Source of the DNA: an uncultured Chloroflexia bacterium
Lineage (GTDB): Bacteria > Chloroflexota > Anaerolineae > Anaerolineales > UBA4823
DNA length: 64,000 bases
Assembly: GCA_963774935.1 (NCBI GenBank)
Contig: CAVZGO010000003.1
Coordinates: 581,426 to 645,425, forward strand
Direction: 5' to 3'
How positions within the stretch are numbered: position 1 is the first letter of the stretch; the number at the start of each line of letters is the position of its first letter. Positions 1 to 64,000 of this stretch are shown here, in pieces. The notes beneath the pieces are model-generated. The model saw only the letters and a list, made by a program, of their open reading frames with translations. It was not told the DNA's origin and ran no database searches. Made by a program: the position numbers and the translations under genes.

Positions 1-1
1 G

Positions 2-656
2 CTCTACCGGCGGAACCTCCACAAACCCGTCGCCACAGTGATCACTCAGGTGCTGGTGGACAAGGATGATCCTGCTTTTCGCAATCCCACCAAGCCGATT
101 GGCAGCTTCATGGATCAGGGAGAAGCAAAGCGGCGCGCTGAACGATTTAGGCTGGTCGGTCGTTGAGGATGCTGGAAGAGGATGGCGAAGGGTTGTAGCT
201 TCTCCATTACCAAAAGAAGTCGTCGAGCTGGAGACTGTCAACACGCTGATTAACGCTGGTGTTGTCGTGATCACGGTGGGCGGCGGTGGTATTCCGGTCA
301 TCGACGCCGGCGATGGCGCTTACAAAGGCGTCGCCGCTGTAATCGATAAGGACTACGCCAGCAGCTTGCTTGCGCAAAAGATCAACGCTGACCTCTTCTT
401 AATTTCCACAGCAGTTGAGAAGGTTGCGATCAACTTCGGTAAGCCAGACCAAAAATGGCTGGACCGTATGACGGTGTCTGAAGCCAAGGCATACCTGGCT
501 GAAGGCACTCACTTTGCCAAAGGCTCTATGGCACCCAAGATTCAGGCAATCCTGTGGTTCCTCGAAACCGGCGGTAAGGCTGCGATCATTACAAATCCCG
601 AGAATATCGGTAAAGCGCTACGCGGAGAAACTGGCACCTGGATCGTACCAGATTAG
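2..656 (+). pseudogene. arcC: Carbamate kinase, 3' portion (5' end outside window), reading frame interrupted
   Basis: Frame 2 (2..166) reads ...[35 protein letters not shown] and then stops at 164..166. Frame 3 (ORF 66..656) continues ...[23 protein letters not shown]...GGGGIPV...DKDYAS. This is the typical carbamate kinase pattern. The frame switches between about 128 and 150. Confidence 0.8.
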
Positions 657-670
657 GAGCGTAACAAGTG

Positions 671-709
671 GAGGGACTGCCGGGATATGACAGTCCCTCT
701 TTTATTCTT
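671..709 (+). terminator. Rho-independent terminator after carbamate kinase
   Basis: Perfect 9-bp stem gagggactg (671..679) / cagtccctc (691..699) with an 11-nt loop, followed by ttttattctt. Confidence 0.7.
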
Positions 710-830
710 GAAAAATTTTACAATTAAGAGCGCATATTTACAGTAAAATTCACTAAGTAATCGAGAGTTGGCACGCGGATTCATAACACGATCATCCGGG
801 AAAAATTTATCACCGGAATAGGAGAGGACA

Positions 831-1982
831 ATGCCGCAACACCAATCGACCAGTGTACGCCGCTTCAAGAGTGGCTACTGGATCGGCCCACTCATACCAT
901 TCCTGGCGACCCTGGCGGCATTTTTCGTGGGTGGGATTATGCTTCTATTATTAGGGGTAAATCCAATAGAAGCTTACAGCGCAATGATCACCGGCGCCAT
1001 CGGCAGTCCAAACGCACTTGCAGATACCATCGTCAAAGCCACACCGCTAATGCTCGTCGGTGTAGGCATTTGCGTAGCATTCCGTGGTGGAATGATTAAT
1101 ATTGGTGGTGAAGGCCAGATGATCCTGGGTGGACTGGCAGCAACTGGAGCCGCATTAGCATTCCCCGATTGGCCTGCCTGGGCTATTATTACATTTGCAT
1201 TGATCCTGGGATTTTTAGCAGGTGCATTTTGGGGGTTCATTCCTGGAGCGCTAAAAGCCTACATGAACGTAAATGAAATCCTCACCACAATCATGTTAAA
1301 CGCCATTGCAGTGCAAATGATGAACTTCCTATTGAGTGGTCCTTTGATGGACCCATTACAAATAACCCAGGGTTCGTTTATTCCACAGACTGCTCGATTT
1401 TCAGCCGCTGCGGATCTGCCACGCCTTGTACCCACCCGTTTGCACGCCGGGATCATACTGGCGATCCTGGTCGCCATCCTGGTTTGGGTGCTGCTCTGGC
1501 GCACAACAATAGGATTCAGAATCCGTGCTGTTGGTTTGAGCCAGCCAGCCTCTCGCCGGGCAGGAATACGCGTCAGCCGCTATGCCATGCTTGCTTTGGT
1601 CATCAGCGGCGCTCTGGCAGGTCTTGCAGGCGCAGTGCAGGTTTTGGGGGTGAATCATCGCATGTTTACCGATGGCTCTGCTACCGGCTTTACCGGTGGG
1701 GCGGGATTTAATGGAATCGTCGCAGCTTTATTTGGTCAGCTCCATCCCATTGGCACGATCCCGGCGTCAATATTTTTCGGAGCAATGATTGTAGGTGCCA
1801 ACCAGATGCAGCGGGCAGTGCAGGTACCTTCAGCGTTAATCACTGTCCTTAACGGTTTGCTGGTAATTTTTGTGGTCAGCTCTGAAATCTTCCGAAAACG
1901 ACTGGCGCGTCGGCGTGAGATGTTTGAAATGGAGCAACAAGCCACTTCACCTCCAACCGGTGCAGAACTAGAGACCCAATGA
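831..1982 (+). CDS. ABC transporter permease (BMP/nucleoside-sugar type, transporter 1)
   Basis: 383-aa polytopic ORF with GGAGAGG 6 nt upstream of the ATG. Resembles simple-sugar/nucleoside ABC permeases (GGMINIGGEGQM motif). Overlaps the next permease by 4 nt. Confidence 0.85.
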   Translation: MPQHQSTSVRRFKSGYWIGPLIPFLATLAAFFVGGIMLLLLGVNPIEAYSAMITGAIGSPNALADTIVKATPLMLVGVGICVAFRGGMINIGGEGQMILGGLAATGAALAFPDWPAWAIITFALILGFLAGAFWGFIPGALKAYMNVNEILTTIMLNAIAVQMMNFLLSGPLMDPLQITQGSFIPQTARFSAAADLPRLVPTRLHAGIILAILVAILVWVLLWRTTIGFRIRAVGLSQPASRRAGIRVSRYAMLALVISGALAGLAGAVQVLGVNHRMFTDGSATGFTGGAGFNGIVAALFGQLHPIGTIPASIFFGAMIVGANQMQRAVQVPSALITVLNGLLVIFVVSSEIFRKRLARRREMFEMEQQATSPPTGAELETQ

Positions 1983-2914
1983 ACGAAGATCTGGCGACTA
2001 CAGCAATTATTATCGGAATCCTGACCTCAGGGATCAGGCTTGCCACGCCTTATTTATATGCTTCCATTGGCGAGATGATCGGACAGCTCAGCGGCGTGCT
2101 CAACCTGGGGGTAGACGGAATTATGCTGATGGGAGCGTTCTCAGGTTTTTATATCACCTACCAGACTGGCAACCCATGGCTCGGATTGCTTGCGGCTATC
2201 CTGGTTGGTGGTGCGATGGGTCTGGCGATGGCAGTGATTAGCGTCACACTTAAAGCCGAGCAAGGCATCAGCGGGATCGGTCTTTATCTGTTTGGTTTAG
2301 GTCTGAGTGATCTGTTGTTCCAGCTTATGATCGGAAGTGTCAAAACCGTCAGCGGCTTTCAGCCAATACATATCCCGTTTCTCTCAGAAATACCGATCAT
2401 CGGAGAAATTTTCTTCAACCACAACCTGATGGTATACGGTGCATACCTGCTTGTACCGATTAGCTGGTTTATGATTAATAAAACCACGTGGGGGTTAAAA
2501 ATTAAATCTGTCGGCCAAAACCCGGCTGCTGCAGATGCCATGGGTGTCAGTGTCAACAAGGTGCGTTATGCAGCCGTTATCATTGGCGGCATATTGGCAG
2601 GAGTTGCCGGAGCATCCCTCTCGATTGCTTTATTGAATGTATTTCAACAAAACCTGACCTATGGGATGGGTTTTATTGCCGTTGCGCTTGTGTATTTTGG
2701 GGGATGGAACCCTAGAGGCATACTGTTGGGTTCACTATTATTCAGCACCGTAAATGCTATTCAACTGTGGATCCAGGTATTGGGGATTCCCATCCCATCC
2801 GATTTTGCTACCATGCTGCCGTATGTCCTGACCATACTTGCCTTAGTGTTTGCGGTTCGAAAAGTGAACCAACCGGCGGCGCTTTCTAAGTCTTTTGAAC
2901 GAGGGGAAGGTTGA
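1979..2914 (+). CDS. ABC transporter permease (second permease of transporter 1)
   Basis: 311-aa polytopic ORF with an ATGA overlap onto the upstream permease. Paralogous to 9714..10734 (shared IPIIGE/IPIIGP, GGWNP motifs). Confidence 0.85.
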   Translation: MNEDLATTAIIIGILTSGIRLATPYLYASIGEMIGQLSGVLNLGVDGIMLMGAFSGFYITYQTGNPWLGLLAAILVGGAMGLAMAVISVTLKAEQGISGIGLYLFGLGLSDLLFQLMIGSVKTVSGFQPIHIPFLSEIPIIGEIFFNHNLMVYGAYLLVPISWFMINKTTWGLKIKSVGQNPAAADAMGVSVNKVRYAAVIIGGILAGVAGASLSIALLNVFQQNLTYGMGFIAVALVYFGGWNPRGILLGSLLFSTVNAIQLWIQVLGIPIPSDFATMLPYVLTILALVFAVRKVNQPAALSKSFERGEG

Positions 2915-3019
2915 TATTTGGGAAAGGAGGATAATCGTTCAGGAGAAGTTAAATTGTAAGACGATGTTGATAAGTTTGGATATGATTAACACAAATATTG
3001 ATTACTGAGGAGATGAACG

Positions 3020-4060
3020 ATGAAGAAAATTCAATTTGTACTTGCTGGCTTACTCATCCTGGCGATGCTGCTCAGCGCATGCACCCAGACTGCAACCCCT
3101 ACCGAAGAAGCAGCAGAGGCGCAGCCGGTAGAGACTCAAGCACCTGCCGAGCCTTTTAAAGTTGCAGTGATCATGCCCAGCAAGATCAATGACCTGGCTT
3201 TCAGCCAGAGCATGTATGATGCCTTGATGTCTGTTCAAAACGAAATGGGAGCGGACAACTTCCAATTTGACTATTCGGACAATATGTTTGTCGTCGAAGA
3301 TGCCGCTGCAGCGATCCGAGATTATGCATCGAAAGGTTATAACCTGGTCATTGCCCACGGCTCACAGTATGGTAGCTCGCTGGTCGAGATCGCCCCTGAC
3401 TTCCCCGAGACCAGCTTTGCCTGGGGTACAACCGTAGATACCTTTGTAGATAAAGGCGTAAATAATGTCTTTGCCTATGAAGCGCGCTCCGAACAAGGCG
3501 GATATGTCAACGGTGTTGTGGCAGCCATGCTCTCAACAAGTGGAGTTCTTGGTGTCATAGGTCCTATCGAGACGGGTGATGCCAAGCTGTATGTTGACGG
3601 CTTCAAGGCTGGTGTTGCAGCAACAAAGCCCGAGGCTCAGGTCAATGTCAATTACATTGGCTCGTTCAGTGATGTCGCCCTGGCTTCTGAGGCAGCTCAG
3701 ACGCATATTAACGCCGGCGCGGATGTACTGACGGGTACTGCGCAGATGGTGGTTGGGGCTGTGGGTGTGGCTAAGGACAAGAATGTGCTGTGGTTTGGCA
3801 CCCAGTCGAATCAGACATCTCTTGCACCCACTATCGTCGTTGCCAGCCAGGTATATAAGTGGGATGTTGTGCTTAAGCAAATCATAGACCTGGTAAATGC
3901 TGGTACCCTGGGTGGTCAATCCTTCGCCATTGACCTTGCCAATAACGGCGAGGTCATCGAATTCAACCCGGATTATAAACTGCCTGATGATGTCAAAGCA
4001 AAGGCAGATGAGACTATAAAAGGCATTGCTGACGGTTCGATAACAGTACCATTACCGTAA
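3020..4060 (+). CDS. BMP-family ABC substrate-binding lipoprotein (PnrA/Med-like)
   Basis: 346 aa. Signal peptide plus lipobox LLSAC, an acidic/Pro linker, then a BMP-type periplasmic binding fold (VAVIMPSKINDLAFSQ..., GFKAG). GAGGAG RBS. Confidence 0.85.
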   Translation: MKKIQFVLAGLLILAMLLSACTQTATPTEEAAEAQPVETQAPAEPFKVAVIMPSKINDLAFSQSMYDALMSVQNEMGADNFQFDYSDNMFVVEDAAAAIRDYASKGYNLVIAHGSQYGSSLVEIAPDFPETSFAWGTTVDTFVDKGVNNVFAYEARSEQGGYVNGVVAAMLSTSGVLGVIGPIETGDAKLYVDGFKAGVAATKPEAQVNVNYIGSFSDVALASEAAQTHINAGADVLTGTAQMVVGAVGVAKDKNVLWFGTQSNQTSLAPTIVVASQVYKWDVVLKQIIDLVNAGTLGGQSFAIDLANNGEVIEFNPDYKLPDDVKAKADETIKGIADGSITVPLP

Positions 4061-4075
4061 TCGAATAACTGTCCA

Positions 4076-4107
4076 AGCGGGGGTTTTTCCACTGAAAAAC
4101 CCCCGCT
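4076..4107 (+). promoter_or_regulatory. Intercistronic stem-loop between binding-protein and ATPase genes
   Basis: Perfect 13-bp stem agcgggggttttt (4076..4088) / aaaaacccccgct (4095..4107) with a 6-nt loop and no U-tail. Its position right after the SBP stop suggests an mRNA-stabilising or attenuating hairpin. Confidence 0.6.
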
Positions 4108-4132
4108 CCTACCTCGAATTGGAGTCAGAGCT

Positions 4133-5674
4133 GTGGACCTCAGCCAATCACTGCAGATCACGTCTGTTGAACTGAAAGATATCGTCAAACGCTTTCCAGG
4201 AGTGGTAGCGAACGACCATATCACTTTTCAGGTACGAGCGGGTGAAGTGCATGCTCTGCTGGGTGAAAATGGCGCTGGCAAAACAACCCTCATGCGCATT
4301 CTTTATGGCTTATACCAACCTGAAGAAGGCGAGATCTTGATTGATGATAAGCCAGTAACCATTCATTCTCCCGCCGACTCTATACGCCTTGGACTGGGGA
4401 TGATCCATCAGCATTTCATGCTGGTGCCATCACTTTCTGTGGCAGAAAATGTTGCCCTGGGAATGCCCTCCAGCCGGGGTTTATTGCTCGATTTGAATGT
4501 GGTATCCGAAAAAATTCGCCAGCTCAGCGAAGCCTATAGCCTTAAAGTCGATCCGCAAGCAATGGTTTGGCAGCTATCGGTTGGTGAACAGCAGAGGGTG
4601 GAGATTTTAAAGGCGCTCTATCGCGGCGCAGCATTGCTCATCCTGGACGAACCAACCGCAGTCCTGACTCCGCAAGAAGTATCTGAATTCTTTAATATCC
4701 TTCGCCGCATGGCAAGCGAGGGTCATGCGATTATTTTTATCAGTCATAAGCTTCACGAAGTACTGGCGATCAGCGACAGGGTCACAGTGTTACGCAACGG
4801 GCGAGTGGTAAAGACCCTATCTACAAAAGAAACAGACCGATATGAACTGGCACGATTAATGATTGGGCGAGAAATCTTACTGCGCCTTGACCGTCCAAAG
4901 ATTGAGCTGGGCAAAAATCGTTTGGAAGTCAATGATCTCTGGGTGTCTGGTGATAAAGGGCTGCCCGTATTACGAGGCGCAAATTTGAGTGTTCGCGCCG
5001 GAGAAATTTTAGGGATCGCTGGGGTATCAGGCAATGGACAGCGCGAGCTGGCAGAGACGATCGCCGGATTGCGCAAGCCGACACAAGGAACAATCTCCAT
5101 CGACCAACAGGACGTCACCGGTTGGAAGCCCGACCAGCTCATTACTCACGGTCTTGCCTACATCTCCGAAGAACGCTTCAAGGATGGGGTGGTCAAAGAA
5201 TTAACTGTAGAAGAAAACTTGATGATAGAAGAACATGGAAAATCTCCATATTCAAAAGGAATATTCTTAAACTTCAATCAAATTACAGATCACACGCGCG
5301 ATCTTATTCATAGTTTCGAAATTAAAACCCCTTCGAATAAAACCCCACTACGCAACCTCTCGGGCGGGAATATTCAGAAGTTAATCATGGCGCGCGAGTT
5401 ATCCCGCCGACCAGGGGTGCTGATCGCCTCCCAGCCCACCCGTGGTGTTGATATCGGCAGCACGGAATATATACACCAGCGTTTGCTGTCCCAGCGAGCA
5501 GAAGGTACAGCCACGATCCTGATATCCGAGGATTTAGACGAAATCCGCAATTTATCAGACCGGATCGCAGTGATGTTCGAAGGACAAATCGTTGGAGTGC
5601 TTGACCGGGATGATGCAAGCGTTGAGCAGCTAGGTTTAATGATGACGGGTGCTCACCAGCATAGCCAGGTCTAG
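4133..5674 (+). CDS. ABC transporter ATP-binding protein, duplicated ATPase (transporter 1)
   Basis: 513 aa with a GTG start. Walker A GENGAGKTT, signature LSVGEQQRVEI, Walker B LLILDEPT. Second half: GVSGNGQRE, LSGGNIQK, ASQPTRGVD. Confidence 0.9.
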   Translation: MDLSQSLQITSVELKDIVKRFPGVVANDHITFQVRAGEVHALLGENGAGKTTLMRILYGLYQPEEGEILIDDKPVTIHSPADSIRLGLGMIHQHFMLVPSLSVAENVALGMPSSRGLLLDLNVVSEKIRQLSEAYSLKVDPQAMVWQLSVGEQQRVEILKALYRGAALLILDEPTAVLTPQEVSEFFNILRRMASEGHAIIFISHKLHEVLAISDRVTVLRNGRVVKTLSTKETDRYELARLMIGREILLRLDRPKIELGKNRLEVNDLWVSGDKGLPVLRGANLSVRAGEILGIAGVSGNGQRELAETIAGLRKPTQGTISIDQQDVTGWKPDQLITHGLAYISEERFKDGVVKELTVEENLMIEEHGKSPYSKGIFLNFNQITDHTRDLIHSFEIKTPSNKTPLRNLSGGNIQKLIMARELSRRPGVLIASQPTRGVDIGSTEYIHQRLLSQRAEGTATILISEDLDEIRNLSDRIAVMFEGQIVGVLDRDDASVEQLGLMMTGAHQHSQV

Positions 5675-5819
5675 ACGAAATTAATTGAACAAAGTAAGCT
5701 TGAGAATAACTATGATGGTTTGGCGAAGTGAAAGGAGGTTGATCACCGCTATTAATTTATTTCCCAATCAGAAACTCTATTAACCAAATTTGAAAAAACA
5801 AATAAGGAGAATGTAGAAG

Positions 5820-7094
5820 ATGAGAATCAAAACCTTTTGGCTGATAACCAGTCTCTTGCTGATTTCGACAATGCTCCTGGCTGCTTGTACTCAAGCCACC
5901 CCAACAACAGAGGTAGCCGAACCACCTGCGGCAGAAGAACCTGCTGCAACTGAAGAAGCCGCTGCGCCTGCAGCAGAAGAGCTTATGTTTGGCTTGCTGA
6001 TGGTTGGGCCTTATAACGACCATGGTTGGAGCCAGGCACATTATGAGGCTGGACTGTATGTGGAAGAAAAGCTCCCTGGCGCGAAAATGGTCTATATTGA
6101 CAAGGTCAATTCGGCTGACCGGCCTGGGACAACTGTTGCTCAATTGGCTGAAGAACTACTGGCACAAGGCGCAAAGTTGATTATCTTCAACTCGGACGAT
6201 ATGAAGGATGGCGCTCTTGAATTCGCCAAAAACCATCCGGATGTCACCGTCATTCACGCTTCGGGCGATTCTGCCTGGAAGGATGGGATGAACTTTGCCG
6301 ATCTTCCAAACCTGAGCAATGTGATGGGTCGTATGGAATATGGCAAGATGATGGCTGGTTGTGCAGCAGCATTGACCACCGAAACCGGCAAAATCGGTTA
6401 TCTTGGACCCTTGATCAACGACGAAACTCGCCGCTTAGCCGCATCAGCTTATCTGGGCGCTCGCTATTGCTGGGAAACCTATCTAGGCAAGGACCCGGCT
6501 GAGCTGGCGTTCAAGGTCACCTGGATCGGGTTCTGGTTCAACATTCCCGGTGTTACTTCTGATCCGACTCAGGTTGCTGATGATTTCTTCAACTCTGACT
6601 ATGATGTGGTCATCTCCGGCATCGACACCACCGAAGCCCTCGCTGAAGCAAAGAAACTCAGTGAAGGCGGCAAGGCTGTGCATGCCATTCCTTATGACTT
6701 CGTCGGCGCTTGTGAAGAAGCTGCTGAGGTATGCCTGGGTGTTCCTTACTATAACTGGGGACCAGATTATCTGGCAAATCTAATAGCCTTCAAAGAAGGC
6801 ACATGGACTCCATCCTGGGTGTGGAATAGTCCAGATTGGACAGACATCAACAATCCGGACACTTCTGCCGTCGGTTTTGTGAAAGGTGCCTCCCTTAGTG
6901 AGGATGCCGCTGCCAACCTTGACAAGTTCATCGCCGAACTTGCTGGCGGACTCAATCTCTGGACTGGCGCTCTGAACCTGCAAGATGGCTCAGCTTTCCT
7001 GGCAGACGGTGTGGTAGCAACCGACCAGCAGGTCTGGTATCTGCCGCAGCTCCTTGAGGGAATGGAAGGCCAGAGCGTTCCCAGCACCCCATAA
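5820..7094 (+). CDS. BMP-family ABC substrate-binding lipoprotein (transporter 2)
   Basis: 424 aa. Signal peptide plus lipobox LLAAC, a Glu/Pro/Ala linker, and similarity to BMP/PnrA-type binding proteins. AAGGAG RBS. Confidence 0.8.
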   Translation: MRIKTFWLITSLLLISTMLLAACTQATPTTEVAEPPAAEEPAATEEAAAPAAEELMFGLLMVGPYNDHGWSQAHYEAGLYVEEKLPGAKMVYIDKVNSADRPGTTVAQLAEELLAQGAKLIIFNSDDMKDGALEFAKNHPDVTVIHASGDSAWKDGMNFADLPNLSNVMGRMEYGKMMAGCAAALTTETGKIGYLGPLINDETRRLAASAYLGARYCWETYLGKDPAELAFKVTWIGFWFNIPGVTSDPTQVADDFFNSDYDVVISGIDTTEALAEAKKLSEGGKAVHAIPYDFVGACEEAAEVCLGVPYYNWGPDYLANLIAFKEGTWTPSWVWNSPDWTDINNPDTSAVGFVKGASLSEDAAANLDKFIAELAGGLNLWTGALNLQDGSAFLADGVVATDQQVWYLPQLLEGMEGQSVPSTP

Positions 7095-7111
7095 TCCTGA
7101 TTCCACATGTT

Positions 7112-7135
7112 GGGGGAGGGCGAGAGCCTTCCCCC
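7112..7135 (+). promoter_or_regulatory. Intercistronic stem-loop after second binding-protein gene
   Basis: 10-bp stem gggggagggc (7112..7121) / gccttccccc (7126..7135) with one G-U pair and a GAGA tetraloop, followed by tttat. It ends 12 nt before the ATPase ATG. Confidence 0.5.
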
Positions 7136-7147
7136 TTTATCATCACC

Positions 7148-8611
7148 ATGAAAATTGAGCTTAGAGGCATCACAAAAACCTTCGGACGTGTCGTGGCAAA
7201 TAACGACATCCACCTCACGATTCCTGCCGGGTCAATTCAAGGAATATTGGGAGAGAATGGCGCCGGAAAAAGCACCCTGATGAAGGTTCTCTCAGGGTTT
7301 ATCCTGGCAGATAAAGGACAGATCCTTCTGGATGACCAGCCGGTGAGTATCGCATCCCCTGCAGATGCGATTCGAAACGGGGTTGGAATGCTTCACCAGG
7401 ATCCTTTGGATTTTCCGCCAATGAAAGTGATCGATAATTTCATCAATGGCAGCCAGGGTTCTCTATTTCCTAACCACAGCGCAATCACCAAGGCTTTCAA
7501 TGAGCTGCAAAACCAGTTTGATTTTTCCCTTGATCCAAAGGCATACGTCGATACACTGACCGTTGGCGAGCGACAACAACTGGAGATCTTGCGATTGCTC
7601 TGGCTGGGTGCTCGTGTGCTTATCCTGGATGAGCCCACTACAGGTATCAGCACAATGCAGAAAACCAAGCTCTTCTCTGCCCTGCGCCGGTTGGCAGAGC
7701 AAGGGAAATCCGTTATCTTTGTATCTCATAAACTCGAAGACGTTGAGCAGCTATGCAGCAGGGTGGCTGTACTTCGGCGAGGCCAACTGGTCGGCGAAAC
7801 CGAACCGCCATTTCTGATTTTCGACCTGGTACGGATGATGTTTGGTAAAGAAGTCAGTATGGGCGAGCGCTATGAGGTAGAGCCCGGTGAGCCCGTCCTG
7901 GATTTACACAACCTGGTAGTCGAAGATTATAAAATGCGCATTACCAGCCCAGATTTGCAAATCTGCCAGGGAGAAGTCGTCGGGATTGCCGGAATGGAAG
8001 GCAGCGGGCAGCAATTATTCCTGCGCGCCTGTTCTGGTCTGGTGCGACCGGTCAGCGGCAAAATTAACTTGAATGGAAAAGACCTGACAGGAAGCAATTA
8101 TCACGCCTTCATGCAGCATGGAGTAGCCTATGTCCCAGCCTCCCGCATGGATGAAGGCTTAATTCAAGGGCTATCGCTTTCTGAGCATTTTGTGCTGGCT
8201 GAGAAGCAGGAGCGTGTATTTATCGACTGGAAATCCACCCAGGAATTGGCGAGCAGCCGGATTGAAGAATACAATATTCGCGGCACACCTGCAACCCTGG
8301 TCGAAGACTTGTCCGGCGGTAATCAACAACGTGCTCTTTTAGCCCTGTTACGCATGCCACTTTCCTTGATTTTAATGGAACACCCAACGCGCGGCCTCGA
8401 CGTCGAGTCTTCGATTTACATCTGGAGTAAGCTGAAGGAACGCTGCAAGCAAGGCACCACGATTCTCTTCATTTCAGCCGACTTAGACGAAATATTACAA
8501 TACAGTGATCGTATCCTTGTATTTTTCGCGGGTCGTGTTACTGCTCCGCTCCCAGCTGCCAGCACTACGCTCGATCAGCTAGGCCAATATATCGGCGGTA
8601 AAGGTTTATGA
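7148..8611 (+). CDS. ABC transporter ATP-binding protein, duplicated ATPase (transporter 2)
   Basis: 487 aa. GENGAGKST, LTVGERQQLEI, VLILDEPT. Second half: GMEGSGQQ, LSGGNQQR, MEHPTRGLD. Confidence 0.9.
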   Translation: MKIELRGITKTFGRVVANNDIHLTIPAGSIQGILGENGAGKSTLMKVLSGFILADKGQILLDDQPVSIASPADAIRNGVGMLHQDPLDFPPMKVIDNFINGSQGSLFPNHSAITKAFNELQNQFDFSLDPKAYVDTLTVGERQQLEILRLLWLGARVLILDEPTTGISTMQKTKLFSALRRLAEQGKSVIFVSHKLEDVEQLCSRVAVLRRGQLVGETEPPFLIFDLVRMMFGKEVSMGERYEVEPGEPVLDLHNLVVEDYKMRITSPDLQICQGEVVGIAGMEGSGQQLFLRACSGLVRPVSGKINLNGKDLTGSNYHAFMQHGVAYVPASRMDEGLIQGLSLSEHFVLAEKQERVFIDWKSTQELASSRIEEYNIRGTPATLVEDLSGGNQQRALLALLRMPLSLILMEHPTRGLDVESSIYIWSKLKERCKQGTTILFISADLDEILQYSDRILVFFAGRVTAPLPAASTTLDQLGQYIGGKGL

Positions 8612-8659
8612 AGTCTAATAATATGCTCCGTTCACCGCATCAGCCGGATTGGAGGTGGA

Positions 8660-9703
8660 ATGCATAACGGAAAATCTACCTGGTTAAATATTGGCTTTCA
8701 ACTTGCTGCAGTTGCCGTTGCCATCCTCTTTACGACCATCATCCTTGTGCTCGCCGGAGCCCCACCCTTTAAGGCTTACGTGAATATTATTTTAGGGGCA
8801 TTTGGTTCATTTAAAAAATTCTCGGATGTATTGGTGGCGTTTGTCCCCTTAATGATTGTGACATCAGGTCTATTGGTCACATTTTCAGCGGGCTTGTGGA
8901 ATATCGGTATTGAGGGACAGATCACATTTGGTGCAATTTTTACCACCGGCACGCTGCGCATGCTGCAGGATAGCTCACTTTCTCCGGTATTAATTATCAT
9001 TCTATCTATCCTGGCAGGTATGCTGGGCGGAGCGCTTTGGGCTTCGCTGGCAGGCGCACTAAAAACCTATGGCGGGGTCAATGAGATATTCGGCGGATTG
9101 GGATTGAACTTTGTTGCTACTGCTTTTACATTGTGGCTTATCTTTGGCCCGTGGAAGCGTCCCGGGATCGGCTCGATGAGTGGAACCGAACCATTCCCGG
9201 AGACATTATGGCTGTCCACTCTGCCAGGTCTACGCTTGAGCATCTGGTCCATCATCCTGGCAATCCTTGGAATCGTTTTCGTTTATTTTCTCTTACAAGG
9301 CACATATTTCGGATTACAGCTTAAAGCTGTAGGGAAAAACATGCGCTCTGCTTTTATGCTCGGAATTCCAACCTCCCGCTATATGATGTCAGCATTCTTG
9401 ATTTGTGGCGCTTTCGCCGGATTAGCAGGCAGCATTCAAGTGGTTGCGATATATCATCGTCTAATCCCGTCTATCTCCAGCGGGTATGGCTTTCTAGGTC
9501 TGCTGGTGGCTATGTTGGTGAACTATCAAGCACTTTGGACCATCCCAATCGCTTTGTTCTTTGCTGTTCTAAACATTGGCAGCATTCAATTACCGATCGT
9601 CTTGAAACTGGACTCTGCACTTTCTGGTGTGCTCCAGGGCGCCCTGGTTCTATCTGTAATCATTATGGATGGCATCAGGCAGCGTTTCATCAAGAAGGAA
9701 TAG
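8660..9703 (+). CDS. ABC transporter permease (transporter 2)
   Basis: 347-aa polytopic ORF with GGAGGTGG RBS. Paralogous to 831..1982 (GLWNIGIEGQI motif). Confidence 0.85.
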   Translation: MHNGKSTWLNIGFQLAAVAVAILFTTIILVLAGAPPFKAYVNIILGAFGSFKKFSDVLVAFVPLMIVTSGLLVTFSAGLWNIGIEGQITFGAIFTTGTLRMLQDSSLSPVLIIILSILAGMLGGALWASLAGALKTYGGVNEIFGGLGLNFVATAFTLWLIFGPWKRPGIGSMSGTEPFPETLWLSTLPGLRLSIWSIILAILGIVFVYFLLQGTYFGLQLKAVGKNMRSAFMLGIPTSRYMMSAFLICGAFAGLAGSIQVVAIYHRLIPSISSGYGFLGLLVAMLVNYQALWTIPIALFFAVLNIGSIQLPIVLKLDSALSGVLQGALVLSVIIMDGIRQRFIKKE

Positions 9704-9713
9704 AGGTGACAGC

Positions 9714-10734
9714 ATGACAACCGAAACCATCATCATTGGATTGGCGGGAGTGTTGGCTGCTGCAGCACCTGTCATATTTGCTACCATCGGGGAAACGCTA
9801 TCTGAACGAGCTGGAGTAATCAACCTGTCCCTGAATGGCACCATATTGTTAGCTGCAATGAGCGGTTTTGCTGTGGCTGTGAAAACGGAGGACCTGCAAT
9901 TGGGCAGCATCAGCCTGTTATTGGGCTGCCTCACCGGTATGCTGGTAGGTGCACTGGTTGCCCTGGTGGTAGCTTTCGCCAGCATCACCCTGCACCAATC
10001 ACAGGTAGCTGTGGGCTTCGTCCTGGCATTGATGTGTCGCGACCTGGCATATTTCCTCGGCAATCCGATCATGGGTCTCGCCGGCCCACGCATTCCATCC
10101 TTCGCAATTCCTGGCCTGAGTCAAATACCGATCATTGGACCCTCTCCTGTTTCGCCAGGATATCTTAACTTATCTGAGCTATCTGGTTATCATCGCAGCC
10201 TGGGTGTGGATCTTTCGCACACGCGGTGGTCTGATTCTCCAGGGCATCGGGGAACGACCAGCAGCATCTTTCGTGCGAGGCGTCAATGTCAACCGCATGC
10301 GCTATTTTTATACCATCCTCGGAGGTGCACTGGCTGGTTTAGCAGGTCCTGTATACTCATTAAGCGTTAAAGCCGGCTGGAAAGGCACAATTTCAGGTTT
10401 GGATGGTATCGGTTGGATCGCGCTGGCCATCACCATCTTCGGGGGCTGGAATCCACTCCGCGCCGCCTTTGGCGCTTACCTGTTTGCGCTGTTACAATGG
10501 CTCGGTTTGGTTTTGCAACCCAGCTTACCAGGCATACCCTCTCAGGTATTACAGGTGGCGCCATTTCCGTTGATGATCCTGGCTTTACTGCTGGTGAATA
10601 TAGGCAACACCGAATGGATCGAGCGAATTCTGGCACAATTGCCAGATTCGACCCGCAGGTTGATCGGACGCATACTGCGCGCTTTGCGAGCAGCTCCACC
10701 CGCCTCCCTGGGCATACCGTTCGAACAAGAATAA
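9714..10734 (+). pseudogene. ABC transporter permease (transporter 2), frameshifted
   Basis: ATG 9714 with GAGGTG RBS. Frame 0 reads ...GLSQIPIIGP and then degenerates. Frame +1 (ORF 10135..10734) continues PLLFRQDILTYLSYLVIIAAWVWIF...GGWNP, colinear with paralog 1979..2914. The break is at the CCC run 10140..10142, an apparent extra C. Confidence 0.8.
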
Positions 10735-10792
10735 ATCGGAAGTACCGAATGTTTCATCTCAATGCATTATAGAAACGGATGGTTATAAAATA

Positions 10793-12043
10793 ATGGAAAA
10801 CAGACCTGTCGGGTATCGCTGCTCTTTATGCAGCAAAGAGTATTCTTTGGAGCAAGTCCAATACACCTGCCCTATCGATGGCGGCAACCTGGATGTGTTG
10901 CTAGATACGACCTCCATTCAGAAAAATTACACACCACAAGATATCCTCAGCCGGTCCGAGCCTTCACTCTGGCGCTATTTGCCTCTTCTCCCGGTGAGCG
11001 ATCCGGGCGGATTACACACCCCGCTGCGCGCGGCTGGCTATACACCCATGTTTTCTCCTCCATTACTGAAAACCAACACCGGTCTTAACAACCTATGGAT
11101 CAAGGATGAAAGCCGCAACCCAACAGCCTCTTTCAAAGACCGAGCCAGCGCTGTTGTTGTCGCCAGGGCAATCGAAATTGGCGCCGATGTCATCGTAACC
11201 GCATCCACAGGCAACGCTGGAGCGGCGTTAGCCGGTATGTCTGCTGCAGTTGGTCAAAAAGCCGTCATCTTTGCACCAAAGACCGCACCGCCTGCAAAGG
11301 TGGCTCAATTATTGGTTTTTGGCGCCCAGGTTTTATTGGTCGATGGCACTTATGATGATGCCTTCGACCTGACTATCCTGGCAGCGCAAGAGTTCGGCTG
11401 GTATTGCCGGAACACTGGCTACAATCCATTTACAGCCGAAGGCAAGAAAACCGCTGCATTCGAAATCTGGGAATGGCTGCTGCTCAACCAACCGGAAATT
11501 CTGCATAATCCATTTCACCTGTTCGTCTCGGTTGGTGATGGAAACATCATCTCAGGGATCCATAAAGGCTTTAAAGATCTGGCAGCTTTGGGGTGGCTGG
11601 AAACGATGCCTTGTATTTATGGAGTCCAGGCTGAAGGATCTGCTGCCATCGCCAACGCATTCATGGCAGGGAATGAAAAAATCGTACCTGTCTCCGCTTC
11701 TACACTGGCAGATAGTATTTCTGTAGACCTGCCTCGAGACGGTGTGCGGGCAGTGCGTGCAGCCACTGAGACAGGTGGAAAATACATCCTGGTCAGCGAT
11801 CAGGAAATTCTGGCAGCTATCCCTGAGTTAGGACGGGCAGGTATCTTTGCAGAGCCGGCTGGCGCAACAGCCTATGCTGGATTAAAGAAAGCCCTCGCAT
11901 CCGGACTGGTATCACCATCCGATCCGGTGGTCGTCATCAATACTGGCAGTGGCTTAAAGGATGTCAAGGCAGCCATGCAATCCGTCGCAGCAGCCCCCAT
12001 CATCGAGCCTCGCCTTGAGGCTGTAAAGAAGATGATAAAATAG
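10793..12043 (+). CDS. thrC: Threonine synthase
   Basis: 416 aa. N-terminal zinc-ribbon-like CSLCSKEY...YTCP, PLP-lysine motif TASFKDRAS, and a glycine-rich loop SVGDGN. Confidence 0.85.
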   Translation: MENRPVGYRCSLCSKEYSLEQVQYTCPIDGGNLDVLLDTTSIQKNYTPQDILSRSEPSLWRYLPLLPVSDPGGLHTPLRAAGYTPMFSPPLLKTNTGLNNLWIKDESRNPTASFKDRASAVVVARAIEIGADVIVTASTGNAGAALAGMSAAVGQKAVIFAPKTAPPAKVAQLLVFGAQVLLVDGTYDDAFDLTILAAQEFGWYCRNTGYNPFTAEGKKTAAFEIWEWLLLNQPEILHNPFHLFVSVGDGNIISGIHKGFKDLAALGWLETMPCIYGVQAEGSAAIANAFMAGNEKIVPVSASTLADSISVDLPRDGVRAVRAATETGGKYILVSDQEILAAIPELGRAGIFAEPAGATAYAGLKKALASGLVSPSDPVVVINTGSGLKDVKAAMQSVAAAPIIEPRLEAVKKMIK

Positions 12044-12053
12044 AATTTCGCAT

Positions 12054-13037
12054 ATGGTTACACTTTCAATAATCGCCCCAAACTTCAACGAAGCAGCCAC
12101 CATTCCGGAGTTTTACCGAAGGGTCTGCCAGGTAATGGCTGGCTTGGATGTAAGTTGGGAGCTGATTTATGTGGATGATGGCTCATCGGATAACTCCGCT
12201 GAACTGATCCGAGACCTGGCATCCAAAGACAATCATGTCGTGCCAGTGATATTCGCGCGAAACTTTGGTCACCAGCTTGCCGTGACCGCTGGGCTCGATT
12301 ACAGCCGCGGTGAGGCAGCCGTTATCATTGATTCAGATTTGCAAGACCCCCCCGAGGTCATCCCTGACCTGGTCGCTCGCTGGGAGGAAGGCTATGAAGT
12401 AGTCTACGCAGTGCGAGCCGAACGCGAGGGGGAAAGCTGGTTTAAGCTGGCGACTGCATCACTATTTTACAGGTTGATTTACCGCATTACAGATGTAAAC
12501 ATCCCATTGGATACAGGTGACTTCCGCCTACTTGATCGCAAAGTTGTCAATGTAATCAATCAGATGCGCGAGCGCCACCGCTTCTTGCGGGGAATGTCCG
12601 TTTGGGTAGGCTTTCGACAAATCGGTGTGCCATACAAGCGCGCTGCCAGGTTCGCAGGAGAGACTAAATACCCTTTAAAGAAGATGGTGAAATTTGCCAG
12701 TGATGCCATTACTGGCTTCTCATACTTCCCGCTCCAAATGGCGACCTACCTCGGTTTTATATCAGCGTGCTTAAGCATCCTGGCGATACCCATTGTCATT
12801 GGCATCCGCATCTGGGGAACTCACGAACCTCTCCTTGGCCAGGCAACCACACTCATCGCCGTCCTATTTTTGGGAGGTGTGCAATTAATCTCTCTAGGAA
12901 TCCTTGGCGAGTATATCGGCCGGTTATACGATGAAGCCAAAGGCCGACCTTTGTACATTGTCCGTGAAGCACCAGATTTGAATTCAACTACACCCAACAG
13001 GAGTATACAGACAAATGAAAATCGACTTGACCATTGA
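12054..13037 (+). CDS. Family 2 glycosyltransferase, polyprenyl-phosphate sugar synthase type (DPM1/GtrB-like)
   Basis: 327 aa. N-terminal GT-A domain with VDDGSSD and DSDLQDP (DxD), and two C-terminal TM helices typical of GtrB/Ppm-like enzymes. Confidence 0.85.
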   Translation: MVTLSIIAPNFNEAATIPEFYRRVCQVMAGLDVSWELIYVDDGSSDNSAELIRDLASKDNHVVPVIFARNFGHQLAVTAGLDYSRGEAAVIIDSDLQDPPEVIPDLVARWEEGYEVVYAVRAEREGESWFKLATASLFYRLIYRITDVNIPLDTGDFRLLDRKVVNVINQMRERHRFLRGMSVWVGFRQIGVPYKRAARFAGETKYPLKKMVKFASDAITGFSYFPLQMATYLGFISACLSILAIPIVIGIRIWGTHEPLLGQATTLIAVLFLGGVQLISLGILGEYIGRLYDEAKGRPLYIVREAPDLNSTTPNRSIQTNENRLDH

Positions 13038-14478
13038 TCATACCAGGCAAAAGCAAGCTGTCCGCCGCATGCGCGAGCAGAACATAATCATCCCCACATT
13101 CGCTCAAATGCGAAATCCCGGTCTCGTATCTCCGGATATCAAGAACGAACTAGGAAAAATCGGCCTGTGGGACGTGAACCCTCGCAACCTATTTCGAATA
13201 ACCTGGAAGAATGAACCTGTAGCTTCAGGCGGAGGATACAAAAACGTCAATTATTTGGAGCTGCCATCGAGCTTAACCGGCACCCCAGCCCGCATAGTTG
13301 TCATGGTCGGTAAATGGTTCCCAACCGGAGCCCACAAAGTCGGTGCTGCATTTGGCTGTCTGGTACCAAGATTAGTTACCGGGCAGTTTGACCCATCAGC
13401 TCAAAAAGCTGTCTGGCCTTCGACAGGGAATTATTGCCGTGGTGGGGCTTACGATTCTGCCCTCATGGGTTGCCAGTCGATTGCCATCTTGCCTGAAGGC
13501 ATGAGCCGGGAGCGCTTCGAATGGCTGTCGCGCATTGCTGGGGAGGTCATCGCCACCCCTGGAAGTGAATCAAATGTAAAAGAAATTTTTGATAAATGCT
13601 GGGAATTACGCCGCTCCGGGCAAGACCTGATGATCTTCAATCAATTCGAAGAGTTCGGAAATTACCTGTGGCATTACAATGTGACCGGGCACGCCATGCA
13701 AGAAGTCCTCGAAATGGTGATGGGACCACGTGACGAATATCGCGGCATGGCATCAGCAACCGGATCCGCGGGAACGATTGCTAGTGGCGACTATATGAAG
13801 CAGCTCTTTCCAGCCAGCAAAATTGTCGCCAGTGAAGCCTTGCAATGTCCCACCTTGCTGGAGAACGGGTTTGGTGCTCATCGCATCGAAGGCATCGGCG
13901 ATAAACACGTCCCCTGGATTCATAATGTCAAGAATACGGATGTCGTAGTCGCCATCGATGATGCCGCGGTAGTCAATCTGGCTCGTCTCTTCAATGAGCC
14001 CGCCGGGCGAGCTTACCTGGTTCAGCAAGGCGTCCCGGAATCGATTGTCAGCCAGCTAGATCTTTTTGGCTTTTCCGGAATTTCTAACATGCTGTCGGCG
14101 ATCAAATTTGCTAAATATTATGAGTTGGGAGAGCACGATATCGTCCTGACAATCTTAACCGACTCGATGGAGCTATACGCAAGCCGCCTGATCGAGATGC
14201 ATGAGGAGTTCGGTCAATACCGTGAGGTAGACGCAGCCGCTCACTATGCGCACTACCTGCAAGGTCAGTCCACGGACAATTTGCTCGAGCTCACTTATGC
14301 TGACCGCCGGCGTGTTCATAATCTAAAGTACTTCACCTGGGTCGAGCAGCAAGGTCGTACCTATGATGAAATCCAGGCTCAATGGTACGATCGAGATTAT
14401 TGGACAGGTGTACAGGATCAGGTCAATGAGATTGATGCATTAATTGTTGAGTTCAACAATCAGGTGGGATTAGTCTGA
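13015..14478 (+). CDS. PLP-dependent enzyme of the Trp-synthase-beta (PALP) fold with long C-terminal extension; specific reaction unknown
   Basis: 487 aa. Candidate PLP lysine in PTGAHKVGAAFG, a GSAGT loop, and cysteine-synthase-like core order. Overlaps the GT2 gene by 23 nt. Confidence 0.65.
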   Translation: MKIDLTIDHTRQKQAVRRMREQNIIIPTFAQMRNPGLVSPDIKNELGKIGLWDVNPRNLFRITWKNEPVASGGGYKNVNYLELPSSLTGTPARIVVMVGKWFPTGAHKVGAAFGCLVPRLVTGQFDPSAQKAVWPSTGNYCRGGAYDSALMGCQSIAILPEGMSRERFEWLSRIAGEVIATPGSESNVKEIFDKCWELRRSGQDLMIFNQFEEFGNYLWHYNVTGHAMQEVLEMVMGPRDEYRGMASATGSAGTIASGDYMKQLFPASKIVASEALQCPTLLENGFGAHRIEGIGDKHVPWIHNVKNTDVVVAIDDAAVVNLARLFNEPAGRAYLVQQGVPESIVSQLDLFGFSGISNMLSAIKFAKYYELGEHDIVLTILTDSMELYASRLIEMHEEFGQYREVDAAAHYAHYLQGQSTDNLLELTYADRRRVHNLKYFTWVEQQGRTYDEIQAQWYDRDYWTGVQDQVNEIDALIVEFNNQVGLV

Positions 14479-14545
14479 TTTGACCAGCTGACACGAACGA
14501 TAATTTTGACCAATTAGGCATCTATTTGCTTTGAGTTCACAGAAA

Positions 14546-14586
14546 ACTGGTGTTGGATACTGGCTCTGCCAGGCTCCAACACCAGT
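14546..14586 (+). terminator. Long stem-loop downstream of PLP-enzyme gene (terminator-like)
   Basis: 12-bp outer stem actggtgttgga (14546..14557) / tccaacaccagt (14575..14586) enclosing an inner ctggc/gccag stem. The tail is A/T-rich rather than a clean U-run. Confidence 0.55.
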
Positions 14587-14610
14587 AAATTATTTATCCA
14601 AAGATTGGGT

Positions 14611-14639
14611 TTCACAAAACCCCTATTACAACATAGAAT
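14611..14639 (+). promoter_or_regulatory. Sigma-70-like promoter driving a leaderless SNF2 transcript
   Basis: TTCACA (14611..14616), 17-nt spacer, TAGAAT (14634..14639). The A of the ATG (14646) lies 7 nt after the -10 box, and no Shine-Dalgarno is present. Confidence 0.5.
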
Positions 14640-14645
14640 TATTAT

Positions 14646-17600
14646 ATGCCTCGTTTAACAGTTGAGATACTCAGTGATGACAGGCTGAGTAAAGCGGTAG
14701 ATATAGAAATTTTCCAGCAAGGGAAAATACTTCATCAATTGGGGCGTGCCAAGGTGGTGGAGCTGGCAGATCCACGCGCTCTCTGTCAGGTGCATGACCG
14801 ACATCCTTATAAAGTTGAAATCAAAGTCGCAAACAATTATTTATATTTAAAATGCGAGTGCCGTTATGCCATTCGAGGGCTCATTTGCGAGCACGAAATT
14901 GCCGCCTGCCTGGCTATCCGAGACAGGCTGCAACAAAATCTCCCTCCAACCTGGAGAGCTCAAGTCAGCCGCATATTAGATGCTACCCAAAGCAGCCCAA
15001 AGTCGCCTGCTGTAAACCGGTATTGGCTGTTCTTCAGCCTTCAAGAAGCCACTTTCACGAACACCTCTTTCTGGCGGATTAATGCCCACATACTACCTGT
15101 GAATGTTTTACGGAGAGCAGGTTTCGATGGCGACATCCACAACTTGTCCGAGGTGCAATCCTTCATCGCCGCACAGCCACACGTAGGAAGCCAGCTTCGA
15201 ACGCCATATCATTCGTTGAATCCCGAAGGCTGTCTGAATAATTCACTCGAAACCGTTATGTTGAGCAACCTGTTGCTTGAACGGACTCGCACATTATCAT
15301 CATTCAGCTCCACTTTTCCTATAGATGATTACTTATCCTTAATAGCCCGTTCAGGTAGCCCTATTTACCTGAATAGTGCTGGAAGTCCACTCGGGACACC
15401 ACTCTTTGTTTCCAAGGACCCTGCAGAAATAACCTTGAATTTCTCTCAGGATTCGCGAGGTGTATTGATAAAAGGCAGCCTTGATCTTGAAGGGCAAACC
15501 ATCCATTTAGGAAATATTAATAGCCAGAAAGCCCAACCGGTAATATCAATATCTCCGATTTGGTACCTTGTTGATAACCAACTTTTTCAGCTTGATAATC
15601 CTGAACACAGCGATCTATTCAGATCCCTATTGTCGGTTGCTGAAATCATCATTCCACCCAAGGATGAAACAGCATTCCTGGAGCGATATTTTGTTCAGCT
15701 AGCGACCCGATTCACCATTTCAGGAGATTTCCTCAGGTGGGAAACTATCGACACAACTCCGAGTTTGAGACTTTACCTCTGCGAGTCCAACGCAGGTATT
15801 CAAGCAGAATTACGTTTTGGTTACGCTGAAATCGAAATTCCGTATGATCCATCGTATCCTGTAGAGACTATTCACCTTACCGATGAACCCTGGCTCTTTG
15901 CCAGGGTGAGACGCCTGCCAGAAGTTGAGAGTCAAGCCTATGATCAACTCACAACGCCCAGTTATGGATTGAAGAAATCACCATTGGCGCCCAGACCAGG
16001 CGTCTTAAGTTTACGTGCCCGCATCCATCCGGTCGATTTTCTACTGCATAAAATTCCCCATCTCATTGCCGATGGTTACGAAGTCTATGGTGAAGAACAG
16101 CTTAAGACTGCACGGGTGAACCGTAATACGCCAACAATATCCTTTTCGGTTTCATCCGGCATAGATTGGTTTGACGTTCATACGGTTGTCAACTTTGGCG
16201 ACCTGGCTGTCAGTCTTAAAGAAATTCGACAATCCTTACGCAAACACGAACGATATGTAAAGCTCTCAGACGGTACAATTGGTGAGTTACCCGCGGAATG
16301 GACGGATCGTTACCGGCAACTTTTTAATTTTGGTGAAGAGAAAGGGGATTCGCTCCGTTTCTCTCGCCACCATTTAAGCCTGATTGACGAGGCATTATCA
16401 CCCGCTGAGCAGCAATCAACGGATAGCCAGTATCAACTATATCGGCAGCGATTATTAAACTTCGATGGAATAAATCAAAAAGAGCTTCCAAGATTATTCG
16501 TCGGAGATCTAAGGCCGTACCAGAGAGCTGGTTATGACTGGCTGCATTTTTTGCATGAATATGAGTTCAGTGGTTGTCTGGCAGATGATATGGGACTCGG
16601 CAAGACTATCCAGGTGCTGGCTTTCCTTCAGTCAATCAAGGAAGGAATTGGTGTACAGAATCATGATAATGCTGGGGATGGATCACAGCATCATAAGATA
16701 CTTCCTCATACCAGCCTGATTGTGGTTCCGCGCTCTCTTCTGGTCAATTGGCAGCGCGAAGCTGAACGGTTCACGCCTCAGTTACGTATCTTAGAATATT
16801 TCGAAGGCGACCGCATAAGAGACACTTCGCTCTTCGATCAATATGACCTCGTTATCACTACATACGGTGTGATGCTGCGAGATATATCATTTCTGCGGAA
16901 ATATCAATTTCACATCATTATCCTGGATGAATCACAAGCGATCAAGAATCCAGCCTCTCAAACCGCACGAGCAGCGCGGTTGTTGCATTCGCGTCATCGC
17001 TTAGCACTTTCAGGCACTCCAGTAGAAAACTCTACATTGGAGCTTTGGTCACAGTTTGCATATCTTATCCCAGGCTTACTCGGAAACCTGGAATTTTTCA
17101 AGAATGAATTCAGCATCCCCATTGAGAAGAAAGCAGACAAACAGGCTGTTGTAAATTTAAGACGCCTTGTTTATCCATTTATCTTACGGCGGACCAAAGA
17201 CCAGGTAGCGCCCGAGCTGCCTCCTCGAACAGAACGAATTTTATATTGTGATATGGAGCCGGCTCAGCGTAAGCTTTACAACAAGATGCGTGATTATTAT
17301 CGTGGTTATGTCTTAGGAATGATCGATACAGAAGGTCTGAACAACTCTCGGCTTAGATATCTTGGAAGGTCTATTGCGACTCCGGCAGATTTCCAATCAT
17401 CCTCGTCTGGTGGACGAAAAATTCCAGGGGGAGTCTGGCAAGTTTGAGCTGTTATTAGACACACTTCAGACACTTCATTCAGAAAATCACAAAGCGCTTG
17501 TATTTTCCCAATTCGTGCAGATGCTCCGACTGGTTCGCGAGGGCATGGATCATCTAGCGCTCCCTTACCTCTATCTGGATGGTAAAACTCGCAACCGGAT

Positions 17601-17940
17601 GGAGATCGTTGATCAATTTCAAATTGATAAATCCATCCCCTTCTTTCTCATCAGTTTGAAGGCTGGGGGACAGGGATTGAATTTGACTGCAGCAGATTAC
17701 GTAATCCATATCGACCCCTGGTGGAATCCAGCAGTAGAGATGCAGGCGAGTGACCGCACCCATCGCATTGGACAATTCAAACCTGTAATTATTTTTAAGC
17801 TGATTACACGCGACACGGTTGAAGAAAAAATATTATTACTCCAGGAACGAAAACGGAATATCGTTGACCAGATCATCACGACCGAAAGCTCGTTTTTCAA
17901 GGCACTGACCGAGGAAGATATTCAGATGCTGTTCACTTAG
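14646..17940 (+). pseudogene. SWIM zinc-finger SNF2-family helicase, frameshifted
   Basis: SWIM CxC...CxH (CECRYAIRGLICEHE). Helicase motifs DDMGLGKT, DESQAIKN, LSGTPVEN. The C-terminal ORF 17362..17940 carries LRLRQISNHP and QASDRTHRIGQ. The frame changes by +1 within 17350..17356 (...GLNNSRL / DILEGLLRLRQ). Confidence 0.85.
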
Positions 17941-17953
17941 TGGTAAACTCATA

Positions 17954-18511
17954 ATGATGACATTACCCGTCGATGAATCGCTCATCCTGGTCGTAGTCAT
18001 GAATAATCTACGCGATATGGAAATCGCGCGGCTATTAGGCTGGTATCGAATACCACTCAGATCAGCCCCCAAGGTTATTTCTGTTGATTATCTGGCTTTT
18101 TATCAGACTGCCAATTTCAAAGACGAAAAATGGCGCATCCGCTACATCGCACCGGTAAAAGGGTACGAGCTTACTACTCGTATAGAACTCCTGCGCGATG
18201 AGCCGGATCATCCTCGCGCCCATCATGAGTACTATAAGATCCAACTGGGGGCGCTTGAGGGCTTAGAAAACCCTATTCTGGCAGAAGGCTGGCGTAGGCT
18301 AACCTTTTTATACACGACAGGAGCACGGATATTATCCGCAAAGGTAATTCAAGATTTGGTAGTGGATCCTGAAGAACGCCCGATCTTATGGCAGGCATTG
18401 CGCGACCGCGCCTCCAAATCACAAGCCTATCATGCTGAATCACTTGAGCCCCTGCCTTTCGACCCGGAATTACTAGCAACTTTCCTCGGAATAAGCAATT
18501 TAAAGAAATAA
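17954..18511 (+). CDS. Conserved hypothetical protein (function unknown)
   Basis: 185-aa ORF starting 13 nt after the SNF2 stop. Soluble, with motifs GWYRIP, DYLAFYQT, RLTFLYTTG. I cannot place it in a named family. Confidence 0.5.
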   Translation: MMTLPVDESLILVVVMNNLRDMEIARLLGWYRIPLRSAPKVISVDYLAFYQTANFKDEKWRIRYIAPVKGYELTTRIELLRDEPDHPRAHHEYYKIQLGALEGLENPILAEGWRRLTFLYTTGARILSAKVIQDLVVDPEERPILWQALRDRASKSQAYHAESLEPLPFDPELLATFLGISNLKK

Positions 18512-18557
18512 CCTTTAAGGGATGCATCATTCCGAATAAAAACCGGAGGTTTCTGAC

Positions 18558-19976
18558 ATGGCGATACTGATCAAGTCCGGAACAATCATTACCGATACAC
18601 AAACCTACATGGCTGACATACTGGTAGAAGACGGAGTCATAAAGGACATCGGAGCAAACCTCAGTTCTCCTTCCAGTCAGGTGGTTGATGCAACCGGAAA
18701 ATTAATATTACCGGGAGGCGTAGACCCCCATACCCATTTCGACCTGCCGATGTTTGGAACAGTCAGCTCTGACGATCATTACACCGGGCATAAGGCAGCT
18801 GCTTTCGGCGGCACAACAACCGTAATTGATTTTGTGTCTCAGGATTTACCAGGCTTATCCGATTGCGTACTTGCCTGGCATGCCAAGGCAGATGCCAAAG
18901 CGGTGGTTGATTTCGGCTTTCATATGAACATCACCCACCTGGATGATCGAGTAAAAAACGAAATCCCTCTGCTTCCAGAGATGGGCATTCCAAGTGTAAA
19001 AGTTTTTACTGCATATAACAATCGCCTCCGCCTCTCCGATGGTGAAATTTTTCAGGTATTACGAATAGCTCGTGATGCTGGGATGTTGACCCTGATCCAC
19101 GCAGAAAATGGTGATGTGATCGATATCCTCATCGAAGAAGCTCTCGCTGCAGGTCATACCAGCCCAGAATGGCATGCGCAGACCCGCCCCAGTTGGGGAG
19201 CTGTCGAGGCAACTTTACGCGGTGCTGCCCTGGCAGCTCAGGCAGACGCGCCGATTTACATCGTCCACATGAATGCAGCCGGCGAAGTTGATCAATTGGA
19301 TTATGCTCGTCGCCAGGGATTGAAAGTCATGGGAGAGACCTGCCCGCAGTATCTATTCTTTACAGAAGATGACCTGCGCAGGCAAGATGGTGCAAAATGG
19401 ATTTGTTCGCCTCCCATGCGTACAAAAATCGATAATGACAGGTTGTGGCGGGGTCTATCAGAAGGTACTATCCAGGTAATCGGAACTGATCATTGTCCTT
19501 TCTTTTTCGATGGCACGAAGTCGATTATTTATGAAGGGAAACCGGTGAGCATACCGGGTAAAGAGCTTGGTGTAGATGATTTCACCAAAATCCCCAACGG
19601 CTTACCATGTGTAGGTGACAGGTTGCCGGTTTTATGGACATACGGCGTTGGTAGCGGAAAAATTACCCCTAACCAGTTTGTCTCACTAACCTCCACCAAC
19701 CCGGCGAAAATTTTCGGTCTCTATCCTCAAAAAGGCTGCCTTGCTCCTGGTTCAGATGCTGATCTTGTGATTTGGGACCCTGACCGCCGATTGACCTACG
19801 GTATTGCCTATGCCCAGCACAGAACTGACTACAATTTATTTGAAGGTTGGGATTTGATTGGTTTCCCTGACCAGGTCTATCTTCGCGGTCAGTTGATTGT
19901 AGACCGTGGGAATTGGCTAGGTCGACCGGGTATGGGTCGATACATTCACCGGCAGACGAACGCAGTTCTGCTATAA
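18558..19976 (+). CDS. Dihydropyrimidinase / D-hydantoinase (cyclic amidohydrolase)
   Basis: 472 aa. Metal ligands DPHTHF, carboxylated-Lys context SVKVFTAY, HAENGD, GTDHCPF. GGAGG RBS. Confidence 0.85.
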   Translation: MAILIKSGTIITDTQTYMADILVEDGVIKDIGANLSSPSSQVVDATGKLILPGGVDPHTHFDLPMFGTVSSDDHYTGHKAAAFGGTTTVIDFVSQDLPGLSDCVLAWHAKADAKAVVDFGFHMNITHLDDRVKNEIPLLPEMGIPSVKVFTAYNNRLRLSDGEIFQVLRIARDAGMLTLIHAENGDVIDILIEEALAAGHTSPEWHAQTRPSWGAVEATLRGAALAAQADAPIYIVHMNAAGEVDQLDYARRQGLKVMGETCPQYLFFTEDDLRRQDGAKWICSPPMRTKIDNDRLWRGLSEGTIQVIGTDHCPFFFDGTKSIIYEGKPVSIPGKELGVDDFTKIPNGLPCVGDRLPVLWTYGVGSGKITPNQFVSLTSTNPAKIFGLYPQKGCLAPGSDADLVIWDPDRRLTYGIAYAQHRTDYNLFEGWDLIGFPDQVYLRGQLIVDRGNWLGRPGMGRYIHRQTNAVLL

Positions 19977-19980
19977 GCAA

Positions 19981-21583
19981 ATGCTGGTTCTGGCTCCGGT
20001 CTTATTATTCTACTCCGCCATCGTCCTGGTGTTTGCGATACACCTGTGGCGCCCAAAGTCTGGCTTGCCATGGCTGATCGCTCTGATCACTGCAATCCTG
20101 ACTTGGTTGGTTATCCTGGTATCTCGTTTACGTTTACCGGATACTTTTTTGTTCACCACAACAGAAATTCAACAAATTTTTCCTTATTCAGTCTCGCTTC
20201 GTTTAGATTTTGTCAGCTGGTCGTTCGCACTGGCAATCGTGGCTCTATTGATAGCAATGCTGTTGACCGCTCCAGTGCGGGTGGGCAATCTTTCCAACCA
20301 TTGGGATAAATGGGCGGCTGGTCTGCTCTTTTGCTCCATAGGGTATACAGCGGTCTCTTCAGGCAACCTGTATACCCTCGTAATTAGCTGGGCAGCATTG
20401 GATCTCGTCATTATCGTTCAAAGGCTGCTATCATTGCCAAAGGGCTCTGCGGCTGACCGTGTGTTTTTGGGGATTTTTCTGAGGTTAATAAGCCTGATGC
20501 TTGTGAGTTGGGCGGGCGTTACCATTGGTACTGTTCTACAACCAGTAGAGTTTTCCAATCCAGTGCCACGCCTGATATCAATGGTCTTGATTGCGGTCAT
20601 AATGCGTCTCGGTGCAGTGTTTGTTGAGGGCGCCGTTGATCAGCCTCTACCTGAAGGAAATGCACTTGGTTCCTTTCCCACATTAATTCAGGCAGCGTCC
20701 GTGCTGGTCATTCTGGTTTATATGGCCAGAGCTGACGTTTTTCCAGGAAATTCTCCGCAACTCATCTATACATTGGCGTCTGTTGCTGTTTTTTTTAGTG
20801 CTCTGTTCTGGCTGCTTTTCCGCGTCGGCTCAAGATCAGAGTATTCGTATTTCAATCACATTCGTAGCTTTTGCAATTGTTGCCACAATTGGATTGCAAA
20901 CGGATGCAGTTCTTGGGTGGTCTATTGCTCTACTTCTGGGTGGTGGCCTCGGATTATTTTATACCTATCGCCATCGAGGATTACTTCCGCTTCTAGTAAT
21001 TGGAGCGATTAATCTCTCAATGTTGCCATTCACACCGAATTGGATTGCTGCCCTGACTTATTCACCCCAAAATGCAGGCGGGCTGGCAGCGATTGGTTTC
21101 CCTTTTCTCTTAATGGCTCAGGCTTTCATCCTTGCAGGATATCTCTCTAGCGCTTTACTCTCTGCCACTTCCCAAAGAACTCTGGATCGTTGGATTTGGC
21201 TGGTCTATCCACCTGGTTTGTTGCTTCTAATCGTCGCGCATTGGATTATATTCATCTGGGGTCGTCCTGGTCTATCGCGAGGCATAGATGGTTTTCCGCC
21301 AATGAGTGCTATCTGGCCTGCTGTGATCGCGATTGTCCTAGCCGGTGTGCTCGCTCTGCTTAGAAGGCTGGATATACGACTTCCGAGCCGATGGATTCAA
21401 TTGGCACAACGAATTCTTTCCGTTGATTGGCTATTCGGTATTCTATGGTCCATTTATCGTGGGATTGGTCGCTTTTTTAACTTCATAGAACTTATCTTCG
21501 AAGGCGGTGGGGCGATCTTATGGACTTTGCTGTTCCTGGTTTTAGTCGTTGCCCTTTTTATCCAATTGTCTGGCGGGAGTTAG
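19981..21583 (+). pseudogene. Polytopic membrane protein, diverged NuoL/MrpA-like (antiporter-like) N-terminus, frameshifted
   Basis: ORFs 19981..21012 and 20783..21583 are consecutive TM-rich frames. The N-terminus follows the antiporter-subunit pattern (LRLDFVSWSFALAIV..., NLYTLVISWAALDLV) with WE replaced by WA. The junction lies in 20789..20819, which contains T8 and T4 runs. Confidence 0.55.
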
Positions 21584-21588
21584 CTACC

Positions 21589-22209
21589 TTGTTTCTGACA
21601 GTCGCCTTGCCTACGGTAATTATGCTCGCGGTTTTAGCTGTATTCTTGCTCGTCATCGAGGAATGGCGAGTACGAACCGTATTATTAGCCCTTCTCTATC
21701 TCGGGATATTCATTTTATCTGCAACAGGATTACCCATTGGTTTAGCAGTTACACACCTTCTAGCGGGTTGGACGGCATGCATTATCGTTGGTATGGCGAT
21801 CATGGCTATTCCATCAGAAGAATTAACAAAATTGGGGATTTCATCAGAAAAGTTGTCCATTCGATCCTTCAACCTGGAATCAAGACAGGTTTTTCAATTT
21901 TTATCCGCAATTTTGGTCGTGACGGCAACTTATTGGATATCTCCCCAAATGATGTCATGGATACCAGGCAGTGGCTTCGAACAGATCTGGGGTGGTCTGA
22001 TGTTAATCGCCCTGGGTATCACATTAATTGGATTCAACACTCGCCCATTTCCGGTGACTATCGGATTGCTAATAATTTTAGGCGGGTTTTTGATCATTTA
22101 TAGCATAGTAGAAAGTTCTACCCTTATCACGGGACTGTTAGCTGTTGTTATTATCGGGCTTGGGCTGGTAGGCGCATACATAATAACAGTCCAATATACA
22201 GAAGAATGA
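21589..22209 (+). CDS. Polytopic membrane protein, unknown function
   Basis: About 206-aa hydrophobic ORF. The TTG at 21589 sits just after the upstream stop (21581..21583). The ORF track extends to 21520, so the start is uncertain. The stop overlaps the next start. Confidence 0.5.
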   Translation: MFLTVALPTVIMLAVLAVFLLVIEEWRVRTVLLALLYLGIFILSATGLPIGLAVTHLLAGWTACIIVGMAIMAIPSEELTKLGISSEKLSIRSFNLESRQVFQFLSAILVVTATYWISPQMMSWIPGSGFEQIWGGLMLIALGITLIGFNTRPFPVTIGLLIILGGFLIIYSIVESSTLITGLLAVVIIGLGLVGAYIITVQYTEE

Positions 22210-23654
22210 TGACTTCACCATCGGTTTGGATTATATTCCCAGGCGTCATAGCAGTTATTCTCTTTCTAATTCGAAAGAAGAGTGGTCTGGTTAATTTCAT
22301 AGGCATCACGACAACGCTTCTACTCGCCGTTCTGGCATGGCGACTGCCGATTGACACACCTATGTCGCTTTCACCGATCTCCCAACATGAATTTATCTTG
22401 AACTCCACTTTGAACATTTACGGGCGAAGCTTCATCCTGGACAGCACATCACGTTTATTGCTGATCGTTGTTTATCTTAGCAGTGCCTTATGGTTTATTG
22501 GGTCAATTGCGGTTAAGACTTAACGAGCATTTATTCCCCTTGGCCTGGTTATCAGTGCATTATTGACCGCAGCCATTTCGGTCGAACCCTTTCTTTACGC
22601 GGCTGTACTAGTCGAGCTGGCTGCTTTGGTCAGCGTTATCGTCTTGTCTCCAGCAGGTCAGGCAGTCAAACCAGGCGTTCTGCGTTTCATTACATATCAA
22701 ACTTTAGGAATGGTTCTGCTCCTATTCGCCGGCTGGATGATGGATCAATTGGTTCTCAATCCTTCAGACGAACAATTGGAAATTCGTGCATCTATCATAT
22801 TAGGTTTGGGATTTGCGATGTTAATCTCTGCTTTCCCCTTCAGCACCTGGATTACCATGGTGGCAGAAGACTCGAACCCACTGACCGCGTCATTTATCTT
22901 CTTTCTCCCCCCTGTGATTATTACCTTAATCGGCGTCTCTTTCCTGGACCGTTATCCCATATTTCGTAGCACGCCCGGATTCACGGCAATCCTGGTTGTG
23001 CTAGGTGTTGTTATGATCTTCATTTCAGGAGTTTGGGCAGCGTTTCAACGGAATCTCGGTCGTATTTTCGGATTGGCTGTCGCAATGGAGATCGGGATGA
23101 TCCTGGTCGGATTGAGCCAATCCATTAACGCAGCGATGGTAGAACCTTTGCTTCACACAACATTGACATCTGGGAATGTTCTATACTCCTTTTTTCTTAC
23201 CCAACTCATTCCACGCGGTCTGAACCTGGCTATTTGGGCGTTATCGATGGCAATCATCCTGAGCAATACCAACAGTCTTAAATTCCGCGATATTCAGGGG
23301 GTAGCTCACCGATACCCGTTGGCGGTTCTCGGTTTTGGCGTCTCAAGTTTATCTCTGGCAGGATTTCCATTGTTTGCCGGTTATCCTTCAAGAATATCGA
23401 TCAGCTTACCGCTCGCTATTCAATCTAGCTGGCTTCCCGCTCTTATTTTCCTTGGCATGCTCGGCCTCTCAATTGCCATTATACGCAGTCTGGCGGTTTT
23501 GGTACCCAGCGGTCTTGCCTGGCAAATAACAGAAACTCGATTCCAGGTGGTATTAATTGTCCTGGGGTGCATTACGATGGTGCTGTTAGGCTTGTTTCCG
23601 CAATTATTCTTGACAGGTTTAAACCAGATAATAGGCATTCTTCCATCAGGTTAA
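22206..23654 (+). pseudogene. Diverged NuoN/MrpD-like (proton_antipo_M-like) membrane protein interrupted by in-frame TAA
   Basis: ORFs 22206..22523 and 22563..23654 are in the same frame, separated only by TAA at 22521..22523. The joined product matches NuoN order (LVELAAL, LRFITYQTLG, FPFSTWITMVAEDSNPLTA), but the conserved Lys/His positions are substituted. Confidence 0.6.
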
Positions 23655-23695
23655 CCTCCCTGATTCCATGCAGCTCCGCCGCATACCAACCCGCA

Positions 23696-23704
23696 TGCTA
23701 TAAT
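23696..23704 (+). promoter_or_regulatory. Extended -10 promoter candidate upstream of coiled-coil/selB genes
   Basis: TGcTATAAT (TG 23696..23697, TATAAT 23699..23704) with no good -35. GGAGA RBS before ATG 23751. Confidence 0.35.
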
Positions 23705-23750
23705 TTACACCAACCGACTGTTCGCCCCGGTACGATTGGAGAAATGATCT

Positions 23751-24929
23751 ATGGAGATCGAACAACTTATAAAACAGTTAAATTGGCTGGATGAAGAAAG
23801 GCGTAGTGATAAAACCCGTATCGCTTCCCTGGAAGAACGCTTGGCTTCTTTGGAAGGGAATATCCCACCCTTGGCACGACAAATGAAAGACATTGGTGGC
23901 GAGATCACACGTTTAGAAGCCTTACTAGCACGGATGGATCATTTTGACGAAGCGCTTTTACAACAAAGAGTTGAAAGTAAGCAAGTTGTCGATGAATTGG
24001 AACGGGAATTGAAAAAGCGTGATGATGAGGCGGAGAAGCTCCACCGGGTCCAATTTCGAGCGGTTGACACCTCCATAGCAGAATTTCGAAAAGAACTTGA
24101 ACAGCTTCCGGAGATCAAACGGAGTTTAAAAGCCCGAGTTGAAGAAGAAAGCCGGCTGGCGAGGTTGATAGACGAAACACGCGCAAAAATAGATACCTCC
24201 CGCCACAGCGAAGAAGAGTATACGCGCGCATTTCGCTTGCTAGACGATGGTAGGCGCCAGGATGTGAAGCGCCTGACTGATTTGCAAGGAGAAGTTGCGG
24301 CAGTACGCAAGCGTGTTGATGAAAACCGTGGCAAGATCGAGCTACTCACGACCAGCACAAAAAAGGTAGAAGTACGAGTAGGAGAGCTCGCCTCAATAGA
24401 AAGCGAGCGCAAGGAAACCCTCGAGGATTTCGTCGAGAAGCAAACACTGTACCAGGTAGAACGCGATCGTGTCTGGAAAGAATGGGAAACTCGAATTCAG
24501 AGTATTGAAGCCCACACCGCCGATGTTGAAACCAACCTGCAGACCTTAGAAGCAACCCACCGGGCGGTAAAACGCACCCAGCAAACGGTCGACGAAATTG
24601 CTCAAAAAGTCGAGCGCAGGATCAATGAGCTAACGGAAATCCAACGTTTGTCCGAAGAACGCTTCCGCCAGGAATGGGTGACATTCAAAGCAGACGACCA
24701 AAAGCGCTGGACGAATTACACGCTCACGATTGAAGAGCAACGTAATGAATCAACCCGTCAATTTGAAAAATTAACAGAAAAAGTAGCGCTGCTAGGGGAT
24801 GGCTTACAGCAAATCGAGGACCTTGTCGCGCAGATCACTGAACAATCAGAAAAAAGGTTGCAGAGCCTGCTGGCGATGTCTCATGAATGGGTAGCATCTT
24901 ACGAGCGCTCTGTCGGGCGCAACCGGTAA
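23751..24929 (+). CDS. Coiled-coil protein, unknown function
   Basis: 392 aa, extremely rich in E/R/K/L/Q with heptad-like stretches and no TM segment. Strong codon periodicity, and the antisense ORF is the usual Ser/Arg mirror. Confidence 0.6.
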   Translation: MEIEQLIKQLNWLDEERRSDKTRIASLEERLASLEGNIPPLARQMKDIGGEITRLEALLARMDHFDEALLQQRVESKQVVDELERELKKRDDEAEKLHRVQFRAVDTSIAEFRKELEQLPEIKRSLKARVEEESRLARLIDETRAKIDTSRHSEEEYTRAFRLLDDGRRQDVKRLTDLQGEVAAVRKRVDENRGKIELLTTSTKKVEVRVGELASIESERKETLEDFVEKQTLYQVERDRVWKEWETRIQSIEAHTADVETNLQTLEATHRAVKRTQQTVDEIAQKVERRINELTEIQRLSEERFRQEWVTFKADDQKRWTNYTLTIEEQRNESTRQFEKLTEKVALLGDGLQQIEDLVAQITEQSEKRLQSLLAMSHEWVASYERSVGRNR

Positions 24930-24989
24930 ATCAAACCGGATGATTAAACAATTCCGATTTCTTATGGCACGCAATCTCGGAATAATTGA

Positions 24990-26918
24990 ATGCGCGTGAT
25001 TGGAACTGCCGGCCATGTCGATCATGGAAAGTCGACTCTGGTAGAAGCGCTTACTGGCATTCATCCTGATCGTCTGAAGGAAGAGCGAGAACGCGAGATG
25101 ACGATTGATCTCGGTTTTGCCTGGACGAAATTACCGGATGGCGAAGAGATCGGGATCGTGGATGTTCCGGGACACCGAGATTTTATTGAAAATATGCTAT
25201 CTGGCATTGGGGGGATAGACGCCGTCCTATTCGTCGTCGCGAGTGATGAAGGCGTGATGCCTCAGACACGTGAGCACCTGGCAATTCTGGATCTCTTACA
25301 AATCCAAAGAGGCGTGATTGCTTTGACCAAAATTGATTTGGTCGATGACGAATGGCTGGGGCTTATCAGGGATGATATCCTGAAAATTCTTTCCGGTACA
25401 TGCCTCGAAAATGCTCCTATGGTCCCTGTCTCGGCAAGGCAAAACTCAGGATTGGAAACGCTGAAACTGGCACTGAGCGCTTGCCTGGCGGACAGCCCTC
25501 CCCGACCTAATCTTGGGCGACCACGCTTGCCCATCGACCGTGTGTTTTCGATCGCTGGATTTGGTACCATTGTTACTGGAACCCTCAGCGATGGCGAGCT
25601 AAAAGTTGGTGATGAAGTTGAGATTTTACCGGGTGGGTCGCGTGGCCGAATCCGGGGCTTACAAACCCACAAGCGAAAGGAATCTATCGCACACCCTGGT
25701 GGAAGAACTGCGGTGAACATCTCCGGTATCTCCATGGAGCACGTTGTACGCGGAGAGGTGCTCACTCACCCCGGTGTATATCAATCGTCCCGCCGGATGG
25801 ATGTTCATTTCCGCTTGCTTAAGGATGCCAGCAGTCCGCTGAAACATAATGTTGAGTTAAAAATGTTTCTTGGTGCAGCCGAAACCATTGCCCGCGTACG
25901 ATTGCTAGGAAGTGAAGAGCTGCTCCCAGGTCAGGAAGGTTGGTTGCAGCTAGAGCTCGCTGACCCAATTGTTGCTGTAAGGGGTGATCGGTTTATCCTC
26001 CGTCGGCCTTCACCAGGCGAAACCCTTGGGGGTGGCAGTATCGTTGATCCCCACCCGAAAGGCCGGCATAAGCGATTCTCCGCAGACACCATCCTCAGTC
26101 TGGAGAATCTGTCTGTGGGCACGCCAGAAGAAATTCTTATGGAAGCTCTCAATGCCTCCGGAGCAACGACGCTCAAAGATGTCATTGCCCGCGCCAATCT
26201 GGATGTTGGCAGCGGTTCAAATGCAGCAATACTCTTACAAACAACCGGTCAACTGGTCGTGCTTGATCCTGGCTCTCCCATCGAACTTAATCGAACAAAT
26301 CAAATTGAATCGAATGATCTAGTTGCCAGCCAGGCCTACGTTGAACGTGTCTCCAAACGCATGCTCCAAGAAGTACAAAATTATCATGAAACCTTTCCTC
26401 TCCGCCTGGGAATTCCTCGGGAGGAATTGCGCAGCCGGCTCAAAATCGCAACGGGGTTAACCCCGCGCATCTTCAGCTTAATTTATACCCGTTTGTTGAG
26501 TGCTGGTGTAATAATAGAAAGCGGTTTATTGATTCATACACCAAACCATCAGATTCGCTTCTCTCCTACCCAGCAGCAGACGATCACAGAATTACTTGCC
26601 TTATTTAAAAAGGCGCCTTACGCTCCACCTTCGATAAAAGAGTGCCAGGCAATGATTGGCGACGATTTATACCAGGCACTTGTAGATAACGGCACACTCG
26701 TTGCTGTCTCCTCCGAGGTAGTCTTTTTCAAGGAAGATTACACCCACATGGTCTCTGAAATCACTGGTTTAATCCGTGCAAAAGGACCCATCACAGCCGC
26801 GCAGGTCCGAGATCATTTCAATACAAGTCGCAAATTTGTTTTAGGAATTCTCGAACACATGGATGAGATCGGTGTTACAGTCCGAGAAGGCGATAGCCGT
26901 CGATTGAAAGCCGGCTAA
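24990..26918 (+). CDS. selB: Selenocysteine-specific translation elongation factor SelB
   Basis: 642 aa. G1 GHVDHGKST, G3 DVPGH, G4 TKID, EF-Tu-like domains II/III, and the long C-terminal winged-helix extension characteristic of bacterial SelB. Confidence 0.9.
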   Translation: MRVIGTAGHVDHGKSTLVEALTGIHPDRLKEEREREMTIDLGFAWTKLPDGEEIGIVDVPGHRDFIENMLSGIGGIDAVLFVVASDEGVMPQTREHLAILDLLQIQRGVIALTKIDLVDDEWLGLIRDDILKILSGTCLENAPMVPVSARQNSGLETLKLALSACLADSPPRPNLGRPRLPIDRVFSIAGFGTIVTGTLSDGELKVGDEVEILPGGSRGRIRGLQTHKRKESIAHPGGRTAVNISGISMEHVVRGEVLTHPGVYQSSRRMDVHFRLLKDASSPLKHNVELKMFLGAAETIARVRLLGSEELLPGQEGWLQLELADPIVAVRGDRFILRRPSPGETLGGGSIVDPHPKGRHKRFSADTILSLENLSVGTPEEILMEALNASGATTLKDVIARANLDVGSGSNAAILLQTTGQLVVLDPGSPIELNRTNQIESNDLVASQAYVERVSKRMLQEVQNYHETFPLRLGIPREELRSRLKIATGLTPRIFSLIYTRLLSAGVIIESGLLIHTPNHQIRFSPTQQQTITELLALFKKAPYAPPSIKECQAMIGDDLYQALVDNGTLVAVSSEVVFFKEDYTHMVSEITGLIRAKGPITAAQVRDHFNTSRKFVLGILEHMDEIGVTVREGDSRRLKAG

Positions 26919-26981
26919 TAAGGGGTGTTATAATAAAAAGGCTGGAGGTTGTCAGTCTTCAATTCAACCAGGAGATATGGT

Positions 26982-29213
26982 ATGAAAGAATCGAAACAAC
27001 CTGCAAAGGTGCAGCGACAGGTTCAAAAAGGGATCACGATCTTGCTCATGTCTATGATCGTGCTAAGCCTGTTTTCATTGAATTCCATTTATAACACTCG
27101 TGCTGCTTCTCAGATTGGCATCAGTGCTGCAGAAGATGTAACCGTAAATTTCCAATACGGTGTCTCTCCCTCGTCAAGCTACACAGGTGCGATTGACACC
27201 TATATCTCTCAACTAGCACCCAATGACCCTTTTGGTCAGGCAGCCCGACTGCTTCTGGATGGTGATGACCCAGTAGGAACTGGTAATGATATCTACAGCC
27301 TGTTGCAATGGGATGTAAGCTCAATTCCGATCACTTCTACCATTTCATCTGCCAGTATCACATTATTCGTCAACACCGCAGGCGTAAGCAATTATTCCAT
27401 CCCAATTTATGGCCTGAAGCGCCAGTGGTCTGAGAACCAGGCTACCTGGAATGTCTATTCATTCGGCAATAATTGGCAGGTACCAGGAGCTGCAGGCACA
27501 GACGATCGTTATCCTGCCGTTGTAGCCATGCTACAAGGCACCAGCACAGGATTTATAACAATACCGTTCGGGTCTGCCGGACTCGCATTGGTACAATCCT
27601 GGGTTAGTGATCCTATGACGAACCACGGCCTGATCATTTCGGATCCAGCCCTCGCCGGACGGATTGATCTGGATTCAAACCAATCCACTACCGCTGCCAA
27701 CCGGCCGAGACTGAGCTTATCCTATCAGATTCCACCAGTCCAGCAGACAGCCACCGCCGGCGCTGCAACTGCGACTGCTTCTGCTATTGCTGCTACCGAT
27801 AATGCAGCAACTGCAACAGCCTCCTTCGTCGCGCCGACTCAAACGTCCATAGCCGCCACTTCCATTGCAGGCACTGCCACCGCAATCGCCGCAGCCACCC
27901 AAACTGCAACCGCATCGATAACGCCGACCATTGTACCCAGCATCAACCTGGTTAAATCTGTCAGCCCGAGCCAGGCATCAAGAGGTGCCGCTTTCACCTT
28001 TTCCATTGGCGTAGGAAATGCGAGTGTGTTCGAAGTAAGCAATGTAGTCATCCGCGATGGACCTTTCCCGGCAACACTGACGATTACCGGCGCGCAGATT
28101 ACGCCTTCGAACTCTGGCACCTTCTCGATTAACCAGACCACACGTGTGGTATCTTTTTTCCTTGACCCGCTGTCAGCCAATGAATCGGTTACCCTGGCGA
28201 TTTACACCCAGGTCAATACGAATGCGACAACCAACACCAATGAAACCAACGTCGCAACGATGACTTACACTGCCGCCGGATTTAGCTTTTCGAAAACATC
28301 CAACTCGGTAACGTACCGGGTACTCGGTGCAACCACGCTTCCAGGCACAGGGGGGTTGCAAGCCCCAACAGATGCTGGTAATGGATTAGCTGTCATCGTA
28401 TTCGTCAGTGCAATAATCATCGCTCTCATAGGATTAGGCGCTATCGGGTTCAGCCTGTGGGCGCGCAAAAATCAACCCACCTGGAGTGGGTGGTTAATCC
28501 GCATGGGAATTTTCTTGTGTTTTGCTGGATTAATTTTTGGTGCTGGCGCATGGGCTATCGGTTTAGCGGGTCAACCAGCCGCCCCTGTAACAAGCGTGGA
28601 TAATCCGGTCAACCCAATCGCCACCAGCATGCCGGAGGAAGACCTTTCCTCTCTTTATCTTCCCACATCCACACCTCTGTCCTTACCGGATTTTCCAATT
28701 CCTACGCCATCCCTGTCCGCAGATACCGCGAATAGCGAGAACCAACCGGATACCTCACCCATCGAGCATATTTACATCCCCGGTCTCAGTCTAGACACCG
28801 TAGTCAAATATGTACCTTATGATGGTCAAACCTGGAAGATCGGCGGTCTGAGAGAAGAAATTGCATGGATGGGAGATACCTCCTGGCCTGGTCTGGGAGG
28901 AAATACAGGTCTGGCAGGGCATGTCACACTAGGGGATGGCAGCAATGGGCCGTTCTCCAATTTATATAAGGTTCAGCCTGGCGACCTGGTTATGCTCTAT
29001 ACCCAGAAGAATATCTACACCTACACAGTCAGGGAACAGAGAACAGTTGAGGATGATTCTATGTTTGTGTTGGGCCAGTCGAGCAATCCTCAGCTCACAC
29101 TCATAACCTGTTCCAACTGGGATACGAATATGCGCCTGTATTTGAACAGGCTGGTCGTATTTGCCGATCTCAAGTCAGTAGAGCCTATTCGAGGCGCCAG
29201 CCAGGGGAATTAG
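26982..29213 (+). CDS. Surface protein (DNRLRE-like + DUF11-like domains, LPGTG sorting signal) fused in-frame to a sortase domain
   Basis: ATG 26982 with GGAG 8 nt upstream. Signal anchor, then ...TNHGLIISDP...NRPRLSLSY, an Ala/Thr linker, and LPGTG at 28338..28352 followed by a hydrophobic helix and ARKN. A second TM helix follows, then the sortase motifs LAGHV, TLITCS (Cys 29109..29111) and LNRLVVFA. Confidence 0.8.
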   Translation: MKESKQPAKVQRQVQKGITILLMSMIVLSLFSLNSIYNTRAASQIGISAAEDVTVNFQYGVSPSSSYTGAIDTYISQLAPNDPFGQAARLLLDGDDPVGTGNDIYSLLQWDVSSIPITSTISSASITLFVNTAGVSNYSIPIYGLKRQWSENQATWNVYSFGNNWQVPGAAGTDDRYPAVVAMLQGTSTGFITIPFGSAGLALVQSWVSDPMTNHGLIISDPALAGRIDLDSNQSTTAANRPRLSLSYQIPPVQQTATAGAATATASAIAATDNAATATASFVAPTQTSIAATSIAGTATAIAAATQTATASITPTIVPSINLVKSVSPSQASRGAAFTFSIGVGNASVFEVSNVVIRDGPFPATLTITGAQITPSNSGTFSINQTTRVVSFFLDPLSANESVTLAIYTQVNTNATTNTNETNVATMTYTAAGFSFSKTSNSVTYRVLGATTLPGTGGLQAPTDAGNGLAVIVFVSAIIIALIGLGAIGFSLWARKNQPTWSGWLIRMGIFLCFAGLIFGAGAWAIGLAGQPAAPVTSVDNPVNPIATSMPEEDLSSLYLPTSTPLSLPDFPIPTPSLSADTANSENQPDTSPIEHIYIPGLSLDTVVKYVPYDGQTWKIGGLREEIAWMGDTSWPGLGGNTGLAGHVTLGDGSNGPFSNLYKVQPGDLVMLYTQKNIYTYTVREQRTVEDDSMFVLGQSSNPQLTLITCSNWDTNMRLYLNRLVVFADLKSVEPIRGASQGN

Positions 29214-29242
29214 TCGACGATCCAATCATTCAAGTAAATAAA

Positions 29243-29279
29243 CCTGCTTGCTAATAAATGTTAGCAAGCAGGATTTTTT
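29243..29279. terminator. Bidirectional rho-independent terminator between convergent sortase-fusion and parB genes
   Basis: 11-bp stem cctgcttgcta (29243..29253) / tagcaagcagg (29262..29272), followed by atttttta and preceded by aaataaa. Confidence 0.75.
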
Positions 29280-29313
29280 AATAAAATAGCTGATAGCGAA
29301 GTTCGAGTTGACG

Positions 29314-30171
29314 TCAGTCTTTGTCTAGAAATTGCTCAACGATGGCGTTCAGTTCCTCGAATGAGAAGCACCGAATGACAATTGCGCCACCATCGTTGTA
29401 GTAATGGACATTAACTTTTGTGCTGAAGCGGTTAGAGAGCCGTGTTTCCAGATCGCTCAATTCAGGAGGAGGCAGCGGTATTTCAACTTTGGCAGGGCGT
29501 TCACCTTTCATCTTCTGCACTAATGCCTCTGTCTGGCGAACATTTAATTCCAGTCGCAGTACGGTGTGCAACGCCGCTATTTGTGCCTCTGGTGTTGGCA
29601 GCCCATTTAATGCTCTGGCGTGACCCTCGCTGATCTTTCTCGCAAGCAGCGTTTCTTTGACAGGATTGGCGAGATTTAATAACAGCATTGTGTTCGTCAC
29701 TGTCACACGAGACTTGCCAACTCGCCTGGCGATTTCGTCATGGGTCATCTGGAAATCATCTGCCAAATGCCGGTATGCCTCAGCCATTTCGAGCGCATTT
29801 AAGTCCGCCCGTTGGACATTTTCGACCAGGGCTAACTCCAGGCGCTGCTGGTCGCTGGCTTCACGCACAATCACAGGAATCCGGTCCAAGCCAGCTAGCT
29901 GCGCTGCCATCCATCGCCTCTGACCCGCGATTAGCAAATACTGGTTATCCTGGTTTGGGTCTTCGGTAACAATGACCGGCTGGATCAGCCCATGCTCTCG
30001 AATCGATTCAGCCAGCTCATCAAGCTCAGATTGGTGAAAGTCCTGGCGCGGCTGGCTCGGATTCGGTTTAATTTGAGCTAAAGATAGGGTGACCACCCCG
30101 CTGCGGTCCCCACCTTCAGCGCCAGGGATCAATGCATCTAAACCTCGACCCAAGCCAGACTTGCGTGTCAT
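29314..30171 (-). CDS. parB: Chromosome partitioning protein ParB/Spo0J
   Basis: 285 aa. N-terminal GLGRGLDALI, GLIQPVIV, the ParB-box IAGQRRWMAA, and an HTH (THDEIARRVGKSRVTVTN). Confidence 0.9.
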   Translation of the reverse strand: MTRKSGLGRGLDALIPGAEGGDRSGVVTLSLAQIKPNPSQPRQDFHQSELDELAESIREHGLIQPVIVTEDPNQDNQYLLIAGQRRWMAAQLAGLDRIPVIVREASDQQRLELALVENVQRADLNALEMAEAYRHLADDFQMTHDEIARRVGKSRVTVTNTMLLLNLANPVKETLLARKISEGHARALNGLPTPEAQIAALHTVLRLELNVRQTEALVQKMKGERPAKVEIPLPPPELSDLETRLSNRFSTKVNVHYYNDGGAIVIRCFSFEELNAIVEQFLDKD

Positions 30172-30966
30172 TGCTTCTCCAATATCGCTGGAATGTTCAC
30201 CCCATCACCTTGCAGGACTTCGCGTGCCAGAGCTGCATAAGCTACCGCGCCGCTCGAGCTGGGTGCAAACGCAGAGATTGGTTGCCCGTAGGAAGGAGCC
30301 TCAGCTAATCGGATCGAGCGAGGGATGAGCGAAGAAAAGACCTGCTGAGGGAAGAAGCGCCTTACCTCCTCAACCACATCAGCCGCAAGATTGGTTCGCC
30401 CATCATACATAGTCATTACCACACCACGGACGCTTAAATTCGAAGCCAGAGCAGAGCGCACACGATTGATTGTGACGGTCAACTGACTCAACCCCTCAAG
30501 CGCCAGGTATTCACATTGGACAGGGATGATCACCCCATCCTTCGCTGCTACAATACCATTCAACGTCAATAAGCCTAACGACGGAGGGCAATCAATGAGT
30601 ATGTAATCATACCGGTCTACAATCGGCGTACAGTCCCTGCTTCAATCGTGTTTCGCGCGATAATTCGGAGACCAGCTCGACTTCACCGCCCGCCAGCGCA
30701 GGCGATGCAGGCAGAATGGACATCTTCAACCGAGGGTTATGCAGGATATGGTTGATCGCTGGAGAGCTGCCAATCAGGACTTCATAAGTTCCGCCCCGAA
30801 CGGTTTGCTTATCGATTTTCAAGCACGAAGTCGCATTCGCCTGCGGATCAAGATCGACAAGCAGAACTCGCTGACCATAATACGCCAGGTATGCCCCTAA
30901 ATTAATGGCGGTCGTGGTTTTTCCAACGCCGCCTTTTTGATTAACCAGTGTATAAATCGTTCCCAT
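30168..30966 (-). pseudogene. parA: ParA/Soj partition ATPase, frameshifted
   Basis: The N-terminal ORF 30607..30966 has the deviant Walker A NQKGGVGKTTT and ends ...RLKQGLYADCRPV*. The other frame reads ...PIVDRYDYILIDCPPSLGLLTLNG into ORF 30168..30569. The junction is about 30620..30635. There is an ATGA overlap with parB. Confidence 0.9.
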
Positions 30967-30974
30967 AGCTCGAT

Positions 30975-31821
30975 TTAAAAGACTTCAACCAGGCATTCCT
31001 GGATATCTTCTTGGGTTGGTATTCCGGCAAATCCATATTTAGTCACTGAGCGGGATGCAAGCTGGGTCGCAAAACGGGCAGCCTCCCAGGGATCGCGAGT
31101 GGTGTAAAGCCGAGAGAAGAATGTGGCTGCAAAGATATCGCCTGCACCCGTCGAAATCAACTTCAGTTACCGTTGGTGCACGAAATCGGCGGACATCTCC
31201 ATTCCAATACAGTCGCGCGCCTGCCTCTCCTTCTGTGACTGCTAAGATTTTACAGGAGGCACTCATTTCCTCAACTCTTGCTTCGTCATGATCAACATCT
31301 GCAAGACTGATAACAGCAGCAGTGCTTCGCTCAAGCACAAAGCGTGCTTCCGGCCATTCCACCGAATGAACAAGCCCATCTTTATCCCAATCCCGCATCC
31401 AACCCTGAGGAGTCATACCCACCATCGAGTCAGAAAATCCCCTTACGATGGACGGCTCTACTTCCTGTGCAACGGGCGCCAGATGGACAATCGCTGAGTC
31501 TCGCCAGGCTTCTGGAACCTGATAATAATCTAGCTTGGCTGCTGGATGAGAAAGCCACTGTTTTCTCCCTTGGGGGTGAGAAATATTTTCAAATGTGGTG
31601 CTATTCTCCGCAGGGATATTAACAACCGGAATATGGCGGATTAAATCAGCAGGGATTTCATTCGCCCAGGAGGTCACGATGCCCACTCTCATACCTAATG
31701 CAGAAGCAGTCAGGCCAGCATAAACAGCTGTGCCTCCCAATTGTAACCCACCGGGGGTCTTATCGATTGTGATGTGACCGATGATTAGATAGTCTACTGG
31801 TTGGAGTGGGAGAAGTTCCAT
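30975..31821 (-). pseudogene. PfkB-family carbohydrate/ribokinase-like kinase, frameshifted
   Basis: The 260-aa ORF (31039..31821) carries the N-terminal GGxxxN-like sugar-kinase region. The C-terminal ORF 30975..31160 carries the GAGD motif (STGAGDIFAATFF). The break is at the AAA run 31154..31156, an extra T on the coding strand. Confidence 0.75.
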
Positions 31822-31928
31822 AATAGGTTGAATTATACTTGAATTTATTTAACGATCCCTAATCCGGTTATGCCGCTAAGTTACCATTGGATTCTCCGCG
31901 AAGTTTACTACACAAATAATCATCCGGA

Positions 31929-31937
31929 TGGTATAAT
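31929..31937 (+). promoter_or_regulatory. Extended -10 promoter candidate upstream of rplS
   Basis: TGgTATAAT (31929..31937). Two further TATAAT hexamers lie at 31973..31978 and 31989..31994. None has a convincing -35. Confidence 0.3.
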
Positions 31938-32007
31938 CTGCCTTCGTGCCGCTTCCAGCGGTATGACTTTGCTATAATTGTGATCAAATATAATAAGGAA
32001 ATGAAAC

Positions 32008-32358
32008 ATGACTGAAGAGTTATTGAAATCAGTAGAAGCACCAGAAAACCAAAACATTCCTAATCTGCATCCCGGCGATCATGTGAAAGTTTTTCTAAGA
32101 ATCAAAGAGGGAGCCAACGAACGAACGCAAGAGTTTCGCGGCATGGTGATTCGCCTGCGTGGTGGTGGTCAAAACGGGAACTTTACAGTCCGTCGTGTCG
32201 CCAGCAATGGCATCGGTGTAGAGCGGACCTTTCTGCTGCGTTCTCCGCGCATCGAGAAGGTTGTGGTAGAACGACATTCGAAAGTCCGCCGCGCCCAACT
32301 GTATTTCCTGCGTGATCGCACCGGTAAGAGCGCTCGTCTTAAACAACGCTTTTCCTAA
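32008..32358 (+). CDS. rplS: 50S ribosomal protein L19
   Basis: 116 aa. ...GDHVKVFLRIKEG..ERTQEFRGMVI...FTVRR...GVERTF...SP.IEK..V matches bL19 throughout. Confidence 0.95.
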   Translation: MTEELLKSVEAPENQNIPNLHPGDHVKVFLRIKEGANERTQEFRGMVIRLRGGGQNGNFTVRRVASNGIGVERTFLLRSPRIEKVVVERHSKVRRAQLYFLRDRTGKSARLKQRFS

Positions 32359-32454
32359 TTTACAGAGCCTCTCTAAACCTGCGAAACCTTTTGTCGATTT
32401 CGCATCGTGATGAGAGTTGCTTGATATCGAGGAAGGTAAGTCAAGTGATAAACG

Positions 32455-32489
32455 ACAAACGGGGTGCGCATCGATCGCACCCCGTTTGT
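32455..32489 (+). terminator. Stem-loop terminator downstream of rplS
   Basis: 14-bp perfect stem acaaacggggtgcg (32455..32468) / cgcaccccgtttgt (32476..32489) with a 7-nt loop and a tttcccc tail. Confidence 0.65.
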
Positions 32490-32548
32490 TTCCCCTGAAT
32501 TAATAATTTAATTGATACCTCTCACAGCTATTTAACAAACGAGGCTCG

Positions 32549-33265
32549 ATGTCAACTCCAATCATAGGTATCACAATATCGCGCACACTGAGTAAATACG
32601 GGTACCCCCTTCTCGCTTTAACCGAAGCCTATACGCATTCAATTTCAAAATCCGGCGCAAGCCCGGTACTTATCCCGCTTGGTTTACCTGAAGAGCAATT
32701 ACTGGATATTATCAGCAGGGTCGATGGTATTTTATTTGCTGGTGGAGGCGATATCCACCCAAATGCATACGGTAGTCAGATGCACCCCCTGGTCGCTGAA
32801 GTTGACGCGGACCGGGACCGCGTAGAAATCTTTCTGGCTCAACAAATTATCGAGCAGAAAATGCCATTTCTTGGAATCTGTCGCGGCATACAGCTATTAA
32901 ATGTCGCCCTGGGAGGCACATTGTGGGAAGACCTGGAAGACCAACGTCCGGGTTCGTTCCGTCACAGTTATTTCCCAGAGTATCCTCGTAAATACCTGGC
33001 GCATCCTGTGGATATCGAGCCTGATAGTAAGCTGGCAAGCATCCTCCAGAACAACCATATCATGGTCAACAGCTTACACCACCAGGGCATCCGGGAGCTT
33101 GCTCCGGGGCTCAAGCCAATCGCAACCGCATCGGACGGTCTGGTAGAAGCAGCAGAGATACCAGGTTATCCATTTGGTGTAGCCGTTCAGTGGCATCCAG
33201 AGTGGCTGCCCGATACAGCCGCGCAGAATGAGCTTTTTCGATCATTCTACCTGGCAGCTTTATAA
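32549..33265 (+). CDS. Class I glutamine amidotransferase, peptidase C26 (gamma-glutamyl-GABA hydrolase-like)
   Basis: 238 aa. Nucleophile elbow GICRGIQLLN, HHQGI, and QWHPE. Confidence 0.85.
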   Translation: MSTPIIGITISRTLSKYGYPLLALTEAYTHSISKSGASPVLIPLGLPEEQLLDIISRVDGILFAGGGDIHPNAYGSQMHPLVAEVDADRDRVEIFLAQQIIEQKMPFLGICRGIQLLNVALGGTLWEDLEDQRPGSFRHSYFPEYPRKYLAHPVDIEPDSKLASILQNNHIMVNSLHHQGIRELAPGLKPIATASDGLVEAAEIPGYPFGVAVQWHPEWLPDTAAQNELFRSFYLAAL

Positions 33266-33277
33266 ACTATTTGTGCG

Positions 33278-34132
33278 ATGAGTAATCTACGTCCGATTGG
33301 GGTGTTCGATTCTGGGGTTGGCGGTTTGACCGTACTGCGGGAAATTCGCCGGCAGCTCCCGGACGAGCCGGTAATATATATTGCCGATCAGGCGCATGTA
33401 CCTTATGGGTCAAGGCCATTAGAAGAGGTGCGGCAATTTTCAGAATCTATCGCACGATTCTTGATCAACCGCTCCTGCAAACTTGTCGTGGTAGCCTGCA
33501 ACACCGCATCCGCTGCTGCTTTACACCACTTAAGAGCTACGTTTCCAGAAATTCCATTTGTAGGGATGGAACCGGCAGTAAAACCAGCTGCTGAGACTAC
33601 TCAAACGGGCATTGTAGGAGTGTTAGCAACGCCTGCTACCTTTCAAGGCACACTGTACGCCTCGCTGATTGAGCGGTTCGCCAGGGGGGTTCAAATACAC
33701 CAGGATACCTGTTCCGGATTAGTTGGACAGATCGAGGCTGGCAATCTGGATTCTATCGAAACCCGTCAAATCCTTGAAAAAGCCATCTATCCAATGCTCG
33801 CTCATGGGGTGGATACGATCGTCCTTGGGTGTACTCATTACCCTTTCGTCATCCCGATGATCGAAGAAATAGCCGGACCCCAGGTGCGTGTAATCGATCC
33901 GTCTCCAGCAGTTGCTCGTCAAGTGAGGCGGGTATTAAGTAATCTATCTCAGGCTGGATTACTGGAACAAACCTCAACCCCACAAGATCCTGCCCGTATT
34001 CCGGTCCAATTTTTCACCACAGGGAAGCCTGCCCCGCTTCATGCCTTATTGCCACTGCTAGGCCTCCTCTATGCAGAAGTAAACTCTCTTACCTGGGACA
34101 GCCAGGAAAATTATCTAACCGAAAACGGATAA
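33278..34132 (+). CDS. murI: Glutamate racemase
   Basis: 284 aa. FDSGVGGLTVL, with catalytic Cys motifs VVACNTAS and LGCTHYP. Confidence 0.9.
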   Translation: MSNLRPIGVFDSGVGGLTVLREIRRQLPDEPVIYIADQAHVPYGSRPLEEVRQFSESIARFLINRSCKLVVVACNTASAAALHHLRATFPEIPFVGMEPAVKPAAETTQTGIVGVLATPATFQGTLYASLIERFARGVQIHQDTCSGLVGQIEAGNLDSIETRQILEKAIYPMLAHGVDTIVLGCTHYPFVIPMIEEIAGPQVRVIDPSPAVARQVRRVLSNLSQAGLLEQTSTPQDPARIPVQFFTTGKPAPLHALLPLLGLLYAEVNSLTWDSQENYLTENG

Positions 34133-34149
34133 GCTCCGCCTGCTAAACG

Positions 34150-35604
34150 TTATCCCTGCTCAGCCCCACCTGCCCTGCCTAAAAGCTTTCCTGACTCATC
34201 GCACAACTCAATGGTTACCTGCGCATTTCCCTGCGGCGTGAATCCCACACGCACGAGTCCAAAATTGGCTTGTGAGAAAATCCAATGGCAATATTGATCT
34301 TTCAATGCCGGGCTGGAAATATTGGCGTGAGTTAGCTTAGCCAGCCGGTTGGGTTTTTGCTCAAATGGAGATGCGCAAAATTCCCAAATCTCTAAATCCT
34401 GGCTGGCAGGTCCGTATAGCTTTGCCTGAATAGCATGTCCAGAATGCAAATCGCCGGTCAAGATATAAACACCCCGGATGCCATTCGCGGCGAGAAAATG
34501 CAGCAGCCGGTCCCGCTCAATAGTATAGCCCGACCAGCGGTCCTTCGGAATATCTGCCCACATACGAAACAATACAGAACCGGATGAGACCAGGAATTTC
34601 ACCGGATAACGGTCCTTTACGGACAATAACCAGGCTTCTACAAGCTGCCACTGGCCTGAGCCTAGCATCGTCCGCTCGCCAGATGTGCGCACGCGCATTG
34701 TGCGGGTATCCATGACAAAAAAAGCAGCACCGCCATACTCAAATGTATAAGCGAGAGAACCCGGATCTGTTTCTTCGAGCTGGTATTGCCCGGATAAAGT
34801 CAGCTCCAGCGACTGTTCCTGGTGAGGTGCGTGCATACCCTGGTGCTCCCAGTATGCCTGAAGGGCATCCCTTACACGCTGTCGGGAGATTTGCCAGGCA
34901 GATCGAGGGTATCCGCGCAGCCACCTTTCAAGCCGGTTCCACCACGGGATGAACGCAATTTGCCGCTCAGGATCAGACCAGCACCAGTCATCATCAACCT
35001 CGTGGTCATCCAGGGTCATAAATGCAGGCAGGTCTCTCAATAAGGACCGAAATGAAGCATTCGACCAGACATTCTGGTATACGTCCCGGTAATCCTGCAG
35101 CGTTAATGCTATTCTGCCCAGCCCATTGGTTTGCAAATCATCGGCATATACCTGGTCACCCAGTAGTAATATAAACCGTAAATCCTCAATGTGGCGCAAG
35201 CTGGCGATGGCTTGATAGATCACGCCACTGTCCGGCCGCGAAGGACGGAAGCAGGAACCGAAGGCAAAGCAGAATGGTTGATTTACTCCTGCAATTGGGA
35301 AAGTTTTGAATGACCCTCGGAAGCTATCTGCAGGTGGAAGGTCTGTAGGAAATTGCGAAACAGTCCCAAGGTGGATTGCGTAGTAATAGAGATGGTCAGG
35401 ACTTAAATTTAGGATTGGCGCTACCCCTGCATAACCATCCTCAGCGCGCAGCTGTAGCGAAGAACCTGCCGGTGTGGCATCGCTCAGATCTGGCAGACTC
35501 CCAATCCACACATGTAAGATGCCCACTCCATCTGCCCGCGCCCATATCAAGGCTGACGACTGGTTCACACCCCCTACGATTGGTCCCAAGATCAGATGGC
35601 TCAT
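34150..35604 (-). CDS. PhoD-like metallophosphatase (alkaline phosphatase D family)
   Basis: 484 aa. N-terminal PhoD_N-like GPIVGGV..ALIWAR, metallophosphatase motifs LGDQVYADD, TLDDHEVDDD, GDLHSGH. Strong GGAGG RBS. Confidence 0.75.
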   Translation of the reverse strand: MSHLILGPIVGGVNQSSALIWARADGVGILHVWIGSLPDLSDATPAGSSLQLRAEDGYAGVAPILNLSPDHLYYYAIHLGTVSQFPTDLPPADSFRGSFKTFPIAGVNQPFCFAFGSCFRPSRPDSGVIYQAIASLRHIEDLRFILLLGDQVYADDLQTNGLGRIALTLQDYRDVYQNVWSNASFRSLLRDLPAFMTLDDHEVDDDWCWSDPERQIAFIPWWNRLERWLRGYPRSAWQISRQRVRDALQAYWEHQGMHAPHQEQSLELTLSGQYQLEETDPGSLAYTFEYGGAAFFVMDTRTMRVRTSGERTMLGSGQWQLVEAWLLSVKDRYPVKFLVSSGSVLFRMWADIPKDRWSGYTIERDRLLHFLAANGIRGVYILTGDLHSGHAIQAKLYGPASQDLEIWEFCASPFEQKPNRLAKLTHANISSPALKDQYCHWIFSQANFGLVRVGFTPQGNAQVTIELCDESGKLLGRAGGAEQG

Positions 35605-35667
35605 AATGCTCCTCCACCTCGGTCCGTACAGTTGGGAATTATCCAGAATAAGTTGTTATTAAGTTAA

Positions 35668-36279
35668 TCAATCAGCAAATTGGACGCCTAACTCATCCGG
35701 TGAGAATTGCAATCCTTTAAAATTATCAAATGTGAGGTCAGCGAAACTCAAACTTAATCGCTGGCGTAGCTGGTCAAAAAGAACCGTATAGCTCTCAGGT
35801 ATTCGCACCTGCCAATCTAACCCTATTTGTTGGTTCACCTGCAGGATAACCTGGGGGTCAGAGCCTTCGATTTCCACAAAATTTCCGAATGGCATCTCAT
35901 CGAGGGTAATCTGTACCCCTTTAAATTCATAGGTAGTACGATATTTCTCGTAGATTACAAACACTTCGTAACCCAGCGCCTCGAGGAAAGCTTTGGCTAA
36001 CTGGAAATCACTTGCGACAAACTCGATTTCAACTCTCGATCGTACTTCCTGGTCGGACTGGCTGGGACCCTTAAATGTCAGGCGTGACAGGGTGTCATAT
36101 CGTAATCGCAGAGCTTGACCGGCGCGGGATAACGACCTATCGGGCGTATCGAAGCGCAGGTTGAGCTCTTGAACTCGTTCCTGGTGGAGGTGAGCGCCCA
36201 TTCGAGTTAACTTTTTAGCTATCTCCTCCAGATTCCTCACAAAGAACTTTACTTCCAATTCGCGCGGTAATGTATCCAT
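35668..36279 (-). CDS. CYTH-domain protein (class IV adenylate cyclase / triphosphate tunnel metalloenzyme)
   Basis: 203 aa. N-terminal ExExK signature (ELEVKFFV) and alternating-charge beta-strand pattern. Starts 3 nt after the BCCP stop. Confidence 0.75.
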   Translation of the reverse strand: MDTLPRELEVKFFVRNLEEIAKKLTRMGAHLHQERVQELNLRFDTPDRSLSRAGQALRLRYDTLSRLTFKGPSQSDQEVRSRVEIEFVASDFQLAKAFLEALGYEVFVIYEKYRTTYEFKGVQITLDEMPFGNFVEIEGSDPQVILQVNQQIGLDWQVRIPESYTVLFDQLRQRLSLSFADLTFDNFKGLQFSPDELGVQFAD

Positions 36280-36282
36280 AGA

Positions 36283-36780
36283 TTAAACCACACTCAATAG
36301 AGTCTGTCGCTGCTCCACACTGTCGCCGGCCTGCACACGCACACGAGAAACGATCCCATCACGAGGTGATTTTAACTCGTTTTGCATTTTCATGGATTCG
36401 AGAATCAACAGCAAATCACCTGCTTTCACTGCCTGTCCTTCCTCGACCCCGATCGCGATGACCAGTCCTGGCATGGGCGCCTTTAATTGATACTCGCTGC
36501 CAGTTCGAACACCATTGGTAGTTGCCCGCCGTAAGCGATGCTCCCGCTCATCCTCGACTTTTGCCTCATACAACCACCCTAAAATCATCACCTGCCAATC
36601 AGATTCTCCGGGCAATACATATGCCTCTAGGGATTGACCATCCATTAACAAGGAATACACAGGTTGATCACTGATCTGAGAAAAATCAATCTGGTATTCG
36701 ACTCCGTCCACTGACACTCGACGGTCATCGATTATTTCCACAAGATATTCCTTATCTCGGATGGTGGTTACATATCTCAC
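36283..36780 (-). CDS. Biotin carboxyl carrier / biotinyl-lipoyl domain protein
   Basis: 165 aa. C-terminal biotinylation motif ILESMKMQNEL within a lipoyl-like domain. Confidence 0.8.
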   Translation of the reverse strand: MRYVTTIRDKEYLVEIIDDRRVSVDGVEYQIDFSQISDQPVYSLLMDGQSLEAYVLPGESDWQVMILGWLYEAKVEDEREHRLRRATTNGVRTGSEYQLKAPMPGLVIAIGVEEGQAVKAGDLLLILESMKMQNELKSPRDGIVSRVRVQAGDSVEQRQTLLSVV

Positions 36781-36798
36781 AGTACCCTCCTGACAAAA

Positions 36799-38313
36799 CT
36801 ATTTCTGCAAACGTTCCCACCGGCCCAGCCACTTCCAGTTACTGGTGTCACGCTTTTCCCGCCGGACAATGTGTGCTGCCATCTGGTTGAAACGGTGCGC
36901 AGCCAGGGTTGCAAAGATGGCGGCTGTTTCCAACTGGTCGCCTTTCGCAAACCCTGCCGCCTCCATAGAAAATCTCTCTTCGATGAATCGGGTGTCATAT
37001 TGCCCAGCCATAAAACGATGGGATTCCATCAGGTATTGGTGGAATGGAATATTCGTATATAAACCGATGATTTTATATTCTTCGAGGGCGCGCCGCATTC
37101 GTAAAACCGCTTCAGCACGAGTTTCACCCCAGACAATTAATTTCGCGATCATCGAGTCATAATAAGGGGAGACCTCATAGCCGGTAAAAACACCAGAATC
37201 AATGCGGACTCCGGGACCAGTCGGTTGGAGTATATGTTCGATCACCCCTGTAGATGGCATAAAGTTGTTATACGGATCTTCCGCATTTACACGGCATTCA
37301 ATTGCCCAGCCGGTTAATTTGATATCCCGCTGAGTATAGCGCAGCTGGCGACCGCGAGCGATCCGGATCTGTTCTTTCACGATATCAATGCCAGTGACCA
37401 CTTCAGTAACAGGATGTTCCACCTGAAGGCGGGTATTCATCTCCAGGAAAAAGAAGTTTTTGTCCTTATCCACGAGGAACTCAATGGTACCAGCGTTAAC
37501 ATAGCTGACAGCCTGGGCGGCTTTCACCGCTACATTCCCCATTAGCTGGCGTAAATCTTCATCATCATCGACGAATGGCGAAGGGCATTCTTCGACTAAC
37601 TTTTGATGCCGGCGCTGGAGAGAGCACTCACGCTCGTTAAGGTGGATCGTATTCCCAAAACTATCTGCCAGCACTTGAATTTCAATATGCCGGGCGCCTT
37701 CGATAAGTTGTTCCAGGTAGACATTGCCATCACCAAACGCTGCTTCTGCCTCTCGACGAGCTGCATGGATGAGTGACTGCATCTCTTCCAGGTTTCGCAC
37801 TTCTCTCATGCCTTTTCCGCCGCCACCAGCAGAAGCTTTGATCAATAATGGAAAACCAATCGAAGGTGCAATTGCAAGCAAGTCATCATCTCTGAGATCA
37901 CCTTCTCCCTCTGTGCCGGGAACCACCTGCACACCAGCACCTGCAACGGTTGCCCGGGCAGCGCGTTTATCGCCCATGGCGGCAATTGCGGACGGTTTCG
38001 GACCGATGAAAGCCAGTCCATTATCAATACAAGCCTGGGCAAAATCCGCCCGCTCTGCCAGAAAGCCATAACCAGGATGAATCGCCCCTGCACCGGACTT
38101 CTGCGCGATCTCGATAATTTTATCCCCCCGTAAATATGATTCGCGGGAAGGCGCAGGACCGAGATAGTAGGCTTCGTCGGCATAGCGCACGTGCAGGGCC
38201 TGGCGATCTGCCTCTGAGTAAACGGCGACGACCTGGATGCCTAATTCCCGGCAGGCGCGCAAGATGCGCACTGCGATTTCACCACGATTCGCGATTAATA
38301 CCTTACTGAACAT
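36799..38313 (-). CDS. accC: Biotin carboxylase subunit of an acyl-CoA carboxylase
   Basis: Start at MFSKVLIANRGEIAVRI (ATG 38313); the upstream part of the 562-aa ORF overlaps the hydrolase gene. ATP-grasp motifs GGGGKGM and EMNTRLQVEH. Confidence 0.9.
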   Translation of the reverse strand: MFSKVLIANRGEIAVRILRACRELGIQVVAVYSEADRQALHVRYADEAYYLGPAPSRESYLRGDKIIEIAQKSGAGAIHPGYGFLAERADFAQACIDNGLAFIGPKPSAIAAMGDKRAARATVAGAGVQVVPGTEGEGDLRDDDLLAIAPSIGFPLLIKASAGGGGKGMREVRNLEEMQSLIHAARREAEAAFGDGNVYLEQLIEGARHIEIQVLADSFGNTIHLNERECSLQRRHQKLVEECPSPFVDDDEDLRQLMGNVAVKAAQAVSYVNAGTIEFLVDKDKNFFFLEMNTRLQVEHPVTEVVTGIDIVKEQIRIARGRQLRYTQRDIKLTGWAIECRVNAEDPYNNFMPSTGVIEHILQPTGPGVRIDSGVFTGYEVSPYYDSMIAKLIVWGETRAEAVLRMRRALEEYKIIGLYTNIPFHQYLMESHRFMAGQYDTRFIEERFSMEAAGFAKGDQLETAAIFATLAAHRFNQMAAHIVRREKRDTSNWKWLGRWERLQK

Positions 38314-38314
38314 A

Positions 38315-39127
38315 TCATTCTCCGCTGGACACTGACTGCAGATACTCAAGCAGCCGTTTGTTAAACAAGTCAGGTTGTTCTTGAGGCAGCATGTGTCTGG
38401 CATCCGGAACCAGCCACAGCTGTGCATTTGGAATGGCATCTGCCAGATCCACCGCATGCTGTGGGTTGGCGTATTCATCCAATACACCTTGAATGACTAG
38501 ACAAGGACAAGATATCTGGTCCAACCCCGGGCGCATGTCCCAGGAACGATTCTGCGATTGATGCCATCCTTCGAACCAGTTTGTAAAGACCTGATCTACC
38601 TTGTCCTTATGTACTCTCACCAGAGCTTTACGGAATCGGTCATCATGAAGATATTGCTGGCGCACTCCCATTGTGCCAGTCTCCATTTTTGGCTCAAAAT
38701 AAATATGGGCAGCGATTAATACCAGTGCCCTTACCTGCTCTGGGTGAGCCATCGCATAAGTTAACCCCAATGTTCCACCGTCGCTATGGCCGATTAAAAT
38801 AAAAGATTTTACTCCGATATGCTGGATCAATGCCTGTAAATCTGATAGATCTTGCTCAAATCCCGGCGTCAGCAGCTCGGTTCGATCGTCTGAGCGCCCA
38901 TAACCCCAACGATCATACACAATGACTGAATAGCCTTGGTTTACCAGGGCTGGGATTTGATTTTTCCAGGCTTGAATAGAGCCTAATCCATGATGTAAAA
39001 GCACCACAGATTGTCGCCCTGAACGATTGAATTGCATCACGTACAGGGACCGGTGGTTAACTTGCACAAAGCCAGCGACTTCCGGCTCCATCAGCGCTTT
39101 CATATTCAGTAAGTCCTGATTCAGCAA
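38315..39127 (-). CDS. Alpha/beta-fold hydrolase
   Basis: 270 aa. Nucleophile elbow GHSDGG, a HHG-type oxyanion region (LLHHGLGS), and a C-terminal His. The stop lies 1 nt from the accC ATG. Confidence 0.8.
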   Translation of the reverse strand: MLNQDLLNMKALMEPEVAGFVQVNHRSLYVMQFNRSGRQSVVLLHHGLGSIQAWKNQIPALVNQGYSVIVYDRWGYGRSDDRTELLTPGFEQDLSDLQALIQHIGVKSFILIGHSDGGTLGLTYAMAHPEQVRALVLIAAHIYFEPKMETGTMGVRQQYLHDDRFRKALVRVHKDKVDQVFTNWFEGWHQSQNRSWDMRPGLDQISCPCLVIQGVLDEYANPQHAVDLADAIPNAQLWLVPDARHMLPQEQPDLFNKRLLEYLQSVSSGE

Positions 39128-39141
39128 ATAATCGAAACGAT

Positions 39142-40692
39142 TTACAACGGGATACAGCCATGTTTCTTGGCAGGATTGCTATCTCGCTTGTTGGTGAGCA
39201 TCTCCAAACCATTAATCAGGCGCGGTCGTGTCTCGTGTGGTTCGATGACGTCATCGATAAATCCGCGTGAGGCTGCGACATAAGGATTGGCGAATTTCTC
39301 CCGGTAATCTTCTACAAGCGCAGCCTTATGCTGCACAGGATTCTCCGCCTGCTGGATCTCTTTGCGAAAGACAATATTCACAGCTCCATCCGGACCCATC
39401 ACAGCAATCTCGGCAGAAGGCCAGGCAAGGTTTAAATCCCCACGAATGTGCTTGCTGCTCATGACACAGTAAGCACCCCCGTATGCTTTGCGAGTGACTA
39501 CGGTCAATTTCGGCACCGTTGCCTCGCAGTAGGCAAACAATAATTTGGCGCCAGAACGAATGACTCCTCCATGCTCCTGAACTGTACCAGGCATAAAGCC
39601 GGGCACATCTTCAAATGTAACGAGCGGAATATTAAACGCATCACAAAAGCGGATAAACCGGGCAGCTTTCTCCGAAGAATTGATATCCAACACCCCAGCC
39701 AGAACAGCTGGTTGGTTGGCTATGATGCCGACACTGTGTCCACCCAGGCGCGCAAACCCAATCACGACGTTCGCCGCATAATTTTCGTGAATCTCAAAGA
39801 ATTGTCCGTCATCCACAATCAACCGGATCACTTTCTTGATATCATAAGGTTTGCTTGGCTCATCCGGCACGATCGTATCTAATTCCTCCTCCATGCGGAA
39901 AGGATCATCCGTTGTCGCCACATACGGAGGGTCCTCCATATTGTTTTGGGGCATAAATGATAAGAGTTTACGGACCATATATAGAGCATCGGCTTCAGTA
40001 TCGACCGCCAGGTGGGCCACACCAGAAACCTCAGAATGAACCGAAGCCCCGCCAAGATCCTCAAAGGATACGTCCTCGTGGGTCACAGCTTTTACGACTT
40101 CGGGACCGGTGACGAACATATAGGACGAATTTCGCACCATGATAATGTAATCAGTCAAAGCGGGAGAGTAAACTGCTCCCCCGGCACATGGCCCCATAAT
40201 CGCGCTGATCTGCGGGATGACACCTGAGGCTAAGGTGTTTCTCAGGAAGATATCTGCATAGCCCCCAAGAGAAATGACGCCCTCCTGTATTCTCGCACCG
40301 CCAGAATCATTCAGCCCGATGATCGGTGCTCCGTTCTTCATCGCCATTTCCATTACTTTGCATATTTTCTGCGAATGAACCTCACCGAGGCTGCCACCAA
40401 AAACCGTGAAGTCTTGCGAGAAAACGTAGACCAATCTTCCATCGATCGTCCCCCAGCCGGTCACAACGCTATCGCCAAGGTATTTCTGGTTTTCCAAACC
40501 AAAGTCGGTGGTGTGGTGCACAACAAACGGATCCAGCTCGCGGAATGACTGGCGATCCATCAACAAATCAATACGCTCTCTGGCGCTCATTTTCCCGCGC
40601 TGATGTTGTGCCTTTAAGCGTTCTTCGCCACCCCCCAACCGGCTGAGAGCTTTCTTATCACGAAGTTTTTGGAATTTCGGGTTGATTGTCAT
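39142..40692 (-). CDS. Acyl-CoA carboxylase carboxyltransferase subunit (propionyl-CoA carboxylase beta / methylmalonyl-CoA decarboxylase alpha family)
   Basis: About 516 aa from [32 protein letters not shown], and the duplicated crotonase-like CT domains. Confidence 0.9.
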
Positions 40693-41095
40693 ACACCACT
40701 CCAAAATATGCCTTTGTCGAACGTCGGAAGAATATGAAGATAACGATCAACATCATTACAACGGTTAATCCGGCAACAAAAGCGTTGTTCGTCTGGCCAG
40801 CCGGACTGCGCAGGAACAGGCGGTTAAACCAGACATAACTCGCATAGCCGGCGCTGATCCACAGCAGATACCGGTAAGACCAAATCTTCCCTGCCCAGAT
40901 GCTCCAGGCAAAATATAGTCCAAGTCCACCCAGGAGTGTTGAGCTGGCGACGAGCAAGCCTGGAGAGAAGGGTAACAAATCAACCAGGAATGTCCACTCG
41001 GCGATGATTTGAGCTACACGATAGAGATTCACCATCGAGATGGTTAACACTACCAGGGCAAGGAAGGTTACGCCTGCAGGGCGATGATGTGTCAT
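40658..41095 (-). CDS. Small integral membrane protein, unknown function
   Basis: 145 aa with four predicted TM helices. ATGA overlap with the upstream reductase and a 35-nt overlap with the carboxyltransferase start. Confidence 0.5.
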
Positions 41096-42123
41096 TGAAT
41101 CTGGACTGTTATCTTACCCATCTGCTTGCCCGAGTCCAGATGTTCTTGGGCTTCTCGGATATCTTGTAGTATATATCTCCGATCGATCAACGGTCGTAAA
41201 CGTCCGGTAAAAACCAGCTCCATCACACGGGCAAAGTCCTGCCGCGTTCCCATGGTTGACCCCAGAATCGAGAGATGTTTGGAGAAGATGTAGCGATTAT
41301 CGATTTCAAATTTTGCACCACCCGTATTTCCAACGGTTACGATCCTGCCCCCTTTACAAACGCAGCGCAAGCTCATCGGGAACGTGGTTCCGACATTATC
41401 TACCACCACATCGACTCCACGTTTATCGGTGAGCTCATAAACAACCTTCGCCCAGTTGTCAAATCGCAAGCGATCGATGGTATGCTCAGCCCCCAGGACA
41501 CTCGCCAGCGCCAGCTTCTCTTCGCCTGCGCCAACTACAATCACCCGTGCTCCAGCATGCCTTGCGATTTGGATAGAGGCTGTATTAACCCCTCCTGATG
41601 CGCCCACAACCAATACAGTTTCGCCAGCCTTTACCCTTGCACGTTCCATCAGGGAATGCCAGGCAGTCACATAAACCAGTCCTGCGGCTGCAGCAGTCTC
41701 ATCATCAAAACCATCTGGGAGACCCAGCAAATTATCTTCAGGCACAGCCACAAACTCCGCATATGTGCCATTGCTTGTCTCGCCCAACAGCCCCCAGCTT
41801 CTGCAGCGGTTATCAAATCCAGATAGACATTCCGGGCAGTGACCGCAGCTCAGATTAGGATTTATAACCACACGGTCACCCACCTGCCAGGCTCTAACAC
41901 TATCTCCGAAGGCAGCAACTTCACCGGCTCCATCTGCTCCAAGGATATGCGGATATTGCAGCTTAATCCCTGGCCAGCCGTGGCGTACCCATAAATCCAG
42001 ACGGTTCAGCGCGGCGAATTTGAGGCGCACCAGTACCTGCCCTGGACCAGGCTCAGGACATGGTAGATCGCCATAATTCAGTACATCCACGCGGCCGTGG
42101 TGGTTAATATAAACCGCCTTCAT
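41092..42123 (-). CDS. Zinc-containing medium-chain dehydrogenase/reductase (alcohol dehydrogenase / enoyl reductase superfamily)
   Basis: 343 aa. GroES-like N-terminus, structural zinc Cys cluster CGHCPECLSGFDNRC, Rossmann VGASGGVN. Confidence 0.85.
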   Translation of the reverse strand: MKAVYINHHGRVDVLNYGDLPCPEPGPGQVLVRLKFAALNRLDLWVRHGWPGIKLQYPHILGADGAGEVAAFGDSVRAWQVGDRVVINPNLSCGHCPECLSGFDNRCRSWGLLGETSNGTYAEFVAVPEDNLLGLPDGFDDETAAAAGLVYVTAWHSLMERARVKAGETVLVVGASGGVNTASIQIARHAGARVIVVGAGEEKLALASVLGAEHTIDRLRFDNWAKVVYELTDKRGVDVVVDNVGTTFPMSLRCVCKGGRIVTVGNTGGAKFEIDNRYIFSKHLSILGSTMGTRQDFARVMELVFTGRLRPLIDRRYILQDIREAQEHLDSGKQMGKITVQIQ

Positions 42124-42142
42124 AGCCTGGCTCTCCTCAGGT

Positions 42143-44828
42143 TTACGGATTGAATTTCAATTCGCGAATATGAATGTGAGCGCTCTCCCCGGCATTCAAA
42201 TTTAAAAGCACAAGCCGGACGCGTGAGATCAACTCAGGACCCTGATCGAAAACCATCTCCAGATGTGGGTCACCAGGGATATTCCGCTGGGTGGTTTCAT
42301 AAATTTGTGGCTCTCCATCTGCATCTGCATACAGCTCAGCCGTCAGGGTGTAATCCATGTTGGCAAAATCGGCTGAGAGGCTTTCTAGACTGCGTGGCTC
42401 GGGAAAATAAATATCGATAATAAGTGGGTTGGCTTCCAGACCGCGCATTAAGGTATGTGTGTCGCCATCAAACATCGCGGATGGCTGACCCATATCGATT
42501 TGGGAATATTTTATTCGGACGTCTTGCCCGTCCAACTGCACTGTTTCTTCTACTGGCTGGCTGCGCGCAAATTTTTCCGCAGCAAAGATTTCATCTGCGT
42601 TGTCAGCATAAGCAAGCCGTACTACAAAGAAGCCGGGCGATCCATCCGGATAAGGAATTGTTTCGAGTAATTCTACCTGCTTGAACTTGGCATCGGAAGC
42701 CGCCCTCTGGTATTCAGCAGGGGTTAATACAAGGATCAGGTTGTTATCAAGCGGCTTTTTCTCGAATAAATAGGCGTCAATGCTATCCAGCTTTACTCTT
42801 GCCTGCTGGTCAGAATTTAAGAAAAAGCGCACAAAGTTATCAGTACCGTTCGCCCAGGTCGGCGTGACCACCACCCGGTTGTTAGAATCTGCGTCCAAAT
42901 ACTTCGGAACAGTGTCACCAAATACCTGGCTGGCGCCGTACTGCATCCCATAGAGTCCATAATCGTTGAACCAGGTTGAGCCGTTCACCAGTACGTCTCG
43001 GAGCACATATACATTTAGCCCGGCCAGAATGACAAAAAGGATACTCGCCAGTACAGAGTGTGGTATGCGTGGTCGTTCGAGCTTTTCGACGAGAGCCGAG
43101 AGCCCGACGGTGGTGATCATAACTAGCGGAATGACCATCCACATCACCCGCAGGATAGAAATCTGCGCCAGGGCTGCTCCAAAAGGAGCAGCTGCCAGCG
43201 CTACCAGCATGATCCGATAGGCAGGATCTGAAATCTTTCGCAGCGAGAGATAAAATCCATAGAGAAGAAATGGGACACCAAGAAGCGAGAAGTTTCCATA
43301 TCCTTTCATCAAATGTCTTGCCAGGTCACGTCCATTTTGTGCCAGCAGCCAGAATTTTGGACTGAAGCTGTAAATATACTCTTTTCCAAAAATGACAATT
43401 TTGTCGATAAGAGATATCTTCTGATCCAGCCAGTAGGAGCCGCGTGTGCGAAGCTGCTCTTCAAATATGGAAGCGGAATCCTTAGTGAAGCGATAATACG
43501 GCAGCGCTAACAGCAAACGCAAGTAGAAGACTTGTGCCAACGGTTACACGATTTTTCCAATGGTAAGGTAGATCAATGAGCAGCAGCAATAAACCGGAGA
43601 TGCCGATCAAAAATTCCCCTAAACCATGCGTGTAAAAAACCAGAGCAGCAAAAATAACCGCCAGGTAAAGGTAGCGAGGGTTCTTTATTCGATAGCACAA
43701 ATAGAAATATAAAAAGATGGCATAAAACCCTGCCAGCTCCATATATTCAAAGGCTGTCCGGGAATGCAGAAACCAGGTTGGCGTCACCGATAGCACCAGC
43801 ACCCCAGCCCACCAATATCGCACCTTGAGGAAGTGCTTCAAAATGAAGCCAACCGCAGCAGCCCCACCCAGGGTCACCAGCACGGAGATTAATCGCGTGA
43901 CGAAAACTGATTTTCCGAATAGTAAATAAGGGATGACCTGCAGGTAAACACTGATGCTGTTAAGTGCATAAGATGATCCCATAGAGAAAAATGTGGGCAA
44001 GAAATTTCCCCCGTAACGAAAGCCGTTTTTAACCAGGTCTTCCGCAAGAATGGTGTGAATTGCTTCATCAGTGAAAAAATAGATTGGAAACTTATCCAGC
44101 CCGATCACGCGGACAAGCAGGTAAATAAACAGGCTGAGCAGAAAGAAGCCACCCCCCAGCCAACCAGCATGTTCTGCCGCCCATTTTCTCCCCCGGTGAG
44201 CCCACTCCTGAGCTGGTATTGAATGAACCAATTGATGCCCTTGGTCGGGAGCTACACCCTTTGTCTGAGCGGCTATCCCTGGTCTTATCACAAGTGGTTG
44301 TCCGGAGGTTAATTTTGCGGCTTCCAGTGCAAATGCAGGAGCTATTTGTACCCCATCTTCATCAAGCGCCTCTATAATCACTCTTACTTGCTGACCGGTT
44401 GGGATATCGATGGAAAGCTGTAGCTTTTCTGACTCACTTGTCTCACCCTGTGAGGTGAGCACTGCAATGCCTTCTGGTAAATTCAGCTCCCAATCCGGTA
44501 GCACATTCTGGGAAACGGCAGGGACACGATTAGCATCTGGAATGAGGTCATCTGGCATTATCGAGTCATCAGCAATGCTGATCTCATCCTCATTTGGCTT
44601 TTCCTCGGCTGTAGATCGCCGAATCAGCCGCCATTTCCCGGTAAGAAACAGCCGCCCATTGGAATGCAGCCACTCTATCAGCGTCGGGTCCTCAGGTACA
44701 GGCTGGTCTGCCTGCCGCTTAAATTCAATTTTCCAGGATTTGCGTCCCCACAAAATGATATAAGCGAGGATAACCAGCCCTATAAAGAGCAGGGAAACCA
44801 GGACGCCGATGATGATATTCATGAACAT
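42143..44828 (-). pseudogene. GT-C fold glycosyltransferase-like membrane protein (PMT_2/ArnT-like) with C-terminal discoidin-like domain, frameshifted
   Basis: The N-terminal ORF 43482..44828 has a first-loop FTDEAIH (DE motif) and about 9 TM helices. The ORF 42143..43540 continues with more TM helices and a C-terminal FDGDTHT... beta-sandwich. The frames overlap at 43482..43540. Confidence 0.65.
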
Positions 44829-44830
44829 CG

Positions 44831-46000
44831 TTATCGCAGCCCGGTCTCGATCCTGGAAATGACCAGCCGCTGTATCTCACTTGTGCCTTCGTATATTTCG
44901 GTAACCTTCGCATCTCGAAAGTATCGTTCCACAGGTAATTCCTTGCTGAAGCCCATTCCCCCGTGAATCTGAACTGCAGCATGCGTGACGTACATCGCCG
45001 TTTCAGATGCAAAAAGTTTGGCCATGGATGCTTCGAGGGTATAACGTTCACCGGTTTTCTTGAAGCGTTCCTTCGCCATGGCGGCGTTGTATACCAGCAA
45101 ACGCGTCGCCTCGATGCGCGTTTTCATATCCGCAAGCTTGAAGCTGATCCCTTGAAACTCGCCAATGTGCTGACCGAAAGCCTCGCGGCTGCGGGCAAAT
45201 TCAAGGCTCGCCTGATAGGCAGCCTCACTGATTCCCAGTGCCTGGGCAGCAATGCCAATCCGCCCCGCATCTAATACAGCCATAGCGATCTTGAAGCCCT
45301 CACCTTCAGCGCCCAGGCGTTGGTCAGCCGGCACCCGGTAATCTTCGAACATAATCTCACTGGTCGCTGAGGCGCGAATCCCCAGTTTTGGTTCCTTCTT
45401 CCCGCGAACAAATCCAGGCTGGTGAGCATCGACCAGAAATGCACTGATCCCGCGTTGTTTTTTCTCAGGGTCGGTCATCGCGAAAACCACAATGTAATCC
45501 GCCACCGGGCCGCTCGTCACCCAAGATTTGCGTCCATTCAGGATGTAATAATCCCCATCCTTTATCGCCCGGGTGCGCATTGTACCGGCATCTGATCCAG
45601 ACATCGGCTCAGTGAGTGAATAAGCCCCGATTGATTTTCCCGATGCCACTGGTGGAATAAATTTTTCTTTTTGTTCAGGTGTGCCAAAGTACATAAGCCC
45701 ATAACAATAGAGCGAGTTATTCACCGACATGATCGTGCCATGCGATGCATCCACTTTGCAGATTTCTTCGAGAGCCAGCACATAAGCCAGGGTATCCATT
45801 CCTGCCCCGCCATATTCCTCGGGTACTTCGATGCCCATGAAACCTATTTCGCCCATTTTCTTAATCGTCTTGACAGGAAATTCACCGCTTTCATCGAACT
45901 CAGCAGCAATCGGTGCGATTTCAGTCGTAGCAAAATCTCGGGCTGCCTGGCGGATCATCTCATGCTCTTCAGTTAAAGTAAATAACTCATTTTGGGACAT
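44831..46000 (-). CDS. Acyl-CoA dehydrogenase (short/branched-chain type)
   Basis: Start at MSQNELF (ATG 46000, GGAGG 6 nt upstream). 389 aa. GSDAG and the C-terminal YEGTSEIQRLVI. Confidence 0.9.
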   Translation of the reverse strand: MSQNELFTLTEEHEMIRQAARDFATTEIAPIAAEFDESGEFPVKTIKKMGEIGFMGIEVPEEYGGAGMDTLAYVLALEEICKVDASHGTIMSVNNSLYCYGLMYFGTPEQKEKFIPPVASGKSIGAYSLTEPMSGSDAGTMRTRAIKDGDYYILNGRKSWVTSGPVADYIVVFAMTDPEKKQRGISAFLVDAHQPGFVRGKKEPKLGIRASATSEIMFEDYRVPADQRLGAEGEGFKIAMAVLDAGRIGIAAQALGISEAAYQASLEFARSREAFGQHIGEFQGISFKLADMKTRIEATRLLVYNAAMAKERFKKTGERYTLEASMAKLFASETAMYVTHAAVQIHGGMGFSKELPVERYFRDAKVTEIYEGTSEIQRLVISRIETGLR

Positions 46001-46152
46001 GCAACGCCTCCATAACACAACTAGTCCAATGAAGAAGGATTTATCGGATTATAGCATGACTGATTTTTCTACGAAAAACAATCCGGATTCGATCCGAGTT
46101 GGTATTGACACACAACCCAATCCTATCAACATTAGTACTGGATCAGCTCTAC

Positions 46153-46180
46153 TTGACAGCCATTCGAAGAAAGTTATACT
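46153..46180 (+). promoter_or_regulatory. Sigma-70-like promoter for GNAT gene (near-leaderless)
   Basis: TTGACA (46153..46158), 16-nt spacer, TATACT (46175..46180). The ATG at 46191 lies 10 nt after the -10 box, with no SD. Confidence 0.5.
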
Positions 46181-46190
46181 GGAACCATCT

Positions 46191-46631
46191 ATGAAATTTA
46201 ATCTTCGTCCAGCGACGCAATCTGAAAAACGAAAGATACGAAGCCTGACTTATCAATCAGGTCGCCACCCCTTCGGTTTAAATTGGCACAATTTTGTTGT
46301 CGCGGTGGCATCCAGCGGGGAAATTATCGGCTGTGGGCAAATTAGACGTCACCTTGATGGCAGTCGAGAGCTTGCCTCAATCGCTGTTGATCCCGAATAT
46401 CAAAATGAGGGGATCGGCTCTGCGCTCATTGAGCATTTGCTCAATATGGCTCCACGCCCCATTTTTGTGACCTGCCGGTCTGATTTTGAAGGCTTTTATT
46501 CACGCTTTGGATTTCGATCCATTGGCAAGGACGAAATGTCACCTTATCATCGCCGGATTCATTCACTGACGAATACCATTTTATTTGTCCTCCGCCGTGA
46601 TGAACAGATGTTGATTATGCGCCTGGGATAA
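46191..46631 (+). CDS. GNAT-family N-acetyltransferase
   Basis: 146 aa from MKFNLRPAT. Acetyl-CoA motif A is IAVDPEYQNEGIGSALIEHL. The upstream part of ORF 45831.. is antisense to the dehydrogenase gene. Confidence 0.75.
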   Translation: MKFNLRPATQSEKRKIRSLTYQSGRHPFGLNWHNFVVAVASSGEIIGCGQIRRHLDGSRELASIAVDPEYQNEGIGSALIEHLLNMAPRPIFVTCRSDFEGFYSRFGFRSIGKDEMSPYHRRIHSLTNTILFVLRRDEQMLIMRLG

Positions 46632-46646
46632 TTCGGCTTATCCTCA

Positions 46647-47153
46647 TTACCCTCCTTTTGATGGAGTCTTTGGCAGGCTCTCCCAACGCTTCCTTATTCG
46701 CGTATATGAATCTTCTAAGGCTTCCGGTAACACGCGCGTCGATGCCAGTGTTGACATAAAATTGGTGTCGCCACCCCAGCGCGGCACAATATGCAGGTGA
46801 ATATGCTCGGCAATCCCCGCGCCAGCAACTTCGCCGATATTCATGCCAAGATTGAAACCTTGCGGATGGTATTCCACATTCAAAACCTGGACTGCACGGT
46901 TCGCCAATTCCATCACATCGGCACGAATATCCGCATCTAATTCGCCCAGCGATGCCTGGTGGTCATTTGGCACCACCATTAAATGTCCGCTGGTGTATGG
47001 ATAACGGTTTAATATAACGAACGCTCGCTGGCCACGAAAAACCACCAGATTATCCAAACCATCCGGAACTAGCAGAGCATTACAAAAGACACAACCTTCT
47101 TGTTTACTGTTTTCTATGTATGTCATACGCCAGGGAGACCAAAGATGGTTCAA
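46647..47153 (-). CDS. HIT-family nucleotide hydrolase/transferase (GalT/Ap4A-phosphorylase-like branch)
   Basis: 168 aa. CVFC zinc-like motif and histidine triad HIHLHIVPRW. Confidence 0.85.
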   Translation of the reverse strand: MNHLWSPWRMTYIENSKQEGCVFCNALLVPDGLDNLVVFRGQRAFVILNRYPYTSGHLMVVPNDHQASLGELDADIRADVMELANRAVQVLNVEYHPQGFNLGMNIGEVAGAGIAEHIHLHIVPRWGGDTNFMSTLASTRVLPEALEDSYTRIRKRWESLPKTPSKGG

Positions 47154-47308
47154 AACTCCTCTCCTATCGTTCAGTTAGATTAATCTGTCTTTTCTGGCAA
47201 ATCTTTCCTGACCTGATTGATCGATTTTCTTCCCCTTTGAACCCATCATTGAACCAACGATATACAACTTATTCATATTGTAGCAAAAAATAGCCAATGC
47301 GTGAATGG

Positions 47309-47337
47309 TTGACAGGCACAGCGAAGAAGGTTATCCT
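47309..47337 (+). promoter_or_regulatory. Sigma-70-like promoter for xseA (near-leaderless)
   Basis: TTGACA (47309..47314), 17-nt spacer, TATCCT (47332..47337). The first in-frame ATG at 47346 lies 8 nt after the -10 box. Confidence 0.45.
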
Positions 47338-47345
47338 TGCGCTCG

Positions 47346-48560
47346 ATGATGCAATTAGCGATGTTCCAGCCTGAGTTTTGGTCCGTCAGCCAGATCACGC
47401 GCCACCTGCGTGATTTAATTGAACAGGATGAAACCCTACAAGATGTTTGGGTTCAGGGAGAAGTCTCCAACCTCTCACGCCCCTCTTCAGGTCACCTATA
47501 CTTTACTGTTAAGGATAACAACAGCTCCCTGCGTGTGGTTATGTGGCGGAATGCTGTAATGAGCCAGCGCTATGTACCCCGTGAAGGCGAGATGGTTGAA
47601 ATTCACGGTTCAATCAATATTTATGAAATTTCAGGGGTTTACCAGCTATACGCGGACATGATCCGACCAGTTGGAGTCGGGCAGCTTTATCAGGAATTTC
47701 TCCGGCTTAAAGCGCGTCTCGAAGCTGAAGGTTTGTTTGACCAGCAGCGTAAACGCCCGATACCGCGTTGGCCACAACGAATCGGACTGGTCACATCTCC
47801 TTCTGGTGCTGCGATCCGCGATGTATTGAAGACAATTCACCGCCGCTTCCCGGTTGCAGAAGTGATCCTTGCCCCCACAGCTGTGCAAGGTAACGATGCC
47901 CCACCAGGAATTGTGAAAGCAATCGAGGACTTAAATCGTCTCGTCCAGCCAGATGTGATCATTCTGGCACGCGGCGGCGGCTCCATCGAAGACCTGTGGG
48001 CTTTCAACGACGAACGGGTCGCACGGGCGATTGCAGCATCAGCAGCTCCTGTGATTACAGGCGTAGGTCACGAAACCGACTTCACCATAGCAGATTTTGT
48101 CAGTGACCTGCGAGCACCAACCCCGACTGGCGCAGCCGAGCTGGCAACACCAAACCGTGATGAAATCCTGGAAAACCTGGATGACGATCATGGTCGCATC
48201 ACCCGAGGTATGGAGTCGCTTATTGCCACCAAACAATGGGAGCTGCATCGCCGTATGAACCAGCTTGCCATTCGATCGCCACAAAATCGCCTGCGCTCCG
48301 CACGCCAGCACCTTGATGAGCTGGTCCATAGCAGCAGAATCGCTGTAGATCACCATCTCGTGCTCCGGAAAACAGAATTAGGCGGGCTAGCTTATCGCCT
48401 GGAGGCTTTAAATCCCCAATCCGTGCTTCGCCGTGGTTATGCAATTCTCACCCTGCCAACCGGTCAGGTCGTTTCTCATATCGCCCAGGCTGCTCCCGGA
48501 ACAGAACTAAAGGCGCAGGTAAGTGACGGGCAGTTTACAGTTCAGGTGCAAGAAACTTGA
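47346..48560 (+). CDS. xseA: Exodeoxyribonuclease VII large subunit
   Basis: About 404 aa. OB-fold N-terminus VWVQGEVSNLSRPSSGHLYFTVKD, RGGGSIEDLWAFNDE, and a coiled C-terminus. Confidence 0.85.
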   Translation: MMQLAMFQPEFWSVSQITRHLRDLIEQDETLQDVWVQGEVSNLSRPSSGHLYFTVKDNNSSLRVVMWRNAVMSQRYVPREGEMVEIHGSINIYEISGVYQLYADMIRPVGVGQLYQEFLRLKARLEAEGLFDQQRKRPIPRWPQRIGLVTSPSGAAIRDVLKTIHRRFPVAEVILAPTAVQGNDAPPGIVKAIEDLNRLVQPDVIILARGGGSIEDLWAFNDERVARAIAASAAPVITGVGHETDFTIADFVSDLRAPTPTGAAELATPNRDEILENLDDDHGRITRGMESLIATKQWELHRRMNQLAIRSPQNRLRSARQHLDELVHSSRIAVDHHLVLRKTELGGLAYRLEALNPQSVLRRGYAILTLPTGQVVSHIAQAAPGTELKAQVSDGQFTVQVQET

Positions 48561-48572
48561 TAGGAGCCCCTC

Positions 48573-49025
48573 ATGGTGCCAGAGACTAATCCAGAACCAG
48601 TTGAAACGCTGTCGTCTTATATTGAATCGATCAATGAGAAGCTGGATATTGCCGGACGAGAGAGCGCCAGCCAGGCATTTAATCTGGGATGCACGGTGGG
48701 AATTATCCCGGCAGCCCTTGTGGTCATCATCACCTTTTTTGCCTCCTCTGCCAGCTGGCTGGCTGCCCTGGTGATTGGCATCTTAATGATTGTTGCCCTG
48801 ATCGGGCTGGCGAACCTGGTTGCGTTCATTGCCCGCACAAAAACATTAGAACGAGTTTATCGGACAGAAATTAATCCAGGAATAGAGCAGGCTTTGGCAA
48901 GGTTCAGCGTAACCAGAACAGAATTCGATCAACTTGCAAATGACCAGTTACCAGAATCTGCAGTCCTGCGCCGCTTTATAAAGCCGGTCACAGATGGTGC
49001 ACCTGAGGAATCAATCCAGCAATAA
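48573..49025 (+). CDS. Small membrane protein, unknown function (between xseA and xseB)
   Basis: 150 aa, two TM helices, AGGAG RBS, 12 nt after the xseA stop. Confidence 0.45.
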   Translation: MVPETNPEPVETLSSYIESINEKLDIAGRESASQAFNLGCTVGIIPAALVVIITFFASSASWLAALVIGILMIVALIGLANLVAFIARTKTLERVYRTEINPGIEQALARFSVTRTEFDQLANDQLPESAVLRRFIKPVTDGAPEESIQQ

Positions 49026-49043
49026 TTACGAAGGCGGATACAA

Positions 49044-49298
49044 ATGGCAAAGTCAGAAAATAACAATCAGGTAAGCCAAACAGATGTAGATCAACTCTCG
49101 CTCGAACAGGCTTTATCCGAGCTAGACCAGCTTGTGGCGCAGCTCGAAGCAAATGAGAACACGCTGGAGAACGCCCTGGCGTATTATGAGCGTGGACAAC
49201 TGCTCATTAAACACTGTCAGGATCTATTAGCCCGCGCAGAGCTCAAGGTGATGCAGCTTTCCGGAGAAAACCTGACCGATTTTTCCACCTCTGAATAA
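49044..49298 (+). CDS. xseB: Exodeoxyribonuclease VII small subunit
   Basis: 84 aa. LSLEQALSELDQLVAQLE...LENALAYYERGQLLIKHC matches the XseB helical-hairpin consensus. Confidence 0.8.
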   Translation: MAKSENNNQVSQTDVDQLSLEQALSELDQLVAQLEANENTLENALAYYERGQLLIKHCQDLLARAELKVMQLSGENLTDFSTSE

Positions 49299-49332
49299 CT
49301 AGAAGTCTCTTAAACTTAATTGTATGAAACAG

Positions 49333-50916
49333 CTAACCTCTCCCTCTATTTAACTTCCCCCGCACGGCGTGGATAAGGCTGTTGACCTCCTGGGTCTTCA
49401 GCATAAATAATGATATTCCATACACTCCAGCACCCAGCAAAATACCTCCAAACACAATAACCCAATATGGGTAATTTATGCTGACCACCAGCCAGCCCCA
49501 AAGGGTAAGACTCATCGCCAGGGTCCCAACAACAGATTTGCTAGCTCCTTCAAATACAAATCGCTCCTCGATTCCGTTTAGCCGGCGATGCATCAGCACC
49601 CATAATCCGATCATTTCAAGAAATGTGGCGAGTGAATTGGCTAAAGCCAGTCCGCCAAACGGCATCCAGCCTATATTTGAAAAAGCTTTCGTGAAAACCA
49701 GGCTGAATGCCACGTTCAAGCTCATCGCCGCGATGCTTAACATCACCGGTGTTCGCGTATTATGCATGGCGTAAAAGGCCCGCGATAAAATCTCTACCAC
49801 CCCATGACCTAACAAACCTATGGTGAACCACAGAAGAGCCCAGCTCACCAGCTCGGTAGAATACTCATCGAAAGCACCTCGTTGCAGCAACATGGCAATA
49901 ATCGGTTCCCGCAGCAGGATCATCCCGGCGGTAGCAGGCAGCGACAGCAGAATCACGCCGCGCAGTGTAGCCGCCAGGCTTGAGCGCATCTCGCCTAATT
50001 CATTTCGCGCTACCTGAGCAGAGAAGGTTGGCAGAGCCGCGATGGCGATCGACTGCGCAATGACGACCTGGGGCATGGTCATAATCGCCCAGGCATACTT
50101 AATAGAAGCCAGGCTGCCCGGGTTCATGCCTGTTGCCAAAATGGTGTTGACTACAAAATTAATTTGTACTGCCGCCACCCCCAACAGGCGAGGAGCCATC
50201 AGGCGCCCAACTTCACGCGTTGCTGGCATGTTCAAGCCCAGGATGCGAAAATATTTTCTGCCTGCCAGCCGGAGGAGCGATGGAATCTGAATCCCCAGGT
50301 GCATGATTGCTCCCAATACATATCCCCATGCGAGACCGTAAATTCCAAGCGTGGGAGCAAAGAAAATCACTCCAATGATCATCCCGGTCCATAACATGCT
50401 CGGCGCCAAAGCTGGCCAGAGGTAATTATTGTGCGCGTTCAAAATCCCCATGATCAAGCCGCTAACCCCAAAGATAGTTGGCGCGATCAGCAGAATCCGC
50501 AACAAGGAAGCAGTCAATGCCTGCATTTCTGGGGGATAACTAGGAGCGAGGATGTACATTACGATCTGATCAGCCAGAAAGATGGAAACCAGGCTGAGCA
50601 GGCTGAGCGACAACATGACCAGGTTGACAATCGAAGATGCGAGGTGCCAGGCGCCATTCCGGTCTTGCCGCGTCAATAGACTCGTGAACATGGGGATGAA
50701 TGCCGAAGCCAGTGCTCCCCCTGCAACCAGGCTGAAAATCAAATCGGGATAGGTGGCTGCTGCATTGAATGCATCCAGCTCAGCCCCGGTGCCAAACGTA
50801 TTCGAAACCAACATCTGCCGGACCAGACCGACGATGTTGCTTAAAATAAAAGCAGACATCACTATACCAGCAGCATGGGCGATTTGGCGAGTGGCAGTTC
50901 CTGATGTCTGGCGCAT
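49333..50916 (-). CDS. murJ: Lipid II flippase MurJ (MviN family)
   Basis: About 527 aa from MRQTSG (the ORF extends to TTG 50961). N-terminal ...SNIVGLVRQMLVSNTFG and 14-TM MOP-superfamily architecture. Confidence 0.85.
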   Translation of the reverse strand: MRQTSGTATRQIAHAAGIVMSAFILSNIVGLVRQMLVSNTFGTGAELDAFNAAATYPDLIFSLVAGGALASAFIPMFTSLLTRQDRNGAWHLASSIVNLVMLSLSLLSLVSIFLADQIVMYILAPSYPPEMQALTASLLRILLIAPTIFGVSGLIMGILNAHNNYLWPALAPSMLWTGMIIGVIFFAPTLGIYGLAWGYVLGAIMHLGIQIPSLLRLAGRKYFRILGLNMPATREVGRLMAPRLLGVAAVQINFVVNTILATGMNPGSLASIKYAWAIMTMPQVVIAQSIAIAALPTFSAQVARNELGEMRSSLAATLRGVILLSLPATAGMILLREPIIAMLLQRGAFDEYSTELVSWALLWFTIGLLGHGVVEILSRAFYAMHNTRTPVMLSIAAMSLNVAFSLVFTKAFSNIGWMPFGGLALANSLATFLEMIGLWVLMHRRLNGIEERFVFEGASKSVVGTLAMSLTLWGWLVVSINYPYWVIVFGGILLGAGVYGISLFMLKTQEVNSLIHAVRGKLNRGRG

Positions 50917-50986
50917 ATAAGAATATTTTGACTGTAGTAGAATGTAATGGTAACGAAACAATTATATCGGGTAAAATCTCAATCCT

Positions 50987-51348
50987 ATGGCTCGATTTAC
51001 TTCCCCACCAGATCGTTTGGCGTATAACCAGCGTGTATGGCAGATCGTTCGCCAGATCCCGGCTGGAAATGTTGCCACCTACGGGCAAATTGCTCTGTTA
51101 ATTCCCCTCCACCGGGTGTAGACCCAGATGAATATCTGGCATTTGGCGCACGTTGGGTGGGCGGCGCTATGGCTTCGTGCCCCGATGATGTCCCCTGGCA
51201 GCGAGTAATCAACTCCCAGGGCAAAATCAGCCTCCCCGGAGAGACAGCAATGCATCAACGCCAGCTGCTGGAGAGTGAAGGGATAATTTTCGACAGCCGG
51301 GACAGGATCAACCTGTCGATTTACCGCTGGTCAGGATATTCGGAATAG
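50987..51348 (+). pseudogene. Alkyltransferase-like (ATL) protein, MGMT DNA-binding domain without catalytic Cys, frameshifted
   Basis: ATG 50987 gives MARFTSPPDRLAYNQRVWQIVRQIPAGNVATYGQIALLIP..., stopping at 51119..51121. ORF 51037..51348 continues PPPGVDPDEYLAFGARWVGGAM...VPWQRVIN (PWQRV in place of PCHRV). An apparent 1-nt deletion lies in the CCCC run 51104..51107. Confidence 0.75.
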
Positions 51349-51561
51349 ATAAACTCAATGAGAATCGTTGAGCAGGTGCAATGCCTTCATCTCGACCCCC
51401 AGAAATCTGCTCCACGAATCGAACAGTGGAAGTACGATTGTGCGAGAGTGGTCTGATTGTTAAGAATCCCTGGGGTAAAGCCTCAACGCCTTCGATGATC
51501 AAAATCGGCATGAACAAAAATCCACACGACTGCGTAAATACAAAGGCTGTTCAACAAAAAT

Positions 51562-51614
51562 CTCCTTAGAATCGGCGAGAGCCGGGTACGCCGCTCCCGG
51601 CTCTCTCTAAGGAG
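51562..51614 (+). other. Compound 19-bp stem-loop in long non-coding gap
   Basis: Outer stem ctccttaga (51562..51570) / tctaaggag (51606..51614). Inner stem gagagccggg (51577..51586) / cccggctctc (51596..51605) with a 9-nt loop. The 3' arm contains the SD-like AAGGAGG. Confidence 0.5.
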
Positions 51615-51734
51615 GAGAAGAAGAGAAATCGCCCTTCAAGCATCATGATAACAGACCTATTTTAATTTCGCTTGACGATAAACCTACGATTACCCAACGA
51701 TTGCCCTACATTAATGGGACTCAAAAAGAAAACA

Positions 51735-52757
51735 ATGGAATATTCTATTCAAACCGAAAATTTGAGCCGAATTTATAAAATCCGCGGCGGTAAGAAAAAG
51801 GAAGCCAAGACCCTCCAGGCTCTCACCAACGTCGACTTGGAAATCCAGCCAGGTGAATTGTTCGGACTGCTGGGCCCAAATGGCGCCGGTAAAACCACAC
51901 TGATCAAAATTCTCACCACACTGCTCGCTCCAACTACCGGTTGGGCGCGTGTCGCCGGTTTCGATGTGTCTACTGAGGCGCCAAAGGTTCGGCAGCGGAT
52001 TAATATGGTCTCGGGTGGTGAATCCTCGGGCTACGGCTTGCTCACCGTGCGAGAGAATTTGTGGATGTTCTCCCAGTTCTATGGCATATCATCCGATGTA
52101 GCGAACCAGCGAATCAAGGAGCTGCTTCAAATTGTTGGGTTGCAGGACCGGGCCAACACCAAATCATCGGATCTGTCCACCGGATTACGTCAAAAAATGA
52201 ATATCGTGCGCGGCTTCCTCACAGATCCTGATGTGCTGTTCCTGGATGAGCCGACCTTAGGATTGGATGTGGGTGCTTCTCGTGAAGTGCGTAAGTTCGT
52301 TCGTCACTGGGTAGATCAAAATCAGTCACGCACCCTCCTGCTTACCACCCATTACATGGTAGAAGCAGACGAGTTATGCGACCGGGTAGCCATCATTAAC
52401 CAGGGCAAAGTCTTAGCCTGTGATACACCTACGAATCTTAAACGGCGTCTGCAGCAGGAAGCAATTTACCGACTGGAGGTCAACCATACCGATGATTCGA
52501 TCGACGGCAGACTTGGGAGTCTACCCGGTGTCCGGCAGGCGACACACTCGGTATATGACGGCTACGCTCTTCTTGAGATGATCCTGGAAAATGACAGCGT
52601 GCTGAGCTCGGTGGTCAACACTCTCACGACTCAAAACATGAAACTCTTGAATTTGCAGAAGCGCGAGCCAACCCTGGAGGATGTTTTCGTCGACCTGGTT
52701 GGTCGCAGTATGGAAGAGGTGGAACGCTCCACAGCTCCCGAGGAAGATGCACCATGA
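51735..52757 (+). CDS. ABC-2-type exporter ATP-binding protein (DrrA-like)
   Basis: About 340 aa from MEYSIQ (alternative starts at 51714 and 51672). GPNGAGKTT, LSTGLRQKMNI, VLFLDEPTLGLD, plus a C-terminal accessory domain. Confidence 0.85.
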   Translation: MEYSIQTENLSRIYKIRGGKKKEAKTLQALTNVDLEIQPGELFGLLGPNGAGKTTLIKILTTLLAPTTGWARVAGFDVSTEAPKVRQRINMVSGGESSGYGLLTVRENLWMFSQFYGISSDVANQRIKELLQIVGLQDRANTKSSDLSTGLRQKMNIVRGFLTDPDVLFLDEPTLGLDVGASREVRKFVRHWVDQNQSRTLLLTTHYMVEADELCDRVAIINQGKVLACDTPTNLKRRLQQEAIYRLEVNHTDDSIDGRLGSLPGVRQATHSVYDGYALLEMILENDSVLSSVVNTLTTQNMKLLNLQKREPTLEDVFVDLVGRSMEEVERSTAPEEDAP

Positions 52758-53596
52758 TCCTGGAACAGCATGTTCATAAAAATACCGGCTGGAAACTCTT
52801 TTTCCAAACGGTCATCGCTCGGGCATACCCGCGCGTTATCGGTCAGCAGCGAGAAAAATCCTGGATGTTTTTTGAAATATTTCTGCCAATGCTCACCGTT
52901 TCTGCGTATGTGTTTGTTTATCGCGCCATCGGAGCTGATCCTGAATATGTCGGTTTCGTCGTGATGGGCGGCGCGATGACTGCTTTCTGGATGAACGTGC
53001 TGTGGAGTATGTCCAGCCAGCTATATTGGGAAAAAGAGCAGGGCAACCTTGCATTATATATCATGGCTCCAAACTCAATGATGGCTATTCTATTGGGTAT
53101 GGCATTAGGCGGATTGTTTGCCACCACCTTACGCGCCTTGGTAATCCTCATCCTGGGTAGCTGGGTTTTCAAAGTGCAATATGCAGTTGGAGAATTTTGG
53201 CAACTCTTTGCGGTTTTCATCCTCACTATGATCGCGCTGTACGGCTTAGGTATGATGTCGGCGTCGATTTATCTCTTGCTTAGCCGCGAAGCCTGGCATA
53301 TCAGCAGTTTGATGCAGGAACCAGTTTTCCTTGTGTCGGGTTTCTACTTCCCAATCAAGAACTTAAATTTTTGGGTGGCGATGGGTGCATCAATCATTCC
53401 CCTCACCCTGGGGTTGGATGCCATGCGCCAGCTCAGCTTCCCCTCCGGAGCATCGATCGGGTTCTTGTCGGTGCCAGTTGAGGTTGCCATCCTGGCAGGT
53501 CTCAGTATTGCATTCATTACGGGTGCCTACTTTCTCCTGGCTTACGTAGAGCGCCTGGCGATTCGTGAAGGCCGGTTGACGGAAAGTCGCCGGTGA
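52754..53596 (+). CDS. ABC-2-type transporter permease
   Basis: 280 aa, 6 TM helices, 4-nt overlap with the ATPase gene. Confidence 0.75.
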   Translation: MILEQHVHKNTGWKLFFQTVIARAYPRVIGQQREKSWMFFEIFLPMLTVSAYVFVYRAIGADPEYVGFVVMGGAMTAFWMNVLWSMSSQLYWEKEQGNLALYIMAPNSMMAILLGMALGGLFATTLRALVILILGSWVFKVQYAVGEFWQLFAVFILTMIALYGLGMMSASIYLLLSREAWHISSLMQEPVFLVSGFYFPIKNLNFWVAMGASIIPLTLGLDAMRQLSFPSGASIGFLSVPVEVAILAGLSIAFITGAYFLLAYVERLAIREGRLTESRR

Positions 53597-54492
53597 TTGG
53601 AATAAAATCGATGAGCTCATTGACTACCAATTTCGCGGACAACGTTTCCACCCACTGGCGATCATTTCGTATGGCAGCCTGGCTGGGCTGGCAGATAGAA
53701 TCAAACTGGGCTGACCCATTCCTTTTCGCCATTTACTCATTGGTAAAGCCGCTGGCAGGGGCATTTATCCTGGTGGTGATGTATGGCGTTATCACCGACG
53801 GCGACTACAACTCCCCGATGTTCACCTATATTTTCGTCGGCAACGCTTTTTACATCTATGTTGGTCAAATAATGAATGGCATATCCTGGTCGGTTGTCGA
53901 CGACCGTGAGCATTACAAAACACTCAAGTACATTTATACTGCTCCCGTCCGCTATCCATCTTACCTGGTCGGCAGAGGCGTTGCCCAATTCATCATTGCC
54001 ACAATCTCCGTGACCATCACACTTGTAATCGGCGTGGCATTTCTGCATGTAGCAATTGATCCAATGCAAGTAGACTGGCTGTTGTTTTTGGTCACGATGC
54101 TGATCGGGATTGTCATGCTGGTCTCAATGGGGTTAATTCTTGCGGGCATGATGCTCCTCCTCGCTCATCATGTTTGGGATCTTGGCGCGGCGATTGCTGG
54201 AGGCATGTTCCTCTTCAGCGGGGCTGTGTTTCCTCTCGAAGTCCTGCCCCCATTCTTGCGCTGGATTGGATATCTGCTGCCAATCACATACTGGCTCGAG
54301 CTGATCCGCCGTGCCCTCATCGGTACCACCGCCGAAGTCTATCCCACACTGGCTAATCTCAGCAACCTGCAGCTATTCGGCATCCTGGTTGGATTAACCC
54401 TGGTCACGATGATCATCGCCTCGATTAGTTTTCGCTCATGTGAGCAAAAAGCTAAGGATCGAGGCATGATTGATATGGTGACAAATTATTAG
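53593..54492 (+). CDS. ABC-2-type transporter permease (second subunit)
   Basis: 299 aa, 6 TM helices, 4-nt overlap with the upstream permease. Confidence 0.75.
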   Translation: MIGIKSMSSLTTNFADNVSTHWRSFRMAAWLGWQIESNWADPFLFAIYSLVKPLAGAFILVVMYGVITDGDYNSPMFTYIFVGNAFYIYVGQIMNGISWSVVDDREHYKTLKYIYTAPVRYPSYLVGRGVAQFIIATISVTITLVIGVAFLHVAIDPMQVDWLLFLVTMLIGIVMLVSMGLILAGMMLLLAHHVWDLGAAIAGGMFLFSGAVFPLEVLPPFLRWIGYLLPITYWLELIRRALIGTTAEVYPTLANLSNLQLFGILVGLTLVTMIIASISFRSCEQKAKDRGMIDMVTNY

Positions 54493-54563
54493 TCAATGAG
54501 CATTTCCTGAATAGCTGGCAGCTAGTGCTGTTCTAAGTTGAAATAATTGGTAAAATTGCGCCT

Positions 54564-55133
54564 ATGTCTGTGAAAAACGGCGCGACCATTTTCTTTTCCC
54601 AACTGGTAACGGAGCAGCTTGGCCTGATTTGGATTGCAGCATCTGCAAATGGATTGGTTGAAATCGGATTTGACGATACTGCCGATGCATTTTGCCAGCG
54701 GATCACGCACCGGTTAAACCTTGATCATTCGCCAACTCCTGTTGAACAGCATTCTTCTCAACCTATTCATCCTGCGATTAAGGTTCTTGAAGAAACGAAA
54801 CGCCAGCTTCTAGCTTATCTGGATGGTGATCTGGCAGATTTTAATTTACCTTTGGATTTGACCGGAATGCCTGCATTCCAAGAGCAGGTCCTGCGTGCCA
54901 CAAGCGACGTACCTGCAGATCAAACAAAGACATATCAGCAACTGGCAATTGAAATCGGTAATCCGTCTGCCGCGCGAGCAGTCGGGCGGGCAGAGGCGAC
55001 AAATCCGATTCCGCTGGTCATTCCATGCCATCGAATCGTTGGCAGCGATGGCAGTCTGAGGGGTTACGGCGGTCGTGGTGGAATTAATACAAAAGCCTGG
55101 CTGTTAAAATTAGAAAAAGGAAATCATGAATAA
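54564..55133 (+). CDS. ogt: Methylated-DNA--protein-cysteine methyltransferase
   Basis: 189 aa. Active site IPCHRIV, TYQQLA helix-turn-helix, NPIPLVIP. Confidence 0.9.
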   Translation: MSVKNGATIFFSQLVTEQLGLIWIAASANGLVEIGFDDTADAFCQRITHRLNLDHSPTPVEQHSSQPIHPAIKVLEETKRQLLAYLDGDLADFNLPLDLTGMPAFQEQVLRATSDVPADQTKTYQQLAIEIGNPSAARAVGRAEATNPIPLVIPCHRIVGSDGSLRGYGGRGGINTKAWLLKLEKGNHE

Positions 55134-55779
55134 TTCACTTCTTGATCATGTCACAACCCAACAACAAACAATATTAAAAAGCCTGAAAACTCCTGTCGCA
55201 ATCCAGGCATATTTAGACCAGGTGCCGTACAGCACCGAAGACACCAATCGCTCGCCTGTACAGGTGATGCAGGATCAGGTCGCTCACTGCCTGGACGGTG
55301 CTCTTTTCGCGGCTGCTGCACTGCGAGAAATCGGCTTTCCGCCTTTGTTAATCGACATGTTCCCCGAGCCAGGTCGTGATGACGATCATGTGCTGGCGCT
55401 TTTCAAGATGAATGGCCATTTCGGCGCCCTGGCTAAATCTAACTTCCCCGGTCTGCGCATGCGTGAGCCCATCTACCGAAGCATCCGTGAGCTGGTGCTC
55501 AGCTACTTTGAGGATTTCTTCAACCAGGATGGCGAAAAAACACTACGCACCTACACACGAATGCTTCACCTGGAACAATTCGACGCGTTGGGATGGACAT
55601 GGAACAGCACCGGCGTCAATACGATCGAACGCAGATTGCTATCAATGAAACGGACACCGTTGATCACAAGCGCTATGGCAGCCCAGCTATCTCCCGTAGA
55701 CGCCCTAACCTATCAATCCGGTATGGTGGGGGTCAACCCCTCTGGGCTTTACAAACCAGGCAAATCTACACACCACTAA
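55126..55779 (+). CDS. Hypothetical protein with papain/transglutaminase-like Cys...His pattern
   Basis: 217 aa with an 8-nt overlap onto the ogt stop. AHCLDGALFAAAALREIGF followed by DDDHVLALF resembles the Cys-His core of transglutaminase/NAT-like folds. This is a weak, motif-only call. Confidence 0.45.
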   Translation: MNNSLLDHVTTQQQTILKSLKTPVAIQAYLDQVPYSTEDTNRSPVQVMQDQVAHCLDGALFAAAALREIGFPPLLIDMFPEPGRDDDHVLALFKMNGHFGALAKSNFPGLRMREPIYRSIRELVLSYFEDFFNQDGEKTLRTYTRMLHLEQFDALGWTWNSTGVNTIERRLLSMKRTPLITSAMAAQLSPVDALTYQSGMVGVNPSGLYKPGKSTHH

Positions 55780-55881
55780 AATAATTACCATACTGCTGGT
55801 TTATCGATTGGCCATAACATTTGGGTCAATCGACTGTTCAAACTAACAGCATCCTCTCAGTTTCCCTTAAAGCATAACAGG

Positions 55882-55887
55882 TATAAT
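55882..55887 (+). promoter_or_regulatory. Consensus -10 hexamer upstream of kinase gene
   Basis: TATAAT lies 16 nt before ATG 55904. There is no good -35 and no SD in the short leader. Confidence 0.3.
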
Positions 55888-55903
55888 CACACGCTGGAAA
55901 AAT

Positions 55904-58900
55904 ATGGTTAAAAGTAATTCACTGGCTGGTAAGGAACGAAGCTGGATACTGCTCGATAAGCTTGGAGAAGGAGATGCAGGCGAGGTCTACCTTGTTGAGT
56001 CAATGCTTGACCAACAGCGAGCCATCCTGAAGCGTCCCCGTTCAAGCGCCTTTTCCAGCGATGTCATTCGCCAGGCTTCTCAAATCGGAACCGAAGCACA
56101 GGTCCTGCTAAAACTTACCGGGATGGTGCGTCCGAAAGTCGAAAAAGGCGTAAAAATCGACCTGCATACTCCGCGTTTGCTCGATCATAGCCCGGCAGGC
56201 AGTGAGTTCAGCGACCGCTTCTTCATTGTTATGGAACAAGCCAGCGGATTCGATCTCACTCTGCTCGAACGAGTATCCCGGTTTGGCATGCCTGAGGAAT
56301 TGAACCTGCCAAGGAGTGAGCTGGCAATGTTGAGCGGGATTGCCCAAAAAGGTGAATTTCCCCGCCTGGTTCTGTTACGTGTATTAGCCGCTGTATTACA
56401 GCTATTTGAGCAGATCCACCCCACAGCACCTACGACTGAAGGAACCGGTCAATCCGGTGTGCTTTGGAATGATGTAAAACCGGATCATATATTTTGGGAT
56501 CCAAACATCGACCGAATTACGATCATCGATTGGGGAAACGCCCAGTTTCTCGAACCGGATGGCAGTACCAAAGACCGCCGACTCTCACGGACAGAGGATT
56601 ACAACCAATTTATCGAAACATTCGGTACGTTGTTAGCAAACAATGCACCTGAACTGAGCACACTTATTAAATGGCCTGTATCGGGTAAAACCTATCTTTC
56701 CAAAAGTGATTTGATCAAATCGCTGCGCGTGGCGATCTTGAAGCAGCTTACCCAAGACTTTCAGGCATTACAAAAAACCCGGCAAACGGAGCAGGCATTA
56801 AGCCATCTGAAGCAACCTGCCCTGGAAGATCTTAAAAAGCTCTTAGAGATACAAAAAGAAATCGCAAATTTCGGTGAAGTGCCTAATTACACCGGATCAG
56901 AGCTTTTTTGCAACCAGCTCGCCTCCCGCCTGGCTGCAAGTGGTAATCTGGATGAATTAATCCAGCTTTGCCAGATTTCATGCCCACTTCAATCAGGTAG
57001 TTCAACAAAGTGGAAAATAATCAACCAGATTGCTGAAATTGCAAAAGAAACCGGCAACCAATCACCTGGCTCCTCCGCCAGCCCACCGTTCATAAACGCG
57101 CTTTCTGCAGTCATCGTGGATGACTGGCCTACGGTGATGTGGGAGCTCCTGGATGCCACTCGCAACGATCCGGAGCCAGATTGGTGGTATGAGCTGACGA
57201 ATGCGATTCGCCTGGCTGGTCTCAATCCAACCGCTGAACAACTCCCCCCGCTGGTTGCTCTGCGCCGGACGGTTCTTTCGATGCAGGCAACTGCACAGAA
57301 GTTGAGAGACAAAAAAGCATCTGTTCAGGAGGCTGATTCAGCATGGCAAACCGAATTGACCGACGAAGAGCTGGCATCCTCTGAGGCTCTGGTGAGCCAG
57401 CTAAAAATGGTTACGACTCGCTGGGATGAAGTTGACCCTGATCCACCATACTCGGATCTGCGATACCGTGATTTGTTAGAATTGATGGAAGCCATTCGCA
57501 ATCAGCTCCCAGGTGCGTTTCAATCATTATCGAAATCGCTAGAACAACCGGATACTCAGGCAAGAACAATCCTGGATGCCTGGTCTGAGCGCGACTTTTT
57601 ACGCGCCCGGCAAGGATTAAGGTGGCTGCTATTATGGGATCCAGACCGACGGCGGGTTCTGCTCGCAGACCGTGCAATCTACACGACACCTGCGTGGTTG
57701 TCTGCACTTCAAAAAGGGCCCCAAAATGGTCAGACAATCCAGGAATTTGCCACCGCCCAGGAATTCACCGGTAGGGAGCTGCGTCAGCAGGTCGGTCCTG
57801 CGGAATGGTTGGATGCCATCTTGACCGGTTTATCTCAACTTCGGAAAAACCGGCGTGTGGGTGAGCTTCTATCAGAAGTGCCCGACATCGGGAAAGAGAT
57901 GCCATGGCTGGAAGCCATGGAGCCGCGAAAATACACGCCGCCTTCTCAAGCTCCTAAGCGGATACCCATGGAACGTTTATCCGGCGATCAACCAGCCCAA
58001 CCTTTCATTACCGGTGTGCAATCGGCAATGTTTGGAGCTGGTCAAGACGTGCTTTTAGCTGATCCGCTGGACATTTGGGCACCTGAAGCACGTGGATCAT
58101 CTGCCCGCACATTTAACGGTTTCCTGCGCGTTCCAGGTGGGCAGGTTAAACAAATGGCTGTCAAACTCATGCGCCCCGACCGTCTGGATTACGCGCTTCC
58201 CCTATTTCGAGAAGAAGCACTGGTTTTAACATTGATGCGGGATGTCCCTGGCATTACACCCCTGCTTGAGTGTGGATTTCTCCAATTAGACAAGAACTCG
58301 CAAATCCCCCCTGATAACCGTCCTCTGGGCGGGCGCGAACTGACTGGCTCGATCGAGCGATATAGCCCAGACGAGGTTCAAAGTTTCCTCTCAGTCCTTG
58401 AAAATCGCTCACATCAGGACTGGATTCCCTATCTGATAACCCCCAAGCGGGATCACCAGGAAAATCTGATGTGGCTTTGTGATTCCGGTTACACGCGCGG
58501 CCGCTTCTTACCGGTCGAAGAAGCTATCCGCATGGCTATACAAATCTGTGACATTCTGGAAATCGCCCACTTGCGAAACATCGTTTATCGCGACCACAAG
58601 CTGCTCCACTATTATTGGAGCGAGTTGTATAATGGCATTTTCATGATCGATTGGAATGTTGCGCGTTACCATCCCCAGGGACTCTCCCAGGCAGAAATCC
58701 AATTCGATCTGGTTCAGCTTGGTGCGCGGGCTATCCACCATATTTTTACCGGTCGAGTTGCTCCAGGAGCTCTTGCGGACGGACCGAACCGGGTAGAAGA
58801 AATCGAGAAAGCCGATCAAAGCTACAAAGTGATGTGGACCTACGATGACCAGAGACTTCCACCTGAGCTGAAAGAAATATTGGAACAGCTGCTGACCAGT

Positions 58901-59008
58901 GGATACTCTCGAGCCAGCCAGCTTCGTCAGGATTTGGAACAGGTATACACCAACCTGTTCGATGAAGAAGAATTGGTAACAACAAAGGAAGACAATGAGC
59001 CGAGTTGA
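55904..59008 (+). CDS. Large cytoplasmic protein with two atypical protein-kinase-like domains
   Basis: 1034 aa. Domain 1: LGEGDAGEVYLV, AILKRP, WNDVKPDHIFW, IIDWGNAQF. Domain 2: MAVKLMRPD, VYRDHKLLHYYW, MIDWNVARY. Both show D-x-K-x-x-H and 19-residue spacing to the (I)DW motif. A helical region of about 480 aa lies between them. Confidence 0.7.
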   Translation: MVKSNSLAGKERSWILLDKLGEGDAGEVYLVESMLDQQRAILKRPRSSAFSSDVIRQASQIGTEAQVLLKLTGMVRPKVEKGVKIDLHTPRLLDHSPAGSEFSDRFFIVMEQASGFDLTLLERVSRFGMPEELNLPRSELAMLSGIAQKGEFPRLVLLRVLAAVLQLFEQIHPTAPTTEGTGQSGVLWNDVKPDHIFWDPNIDRITIIDWGNAQFLEPDGSTKDRRLSRTEDYNQFIETFGTLLANNAPELSTLIKWPVSGKTYLSKSDLIKSLRVAILKQLTQDFQALQKTRQTEQALSHLKQPALEDLKKLLEIQKEIANFGEVPNYTGSELFCNQLASRLAASGNLDELIQLCQISCPLQSGSSTKWKIINQIAEIAKETGNQSPGSSASPPFINALSAVIVDDWPTVMWELLDATRNDPEPDWWYELTNAIRLAGLNPTAEQLPPLVALRRTVLSMQATAQKLRDKKASVQEADSAWQTELTDEELASSEALVSQLKMVTTRWDEVDPDPPYSDLRYRDLLELMEAIRNQLPGAFQSLSKSLEQPDTQARTILDAWSERDFLRARQGLRWLLLWDPDRRRVLLADRAIYTTPAWLSALQKGPQNGQTIQEFATAQEFTGRELRQQVGPAEWLDAILTGLSQLRKNRRVGELLSEVPDIGKEMPWLEAMEPRKYTPPSQAPKRIPMERLSGDQPAQPFITGVQSAMFGAGQDVLLADPLDIWAPEARGSSARTFNGFLRVPGGQVKQMAVKLMRPDRLDYALPLFREEALVLTLMRDVPGITPLLECGFLQLDKNSQIPPDNRPLGGRELTGSIERYSPDEVQSFLSVLENRSHQDWIPYLITPKRDHQENLMWLCDSGYTRGRFLPVEEAIRMAIQICDILEIAHLRNIVYRDHKLLHYYWSELYNGIFMIDWNVARYHPQGLSQAEIQFDLVQLGARAIHHIFTGRVAPGALADGPNRVEEIEKADQSYKVMWTYDDQRLPPELKEILEQLLTSGYSRASQLRQDLEQVYTNLFDEEELVTTKEDNEPS

Positions 59009-60771
59009 TCTCTTTGAAAGTAAAGTGAACGAAATGTTAATCCAGGGCTCACCTCCCATGGCGGAGATGCGTCGCTTGATGCTCGAGATAGATGATTTTA
59101 TTCATGCACCGGAATTCGAAAACCTGAGCCTGGATGAACGCAGCCGTTTACAGACCATTCGAAAAGATTTAAAAAACCAAATTCGCCAGGCAGAGGATTC
59201 TGAGGAATCCAACCTGGCGGGGAGCCCTTCTACTGGAGAGGTTGCAAGCGACGCCTGGTCAGGCAGCGCGAGCAGCACGCCCAACACAACTCAAGGGGGG
59301 GCTGCACCTGAGCTCCGCGGGCATAATCCAACCGCTGAAGAGTCGATGGAGACCGCCGAAAAAGCGTTTTACAGCGGTCGCTTCTCTGAAGCGATAAAAC
59401 TTTACGATCGAGTCCTGCAAATCGAGCCCAATTGGGAGCGCGCCCGCCAGCACCGTACGGAGGCGGATAATTACCTGCGCACCGGGTATATTCCCTCCGT
59501 GGCTCTCCCAGCAGACGCCGCCTCTGCTTTTGGCAAAGCTCAATCCGCCGCCCGTGTGGGGCGCTACCAGGATGCGCTGACGCTTGTTATTGAAAGCCCA
59601 ATCGACCTTGCGCGATTTAGGCATCCAGCGCTGGCAGGAAGGTCAGGAGTTTGAGCAGAAACTGCAGGAAAATATTGACGCTGAGAATGCTTACCAGGAC
59701 GGCTTGAAGTTATTTCGAGCTGGACAGGTAGATGAAGCCATCGATGCTGTAGATACGGCGTACCGAGCTACCGGTCTTCCCAAATATGCCGATCGCGCCC
59801 AGGGGATGCGGAAGTTTAAAGAAACGATCCGCTCGATCAATGATACGCTGAATTCAGCCGGCATTGAGCCCAAGCTGCTGGTGCAATCCAAGCTCGAACT
59901 GGACAACCTCTCCAATGAATTTGGCGAAAATCCCGCTCTACAGCGGCTGCGCGCACGCTTCGAGAATGCGATTCCGCGCATTGTGACACCTCTTAAAGAC
60001 CAGGCGCGTGAGCTCAAATCTCAGGCAGAACGCAGCGTGACGATCGAGGAGACACTTTTCCTGGCGCGCCAGTCGAAACAGCAGCTCGACCAGATCCGCA
60101 GTTTAGAGGGGATGGATGACAGTTTGGATCGACTGAATAATGAGGTCGATAAGCTGATCCGTGAAACCCAGCGGCTGGCTGATGAGCTGGCAACCGCAAA
60201 CACATCCTATTTGAACCACCCCAACTGGCCGGTGGAGGCATTTAAAACGAGCGCTGAAGCTCGCCAGAAGTTCCCCAACGATCCGGGCGTGGTGGCAATG
60301 CGGAAATCGCTTTCACGTTATCGCAACATCCGCTTTGGGCTGCGCATGCTTGGTGTAATTGGAGTGATCTTATTGCTTTCCCTGCTCGGTTGGGCTGCCA
60401 GCAACGGTTTTAAATCTTTCATGCTGTCACGCACCCCTACACCCACCCTGACACCTACCCAAACTGCAACTCTCACTCCGACCACTACCAGCACCCCTAC
60501 AGTCACACCGACAATCACACCGACGGCGACCGCTACTCTAACCCCAACACCGACTGCTGGCATTGCCTTAAGAGATGTTTGGGCGCGTTCTGGCTGCTAC
60601 GAGACATTTAATGCTGTCGGTCGTATTCCCGCTGAAGGACCGGTGCGATTCTTACCCTCCGAACGGCGCTTCGATGACTTTAACCGGGAATGTGTGCTGG
60701 TTGAATACCGCGGACCCGATAAATCTGTGATCGGGTGGGTGCTCATCTCCGACCTGGGCGGATTGAAGTAG
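58995..60771 (+). pseudogene. TPR/coiled-coil single-pass membrane protein with Thr/Pro linker and small C-terminal SH3-like domain, frameshifted
   Basis: ATG 58995 overlaps the kinase stop by 14 nt. ORF 58995..59654 (TPR-like AEKAFYSGRFSEAIKLYDRVLQIEPNW) switches by +1 at about 59581..59595 into ORF 59584..60771 (...DALTL/LLKAQSTLRDLG). The TM helix is LGVIGVILLLSLLGWAA, followed by a TPTPT linker. Confidence 0.6.
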
Positions 60772-60845
60772 CTATCCAACCTTCGAGTTAGCAATTGAAA
60801 TAGATGATCTACGCAGGACCGCGTCTATAATCTAACGCGAATCAA

Positions 60846-62618
60846 TTAATCAGATTTCCAAACTTCCAAAGTGTTGGTGAGATAACCCTCTCGACAGGCG
60901 TGGCGCTGGATTTTTCCGCTGGAGGTTTTCATCAAGCTGCCTGGCTTCAGGAGTACGATGTCGTCAACATGCAGGTCGTGCTGGCTGGTTATAGCATTCC
61001 GGATCGCTGCCAAAACAGAATCGGGGTTGATATCCACACCCTGTTCTTGTTGTAATAACGTCAATTGCCGCTGCTTTGCCATCTCGACAACCACAACCAA
61101 TCGCTCCTGTCCTCGCCTGTCGACAGAAAATGCCGCACTGCAACCCGGGCGTAAGGCGGGATGGCAATTCTCAACCGTCAGCTCAATGTCTTGGGGGTAG
61201 TGATTGAGACCATCGATGATAATTAAATCCTTGCTGCGACCTGTTATATACAGATCTCCTCTGGACAGGAATCCCAGATCGCCAGTGCGCAAATATCGCT
61301 GCGCTGGTTGCCCATCTAGGTGAGCAAAGAAGGTTCGCTGGCTTTCTTCCGGGCGTCCCCAATAACCCTGGGCGATACTTTCGCCACTTACCCAAATTTC
61401 TCCTACCCGGGTATTGCCACGCCGGTCCGGCTTGCACTCCCGGAATGTATCCGGCTCAACAATCACTATTTTCTGCTCCAGCCAGGTCTGCCCGCATCCC
61501 ACCAGCAGGCGAGAGTCAAGATCGTCATCACCAGTCTCTTCCACCTGATCTTGGGTGAGCGCATCTGTCTTTACGCGTAAGGTCCTGACTCCAGACATCC
61601 TTTTCCTGCTTGAGACGAGCAGCGTTGCTTCTGCCAATCCATAACAGGGGTACATCGCTTTGGCATCAAAACCACACGGAGCAAATACCTGGGCAAATCG
61701 ATGCAATGTTTCAGGGCGGACTGGCTCGGCGCCATTGACAGCAATTTGCCAGCAGCTTAAATCCAATGACGCGATCTGCTCGGGGGTGGCTTTACGGGCA
61801 CACAGGTCATAGGCAAAATTCGGCCCGCCACTGACGGTAGCCCGCAAATGGGAGATTGCCCTTAACCAGCGCATCGGTCGTTGGAGAAAATCTAAAGGAG
61901 ACATCAGTGTAGTAGTTATGCTGTTGTATACAGTACCCAATATCGCACCAATCAAGCCCATGTCATGGTATAGCGGCAACCAGAACATTCCCCGGTCAGA
62001 ATCCGCGTTTAAGTCAAAGGCGCGCGTGATAACTTCCAGGTTGTAACTCAGGTTTTGGTGGGTTAACATGACCCCCTTGGGCTCAGCAGTCGAGCCAGAA
62101 GTATATTGCAGAAAAGCCAGTTGATCCGGTTTTAAATCAGGCTCAATCCAGTTGGACCCATCCGGTTCTACCAGAAGCTGGTCGGTTGCCACCCACTGCA
62201 TCGCTGGCATCCCCGGATATTGAGTTAAAATCATCTGCGCCATTGCCATGATCGGTGATGTAGTAAGGATCACTTTCGGGTCAGCGCTCTTTACAATGGC
62301 GAGAAAGCGCGGGAGCGAGCGCTCCATGCGCATCACGTCCGGGGGATAAGCTGGAACGGCAACAACGCCAGCATATAAACACCCGAAAAATGCACTGACA
62401 TAATCTAAGCCGGGGGGATAGAGCAGCAGTGCACGATCACCCGGGGATTCAATGCTTTGAAGTAAGGTTGCCAGTTTCTTGGCGTGCTGGTTTAATTGCT
62501 GGTAGCTTAACCGAGCAGTGGCTTCTTCCCCATCCACCAAAAATTCTAATGCTGTACGCTCGGGAATATGAGCGGCGTGCTCTTGCAGCCGCGTGACAAG
62601 AGAGTTAAAGCTGGGCAT
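60846..62618 (-). CDS. Fatty acyl-AMP ligase (FAAL-type adenylate-forming enzyme)
   Basis: 590 aa. YTSGSTAEPKGVMLTHQNL, YLRTGDLGF, SSGKIQR. The N-terminus and length match FadD32-like FAALs. Confidence 0.8.
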   Translation of the reverse strand: MPSFNSLVTRLQEHAAHIPERTALEFLVDGEEATARLSYQQLNQHAKKLATLLQSIESPGDRALLLYPPGLDYVSAFFGCLYAGVVAVPAYPPDVMRMERSLPRFLAIVKSADPKVILTTSPIMAMAQMILTQYPGMPAMQWVATDQLLVEPDGSNWIEPDLKPDQLAFLQYTSGSTAEPKGVMLTHQNLSYNLEVITRAFDLNADSDRGMFWLPLYHDMGLIGAILGTVYNSITTTLMSPLDFLQRPMRWLRAISHLRATVSGGPNFAYDLCARKATPEQIASLDLSCWQIAVNGAEPVRPETLHRFAQVFAPCGFDAKAMYPCYGLAEATLLVSSRKRMSGVRTLRVKTDALTQDQVEETGDDDLDSRLLVGCGQTWLEQKIVIVEPDTFRECKPDRRGNTRVGEIWVSGESIAQGYWGRPEESQRTFFAHLDGQPAQRYLRTGDLGFLSRGDLYITGRSKDLIIIDGLNHYPQDIELTVENCHPALRPGCSAAFSVDRRGQERLVVVVEMAKQRQLTLLQQEQGVDINPDSVLAAIRNAITSQHDLHVDDIVLLKPGSLMKTSSGKIQRHACREGYLTNTLEVWKSD

Positions 62619-62668
62619 TGGTACATTCCTTTACTCGATATGAAATTATCGACCTGCTCATTATATTG

Positions 62669-62722
62669 TACGGCGTTGACAACTCCTCCGGAAATTATGT
62701 TATTTTTACGCAGAACGCCGTA
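62669..62722. promoter_or_regulatory. Inverted repeat in divergent FAAL/thiolase promoter region (possible operator)
   Basis: tacggcgtt (62669..62677) and aacgccgta (62714..62722) are perfect 9-bp inverted repeats. They flank a TTGACA (62676..62681) and abut a minus-strand TATAAT (62660..62665). Confidence 0.3.
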
Positions 62723-62836
62723 TATTCATCCCTTTTCACTCGGAGAGAGTAGAATAATAGATATCAATCACAGTTCGACCATTGTGATCATTTACGACTG
62801 ATAGCACATCAGGCAGCGCTTGGAAAGGAAAACGAA

Positions 62837-64000
62837 ATGCATGAGGTTTGGTTGATCGATGCTTTACGCACACCGATTGGCGCTTTAGGCGGGGGTCTAT
62901 CTCCGGTGCGCTCAGATGACCTGGCGGCTTCTGTTCTGAAAGAACTCGTAAAACGTACAGGCATCGATCCAGCTCAGGTGGAAGAAGTGTATTTGGGATG
63001 TGCTAATCAAGCCGGGGAAGACAATCGCAATGTCGCCCGTATGGCAGCTCTGCTGGCGGGATTGCCGGTCGAGGTCGCTGCTGTCACCTTCAACCGCCTT
63101 TGCGCATCCGGGCTTAATGCCATCAACCAGGCTGCGCGCGCCATTCGTGTGGGAGAAGGAGATGTATTCATCGCCGGTGGCGTGGAAAGTATGAGCCGCG
63201 CCCCATACTCGCTGCCCAAAGCCGAAAGCGGTTTTCCTTTTGGAAACCTGACTGCCTGGGATACAGCGCTCGGCTGGCGCTACCCAAATCCGATTATGAA
63301 AGAGCTTTATGGCACCGAATCAATGGGCGAGACGGCTGAGAATATCGCTGATCTGACGAAAATCACTCGAGAGGAGCAAGATGCTTTTGCCTGCGATTCC
63401 CACCAGCGTGCTATAACCGCAATGGATTCATTGAAATTTACCGAAGAAATCGTGCCAGTCAGCATACCCCAACGTAAAGGCGAGCCGGTCGTTATCTCTC
63501 ATGATGAACGACCGCGCCGCGATACCACAATGGAAGCGTTAGGAAAATTAAAACCTGCCTTTCGACCTTCAGGCACTGTGACTGCCGGTAACTCGTCTGG
63601 ATTGAATGATGGCGCTGCGGTTGTTTTACTCACGAGCGCTGACAAAGGCAAAGCACTGGGATTGAAACCGATGGTTCGCCTGGTAACCAGCGCAGCAGCC
63701 GGCGTGAGACCCAGCACAATGGGTCTAGGCCCTGTGCCGGCAACCCACAAGGCTTTACAGCGCGCCGGGCTGACCATCTCTGATATCCACCTGACAGAGC
63801 TGAATGAAGCTTTTGCGGTGCAAGCCCTTGCTGTGATACAAGAGCTTGGGTTGGATCAGAAGTTGACCAACGTCAATGGCGGGGCGATTGCCCTAGGTCA
63901 CCCGCTGGGCTGCTCAGGAGCCCGGATCATGACCACGCTGGTGCATGAGATGCGCCGGCGGGCTCCATCTGAAAAACGACCCTATTATGGTCTGGCGACA
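62837..64000 (+). CDS. Acetyl-CoA C-acyltransferase (thiolase), 3' end outside window
   Basis: I translated from ATG 62837: [15 protein letters not shown]..., active-site Cys in [10 protein letters not shown], then NEAFA and [10 protein letters not shown]. The frame stays open to the window end, and this ORF is not in the supplied track. Confidence 0.9.

Follow-up and report, generated by a model that had tools for sequence, protein, structure and literature searches.

The window, which is the whole stretch of 64,000 nucleotides analysed here, contains one open reading frame in which a surface protein, its sorting signal and a sortase are encoded without interruption (Table 1). According to the ORF listing and the translation, the product has 743 amino acids. 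In it, a signal peptide is followed by a DNRLRE domain, an Ala/Thr linker, a DUF11/CLIPPER domain, the LPGTG motif, a first transmembrane segment (TM1), a basic loop, a second transmembrane segment (TM2), a Pro/Ser linker and, finally, the sortase. A Shine-Dalgarno-like sequence precedes the start codon, and the start methionine is common to P0001, a 98% identical protein. Downstream, a terminator-like hairpin lies between the fusion gene and the convergent parB. The original prediction, that a single ORF carries both the substrate and the sortase, is borne out by the translation and by profile matches for all the domains, and each element lies where it had been placed. The profiles of the sortase (PF04203), DNRLRE (NF033679) and DUF11 (PF01345) families, proposed at that time as a check, all score above their cut-offs.

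Table 1. Features of the fusion gene and its flanks, in window coordinates (aa, residues of the product)
Feature	Coordinates	Strand	Basis and remarks
Shine-Dalgarno-like AGGAG	26970..26974	+	7 nt 5' of ATG; from sequence
Whole gene (surface protein, sorting signal and sortase)	26982..29213	+	743 codons plus stop; ATG at 26982, stop 29211-29213
Predicted Sec signal peptide	26982..27107	+	basic n-region, hydrophobic core aa 17-33
DNRLRE domain, passenger head	27195..27719	+	NCBIfam NF033679
Ala/Thr-rich low-complexity linker	27729..27929	+	aa 250-316; composition
DUF11/CLIPPER Ig-like stalk domain	27942..28328	+	PF01345, AF2; includes last strand SNSVTYRVLG
LPGTG sorting motif	28338..28352	+	aa 453-457; predicted cleavage Thr456-Gly457
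TM1, hydrophobic segment of sorting signal	28386..28460	+	aa 469-493; hydropathy, AF2
Basic cytoplasmic loop ARKNQPTWSG	28461..28490	+	charged tail of sorting signal, here the hairpin turn
TM2, sortase membrane anchor	28491..28568	+	aa 504-529; hydropathy, AF2
Pro/Ser-rich tether, TM2 to catalytic domain	28569..28769	+	67 aa; composition
Linker motif LPDFPIPTP	28683..28709	+	family consensus LPDYPIPTP; conservation
Sortase catalytic domain	28770..29171	+	PF04203, TIGR01076, Foldseek
Bidirectional terminator-like hairpin	29243..29272	.	13-bp stem, T-runs on either strand

The N-terminal half is built as a secreted passenger. By hydropathy only, a hydrophobic segment is seen at aa 14-38 after the basic n-region, and it is also found in 53 intact orthologous ORFs; cleavage of the signal peptide is possible after TRA, at about aa 41. 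The DNRLRE profile matches aa 72-246 (E 4.5e-20, 72.4 bits against a cut-off of 34). This region is 40% identical to the matching part of a relative, P0002, and is only partly confident in the AF2 model. The linker that follows has 24 Ala and 17 Thr among its 67 residues, with an AF2 pLDDT below 50. PF01345 matches aa 321-428 with 34 bits against a cut-off of 24.6; the segment is modelled as all-beta with a pLDDT of 88-96, and the domain is present in 54 of the 55 full-length family members. Candidate residues for an intramolecular Lys-Asn isopeptide bond with a catalytic Asp, picked by eye, are the K of INLVKSV and the D of VIRDGPFP. A PDB sequence search with the passenger domains returned no significant match and no CLIPPER match, and the top 50 Foldseek hits of the full-length model were sortases only.

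The passenger shares its build with the CLIPPER (DUF11) fibrillar adhesins, which are known to consist of a signal peptide, a variable head, CLIPPER-type Ig-like stalks and a C-terminal sorting element (PMC12617251). In the CLIPPER adhesins described so far, the C-terminus is formed by a sorting or anchor domain and the sorting enzyme on which they depend is encoded separately, whereas the fusion carries its own.

The stalk is followed by the elements of a sorting signal. An LPXTG pentapeptide, a hydrophobic segment with basic residues and, by hydropathy, an N-terminal signal peptide are all present, and this tripartite signal with its signal peptide is shared with the cell-wall-anchored substrates of Gram-positive bacteria. 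The signal is not at the extreme C-terminus, as about 247 residues (TM2, tether and sortase) follow the basic tail. The anchor profiles, PF00746 and the NCBIfam LPXTG-anchor model, gave no match, even for the isolated segment at E<=10. Conservation of the motif is high: among 151 aligned members, L is kept in 150, P in 147, T in 149 and G in 150, while x is variable. In the 55 full-length members, the only invariant columns are Met1, LPxTG and positions of the sortase region. In pairwise comparisons, the identity is 0.86 for the motif against 0.15-0.33 for its flanks.

A spacer of 11 residues leads from LPGTG to TM1, which is predicted to run from outside to inside; its AF2 helix spans aa 465-497 in the full-length model and has a pLDDT above 90 in a 314-residue model. 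TM2 is predicted to run from inside to outside, with an AF2 helix at aa 499-529 packed on that of TM1, and the hairpin as a whole is predicted with a pLDDT above 90. The loop between them carries, as a family mean, 3.36 K+R against 0.52 D+E, and the segments outside the hairpin (the spacer and the linker after TM2) are acidic across the family. Because of this basic loop and these acidic outer segments, the LPGTG and the sortase are predicted to lie on one and the same side of the membrane, the outer one. Each half would thus have the topology known from the Gram-positive pairs, where the substrate segment runs out-to-in and the sortase anchor in-to-out. Unlike in those pairs, enzyme and substrate here form one chain, the signal is internal, and its basic tail has become the loop of a hairpin. 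The tether that follows varies in length from 54 to 127 aa across the family and has a low pLDDT in AF2. Within it, L568, P569, P574 and P576 of LPDFPIPTP are conserved in 140-150 of 151 members, and the pairwise identity of this motif is 0.56.

Two other readings of the junction were considered and dropped. A palindrome at 28475-28491, taken as a candidate regulatory hairpin, was rejected as it is absent from L001. A separate sortase starting internally at Met508 is unlikely, since members of the family have Thr, Met or Ala there.

The C-terminal part, about residues 560-743, had been predicted to have a sortase fold, and PF04203 detects one at aa 597-730 (E 3.5e-22, 78.9 bits against a cut-off of 26.6). 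TIGR01076 scores 41.8 bits with the isolated domain, above its cut-off of 39.35, and 38.2 bits, just under it, with the whole protein. The catalytic residues are His647 (28920-28922, in LAGHV), Cys710 (29109-29111, in TLITC) and Arg723 (29148-29150, in LNRLVV). His647 and Arg723 are conserved in 151 of 151 members, and Cys710 likewise, though the cysteine had served to select these sequences; all three are invariant in the 55 full-length members. In the 314-residue model the domain has a pLDDT of mostly 80-97. Foldseek relates it to SrtA and SrtE structures with a probability of 1.00 and target TM-scores of 0.7-0.83 (Listeria SrtA, 5hu4: probability 1.00, target TM-score 0.8). With the triad conserved and the fold like that of known sortase structures, the sortase is predicted to be intact as an enzyme.

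The fold and the His-Cys-Arg triad are shared with the Gram-positive housekeeping sortases of class A and class E, which act on LPXTG/LAXTG substrates. The fusion differs from the Gram-positive sortases in that solved sortases share only 22-27% identity with its catalytic domain (SrtA and SrtE being the structural neighbours), that it stays under every class-specific NCBIfam cut-off and that its hosts are Chloroflexota. The models of class E (43.8-46.3 bits, cut-off 160), class F (40.2-44.1, cut-off 166), class D (30.4-34, cut-off 165) and class C (26.3-29.9, cut-off 160) all fall short, as does that of class GN, and no class A model is among the matches. In Proteobacteria, such as Shewanella, Colwellia and others, one sortase is paired with a single target (Comfort and Clubb 2004, as cited in PMC8225981). 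These ‘marine sortase’ pairs (class GN, TIGR03784) share with the fusion a one-to-one pairing outside the classical Gram-positives; they are made of separate genes, whereas the fusion protein is covalently joined. The fusion is not a member of TIGR03784, as it scores 23.5-26.7 bits against a cut-off of 158.

The combination of stalk and sortase could also suggest a pilus-like polymerisation. The acyl-enzyme would then be resolved by a lysine of another passenger, each subunit would bring its own polymerase, and the CLIPPER stalks would be chained into fibres. Domains of the CLIPPER/DUF11 kind are CnaA-like and are typically met with in pilins and fibrillar adhesins (PMC12617251), and one to several such domains are found per passenger in the full-length members. 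Nevertheless, no invariant lysine or pilin-motif column is seen in the passenger of these 55 members, and the class C sortase model gives just 26-30 bits where its cut-off is 160; this arrangement is considered very unlikely.

A further possibility is that the layout is an artefact, in which an adjacent LPXTG surface-protein gene and a sortase gene were merged by a lost stop or an indel. Gene breaks of the indel type do exist: the window has split parA and pfkB genes, and selB is broken in L002, a locus from another assembly whose copy of the fusion gene is 97.3% identical. Among 80 loci from species-representative genomes, 11 do not have the LPxTG and the sortase in one ORF. Two of these are cut by contig ends; in the other nine, the LPxTG lies in another frame just upstream of the sortase, and one of the nine (L066) reads a classical C-terminal signal and then a stop. 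Against a merger stands the fact that both elements are in one ORF at the remaining 69 loci, all from Anaerolineae/Chloroflexota and from many independent assemblies. The in-frame loci include one complete chromosome and contigs named k141_ or NODE_, names that are typical of short-read assemblers. As for the split loci, eight of the nine are MFD-named MAGs, which we take to be error-prone long-read assemblies.

The junction itself argues in the same direction. In the window, neither a stop nor a frame change is present between 28440 and 28510, the interval after ARKN to which the original prediction had pointed. The comparison with L002 shows no indel, and its 43 synonymous and 15 non-synonymous codon changes form a pattern that indicates purifying selection. 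In the TM1-TM2 junction (codons 499-527) there are six changes, all synonymous, among them the three in the loop, at codons 499, 502 and 503. A syntenic orthologue of about 50% identity comes from a Logan assembly made from a different sequencing run (ERR14373510). It shares the layout, with a continuous frame over the junction, and the junction peptide (basic loop and TM2) is conserved in its amino acids even at this overall identity. With the indel-free copy, this orthologue and the loci in one ORF taken together, the lost stop that the original prediction had warned of can be excluded, and a merger of two genes is scarcely credible.

The family is also large. As many as 184 protein clusters match at E<=1e-30; among the best 150 of these 184, most are 500-1466 aa long and are matched from before the LPxTG to the C-terminal sortase. 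Well over 100 independent sequences show the elements in this order, which is far beyond chance. Database entries of 320-360 aa were considered as natural unfused forms and rejected; they begin inside the CLIPPER domain and are, therefore, truncated gene calls. A word-indexed protein search with aa 317-500, aimed at unfused relatives of the substrate half, gave no matches of any kind and so carries no weight. The genomic neighbourhood is conserved as well, with parB adjoining in 68 of 83 loci, parA in 66 and pfkB in 65. Judged from these comparisons of sequence, the fusion gene of the Anaerolineae (Chloroflexota) is both genuine and ancient.

What the fused enzyme does with the motif in front of it is the next matter. 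The reading that we consider probable is that of a secreted LPxTG surface protein and its own sortase, connected by a membrane hairpin of two helices, in which the sortase most likely processes the sorting signal of the same protein, in cis or between copies. We infer such self- or intermolecular processing, and it is strongly backed by two observations: the LPxTG equals the catalytic triad in conservation, unlike its flanks, and the topology predicted from the charges puts both on the outside.

The fusion may also be real with its LPxTG left uncut by the fused enzyme. The protein would then remain uncleaved, as a sortase with three TM segments and a large ectodomain, and would act on other substrates; alternatively, a different, stand-alone sortase would cut the motif. 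In neither AF2 model is the LPGTG docked in the active site; its pLDDT is below 50 in the 314-aa construct (44-sequence alignment) and about 55 in the full-length one (50-sequence alignment), so that the models do not bear on docking in cis. No covariation signal was obtained between the variable x of LPxTG and the sortase columns (mutual information <=0.16 bits). Tandem second copies occur at some loci, and because of them an action between different proteins is conceivable. On the other hand, L, P, T and G are near-invariant with a free x beside highly variable flanks, which argues for recognition by an enzyme rather than for a structural element, and the fused enzyme is the sortase with the highest local concentration of any. 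In 1.44 Mb of Anaerolineae DNA, which holds 57 fused ORFs, no credible classical LPxTG substrate was found except the L066 split; this DNA is a weak sample as it comes mostly from the same syntenic region. A motif left uncut by the fused enzyme is, on balance, judged unlikely.

Under the preferred reading, in which the protein processes its own signal, the following course is proposed. The signal peptide would carry the passenger, with its DNRLRE head, Ala/Thr linker and CLIPPER stalk, across the membrane. TM1 would halt the transfer, the basic loop would remain cytoplasmic, and TM2 would cross back, which would bring the tether of about 65 residues and the sortase domain outside. The tethered Cys710 would then attack the Thr456-Gly457 bond of the LPGTG, either in its own chain or in a neighbouring copy, and yield a thioester between passenger and enzyme. 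This thioester would be resolved by a nucleophile of the envelope, most likely a peptidoglycan precursor. The passenger would thereby end up covalently attached to the cell surface, and the fragment from Gly457 through TM1, loop and TM2 to the sortase would remain in the membrane. Cleavage, action in cis or in trans, the acceptor and binding by the passenger are all steps that we infer.

The last of these steps could take another course. The fused sortase might be mainly a site-specific protease, or it might transfer the passenger to an acceptor other than peptidoglycan; the passenger would then be shed to the medium, a matrix or a sheath, or be held on a lipid or glycan. Sortases are known to hydrolyse their substrate when the nucleophile is absent, and the envelope of Anaerolineae is poorly characterised. 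Moreover, DNRLRE domains resemble carbohydrate-binding modules: there is a weak Disaggr_repeat match in this protein, and CBM96 co-occurs in relatives. Nevertheless, the conserved neighbourhood includes a gene for glutamate racemase, a hint at peptidoglycan synthesis, and such a protease or alternative transferase is held to be improbable.

The processing of its own signal would have a parallel in the laboratory. Engineered sortase-LPXTG fusion tags (the Mao method and BISOP) cleave themselves (PMC2901362), which shows that fused molecules can carry out this chemistry, be it within one chain or from one to another. Those tags are artificial and soluble, lack a membrane hairpin and have the order sortase-LPXTG-target, which the natural fusion reverses. 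A stronger proposal, which we put forward tentatively as possible and not as probable, is that of an ‘autosortase’. Here, each molecule would bring all that the cell needs for this protein, with no other sortase and no other LPxTG substrate involved. It would act on itself in cis, perhaps just once, and the enzyme left in the membrane would be either spent or reusable. The family would then represent a new class of sortases, confined to the Anaerolineae, and would belong to the core envelope components of these filamentous bacteria. In the type V autotransporters, passenger and delivery machinery are also joined in one polypeptide, with cleavage between them. The likeness is one of analogy only, as there is no homology and an outer-membrane beta-barrel stands in the place of a transpeptidase. 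If true, the autosortase would be both a natural counterpart of the engineered self-cleaving tags and a monoderm analogue of the autotransporters.

The textbook view of sortase-mediated display is built on separate genes for enzyme and substrate. No description of a natural sortase-substrate fusion was found in the full-text literature, in which subscription journals are thinly covered; the earlier statement that no described example was known thus holds for the literature searched. In the cluster look-up, the databases name the relatives only ‘sortase’, an annotation that hides the substrate half of these proteins. A fusion that is natural, ancient and widespread would offer a built-in one-to-one system for how sortases find their membrane substrates, with the hairpin hard-wiring the contact between the substrate TM helix and the sortase TM helix. 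It also adds a divergent sortase lineage captured by no current class model, and, being compact and natural, may serve as a scaffold from which tools for self-processing display or for ligation are built. If the proposed processing is true, active LPxTG sorting would extend to the Chloroflexota, whose envelope is poorly understood.

The fusion gene is a single uninterrupted ORF of 743 codons, in which a passenger, an LPGTG motif, two hydrophobic helices and a sortase follow one another. The elements occur in the order, and exactly at the coordinates, of the original prediction, and the domains it had named (DNRLRE, DUF11 and, in the C-terminal residues, a sortase fold) each scored above cut-off in profile searches. 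DUF11, now named CLIPPER, is a CnaA-like domain that makes up the stalks of fibrillar adhesins and pilins (PMC12617251). ORFs on the opposite strand across the gene are short and unsupported. Further downstream, a strong, bidirectional hairpin, with a perfect 13-bp stem and T-runs on both strands, lies before the convergent parB and looks like a terminator common to both genes. A small palindrome, ACCCACCTGGAGTGGGT, is present within the DNA for the TM1-TM2 loop; it is probably due to chance because it is not conserved at the orthologous locus on contig L001.

Features of the fusion gene and its surroundings in the window
Feature	Residues	Window position	Strand	Basis
Conserved upstream gene block		~18557-23650		
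Shine-Dalgarno-like AGGAG		7 nt upstream of ATG	+	sequence inspection
Fusion ORF	743 residues	ATG 26982, stop 29211-29213	+	read from window sequence
DNRLRE domain	72-246		+	NF033679, E 4.5e-20, above cut-off
DUF11 (CLIPPER)	321-428		+	PF01345, above cut-off
LPGTG	453-457	28338-28352	+	sequence inspection
Spacer, LPGTG to first hydrophobic helix	11 residues		+	sequence inspection
TM1, 25-residue hydrophobic helix, then ARKN	469-493		+	hydropathy
Palindrome		28475-28491		
TM2, second hydrophobic helix, then Pro/Ser-rich tether	504-529		+	hydropathy
Tether element LPDFPIPTP	568-576	28683-28709		
Sortase domain	597-730		+	PF04203, E 3.5e-22
Catalytic residues	His647, Cys710, Arg723	29109-29111 (Cys710)	+	sequence inspection
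Terminator-like hairpin		29243-29272	both	
parA and PfkB-family kinase ORFs		30168-30966 and 30975-31821	-	

The original prediction had cautioned that a stop codon between two adjacent genes might have been lost. The caution was reasonable, as the neighbouring genes carry damage of the indel type: parA is broken into ORFs of 133 aa and 119 aa, and the PfkB-family kinase appears as split or overlapping ORFs (61 aa and 260 aa), which look like assembly indel errors. Nevertheless, such an artefact at the fusion is excluded by three independent lines of sequence comparison, as the junction is in frame in a near-identical copy, in a syntenic orthologue and in the wider family. The copy lies on L002, an 859-kb ENA contig of another assembly, where a 22-kb stretch is 97.6% identical to the window and the encoded protein, also of 743 aa, is 98% identical. 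The two genes align without an indel, their codon differences being 43 synonymous and 15 non-synonymous; at junction codons 499-527, 6/6 are synonymous. The broken gene in L002 is selB instead (8008-9940). The orthologue, P0002 (814 aa; Logan contig L001, run ERR14373510), shares ~50% identity over the C-terminal 423 residues and has matching neighbours, with selB upstream and parB, parA, pfkB and rplS downstream. Its elements follow the same order, except that an fn3 domain replaces the Ala/Thr linker, and the junction peptide is kept in frame (ARKNQPTWSGWLIRMG versus SSRNLTEWTGWFVRTG).

When aa 430-743 were used in an exhaustive HMMER search, 184 cluster representatives matched at E<=1e-30. 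The best 150 of these are mostly proteins of 500-1466 aa, aligned from just before LPxTG to the C-terminal sortase. Nearly all of them possess an N-terminal hydrophobic segment, LPxTG and two TM segments, with the catalytic Cys ~266 residues past the motif. Short database entries of 320-360 aa were considered as natural unfused forms and rejected; they are truncated gene calls, because they begin midway through a CLIPPER domain. With each GTDB species represented by one genome, a scan confirmed 100 loci; the 80 retained all come from MAGs of Anaerolineae, Anaerolineales or Chloroflexota. Signal, LPxTG, hairpin and sortase form a single intact ORF in 53/80, and also in L025 (1/80), a complete chromosome missed by the pattern search and counted after manual confirmation. 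Ten more are fused and cut by the contig end, five are fused with a break further upstream, and two are contig-end fragments too short for judgement. At the remaining nine loci, LPxTG directly precedes the sortase but is read in a different frame. Eight of these nine are MFD-named MAGs; if these are taken as long-read assemblies, the frame splits are consistent with indel errors. One locus alone, L066 (~9666-10564), has a passenger ORF that closes like a classical C-terminal signal (LPGTG, TM, RRW, stop), the sortase being encoded in a different frame; the cause is a long-read indel or else a rare splitting of the fusion in nature.

When 151 C-terminal regions were aligned with MAFFT, the motif proved strongly conserved (L in 150, P in 147, T in 149, G in 150), the variable x being G in 91, P in 28, N in 9 and others in the rest, while the catalytic His and Arg are found in 151/151. 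Mean pairwise identity is 0.86 for LPxTG and 0.57 for the catalytic domain, 0.33 before the motif, 0.26 for TM1, 0.25 for TM2, 0.19 for their loop, and 0.15 for both the LPxTG-TM1 spacer and the tether. Full invariance across 55 full-length members is limited to Met1, L453, P454, T456, G457 and columns of the sortase region. Within the tether, ~20 residues ahead of where the first strand of the sortase begins, lies the element LPD[YF]PIPTP (family consensus LPDYPIPTP), whose pairwise identity of 0.56 is level with the catalytic core. Possible roles are those of a lid, a pseudo-substrate or a segment packed on the barrel; AF2 confidence here is only moderate.

The TM1-TM2 loop is basic (family mean 3.36 K+R, 0.52 D+E), and the LPxTG-TM1 spacer (0.97 and 1.84) and the stretch past TM2 (1.89 and 4.38) are acidic. 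On the positive-inside rule, this pattern together with the N-terminal signal peptide predicts that the passenger and LPGTG are outside, the loop cytoplasmic, and the tether and sortase outside, TM1 running inwards and TM2 outwards. The predicted topology is that of a classical sorting substrate joined to a classical N-terminally anchored sortase. AF2 predicted that the two helices pack as a tight hairpin (pLDDT >90) and modelled the sortase barrel with confidence; Foldseek matched the fold to SrtA and SrtE structures (probability 1.00, target TM-scores 0.7-0.83, identity 22-27%).

Passenger length and head domain vary across the family, with CLIPPER-type Ig-like domains almost always present; the 55 full-length members carry DUF11 (54), DUF7619 (39) and DUF7507 (37). 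The gene is mostly single-copy and syntenic, with convergent parB (68/83 loci), parA (66/83) and pfkB (65/83) downstream, which indicates an old, vertically inherited core gene near the partition locus rather than a sporadic fusion. The strong conservation of gene order extends to both sides (window 23751-31821; L003-L082): upstream, a coiled-coil protein and selB are each found in 38/83. Tandem second copies occur in L019 (1-3259), with LPPTG in both copies and ORFs overlapping by 14 nt, and in L028 (2003-5222). The conserved block further upstream (L002 1577-6672) encodes an amidohydrolase, proteins of 533 aa and 206 aa without a Pfam match, and a Proton_antipo_M-like membrane protein; homologues of its genes recur in 14-34 related loci.

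We infer that the fused enzyme most likely carries out sortase-type cleavage, in cis or in trans, with transfer of the passenger to an acceptor. LPGTG would be cut at Thr456/Gly457, the passenger would pass to an envelope nucleophile, and what remains from Gly457 onwards, hairpin and sortase, would be retained by the membrane. From LPxTG to TM1 there are 8-74 residues across the family (median 15) and the tether has 54-127 (median 74); thus, the active site can reach its own or a neighbouring copy's motif. Engineered sortase-LPXTG fusions self-cleave (PMC2901362), and the chemistry is therefore feasible within a fused chain. In the AF2 models LPGTG was not docked in the active site, and covariation analysis of the variable x against the sortase gave no signal.

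At the superfamily level the catalytic domain is a sortase, passing PF04203 and, as an isolated domain, TIGR01076. No class-specific model accepts it: its highest score, with class E, is 44-46 bits where 160 is needed, and the class F, D, C and GN models score lower. On these scores, it does not belong in a class already defined. In its sequence features, the sorting signal is that of a cell-wall-sorted protein, except that it lies away from the C-terminus and gave no match to the anchor HMMs. The nearest concepts are the classical class A and class E systems, the dedicated one-sortase/one-substrate pairs of some Proteobacteria (cited in PMC8225981) and artificial self-cleaving sortase tags; in the first two, enzyme and substrate are on separate genes, whereas here they share one gene. 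The original prediction knew of no described example; likewise, full-text literature searches, which cover subscription journals thinly, yielded no account of LPxTG and sortase fused in nature, nor is one mentioned in a review of the sortase classes from 2021. Family members are named 'sortase' or 'LPXTG-site transpeptidase family protein' in the databases.

Thus, the surface protein and sortase are indeed fused, and the interpretation first placed on them is supported. Sortase-mediated surface display is itself known; the new aspect is that enzyme and substrate share one natural polypeptide, which, by its sequence, is a putative display system of this kind conserved across the Anaerolineae.

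Follow-up and report, generated by a model that had tools for sequence, protein, structure and literature searches.

A tandem kinase-homologous protein and its adjacent single-pass membrane partner: a candidate receptor kinase of Chloroflexota divided over two polypeptides

Introduction

A stretch of 64,000 nucleotides from an uncultured Chloroflexia bacterium, referred to here as the window, contains a gene for a large protein with two unusual kinase-like domains, directly followed by a gene whose product has the features of a membrane protein. This arrangement raises the question of whether a receptor kinase can be distributed between two chains, with the sensor and membrane anchor on one of them and a tandem kinase on the other, as the first-pass annotation of the locus had suggested. 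Results of our analysis give about an even chance to the reading of this pair as a Chloroflexota-specific signalling module in which a receptor kinase is divided over two polypeptides. What we infer is a physical interaction of the two chains, together with their catalytic activity and metal preference, the sensing of wall or ligand, the substrates and the biological role. The features of the locus are collected in Table 1.

Table 1. Features of the kinase-partner locus (window coordinates; residues are those of the respective protein)
Feature	Position	Strand	Remarks
Kinase gene	55904..59008	+	1034-aa cytosolic protein, two kinase-like domains, no TM helix
N-terminal kinase domain	55928..56677	+	residues ~9-258
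N-domain catalytic loop, N189-D-V-K-P-D-H195	56468..56488	+	N, D, K, H invariant (119/119)
N-domain I208-D-W-G-N212, DFG equivalent, CK2-like DWG	56525..56539	+	D, W, N invariant
All-helical middle domain, orphan	56678..57922	+	residues 259-673, ~415 aa
Low-confidence linker	57923..58015	+	residues 674-704, ~30 aa; gene split point in other Chloroflexota
C-terminal kinase domain	58016..58993	+	residues 705-1030
C-domain catalytic loop, Y895-R-D-H-K-L-L-H902	58586..58609	+	Y, R, D, H, K, H invariant (119/119)
C-domain I915-D-W-N918, DFG equivalent	58646..58657	+	D, W, N invariant
Partner gene	58995..60771	+	591 aa after repair; +1 frameshift in window
Partner TPR region	59322..59751	+	residues ~110-252, predicted cytoplasmic
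Extra C breaking partner frame	59583	+	gap relative to L004; conserved protein continues in other frame
Partner long helical, coiled-coil-like region	59803..60315	+	residues ~270-440, predicted cytoplasmic; read from sequence
Partner single TM helix	60334..60402	+	residues 447-469; N-terminus predicted inside
Thr/Pro-rich stalk, predicted extracytoplasmic	60427..60558	+	residues 478-521
SH3-like ectodomain	60559..60768	+	residues 522-591, 70 aa, two conserved Cys (534, 566)

Results

The product of the first gene, a single open reading frame, has more than 300 homologues, each about 1000 aa long and 42-54% identical to it, and a search for hydrophobic windows in the 1034-aa protein found none. 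Its full-length AlphaFold (AF2) model has a pLDDT of 90. Foldseek searches with this model gave more than 1400 matches, of which the best 50 listed are all protein kinases, the aligned domain (N or C) not being given per match; PknB is among the matches, with a TMt of 0.71.

Both domains are confirmed as kinase homologues. The N-terminal domain comprises a glycine loop (G21xGxxG26), K43 and E64; the Pfam Pkinase model matches it with E 2.4e-7 and 30.9 bits, slightly below the gathering cut-off of 31.7, and its hhalign alignment with PknB has a probability of 94.4% (E 8.6e-8). The profile of this domain matches CK2alpha in the PDB (E 2e-7), with the IDWG motifs of both proteins aligned. This match is limited to the Gly-loop and the catalytic-loop-to-DWG segments, and the assignment of the window kinase as a CK2 orthologue was rejected. 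A weak Pfam APH match, below the cut-off, covers residues 159-214 (E 1.5e-4), and PF01636 is among the precomputed annotations of some homologues. The C-terminal domain has a G731SSAR loop, K754, E770/E771 and helices F-I. All 22 PDB matches of its profile below E 0.1 are kinases (the best at 5e-4), and its hhalign match to PknB (93.4%, E 2.4e-7) covers the C-lobe, helices E to I. Pfam Pkinase finds this domain weakly in 8 of 14 members and misses it in the window protein.

The atypical motifs noticed at first sight, NDVKPDH at residue 189, IDWGN at 208, RDHKLLH at 896 and IDWNV at 915, are conserved without exception in an alignment of the window protein and 118 full-length homologues. In all 119 sequences, both domains have Lys in beta3, Glu in helix C, the Asp and Lys of the catalytic loop, His at the position of the metal-binding Asn, and a D-W-G or D-W-N motif at the DFG position; the catalytic residues are retained even in relatives at 27-40% identity. 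Since these catalytic-type motifs are invariant in the aligned sequences, they are not due to chance, and the catalytic residues of both domains are, on this alignment, under strict selection. The same signature recurs in stand-alone relatives of the C-terminal kinase: D-H-K-x-x-H is retained in 87 of 88 of them and DWN likewise (87/88), at a spacing of 19 in 84, while none of these relatives carries a Pfam annotation. The replacement of DFG by IDW is thus present as described, but DWG is not unprecedented, since it occurs in CK2alpha.

The spacing between the two Asp residues was correctly given as 19 in both domains (Asp190 to Asp209, Asp897 to Asp916). The internal duplication derived from it is not supported: comparison of one domain with the other gives a weak match (hhalign probability 52%, E 1.5e-4, 67 columns), and in other Chloroflexota they are encoded by separate neighbouring genes. 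The activation segments, D209 to D232 in the N-terminal and D916 to D935 in the C-terminal domain, comprise 19-23 residues and are devoid of an APE motif. Short segments of this kind without APE resemble those of RIO/Bud32-type and small-molecule kinases.

The region between the kinase domains, taken before for about 480 aa of helices, has instead about 415 aa of helical structure followed by a linker of about 30 residues. The AF2 model places about 20 helices at high pLDDT in the former, which is rich in invariant Trp, Pro and Arg residues and whose profile found no counterpart among Pfam families or PDB sequences. In the linker the pLDDT (means of 10-residue blocks) falls to 52-75 across residues 671-700. 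In three other loci (L040, L041 and L043), a gene for a big N-kinase protein is followed by a gene for a small C-kinase and by an orthologue of the partner (34-38% identity). The big protein aligns up to residue ~676-679 of the window protein and the small kinase from residue 705, the middle domain travelling with the N-kinase. Split and fused architectures of the kinase halves are a new observation of this analysis. As the halves are separate adjacent genes elsewhere in Chloroflexota, the window gene is a fusion or fission variant, and their separability indicates a functional unit of three modules: N-kinase with helical domain, C-kinase, and partner.

Homologues of the partner number more than 750; they have about 590 aa and are 54-72% identical to it. 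The architecture proposed for it (TPR, a single TM helix, a linker of Thr and Pro, and a small domain at the C-terminus) was found, but in the window it is spread over two ORFs in different frames, 58995..59654 (219 aa) and 59584..60771 (395 aa). Deletion of base 59583 restores one 591-aa protein colinear with homologues, and the 97.4% identical locus L004 has no equivalent of this C. Since L004 in turn has indels at other places, we consider an assembly error likelier than a pseudogene; the extra C is thus probably such an error, or possibly a genuine mutation. The partner ATG at 58995 is directly preceded by AAGGAAG and overlaps the end of the kinase gene (stop codon 59006-59008) by 14 nt, as first reported. 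The translational coupling proposed from this overlap may apply to close relatives only: the overlap is 4 nt in L001, but the remaining loci examined by gene calls or ORFs mostly have ~10 to 135 nt between the genes.

The TPR region of the partner is recognized by Pfam TPR_2 (27.7 bits against a cut-off of 27.0) and by consensus-TPR structures in the PDB (residues 110-152 and 212-252). It is preceded by a variable, Ser/Thr-rich stretch (residues ~70-110), predicted to be cytoplasmic, and followed by a region (~270-440) with weak coiled-coil-type matches. The single hydrophobic segment (Kyte-Doolittle maximum 2.21) has an Arg/Lys cluster ahead of it. From these features, the partner is predicted to cross the membrane once, with its N-terminus in the cytoplasm and its C-terminus facing the wall. 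Thr and Pro account for 69% of residues 487-522, and this low-complexity character is conserved among homologues. The AF2 model of the ectodomain (pLDDT 92.9, pTM 0.80) has seven strands, and its top Foldseek matches in the PDB are bacterial SH3b domains (TMq 0.58-0.70, E 0.04-0.3), the nearest being those of cell-wall hydrolases and endolysins. There was no Foldseek match at E <=1e-3, and the sequence search gave no match to SH3 families. Of the two Cys, the one at 534 is invariant in the alignments and the one at 566 completely or nearly so. The SH3-like character suggested for this domain is thus supported by the model at the level of the fold.

The two genes belong together. In all 30 loci with downstream DNA, the partner lies immediately downstream of the kinase on the same strand, other neighbours varying between loci. 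The pair was found at one locus each in 31 different Chloroflexota genomes, and its named source records are all Chloroflexota, mostly Anaerolineae/Anaerolineales; it is a real, Chloroflexota-specific pair. Pairwise identities of kinase and partner co-vary (r = 0.97, 16 loci), which is consistent with inheritance as a unit, with mean values of 52% for the partner vs. 43% for the kinase. The pair is located among housekeeping genes. A MurJ gene lies within 6 kb in about one third of the loci, distant ones included, and is absent in most. No mobile-element genes flank the pair in the window, and no conserved FHA-domain or PP2C phosphatase gene was found near it in the loci examined.

Relatives in which the same layout occurs on one chain (P0366 and positions 2699-4690 of L039) support the idea of a receptor-plus-kinase module, first put forward for the window, the signalling function being our reading of it. 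After a kinase of the same lineage (98.5% probability) they carry TPR-like helices, then a TM helix and a Thr/Pro linker, and finally a beta domain with IGWIL at its end. These post-kinase parts match the partner with hhalign probabilities of 2-18%, so the argument for fusion is drawn from the similar architecture rather than from homology. One L039 paralogue is devoid of the catalytic-loop Lys. The related L039 cluster adjoins a TPR-TIR gene.

Discussion

The sequences of the two proteins and their relatives suggest that one receptor kinase is probably divided here between two polypeptides. The Thr/Pro stalk of the partner would hold the small SH3b-like domain, a likely ligand- or wall-binding element, in the cell-wall compartment, and the cytoplasmic TPR and coiled-coil parts would likely serve as a docking platform for the soluble protein with its two divergent Hanks-type domains joined by the orphan helical domain. 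Both domains appear to retain all residues needed for phosphotransfer. Their activation segments seem too short for regulation by phosphorylation, and control would probably be exerted via docking or oligomerisation on the partner rather than through the activation loop.

The pseudokinase STRADalpha likewise has His where the metal-binding Asn is expected, and kinase activity is therefore not guaranteed. It is conceivable, though we consider it unlikely, that the kinase folds are nucleotide-driven switches (ATP-binding or ATPase modules of the RIO/Bud32 kind) or STRADalpha-like, ATP-binding pseudokinase scaffolds that organise a membrane complex with the partner. The His in both domains, the short segments without APE, the sub-threshold or missing Pfam matches, the lack of Pfam annotation on the stand-alone relatives and the L039 paralogue without Lys are consistent with this; however, degenerate pseudokinases usually lose some of the catalytic Asp, Lys, beta3 Lys, helix-C Glu and DW Asp, which are here invariant (119/119) and kept in distant relatives. 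It is improbable that the two domains act on small molecules, lipids or glycans, e.g., an envelope precursor, in the manner of aminoglycoside or choline kinases, with the partner only positioning them at the membrane. The weak APH match, the PF01636 annotations and the short activation segments without a P+1/APE region would fit such enzymes, but both catalytic loops are of the D-x-K-x-x-(H) type, in which the Lys is a hallmark of protein Ser/Thr kinases, and we know of no such Lys in the catalytic loop of the APH and choline-kinase families. Moreover, the C-terminal domain has the protein-kinase helices F to I, and the top sequence and fold neighbours are the protein kinases CK2, PknB and CK1.

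A role of the partner mainly as a kinase substrate or an envelope/division scaffold, its SH3b-like domain being an anchor to peptidoglycan and not a ligand sensor, seems quite unlikely, although it overlaps with the split receptor kinase and does not exclude it. The higher conservation of the partner, its long coiled coil and variable Ser/Thr-rich stretch, the wall-binding function of SH3b domains in wall hydrolases and the proximity of MurJ argue for such a role; on the other side, MurJ is missing in most loci, its linkage may be inherited synteny, and the partner has no significant match to known division proteins. Finally, a role in anti-phage defence, or as another mobile accessory system with a kinase at its core, is very improbable. 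The partial PADLOC matches to the kinase-type defence proteins PD-T4-6 and mad6, which together with the TPR-TIR gene might point to it, span generic kinase segments only (866-899 and 11-223), and the housekeeping setting without flanking mobile-element genes, the single locus per genome and the covariation of kinase and partner identities speak against it.

The split receptor kinase that we favour would be an uncharacterised module, with a mechanism that we infer. It shares with PknB/PrkC-type kinases the fold, the catalytic Lys, Glu, Asp, Lys and Asp, and a cytoplasmic kinase tied via one TM helix to a wall-facing ectodomain. It differs in the distribution of sensor and kinase over separate chains, in its two kinase domains, in His for Asn, DWG/DWN for DFG and the truncated activation loop without APE, in an SH3-like ectodomain instead of PASTA, and in a C-terminal domain not recognised by Pfam.

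In the case of the PknG-GlnX-GlnH system of Actinobacteria, a soluble kinase reads an extracytoplasmic signal via a membrane partner encoded by an adjoining gene, with TPR as the docking surface and a proposed relay (PMC8546545). The gene arrangement and the proposed signal relay and TPR docking are alike, whereas PknG carries the TPR on the kinase and leaves the sensing to a separate lipoprotein; in the pair described here, the membrane partner bears both the TPR and the ectodomain, and no FHA substrate gene is nearby. Beyond the shared kinase fold, nothing homologous to PknG was observed.

CK2alpha, the best PDB sequence match of the N-terminal domain, has DWG for DFG in common with it but keeps HRD...N and a full activation segment. 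The Trp of DWG in CK2 helps to lock the active DFG-in state. The combination of a cytosolic protein with two kinase-type domains and a single-pass receptor chain recalls eukaryotic tandem-kinase proteins such as JAKs with cytokine receptors, and also RSK/MSK and the tandem kinases of plants. The analogy concerns the design and not any specific relationship of sequence, and in the proteins described here both domains look catalytically complete and can be separate genes. The ectodomain has its best structural neighbours in extracytoplasmic SH3b wall-binding domains (NlpC/P60 endopeptidases, phage endolysins, CPF_0587). It differs from them in lacking similarity at the sequence level, in its conserved Cys pair and in its location on a signalling-type membrane protein rather than on a hydrolase.

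Two kinase domains with His in place of the metal-binding Asn

The tandem kinase of 1034 aa described in the first-pass annotation is present as an uninterrupted reading frame, and both its N-domain (residues ~9-258) and its C-domain (~705-1030) proved kinase-like in profile searches, in hhalign comparison with PknB and in structure prediction. The N-domain matches Pfam PF00069 (Pkinase) with E 2.4e-7 (30.9 bits, just below the gathering cut-off of 31.7), and many homologues have a precomputed PF00069 match; the N-domain profile finds CK2alpha in PDB at 2e-7 and aligns with the PknB kinase domain with 94.4% probability (E 8.6e-8). Pfam Pkinase misses the C-domain of the window protein and matches those of 8 of 14 relatives weakly (E >= 0.004). 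The C-domain profile has 22 PDB matches below E 0.1, the best at 5e-4, all of which are kinases, and its alignment with PknB (93.4% probability, E 2.4e-7) spans helix E, the catalytic loop, the DW motif, helix F and helix I. The PknB sequence used as query is consistent with the PknB fragments in the output of the PDB search. The AlphaFold2 model (63-sequence alignment, mean pLDDT 90, pTM 0.62) gave over 1400 Foldseek matches in PDB at E <= 1e-3. The 50 listed, PknB among them (TMt 0.71), are without exception protein kinases, and they refer to the full-length model, the aligned domain not being given in the match table. The outcome named at first reading as a refutation, no kinase-fold match for either domain, was thus not the one obtained.

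A search of 5.8 billion proteins returned more than 300 homologues of the two-kinase protein, and nearly all of the 120 listed are of about 1000 aa and match along their whole length with 42-54% identity. Names are rare among them: JGI uses 'serine/threonine protein kinase' and NCBI 'hypothetical protein', and where NCBI names a source, it is an Anaerolineales MAG.

Features of the two-kinase protein, its partner and neighbouring genes
Feature	Position	Strand	Details
MurJ gene	49333-50961	-	lipid II flippase; 5 kb upstream of the kinase gene
ABC-2-type exporter genes	51672-54492	+	three genes (ATPase and two permeases), between MurJ and MGMT
217-aa protein gene	55126-55779	+	just upstream of the kinase gene; overlaps the end of MGMT by 8 nt
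Two-kinase protein gene	55904..59008	+	ORF, 1034 aa
Partner ORF, upstream part	58995..59654	+	219 aa
Partner ORF, downstream part	59584..60771	+	395 aa; frame different from that of the upstream part
AMP-binding enzyme gene	60846-62618	-	590 aa; convergent with the partner gene, 75 nt away
Gly-rich loop	N-domain G21-E-G-D-A-G26; C-domain G731-S-S-A-R		invariant or nearly so
beta3 Lys	N-domain K43; C-domain K754		invariant or nearly so
Helix-C Glu	N-domain E64; C-domain E770/E771		invariant or nearly so
Catalytic loop	N-domain W-N-D190-x-K192-x-x-H195; C-domain Y-R-D897-H-K899-x-x-H902		invariant or nearly so
DFG equivalent	N-domain I-D209-W-G-N; C-domain I-D916-W-N		invariant or nearly so
Partner TM helix	residues 447-469		single, preceded by an Arg/Lys cluster
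Partner Thr/Pro stalk	residues 478-521		
Partner C-terminal domain	residues 522-591		70 aa; two conserved Cys (Cys534 and Cys566)

The catalytic motifs lie where they had been placed at first reading (NDVKPDH from residue 189, IDWGN from 208, RDHKLLH from 896 and IDWNV from 915), with the same Asp-to-Asp spacing of 19 in both domains, and the His and DW variants turned out to be invariant in an alignment of 119 full-length sequences. K43, E64, D190, K192 and D209 of the N-domain and K754, E770/771, D897, K899 and D916 of the C-domain are each invariant in 119/119 sequences. The second-metal-binding Asn of HRDxKxxN is replaced without exception by His195 and His902, and DFG by DWG in the N-domain or DWN in the C-domain; as DWG is also found in CK2alpha, it is a rare motif and not a new one. 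The activation segments are short, with 23 residues from D209 to D232 in helix F and 19 from D916 to D935; PknB has about 23 residues more, and an APE motif is absent from both domains. Of the textbook Hanks features, both domains lack the Asn and an activation segment that ends in APE, and have the others.

The equal spacing had been taken to argue for an internal duplication, which our comparison does not demonstrate: the N- and C-domain profiles match each other with a probability of 52% (E 1.5e-4) over 67 columns, and each scores better against PknB. A common origin of the domains is possible, since they have derived features in common: DW, a helix-F motif D-x-x-Q, and H-x-[FY]-W following the catalytic Lys. 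Between them lies a helical domain of about 415 aa (residues 259-673), which is modelled with high confidence and is rich in invariant Trp, Pro and Arg residues; its profile retrieved no Pfam family and no meaningful match in PDB.

The membrane partner

The partner had been read as a single protein; in the window it is split into parts of 219 and 395 aa in different frames. A 97.4% identical contig (L004; ENA ERZ25039459) is devoid of the C at window position 59583, and deletion of this base restores a partner of 591 aa, colinear with the 591-aa orthologue of another locus, L001. The L004 contig has indels of its own, one splitting the kinase gene and one truncating the partner gene, so that the two assemblies disagree at different places: four single-base gap positions fall at three sites within 6 kb (59583; 57600; 60650-60651), each of which breaks a different gene (the partner in the window, the kinase and the partner end in L004). 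Such a distribution points to errors in the consensus sequences of the assemblies. The extra C is most likely an assembly error, although a real mutation is possible.

The repaired partner has over 750 homologues of about 590 aa (54-72% identity), named TPR repeat proteins by JGI, and its layout agrees with the one proposed at first reading: TPR repeats, one TM helix, a Thr/Pro linker and a small C-terminal domain. Its N-terminal end is a conserved helix followed by a variable Ser/Thr-rich stretch. Residues 121-146 match Pfam TPR_2 (27.7 bits, cut-off 27.0), consensus-TPR structures in PDB match residues 110-152 and 212-252, and a long helical region connects the repeats with the Arg/Lys cluster. 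By the positive-inside rule, the N-terminus is predicted to be cytoplasmic and the C-terminus to lie outside.

Neither Pfam nor PDB contains sequence relatives of this ectodomain, as judged from 19 domain sequences and their profile. Its model, based on 60 sequences, has seven strands (pLDDT 92.9, pTM 0.80), and the closest PDB folds are bacterial SH3b domains, namely those of C. perfringens CPF_0587, NlpC/P60 endopeptidases and phiSM101 endolysin, followed by eukaryotic SH3 domains. The Foldseek probabilities are near 1 and TMq is 0.58-0.70, but E values are 0.04-0.3, none at or below 1e-3. The model therefore lends tentative support to the earlier term 'SH3-like' as a description of the fold, and not as membership of a family, no SH3 family having been matched by sequence.

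Linkage of the two genes

When one genome per GTDB species was scanned, the kinase-partner pair was found in 31 species representatives, all of them Chloroflexota, at a single locus each; the record titles name Chloroflexota taxa throughout, mostly Anaerolineae-type MAGs. Among the carriers is a MAG relative (L024) of the culturable Anaerolinea thermophila. The two genes were found to be adjacent without exception. Of 35 loci compared, 30 extend past the kinase gene, and in every one of these the next gene on that strand is the partner; in the remaining five the sequence ends at or inside the kinase. Pairwise identities of kinases and partners are closely correlated (r = 0.97, 16 loci), the partner being the more conserved (52% vs. 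43%). The 14-nt overlap between the partner ATG at 58995, just upstream of which is AAGGAAG, and the kinase stop is real in the window and not general: the spacing varies among the loci examined from a 4-nt overlap up to mostly ~10-135 nt, which makes the overlap a local detail. A promoter and terminator scan gave nothing exceeding shuffled expectation.

The genes that flank the pair vary. According to ORF clustering in 33 loci, the only recurrent third genes are those of MurJ, MGMT and exonuclease VII, in about a third of loci, and we treat this recurrence as sub-lineage synteny that at most weakly hints at a cell-wall link. The MurJ gene is within 6 kb of the kinase gene in ~10 of roughly 30 loci, including some with distant kinases (35-44% identical), and in the L033 locus it is downstream of the partner; such proximity may reflect a cell-wall link or just inherited synteny.

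The 217-aa protein has a weak match to the transglutaminase core (E 8.6e-4, below cut-off) and occurs in five loci with 56-97% identity, two of them copies of the L001 contig; its gene is outside the conserved module. The ABC-2-type exporter is common to the L003, L004 and L037 loci. The AMP-binding enzyme has a DIP2-like C-terminal domain and resembles fatty-acyl-AMP ligases, and no terminator-like site was found between its gene and that of the partner.

Split and fused relatives

A phmmer search with the C-domain found only 161 of 1.84 billion cluster representatives at E <= 1e-3, which characterizes the C-type kinase as a small, isolated lineage. Numerous among these matches are stand-alone kinases of 312-345 aa, which carry no Pfam annotation. 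D-H-K-x-x-H and DWN are present in 87 of 88 of them and the spacing of 19 in 84 of 88. NCBI names a source for only a few, in each case a Chloroflexota or Anaerolineales/Anaerolineaceae MAG. In three independent loci the genes are arranged in the order big protein, small C-type kinase, partner, and the ectodomain of the partner recurs in each of the three partner orthologues, as do the TM helix and the Thr/Pro linker.

Loci with the split gene order (big proteins compared over their first ~600-630 aa with residues 1-679 of the window kinase)
Locus	Big protein	Small C-type kinase	Partner orthologue
L040	1357 aa; 30% identity, E 5e-64	315 aa; 41% identity to window residues 705-1011	582 aa; 35% identity
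L041	1453 aa; 29% identity, E 1e-66	344 aa; 33% identity	598 aa; 34% identity
L043	926 aa; 27% identity, E 5e-52	338 aa; 40% identity	605 aa; 38% identity

The split point corresponds exactly to the low-confidence linker of the window protein (residues 674-704). Together with the three split loci, this indicates that either the window gene arose by fusion of two kinase genes that were neighbours, or the other forms arose by fission. The conserved unit consists of three modules: the N-kinase with the helical domain, the C-kinase, and the TPR-TM partner with its SH3b-like ectodomain. The big proteins of L040 (1931-6004) and L041 (1552-5913) have a TM helix of their own and an extracytoplasmic region of 400-470 aa in which Pfam finds no match; that of L043 has no TM helix.

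Further variants come from one Chloroflexota MAG (L039) and two metagenome proteins. In P0366 and the product of L039 2699-4690, the chain begins with a kinase of the lineage and continues through TPR-like helices, a TM helix and a Thr/Pro linker to a small beta domain, whose last residues are IGWIL; P0366 matches the C-domain profile with 98.5% probability (E 2e-15, hhalign). Protein P0357 comprises only kinase, TPR-like helices and TM helix, and P0319 is a version with a duplicated kinase. As architectural evidence, the single-chain forms make a receptor split over two chains much more plausible. They are not evidence of homology, because the partner and the post-kinase parts of these relatives match with only 2-18% probability (hhalign) when the Thr/Pro linker is left out, a match of 95% being driven largely by this low-complexity linker.

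The L039 locus (889-10313), from a groundwater MAG, is a cluster of paralogous receptor-like genes. It encodes an N-type kinase that has lost the catalytic-loop Lys and carries a TM helix and an ectodomain, and proteins of single-chain kinase-TPR-TM-linker-beta-domain, TPR-TIR, duplicated-kinase-TPR-TM and TPR-TM types. More distant stand-alone relatives of 370-420 aa (P0314, P0317, P0324, P0333 and P0345) have a helical C-terminal extension that ends with Ile/Leu-Pro after Arg-Val, Arg-Ile or Arg-Ala (e.g., ...RVIP, ...RILP).

A possible split receptor kinase

We favour, with about as much doubt as confidence, the interpretation of the pair as a split receptor kinase. The partner would be the membrane anchor, displaying its SH3b-like domain on the Thr/Pro stalk to the wall compartment, and its cytoplasmic TPR and coiled-coil part would recruit the two-kinase protein. 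Since both kinases have no regulatable activation loop and carry the CK2-type DW, their output is expected to be set by docking or clustering and not by loop phosphorylation. The invariance of the catalytic residues argues that both domains may transfer phosphate, and the exchange of Asn for His suggests that the metal site is altered and might favour Mn2+. The same substitution and the missing APE motif could be accommodated by nucleotide-switch or pseudokinase scaffolds, an alternative that we consider unlikely beside the invariance of the other catalytic residues.

That the partner serves instead as a substrate or an envelope scaffold we find quite unlikely. A small-molecule or lipid kinase is improbable: Pfam PF01636 (APH, aminoglycoside/choline-kinase-like phosphotransferases) matches the kinase protein over only 56 residues with 22.1 bits, below the cut-off of 23.2, and both catalytic loops have the Lys of Ser/Thr kinases, which the APH family is not known to have. 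A kinase-based anti-phage system, to which PADLOC matches (PD-T4-6, MADS mad6) might point, is hardly credible, as these matches are partial and cover generic kinase segments (residues 866-899 or 11-223), the NCBIfam MAD6 score is 12.4 bits against a cut-off of 460, and the neighbouring genes are housekeeping ones.

A bolder extension of the split receptor kinase, doubtful when taken as a whole, is that the three modules are a bacterial counterpart of a receptor-associated tandem kinase, designed like JAK on a cytokine receptor. Two active kinase domains, whose metal site is built on His and whose DW motif is locked, would be switched by partner-driven docking or oligomerisation, and not by activation-loop phosphorylation, and in filamentous Anaerolineae the complex would sense the condition of the wall or of adjacent cells. 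If true, this would mean a new regulatory logic for bacterial Ser/Thr kinases, and a 'dark' kinase family specific to one lineage.

Sludge, sediments and soils are rich in Anaerolineae, filamentous bacteria that are for the most part uncultured, and to our knowledge their signalling is almost unstudied. The C-type domain is largely overlooked by standard annotation, with no Pfam assignment and the name 'hypothetical' at NCBI. Kinase enzymologists usually treat the metal-binding Asn and the activation loop as essential, and the family offers a natural test of kinase chemistry, in which His replaces Asn and the activation loop is truncated with all other catalytic residues fixed. The occurrence of split, half-fused and fully fused versions in one phylum bears on how receptor kinases are assembled from separate parts.

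Comparison with known systems

Our literature search yielded no description of a comparable bacterial tandem kinase, and the words 'tandem', 'two kinase', 'Anaerolin' and 'DWG' are absent from the main text of a 2025 atlas of bacterial Ser/Thr kinases. What we rate as new is a kinase family that is specific to one lineage and mostly unannotated, has an obligate partner and occurs in informative split and fused forms. The DWG motif of the N-domain is shared with CK2alpha. The pair would work in a similar way to the PknB/PrkC receptor kinases, but the kinase protein described here has no TM helix and no PASTA repeats by Pfam, and scores 15.4 bits with NCBIfam PknB_PASTA_kin (cut-off 450). In the PknG-GlnX-GlnH system, a soluble kinase reads a membrane partner (PMC8546545); the logic of a soluble kinase and a membrane partner would be alike, but PknG features are absent from the kinase protein studied here. 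The pair belongs to neither of these two families.
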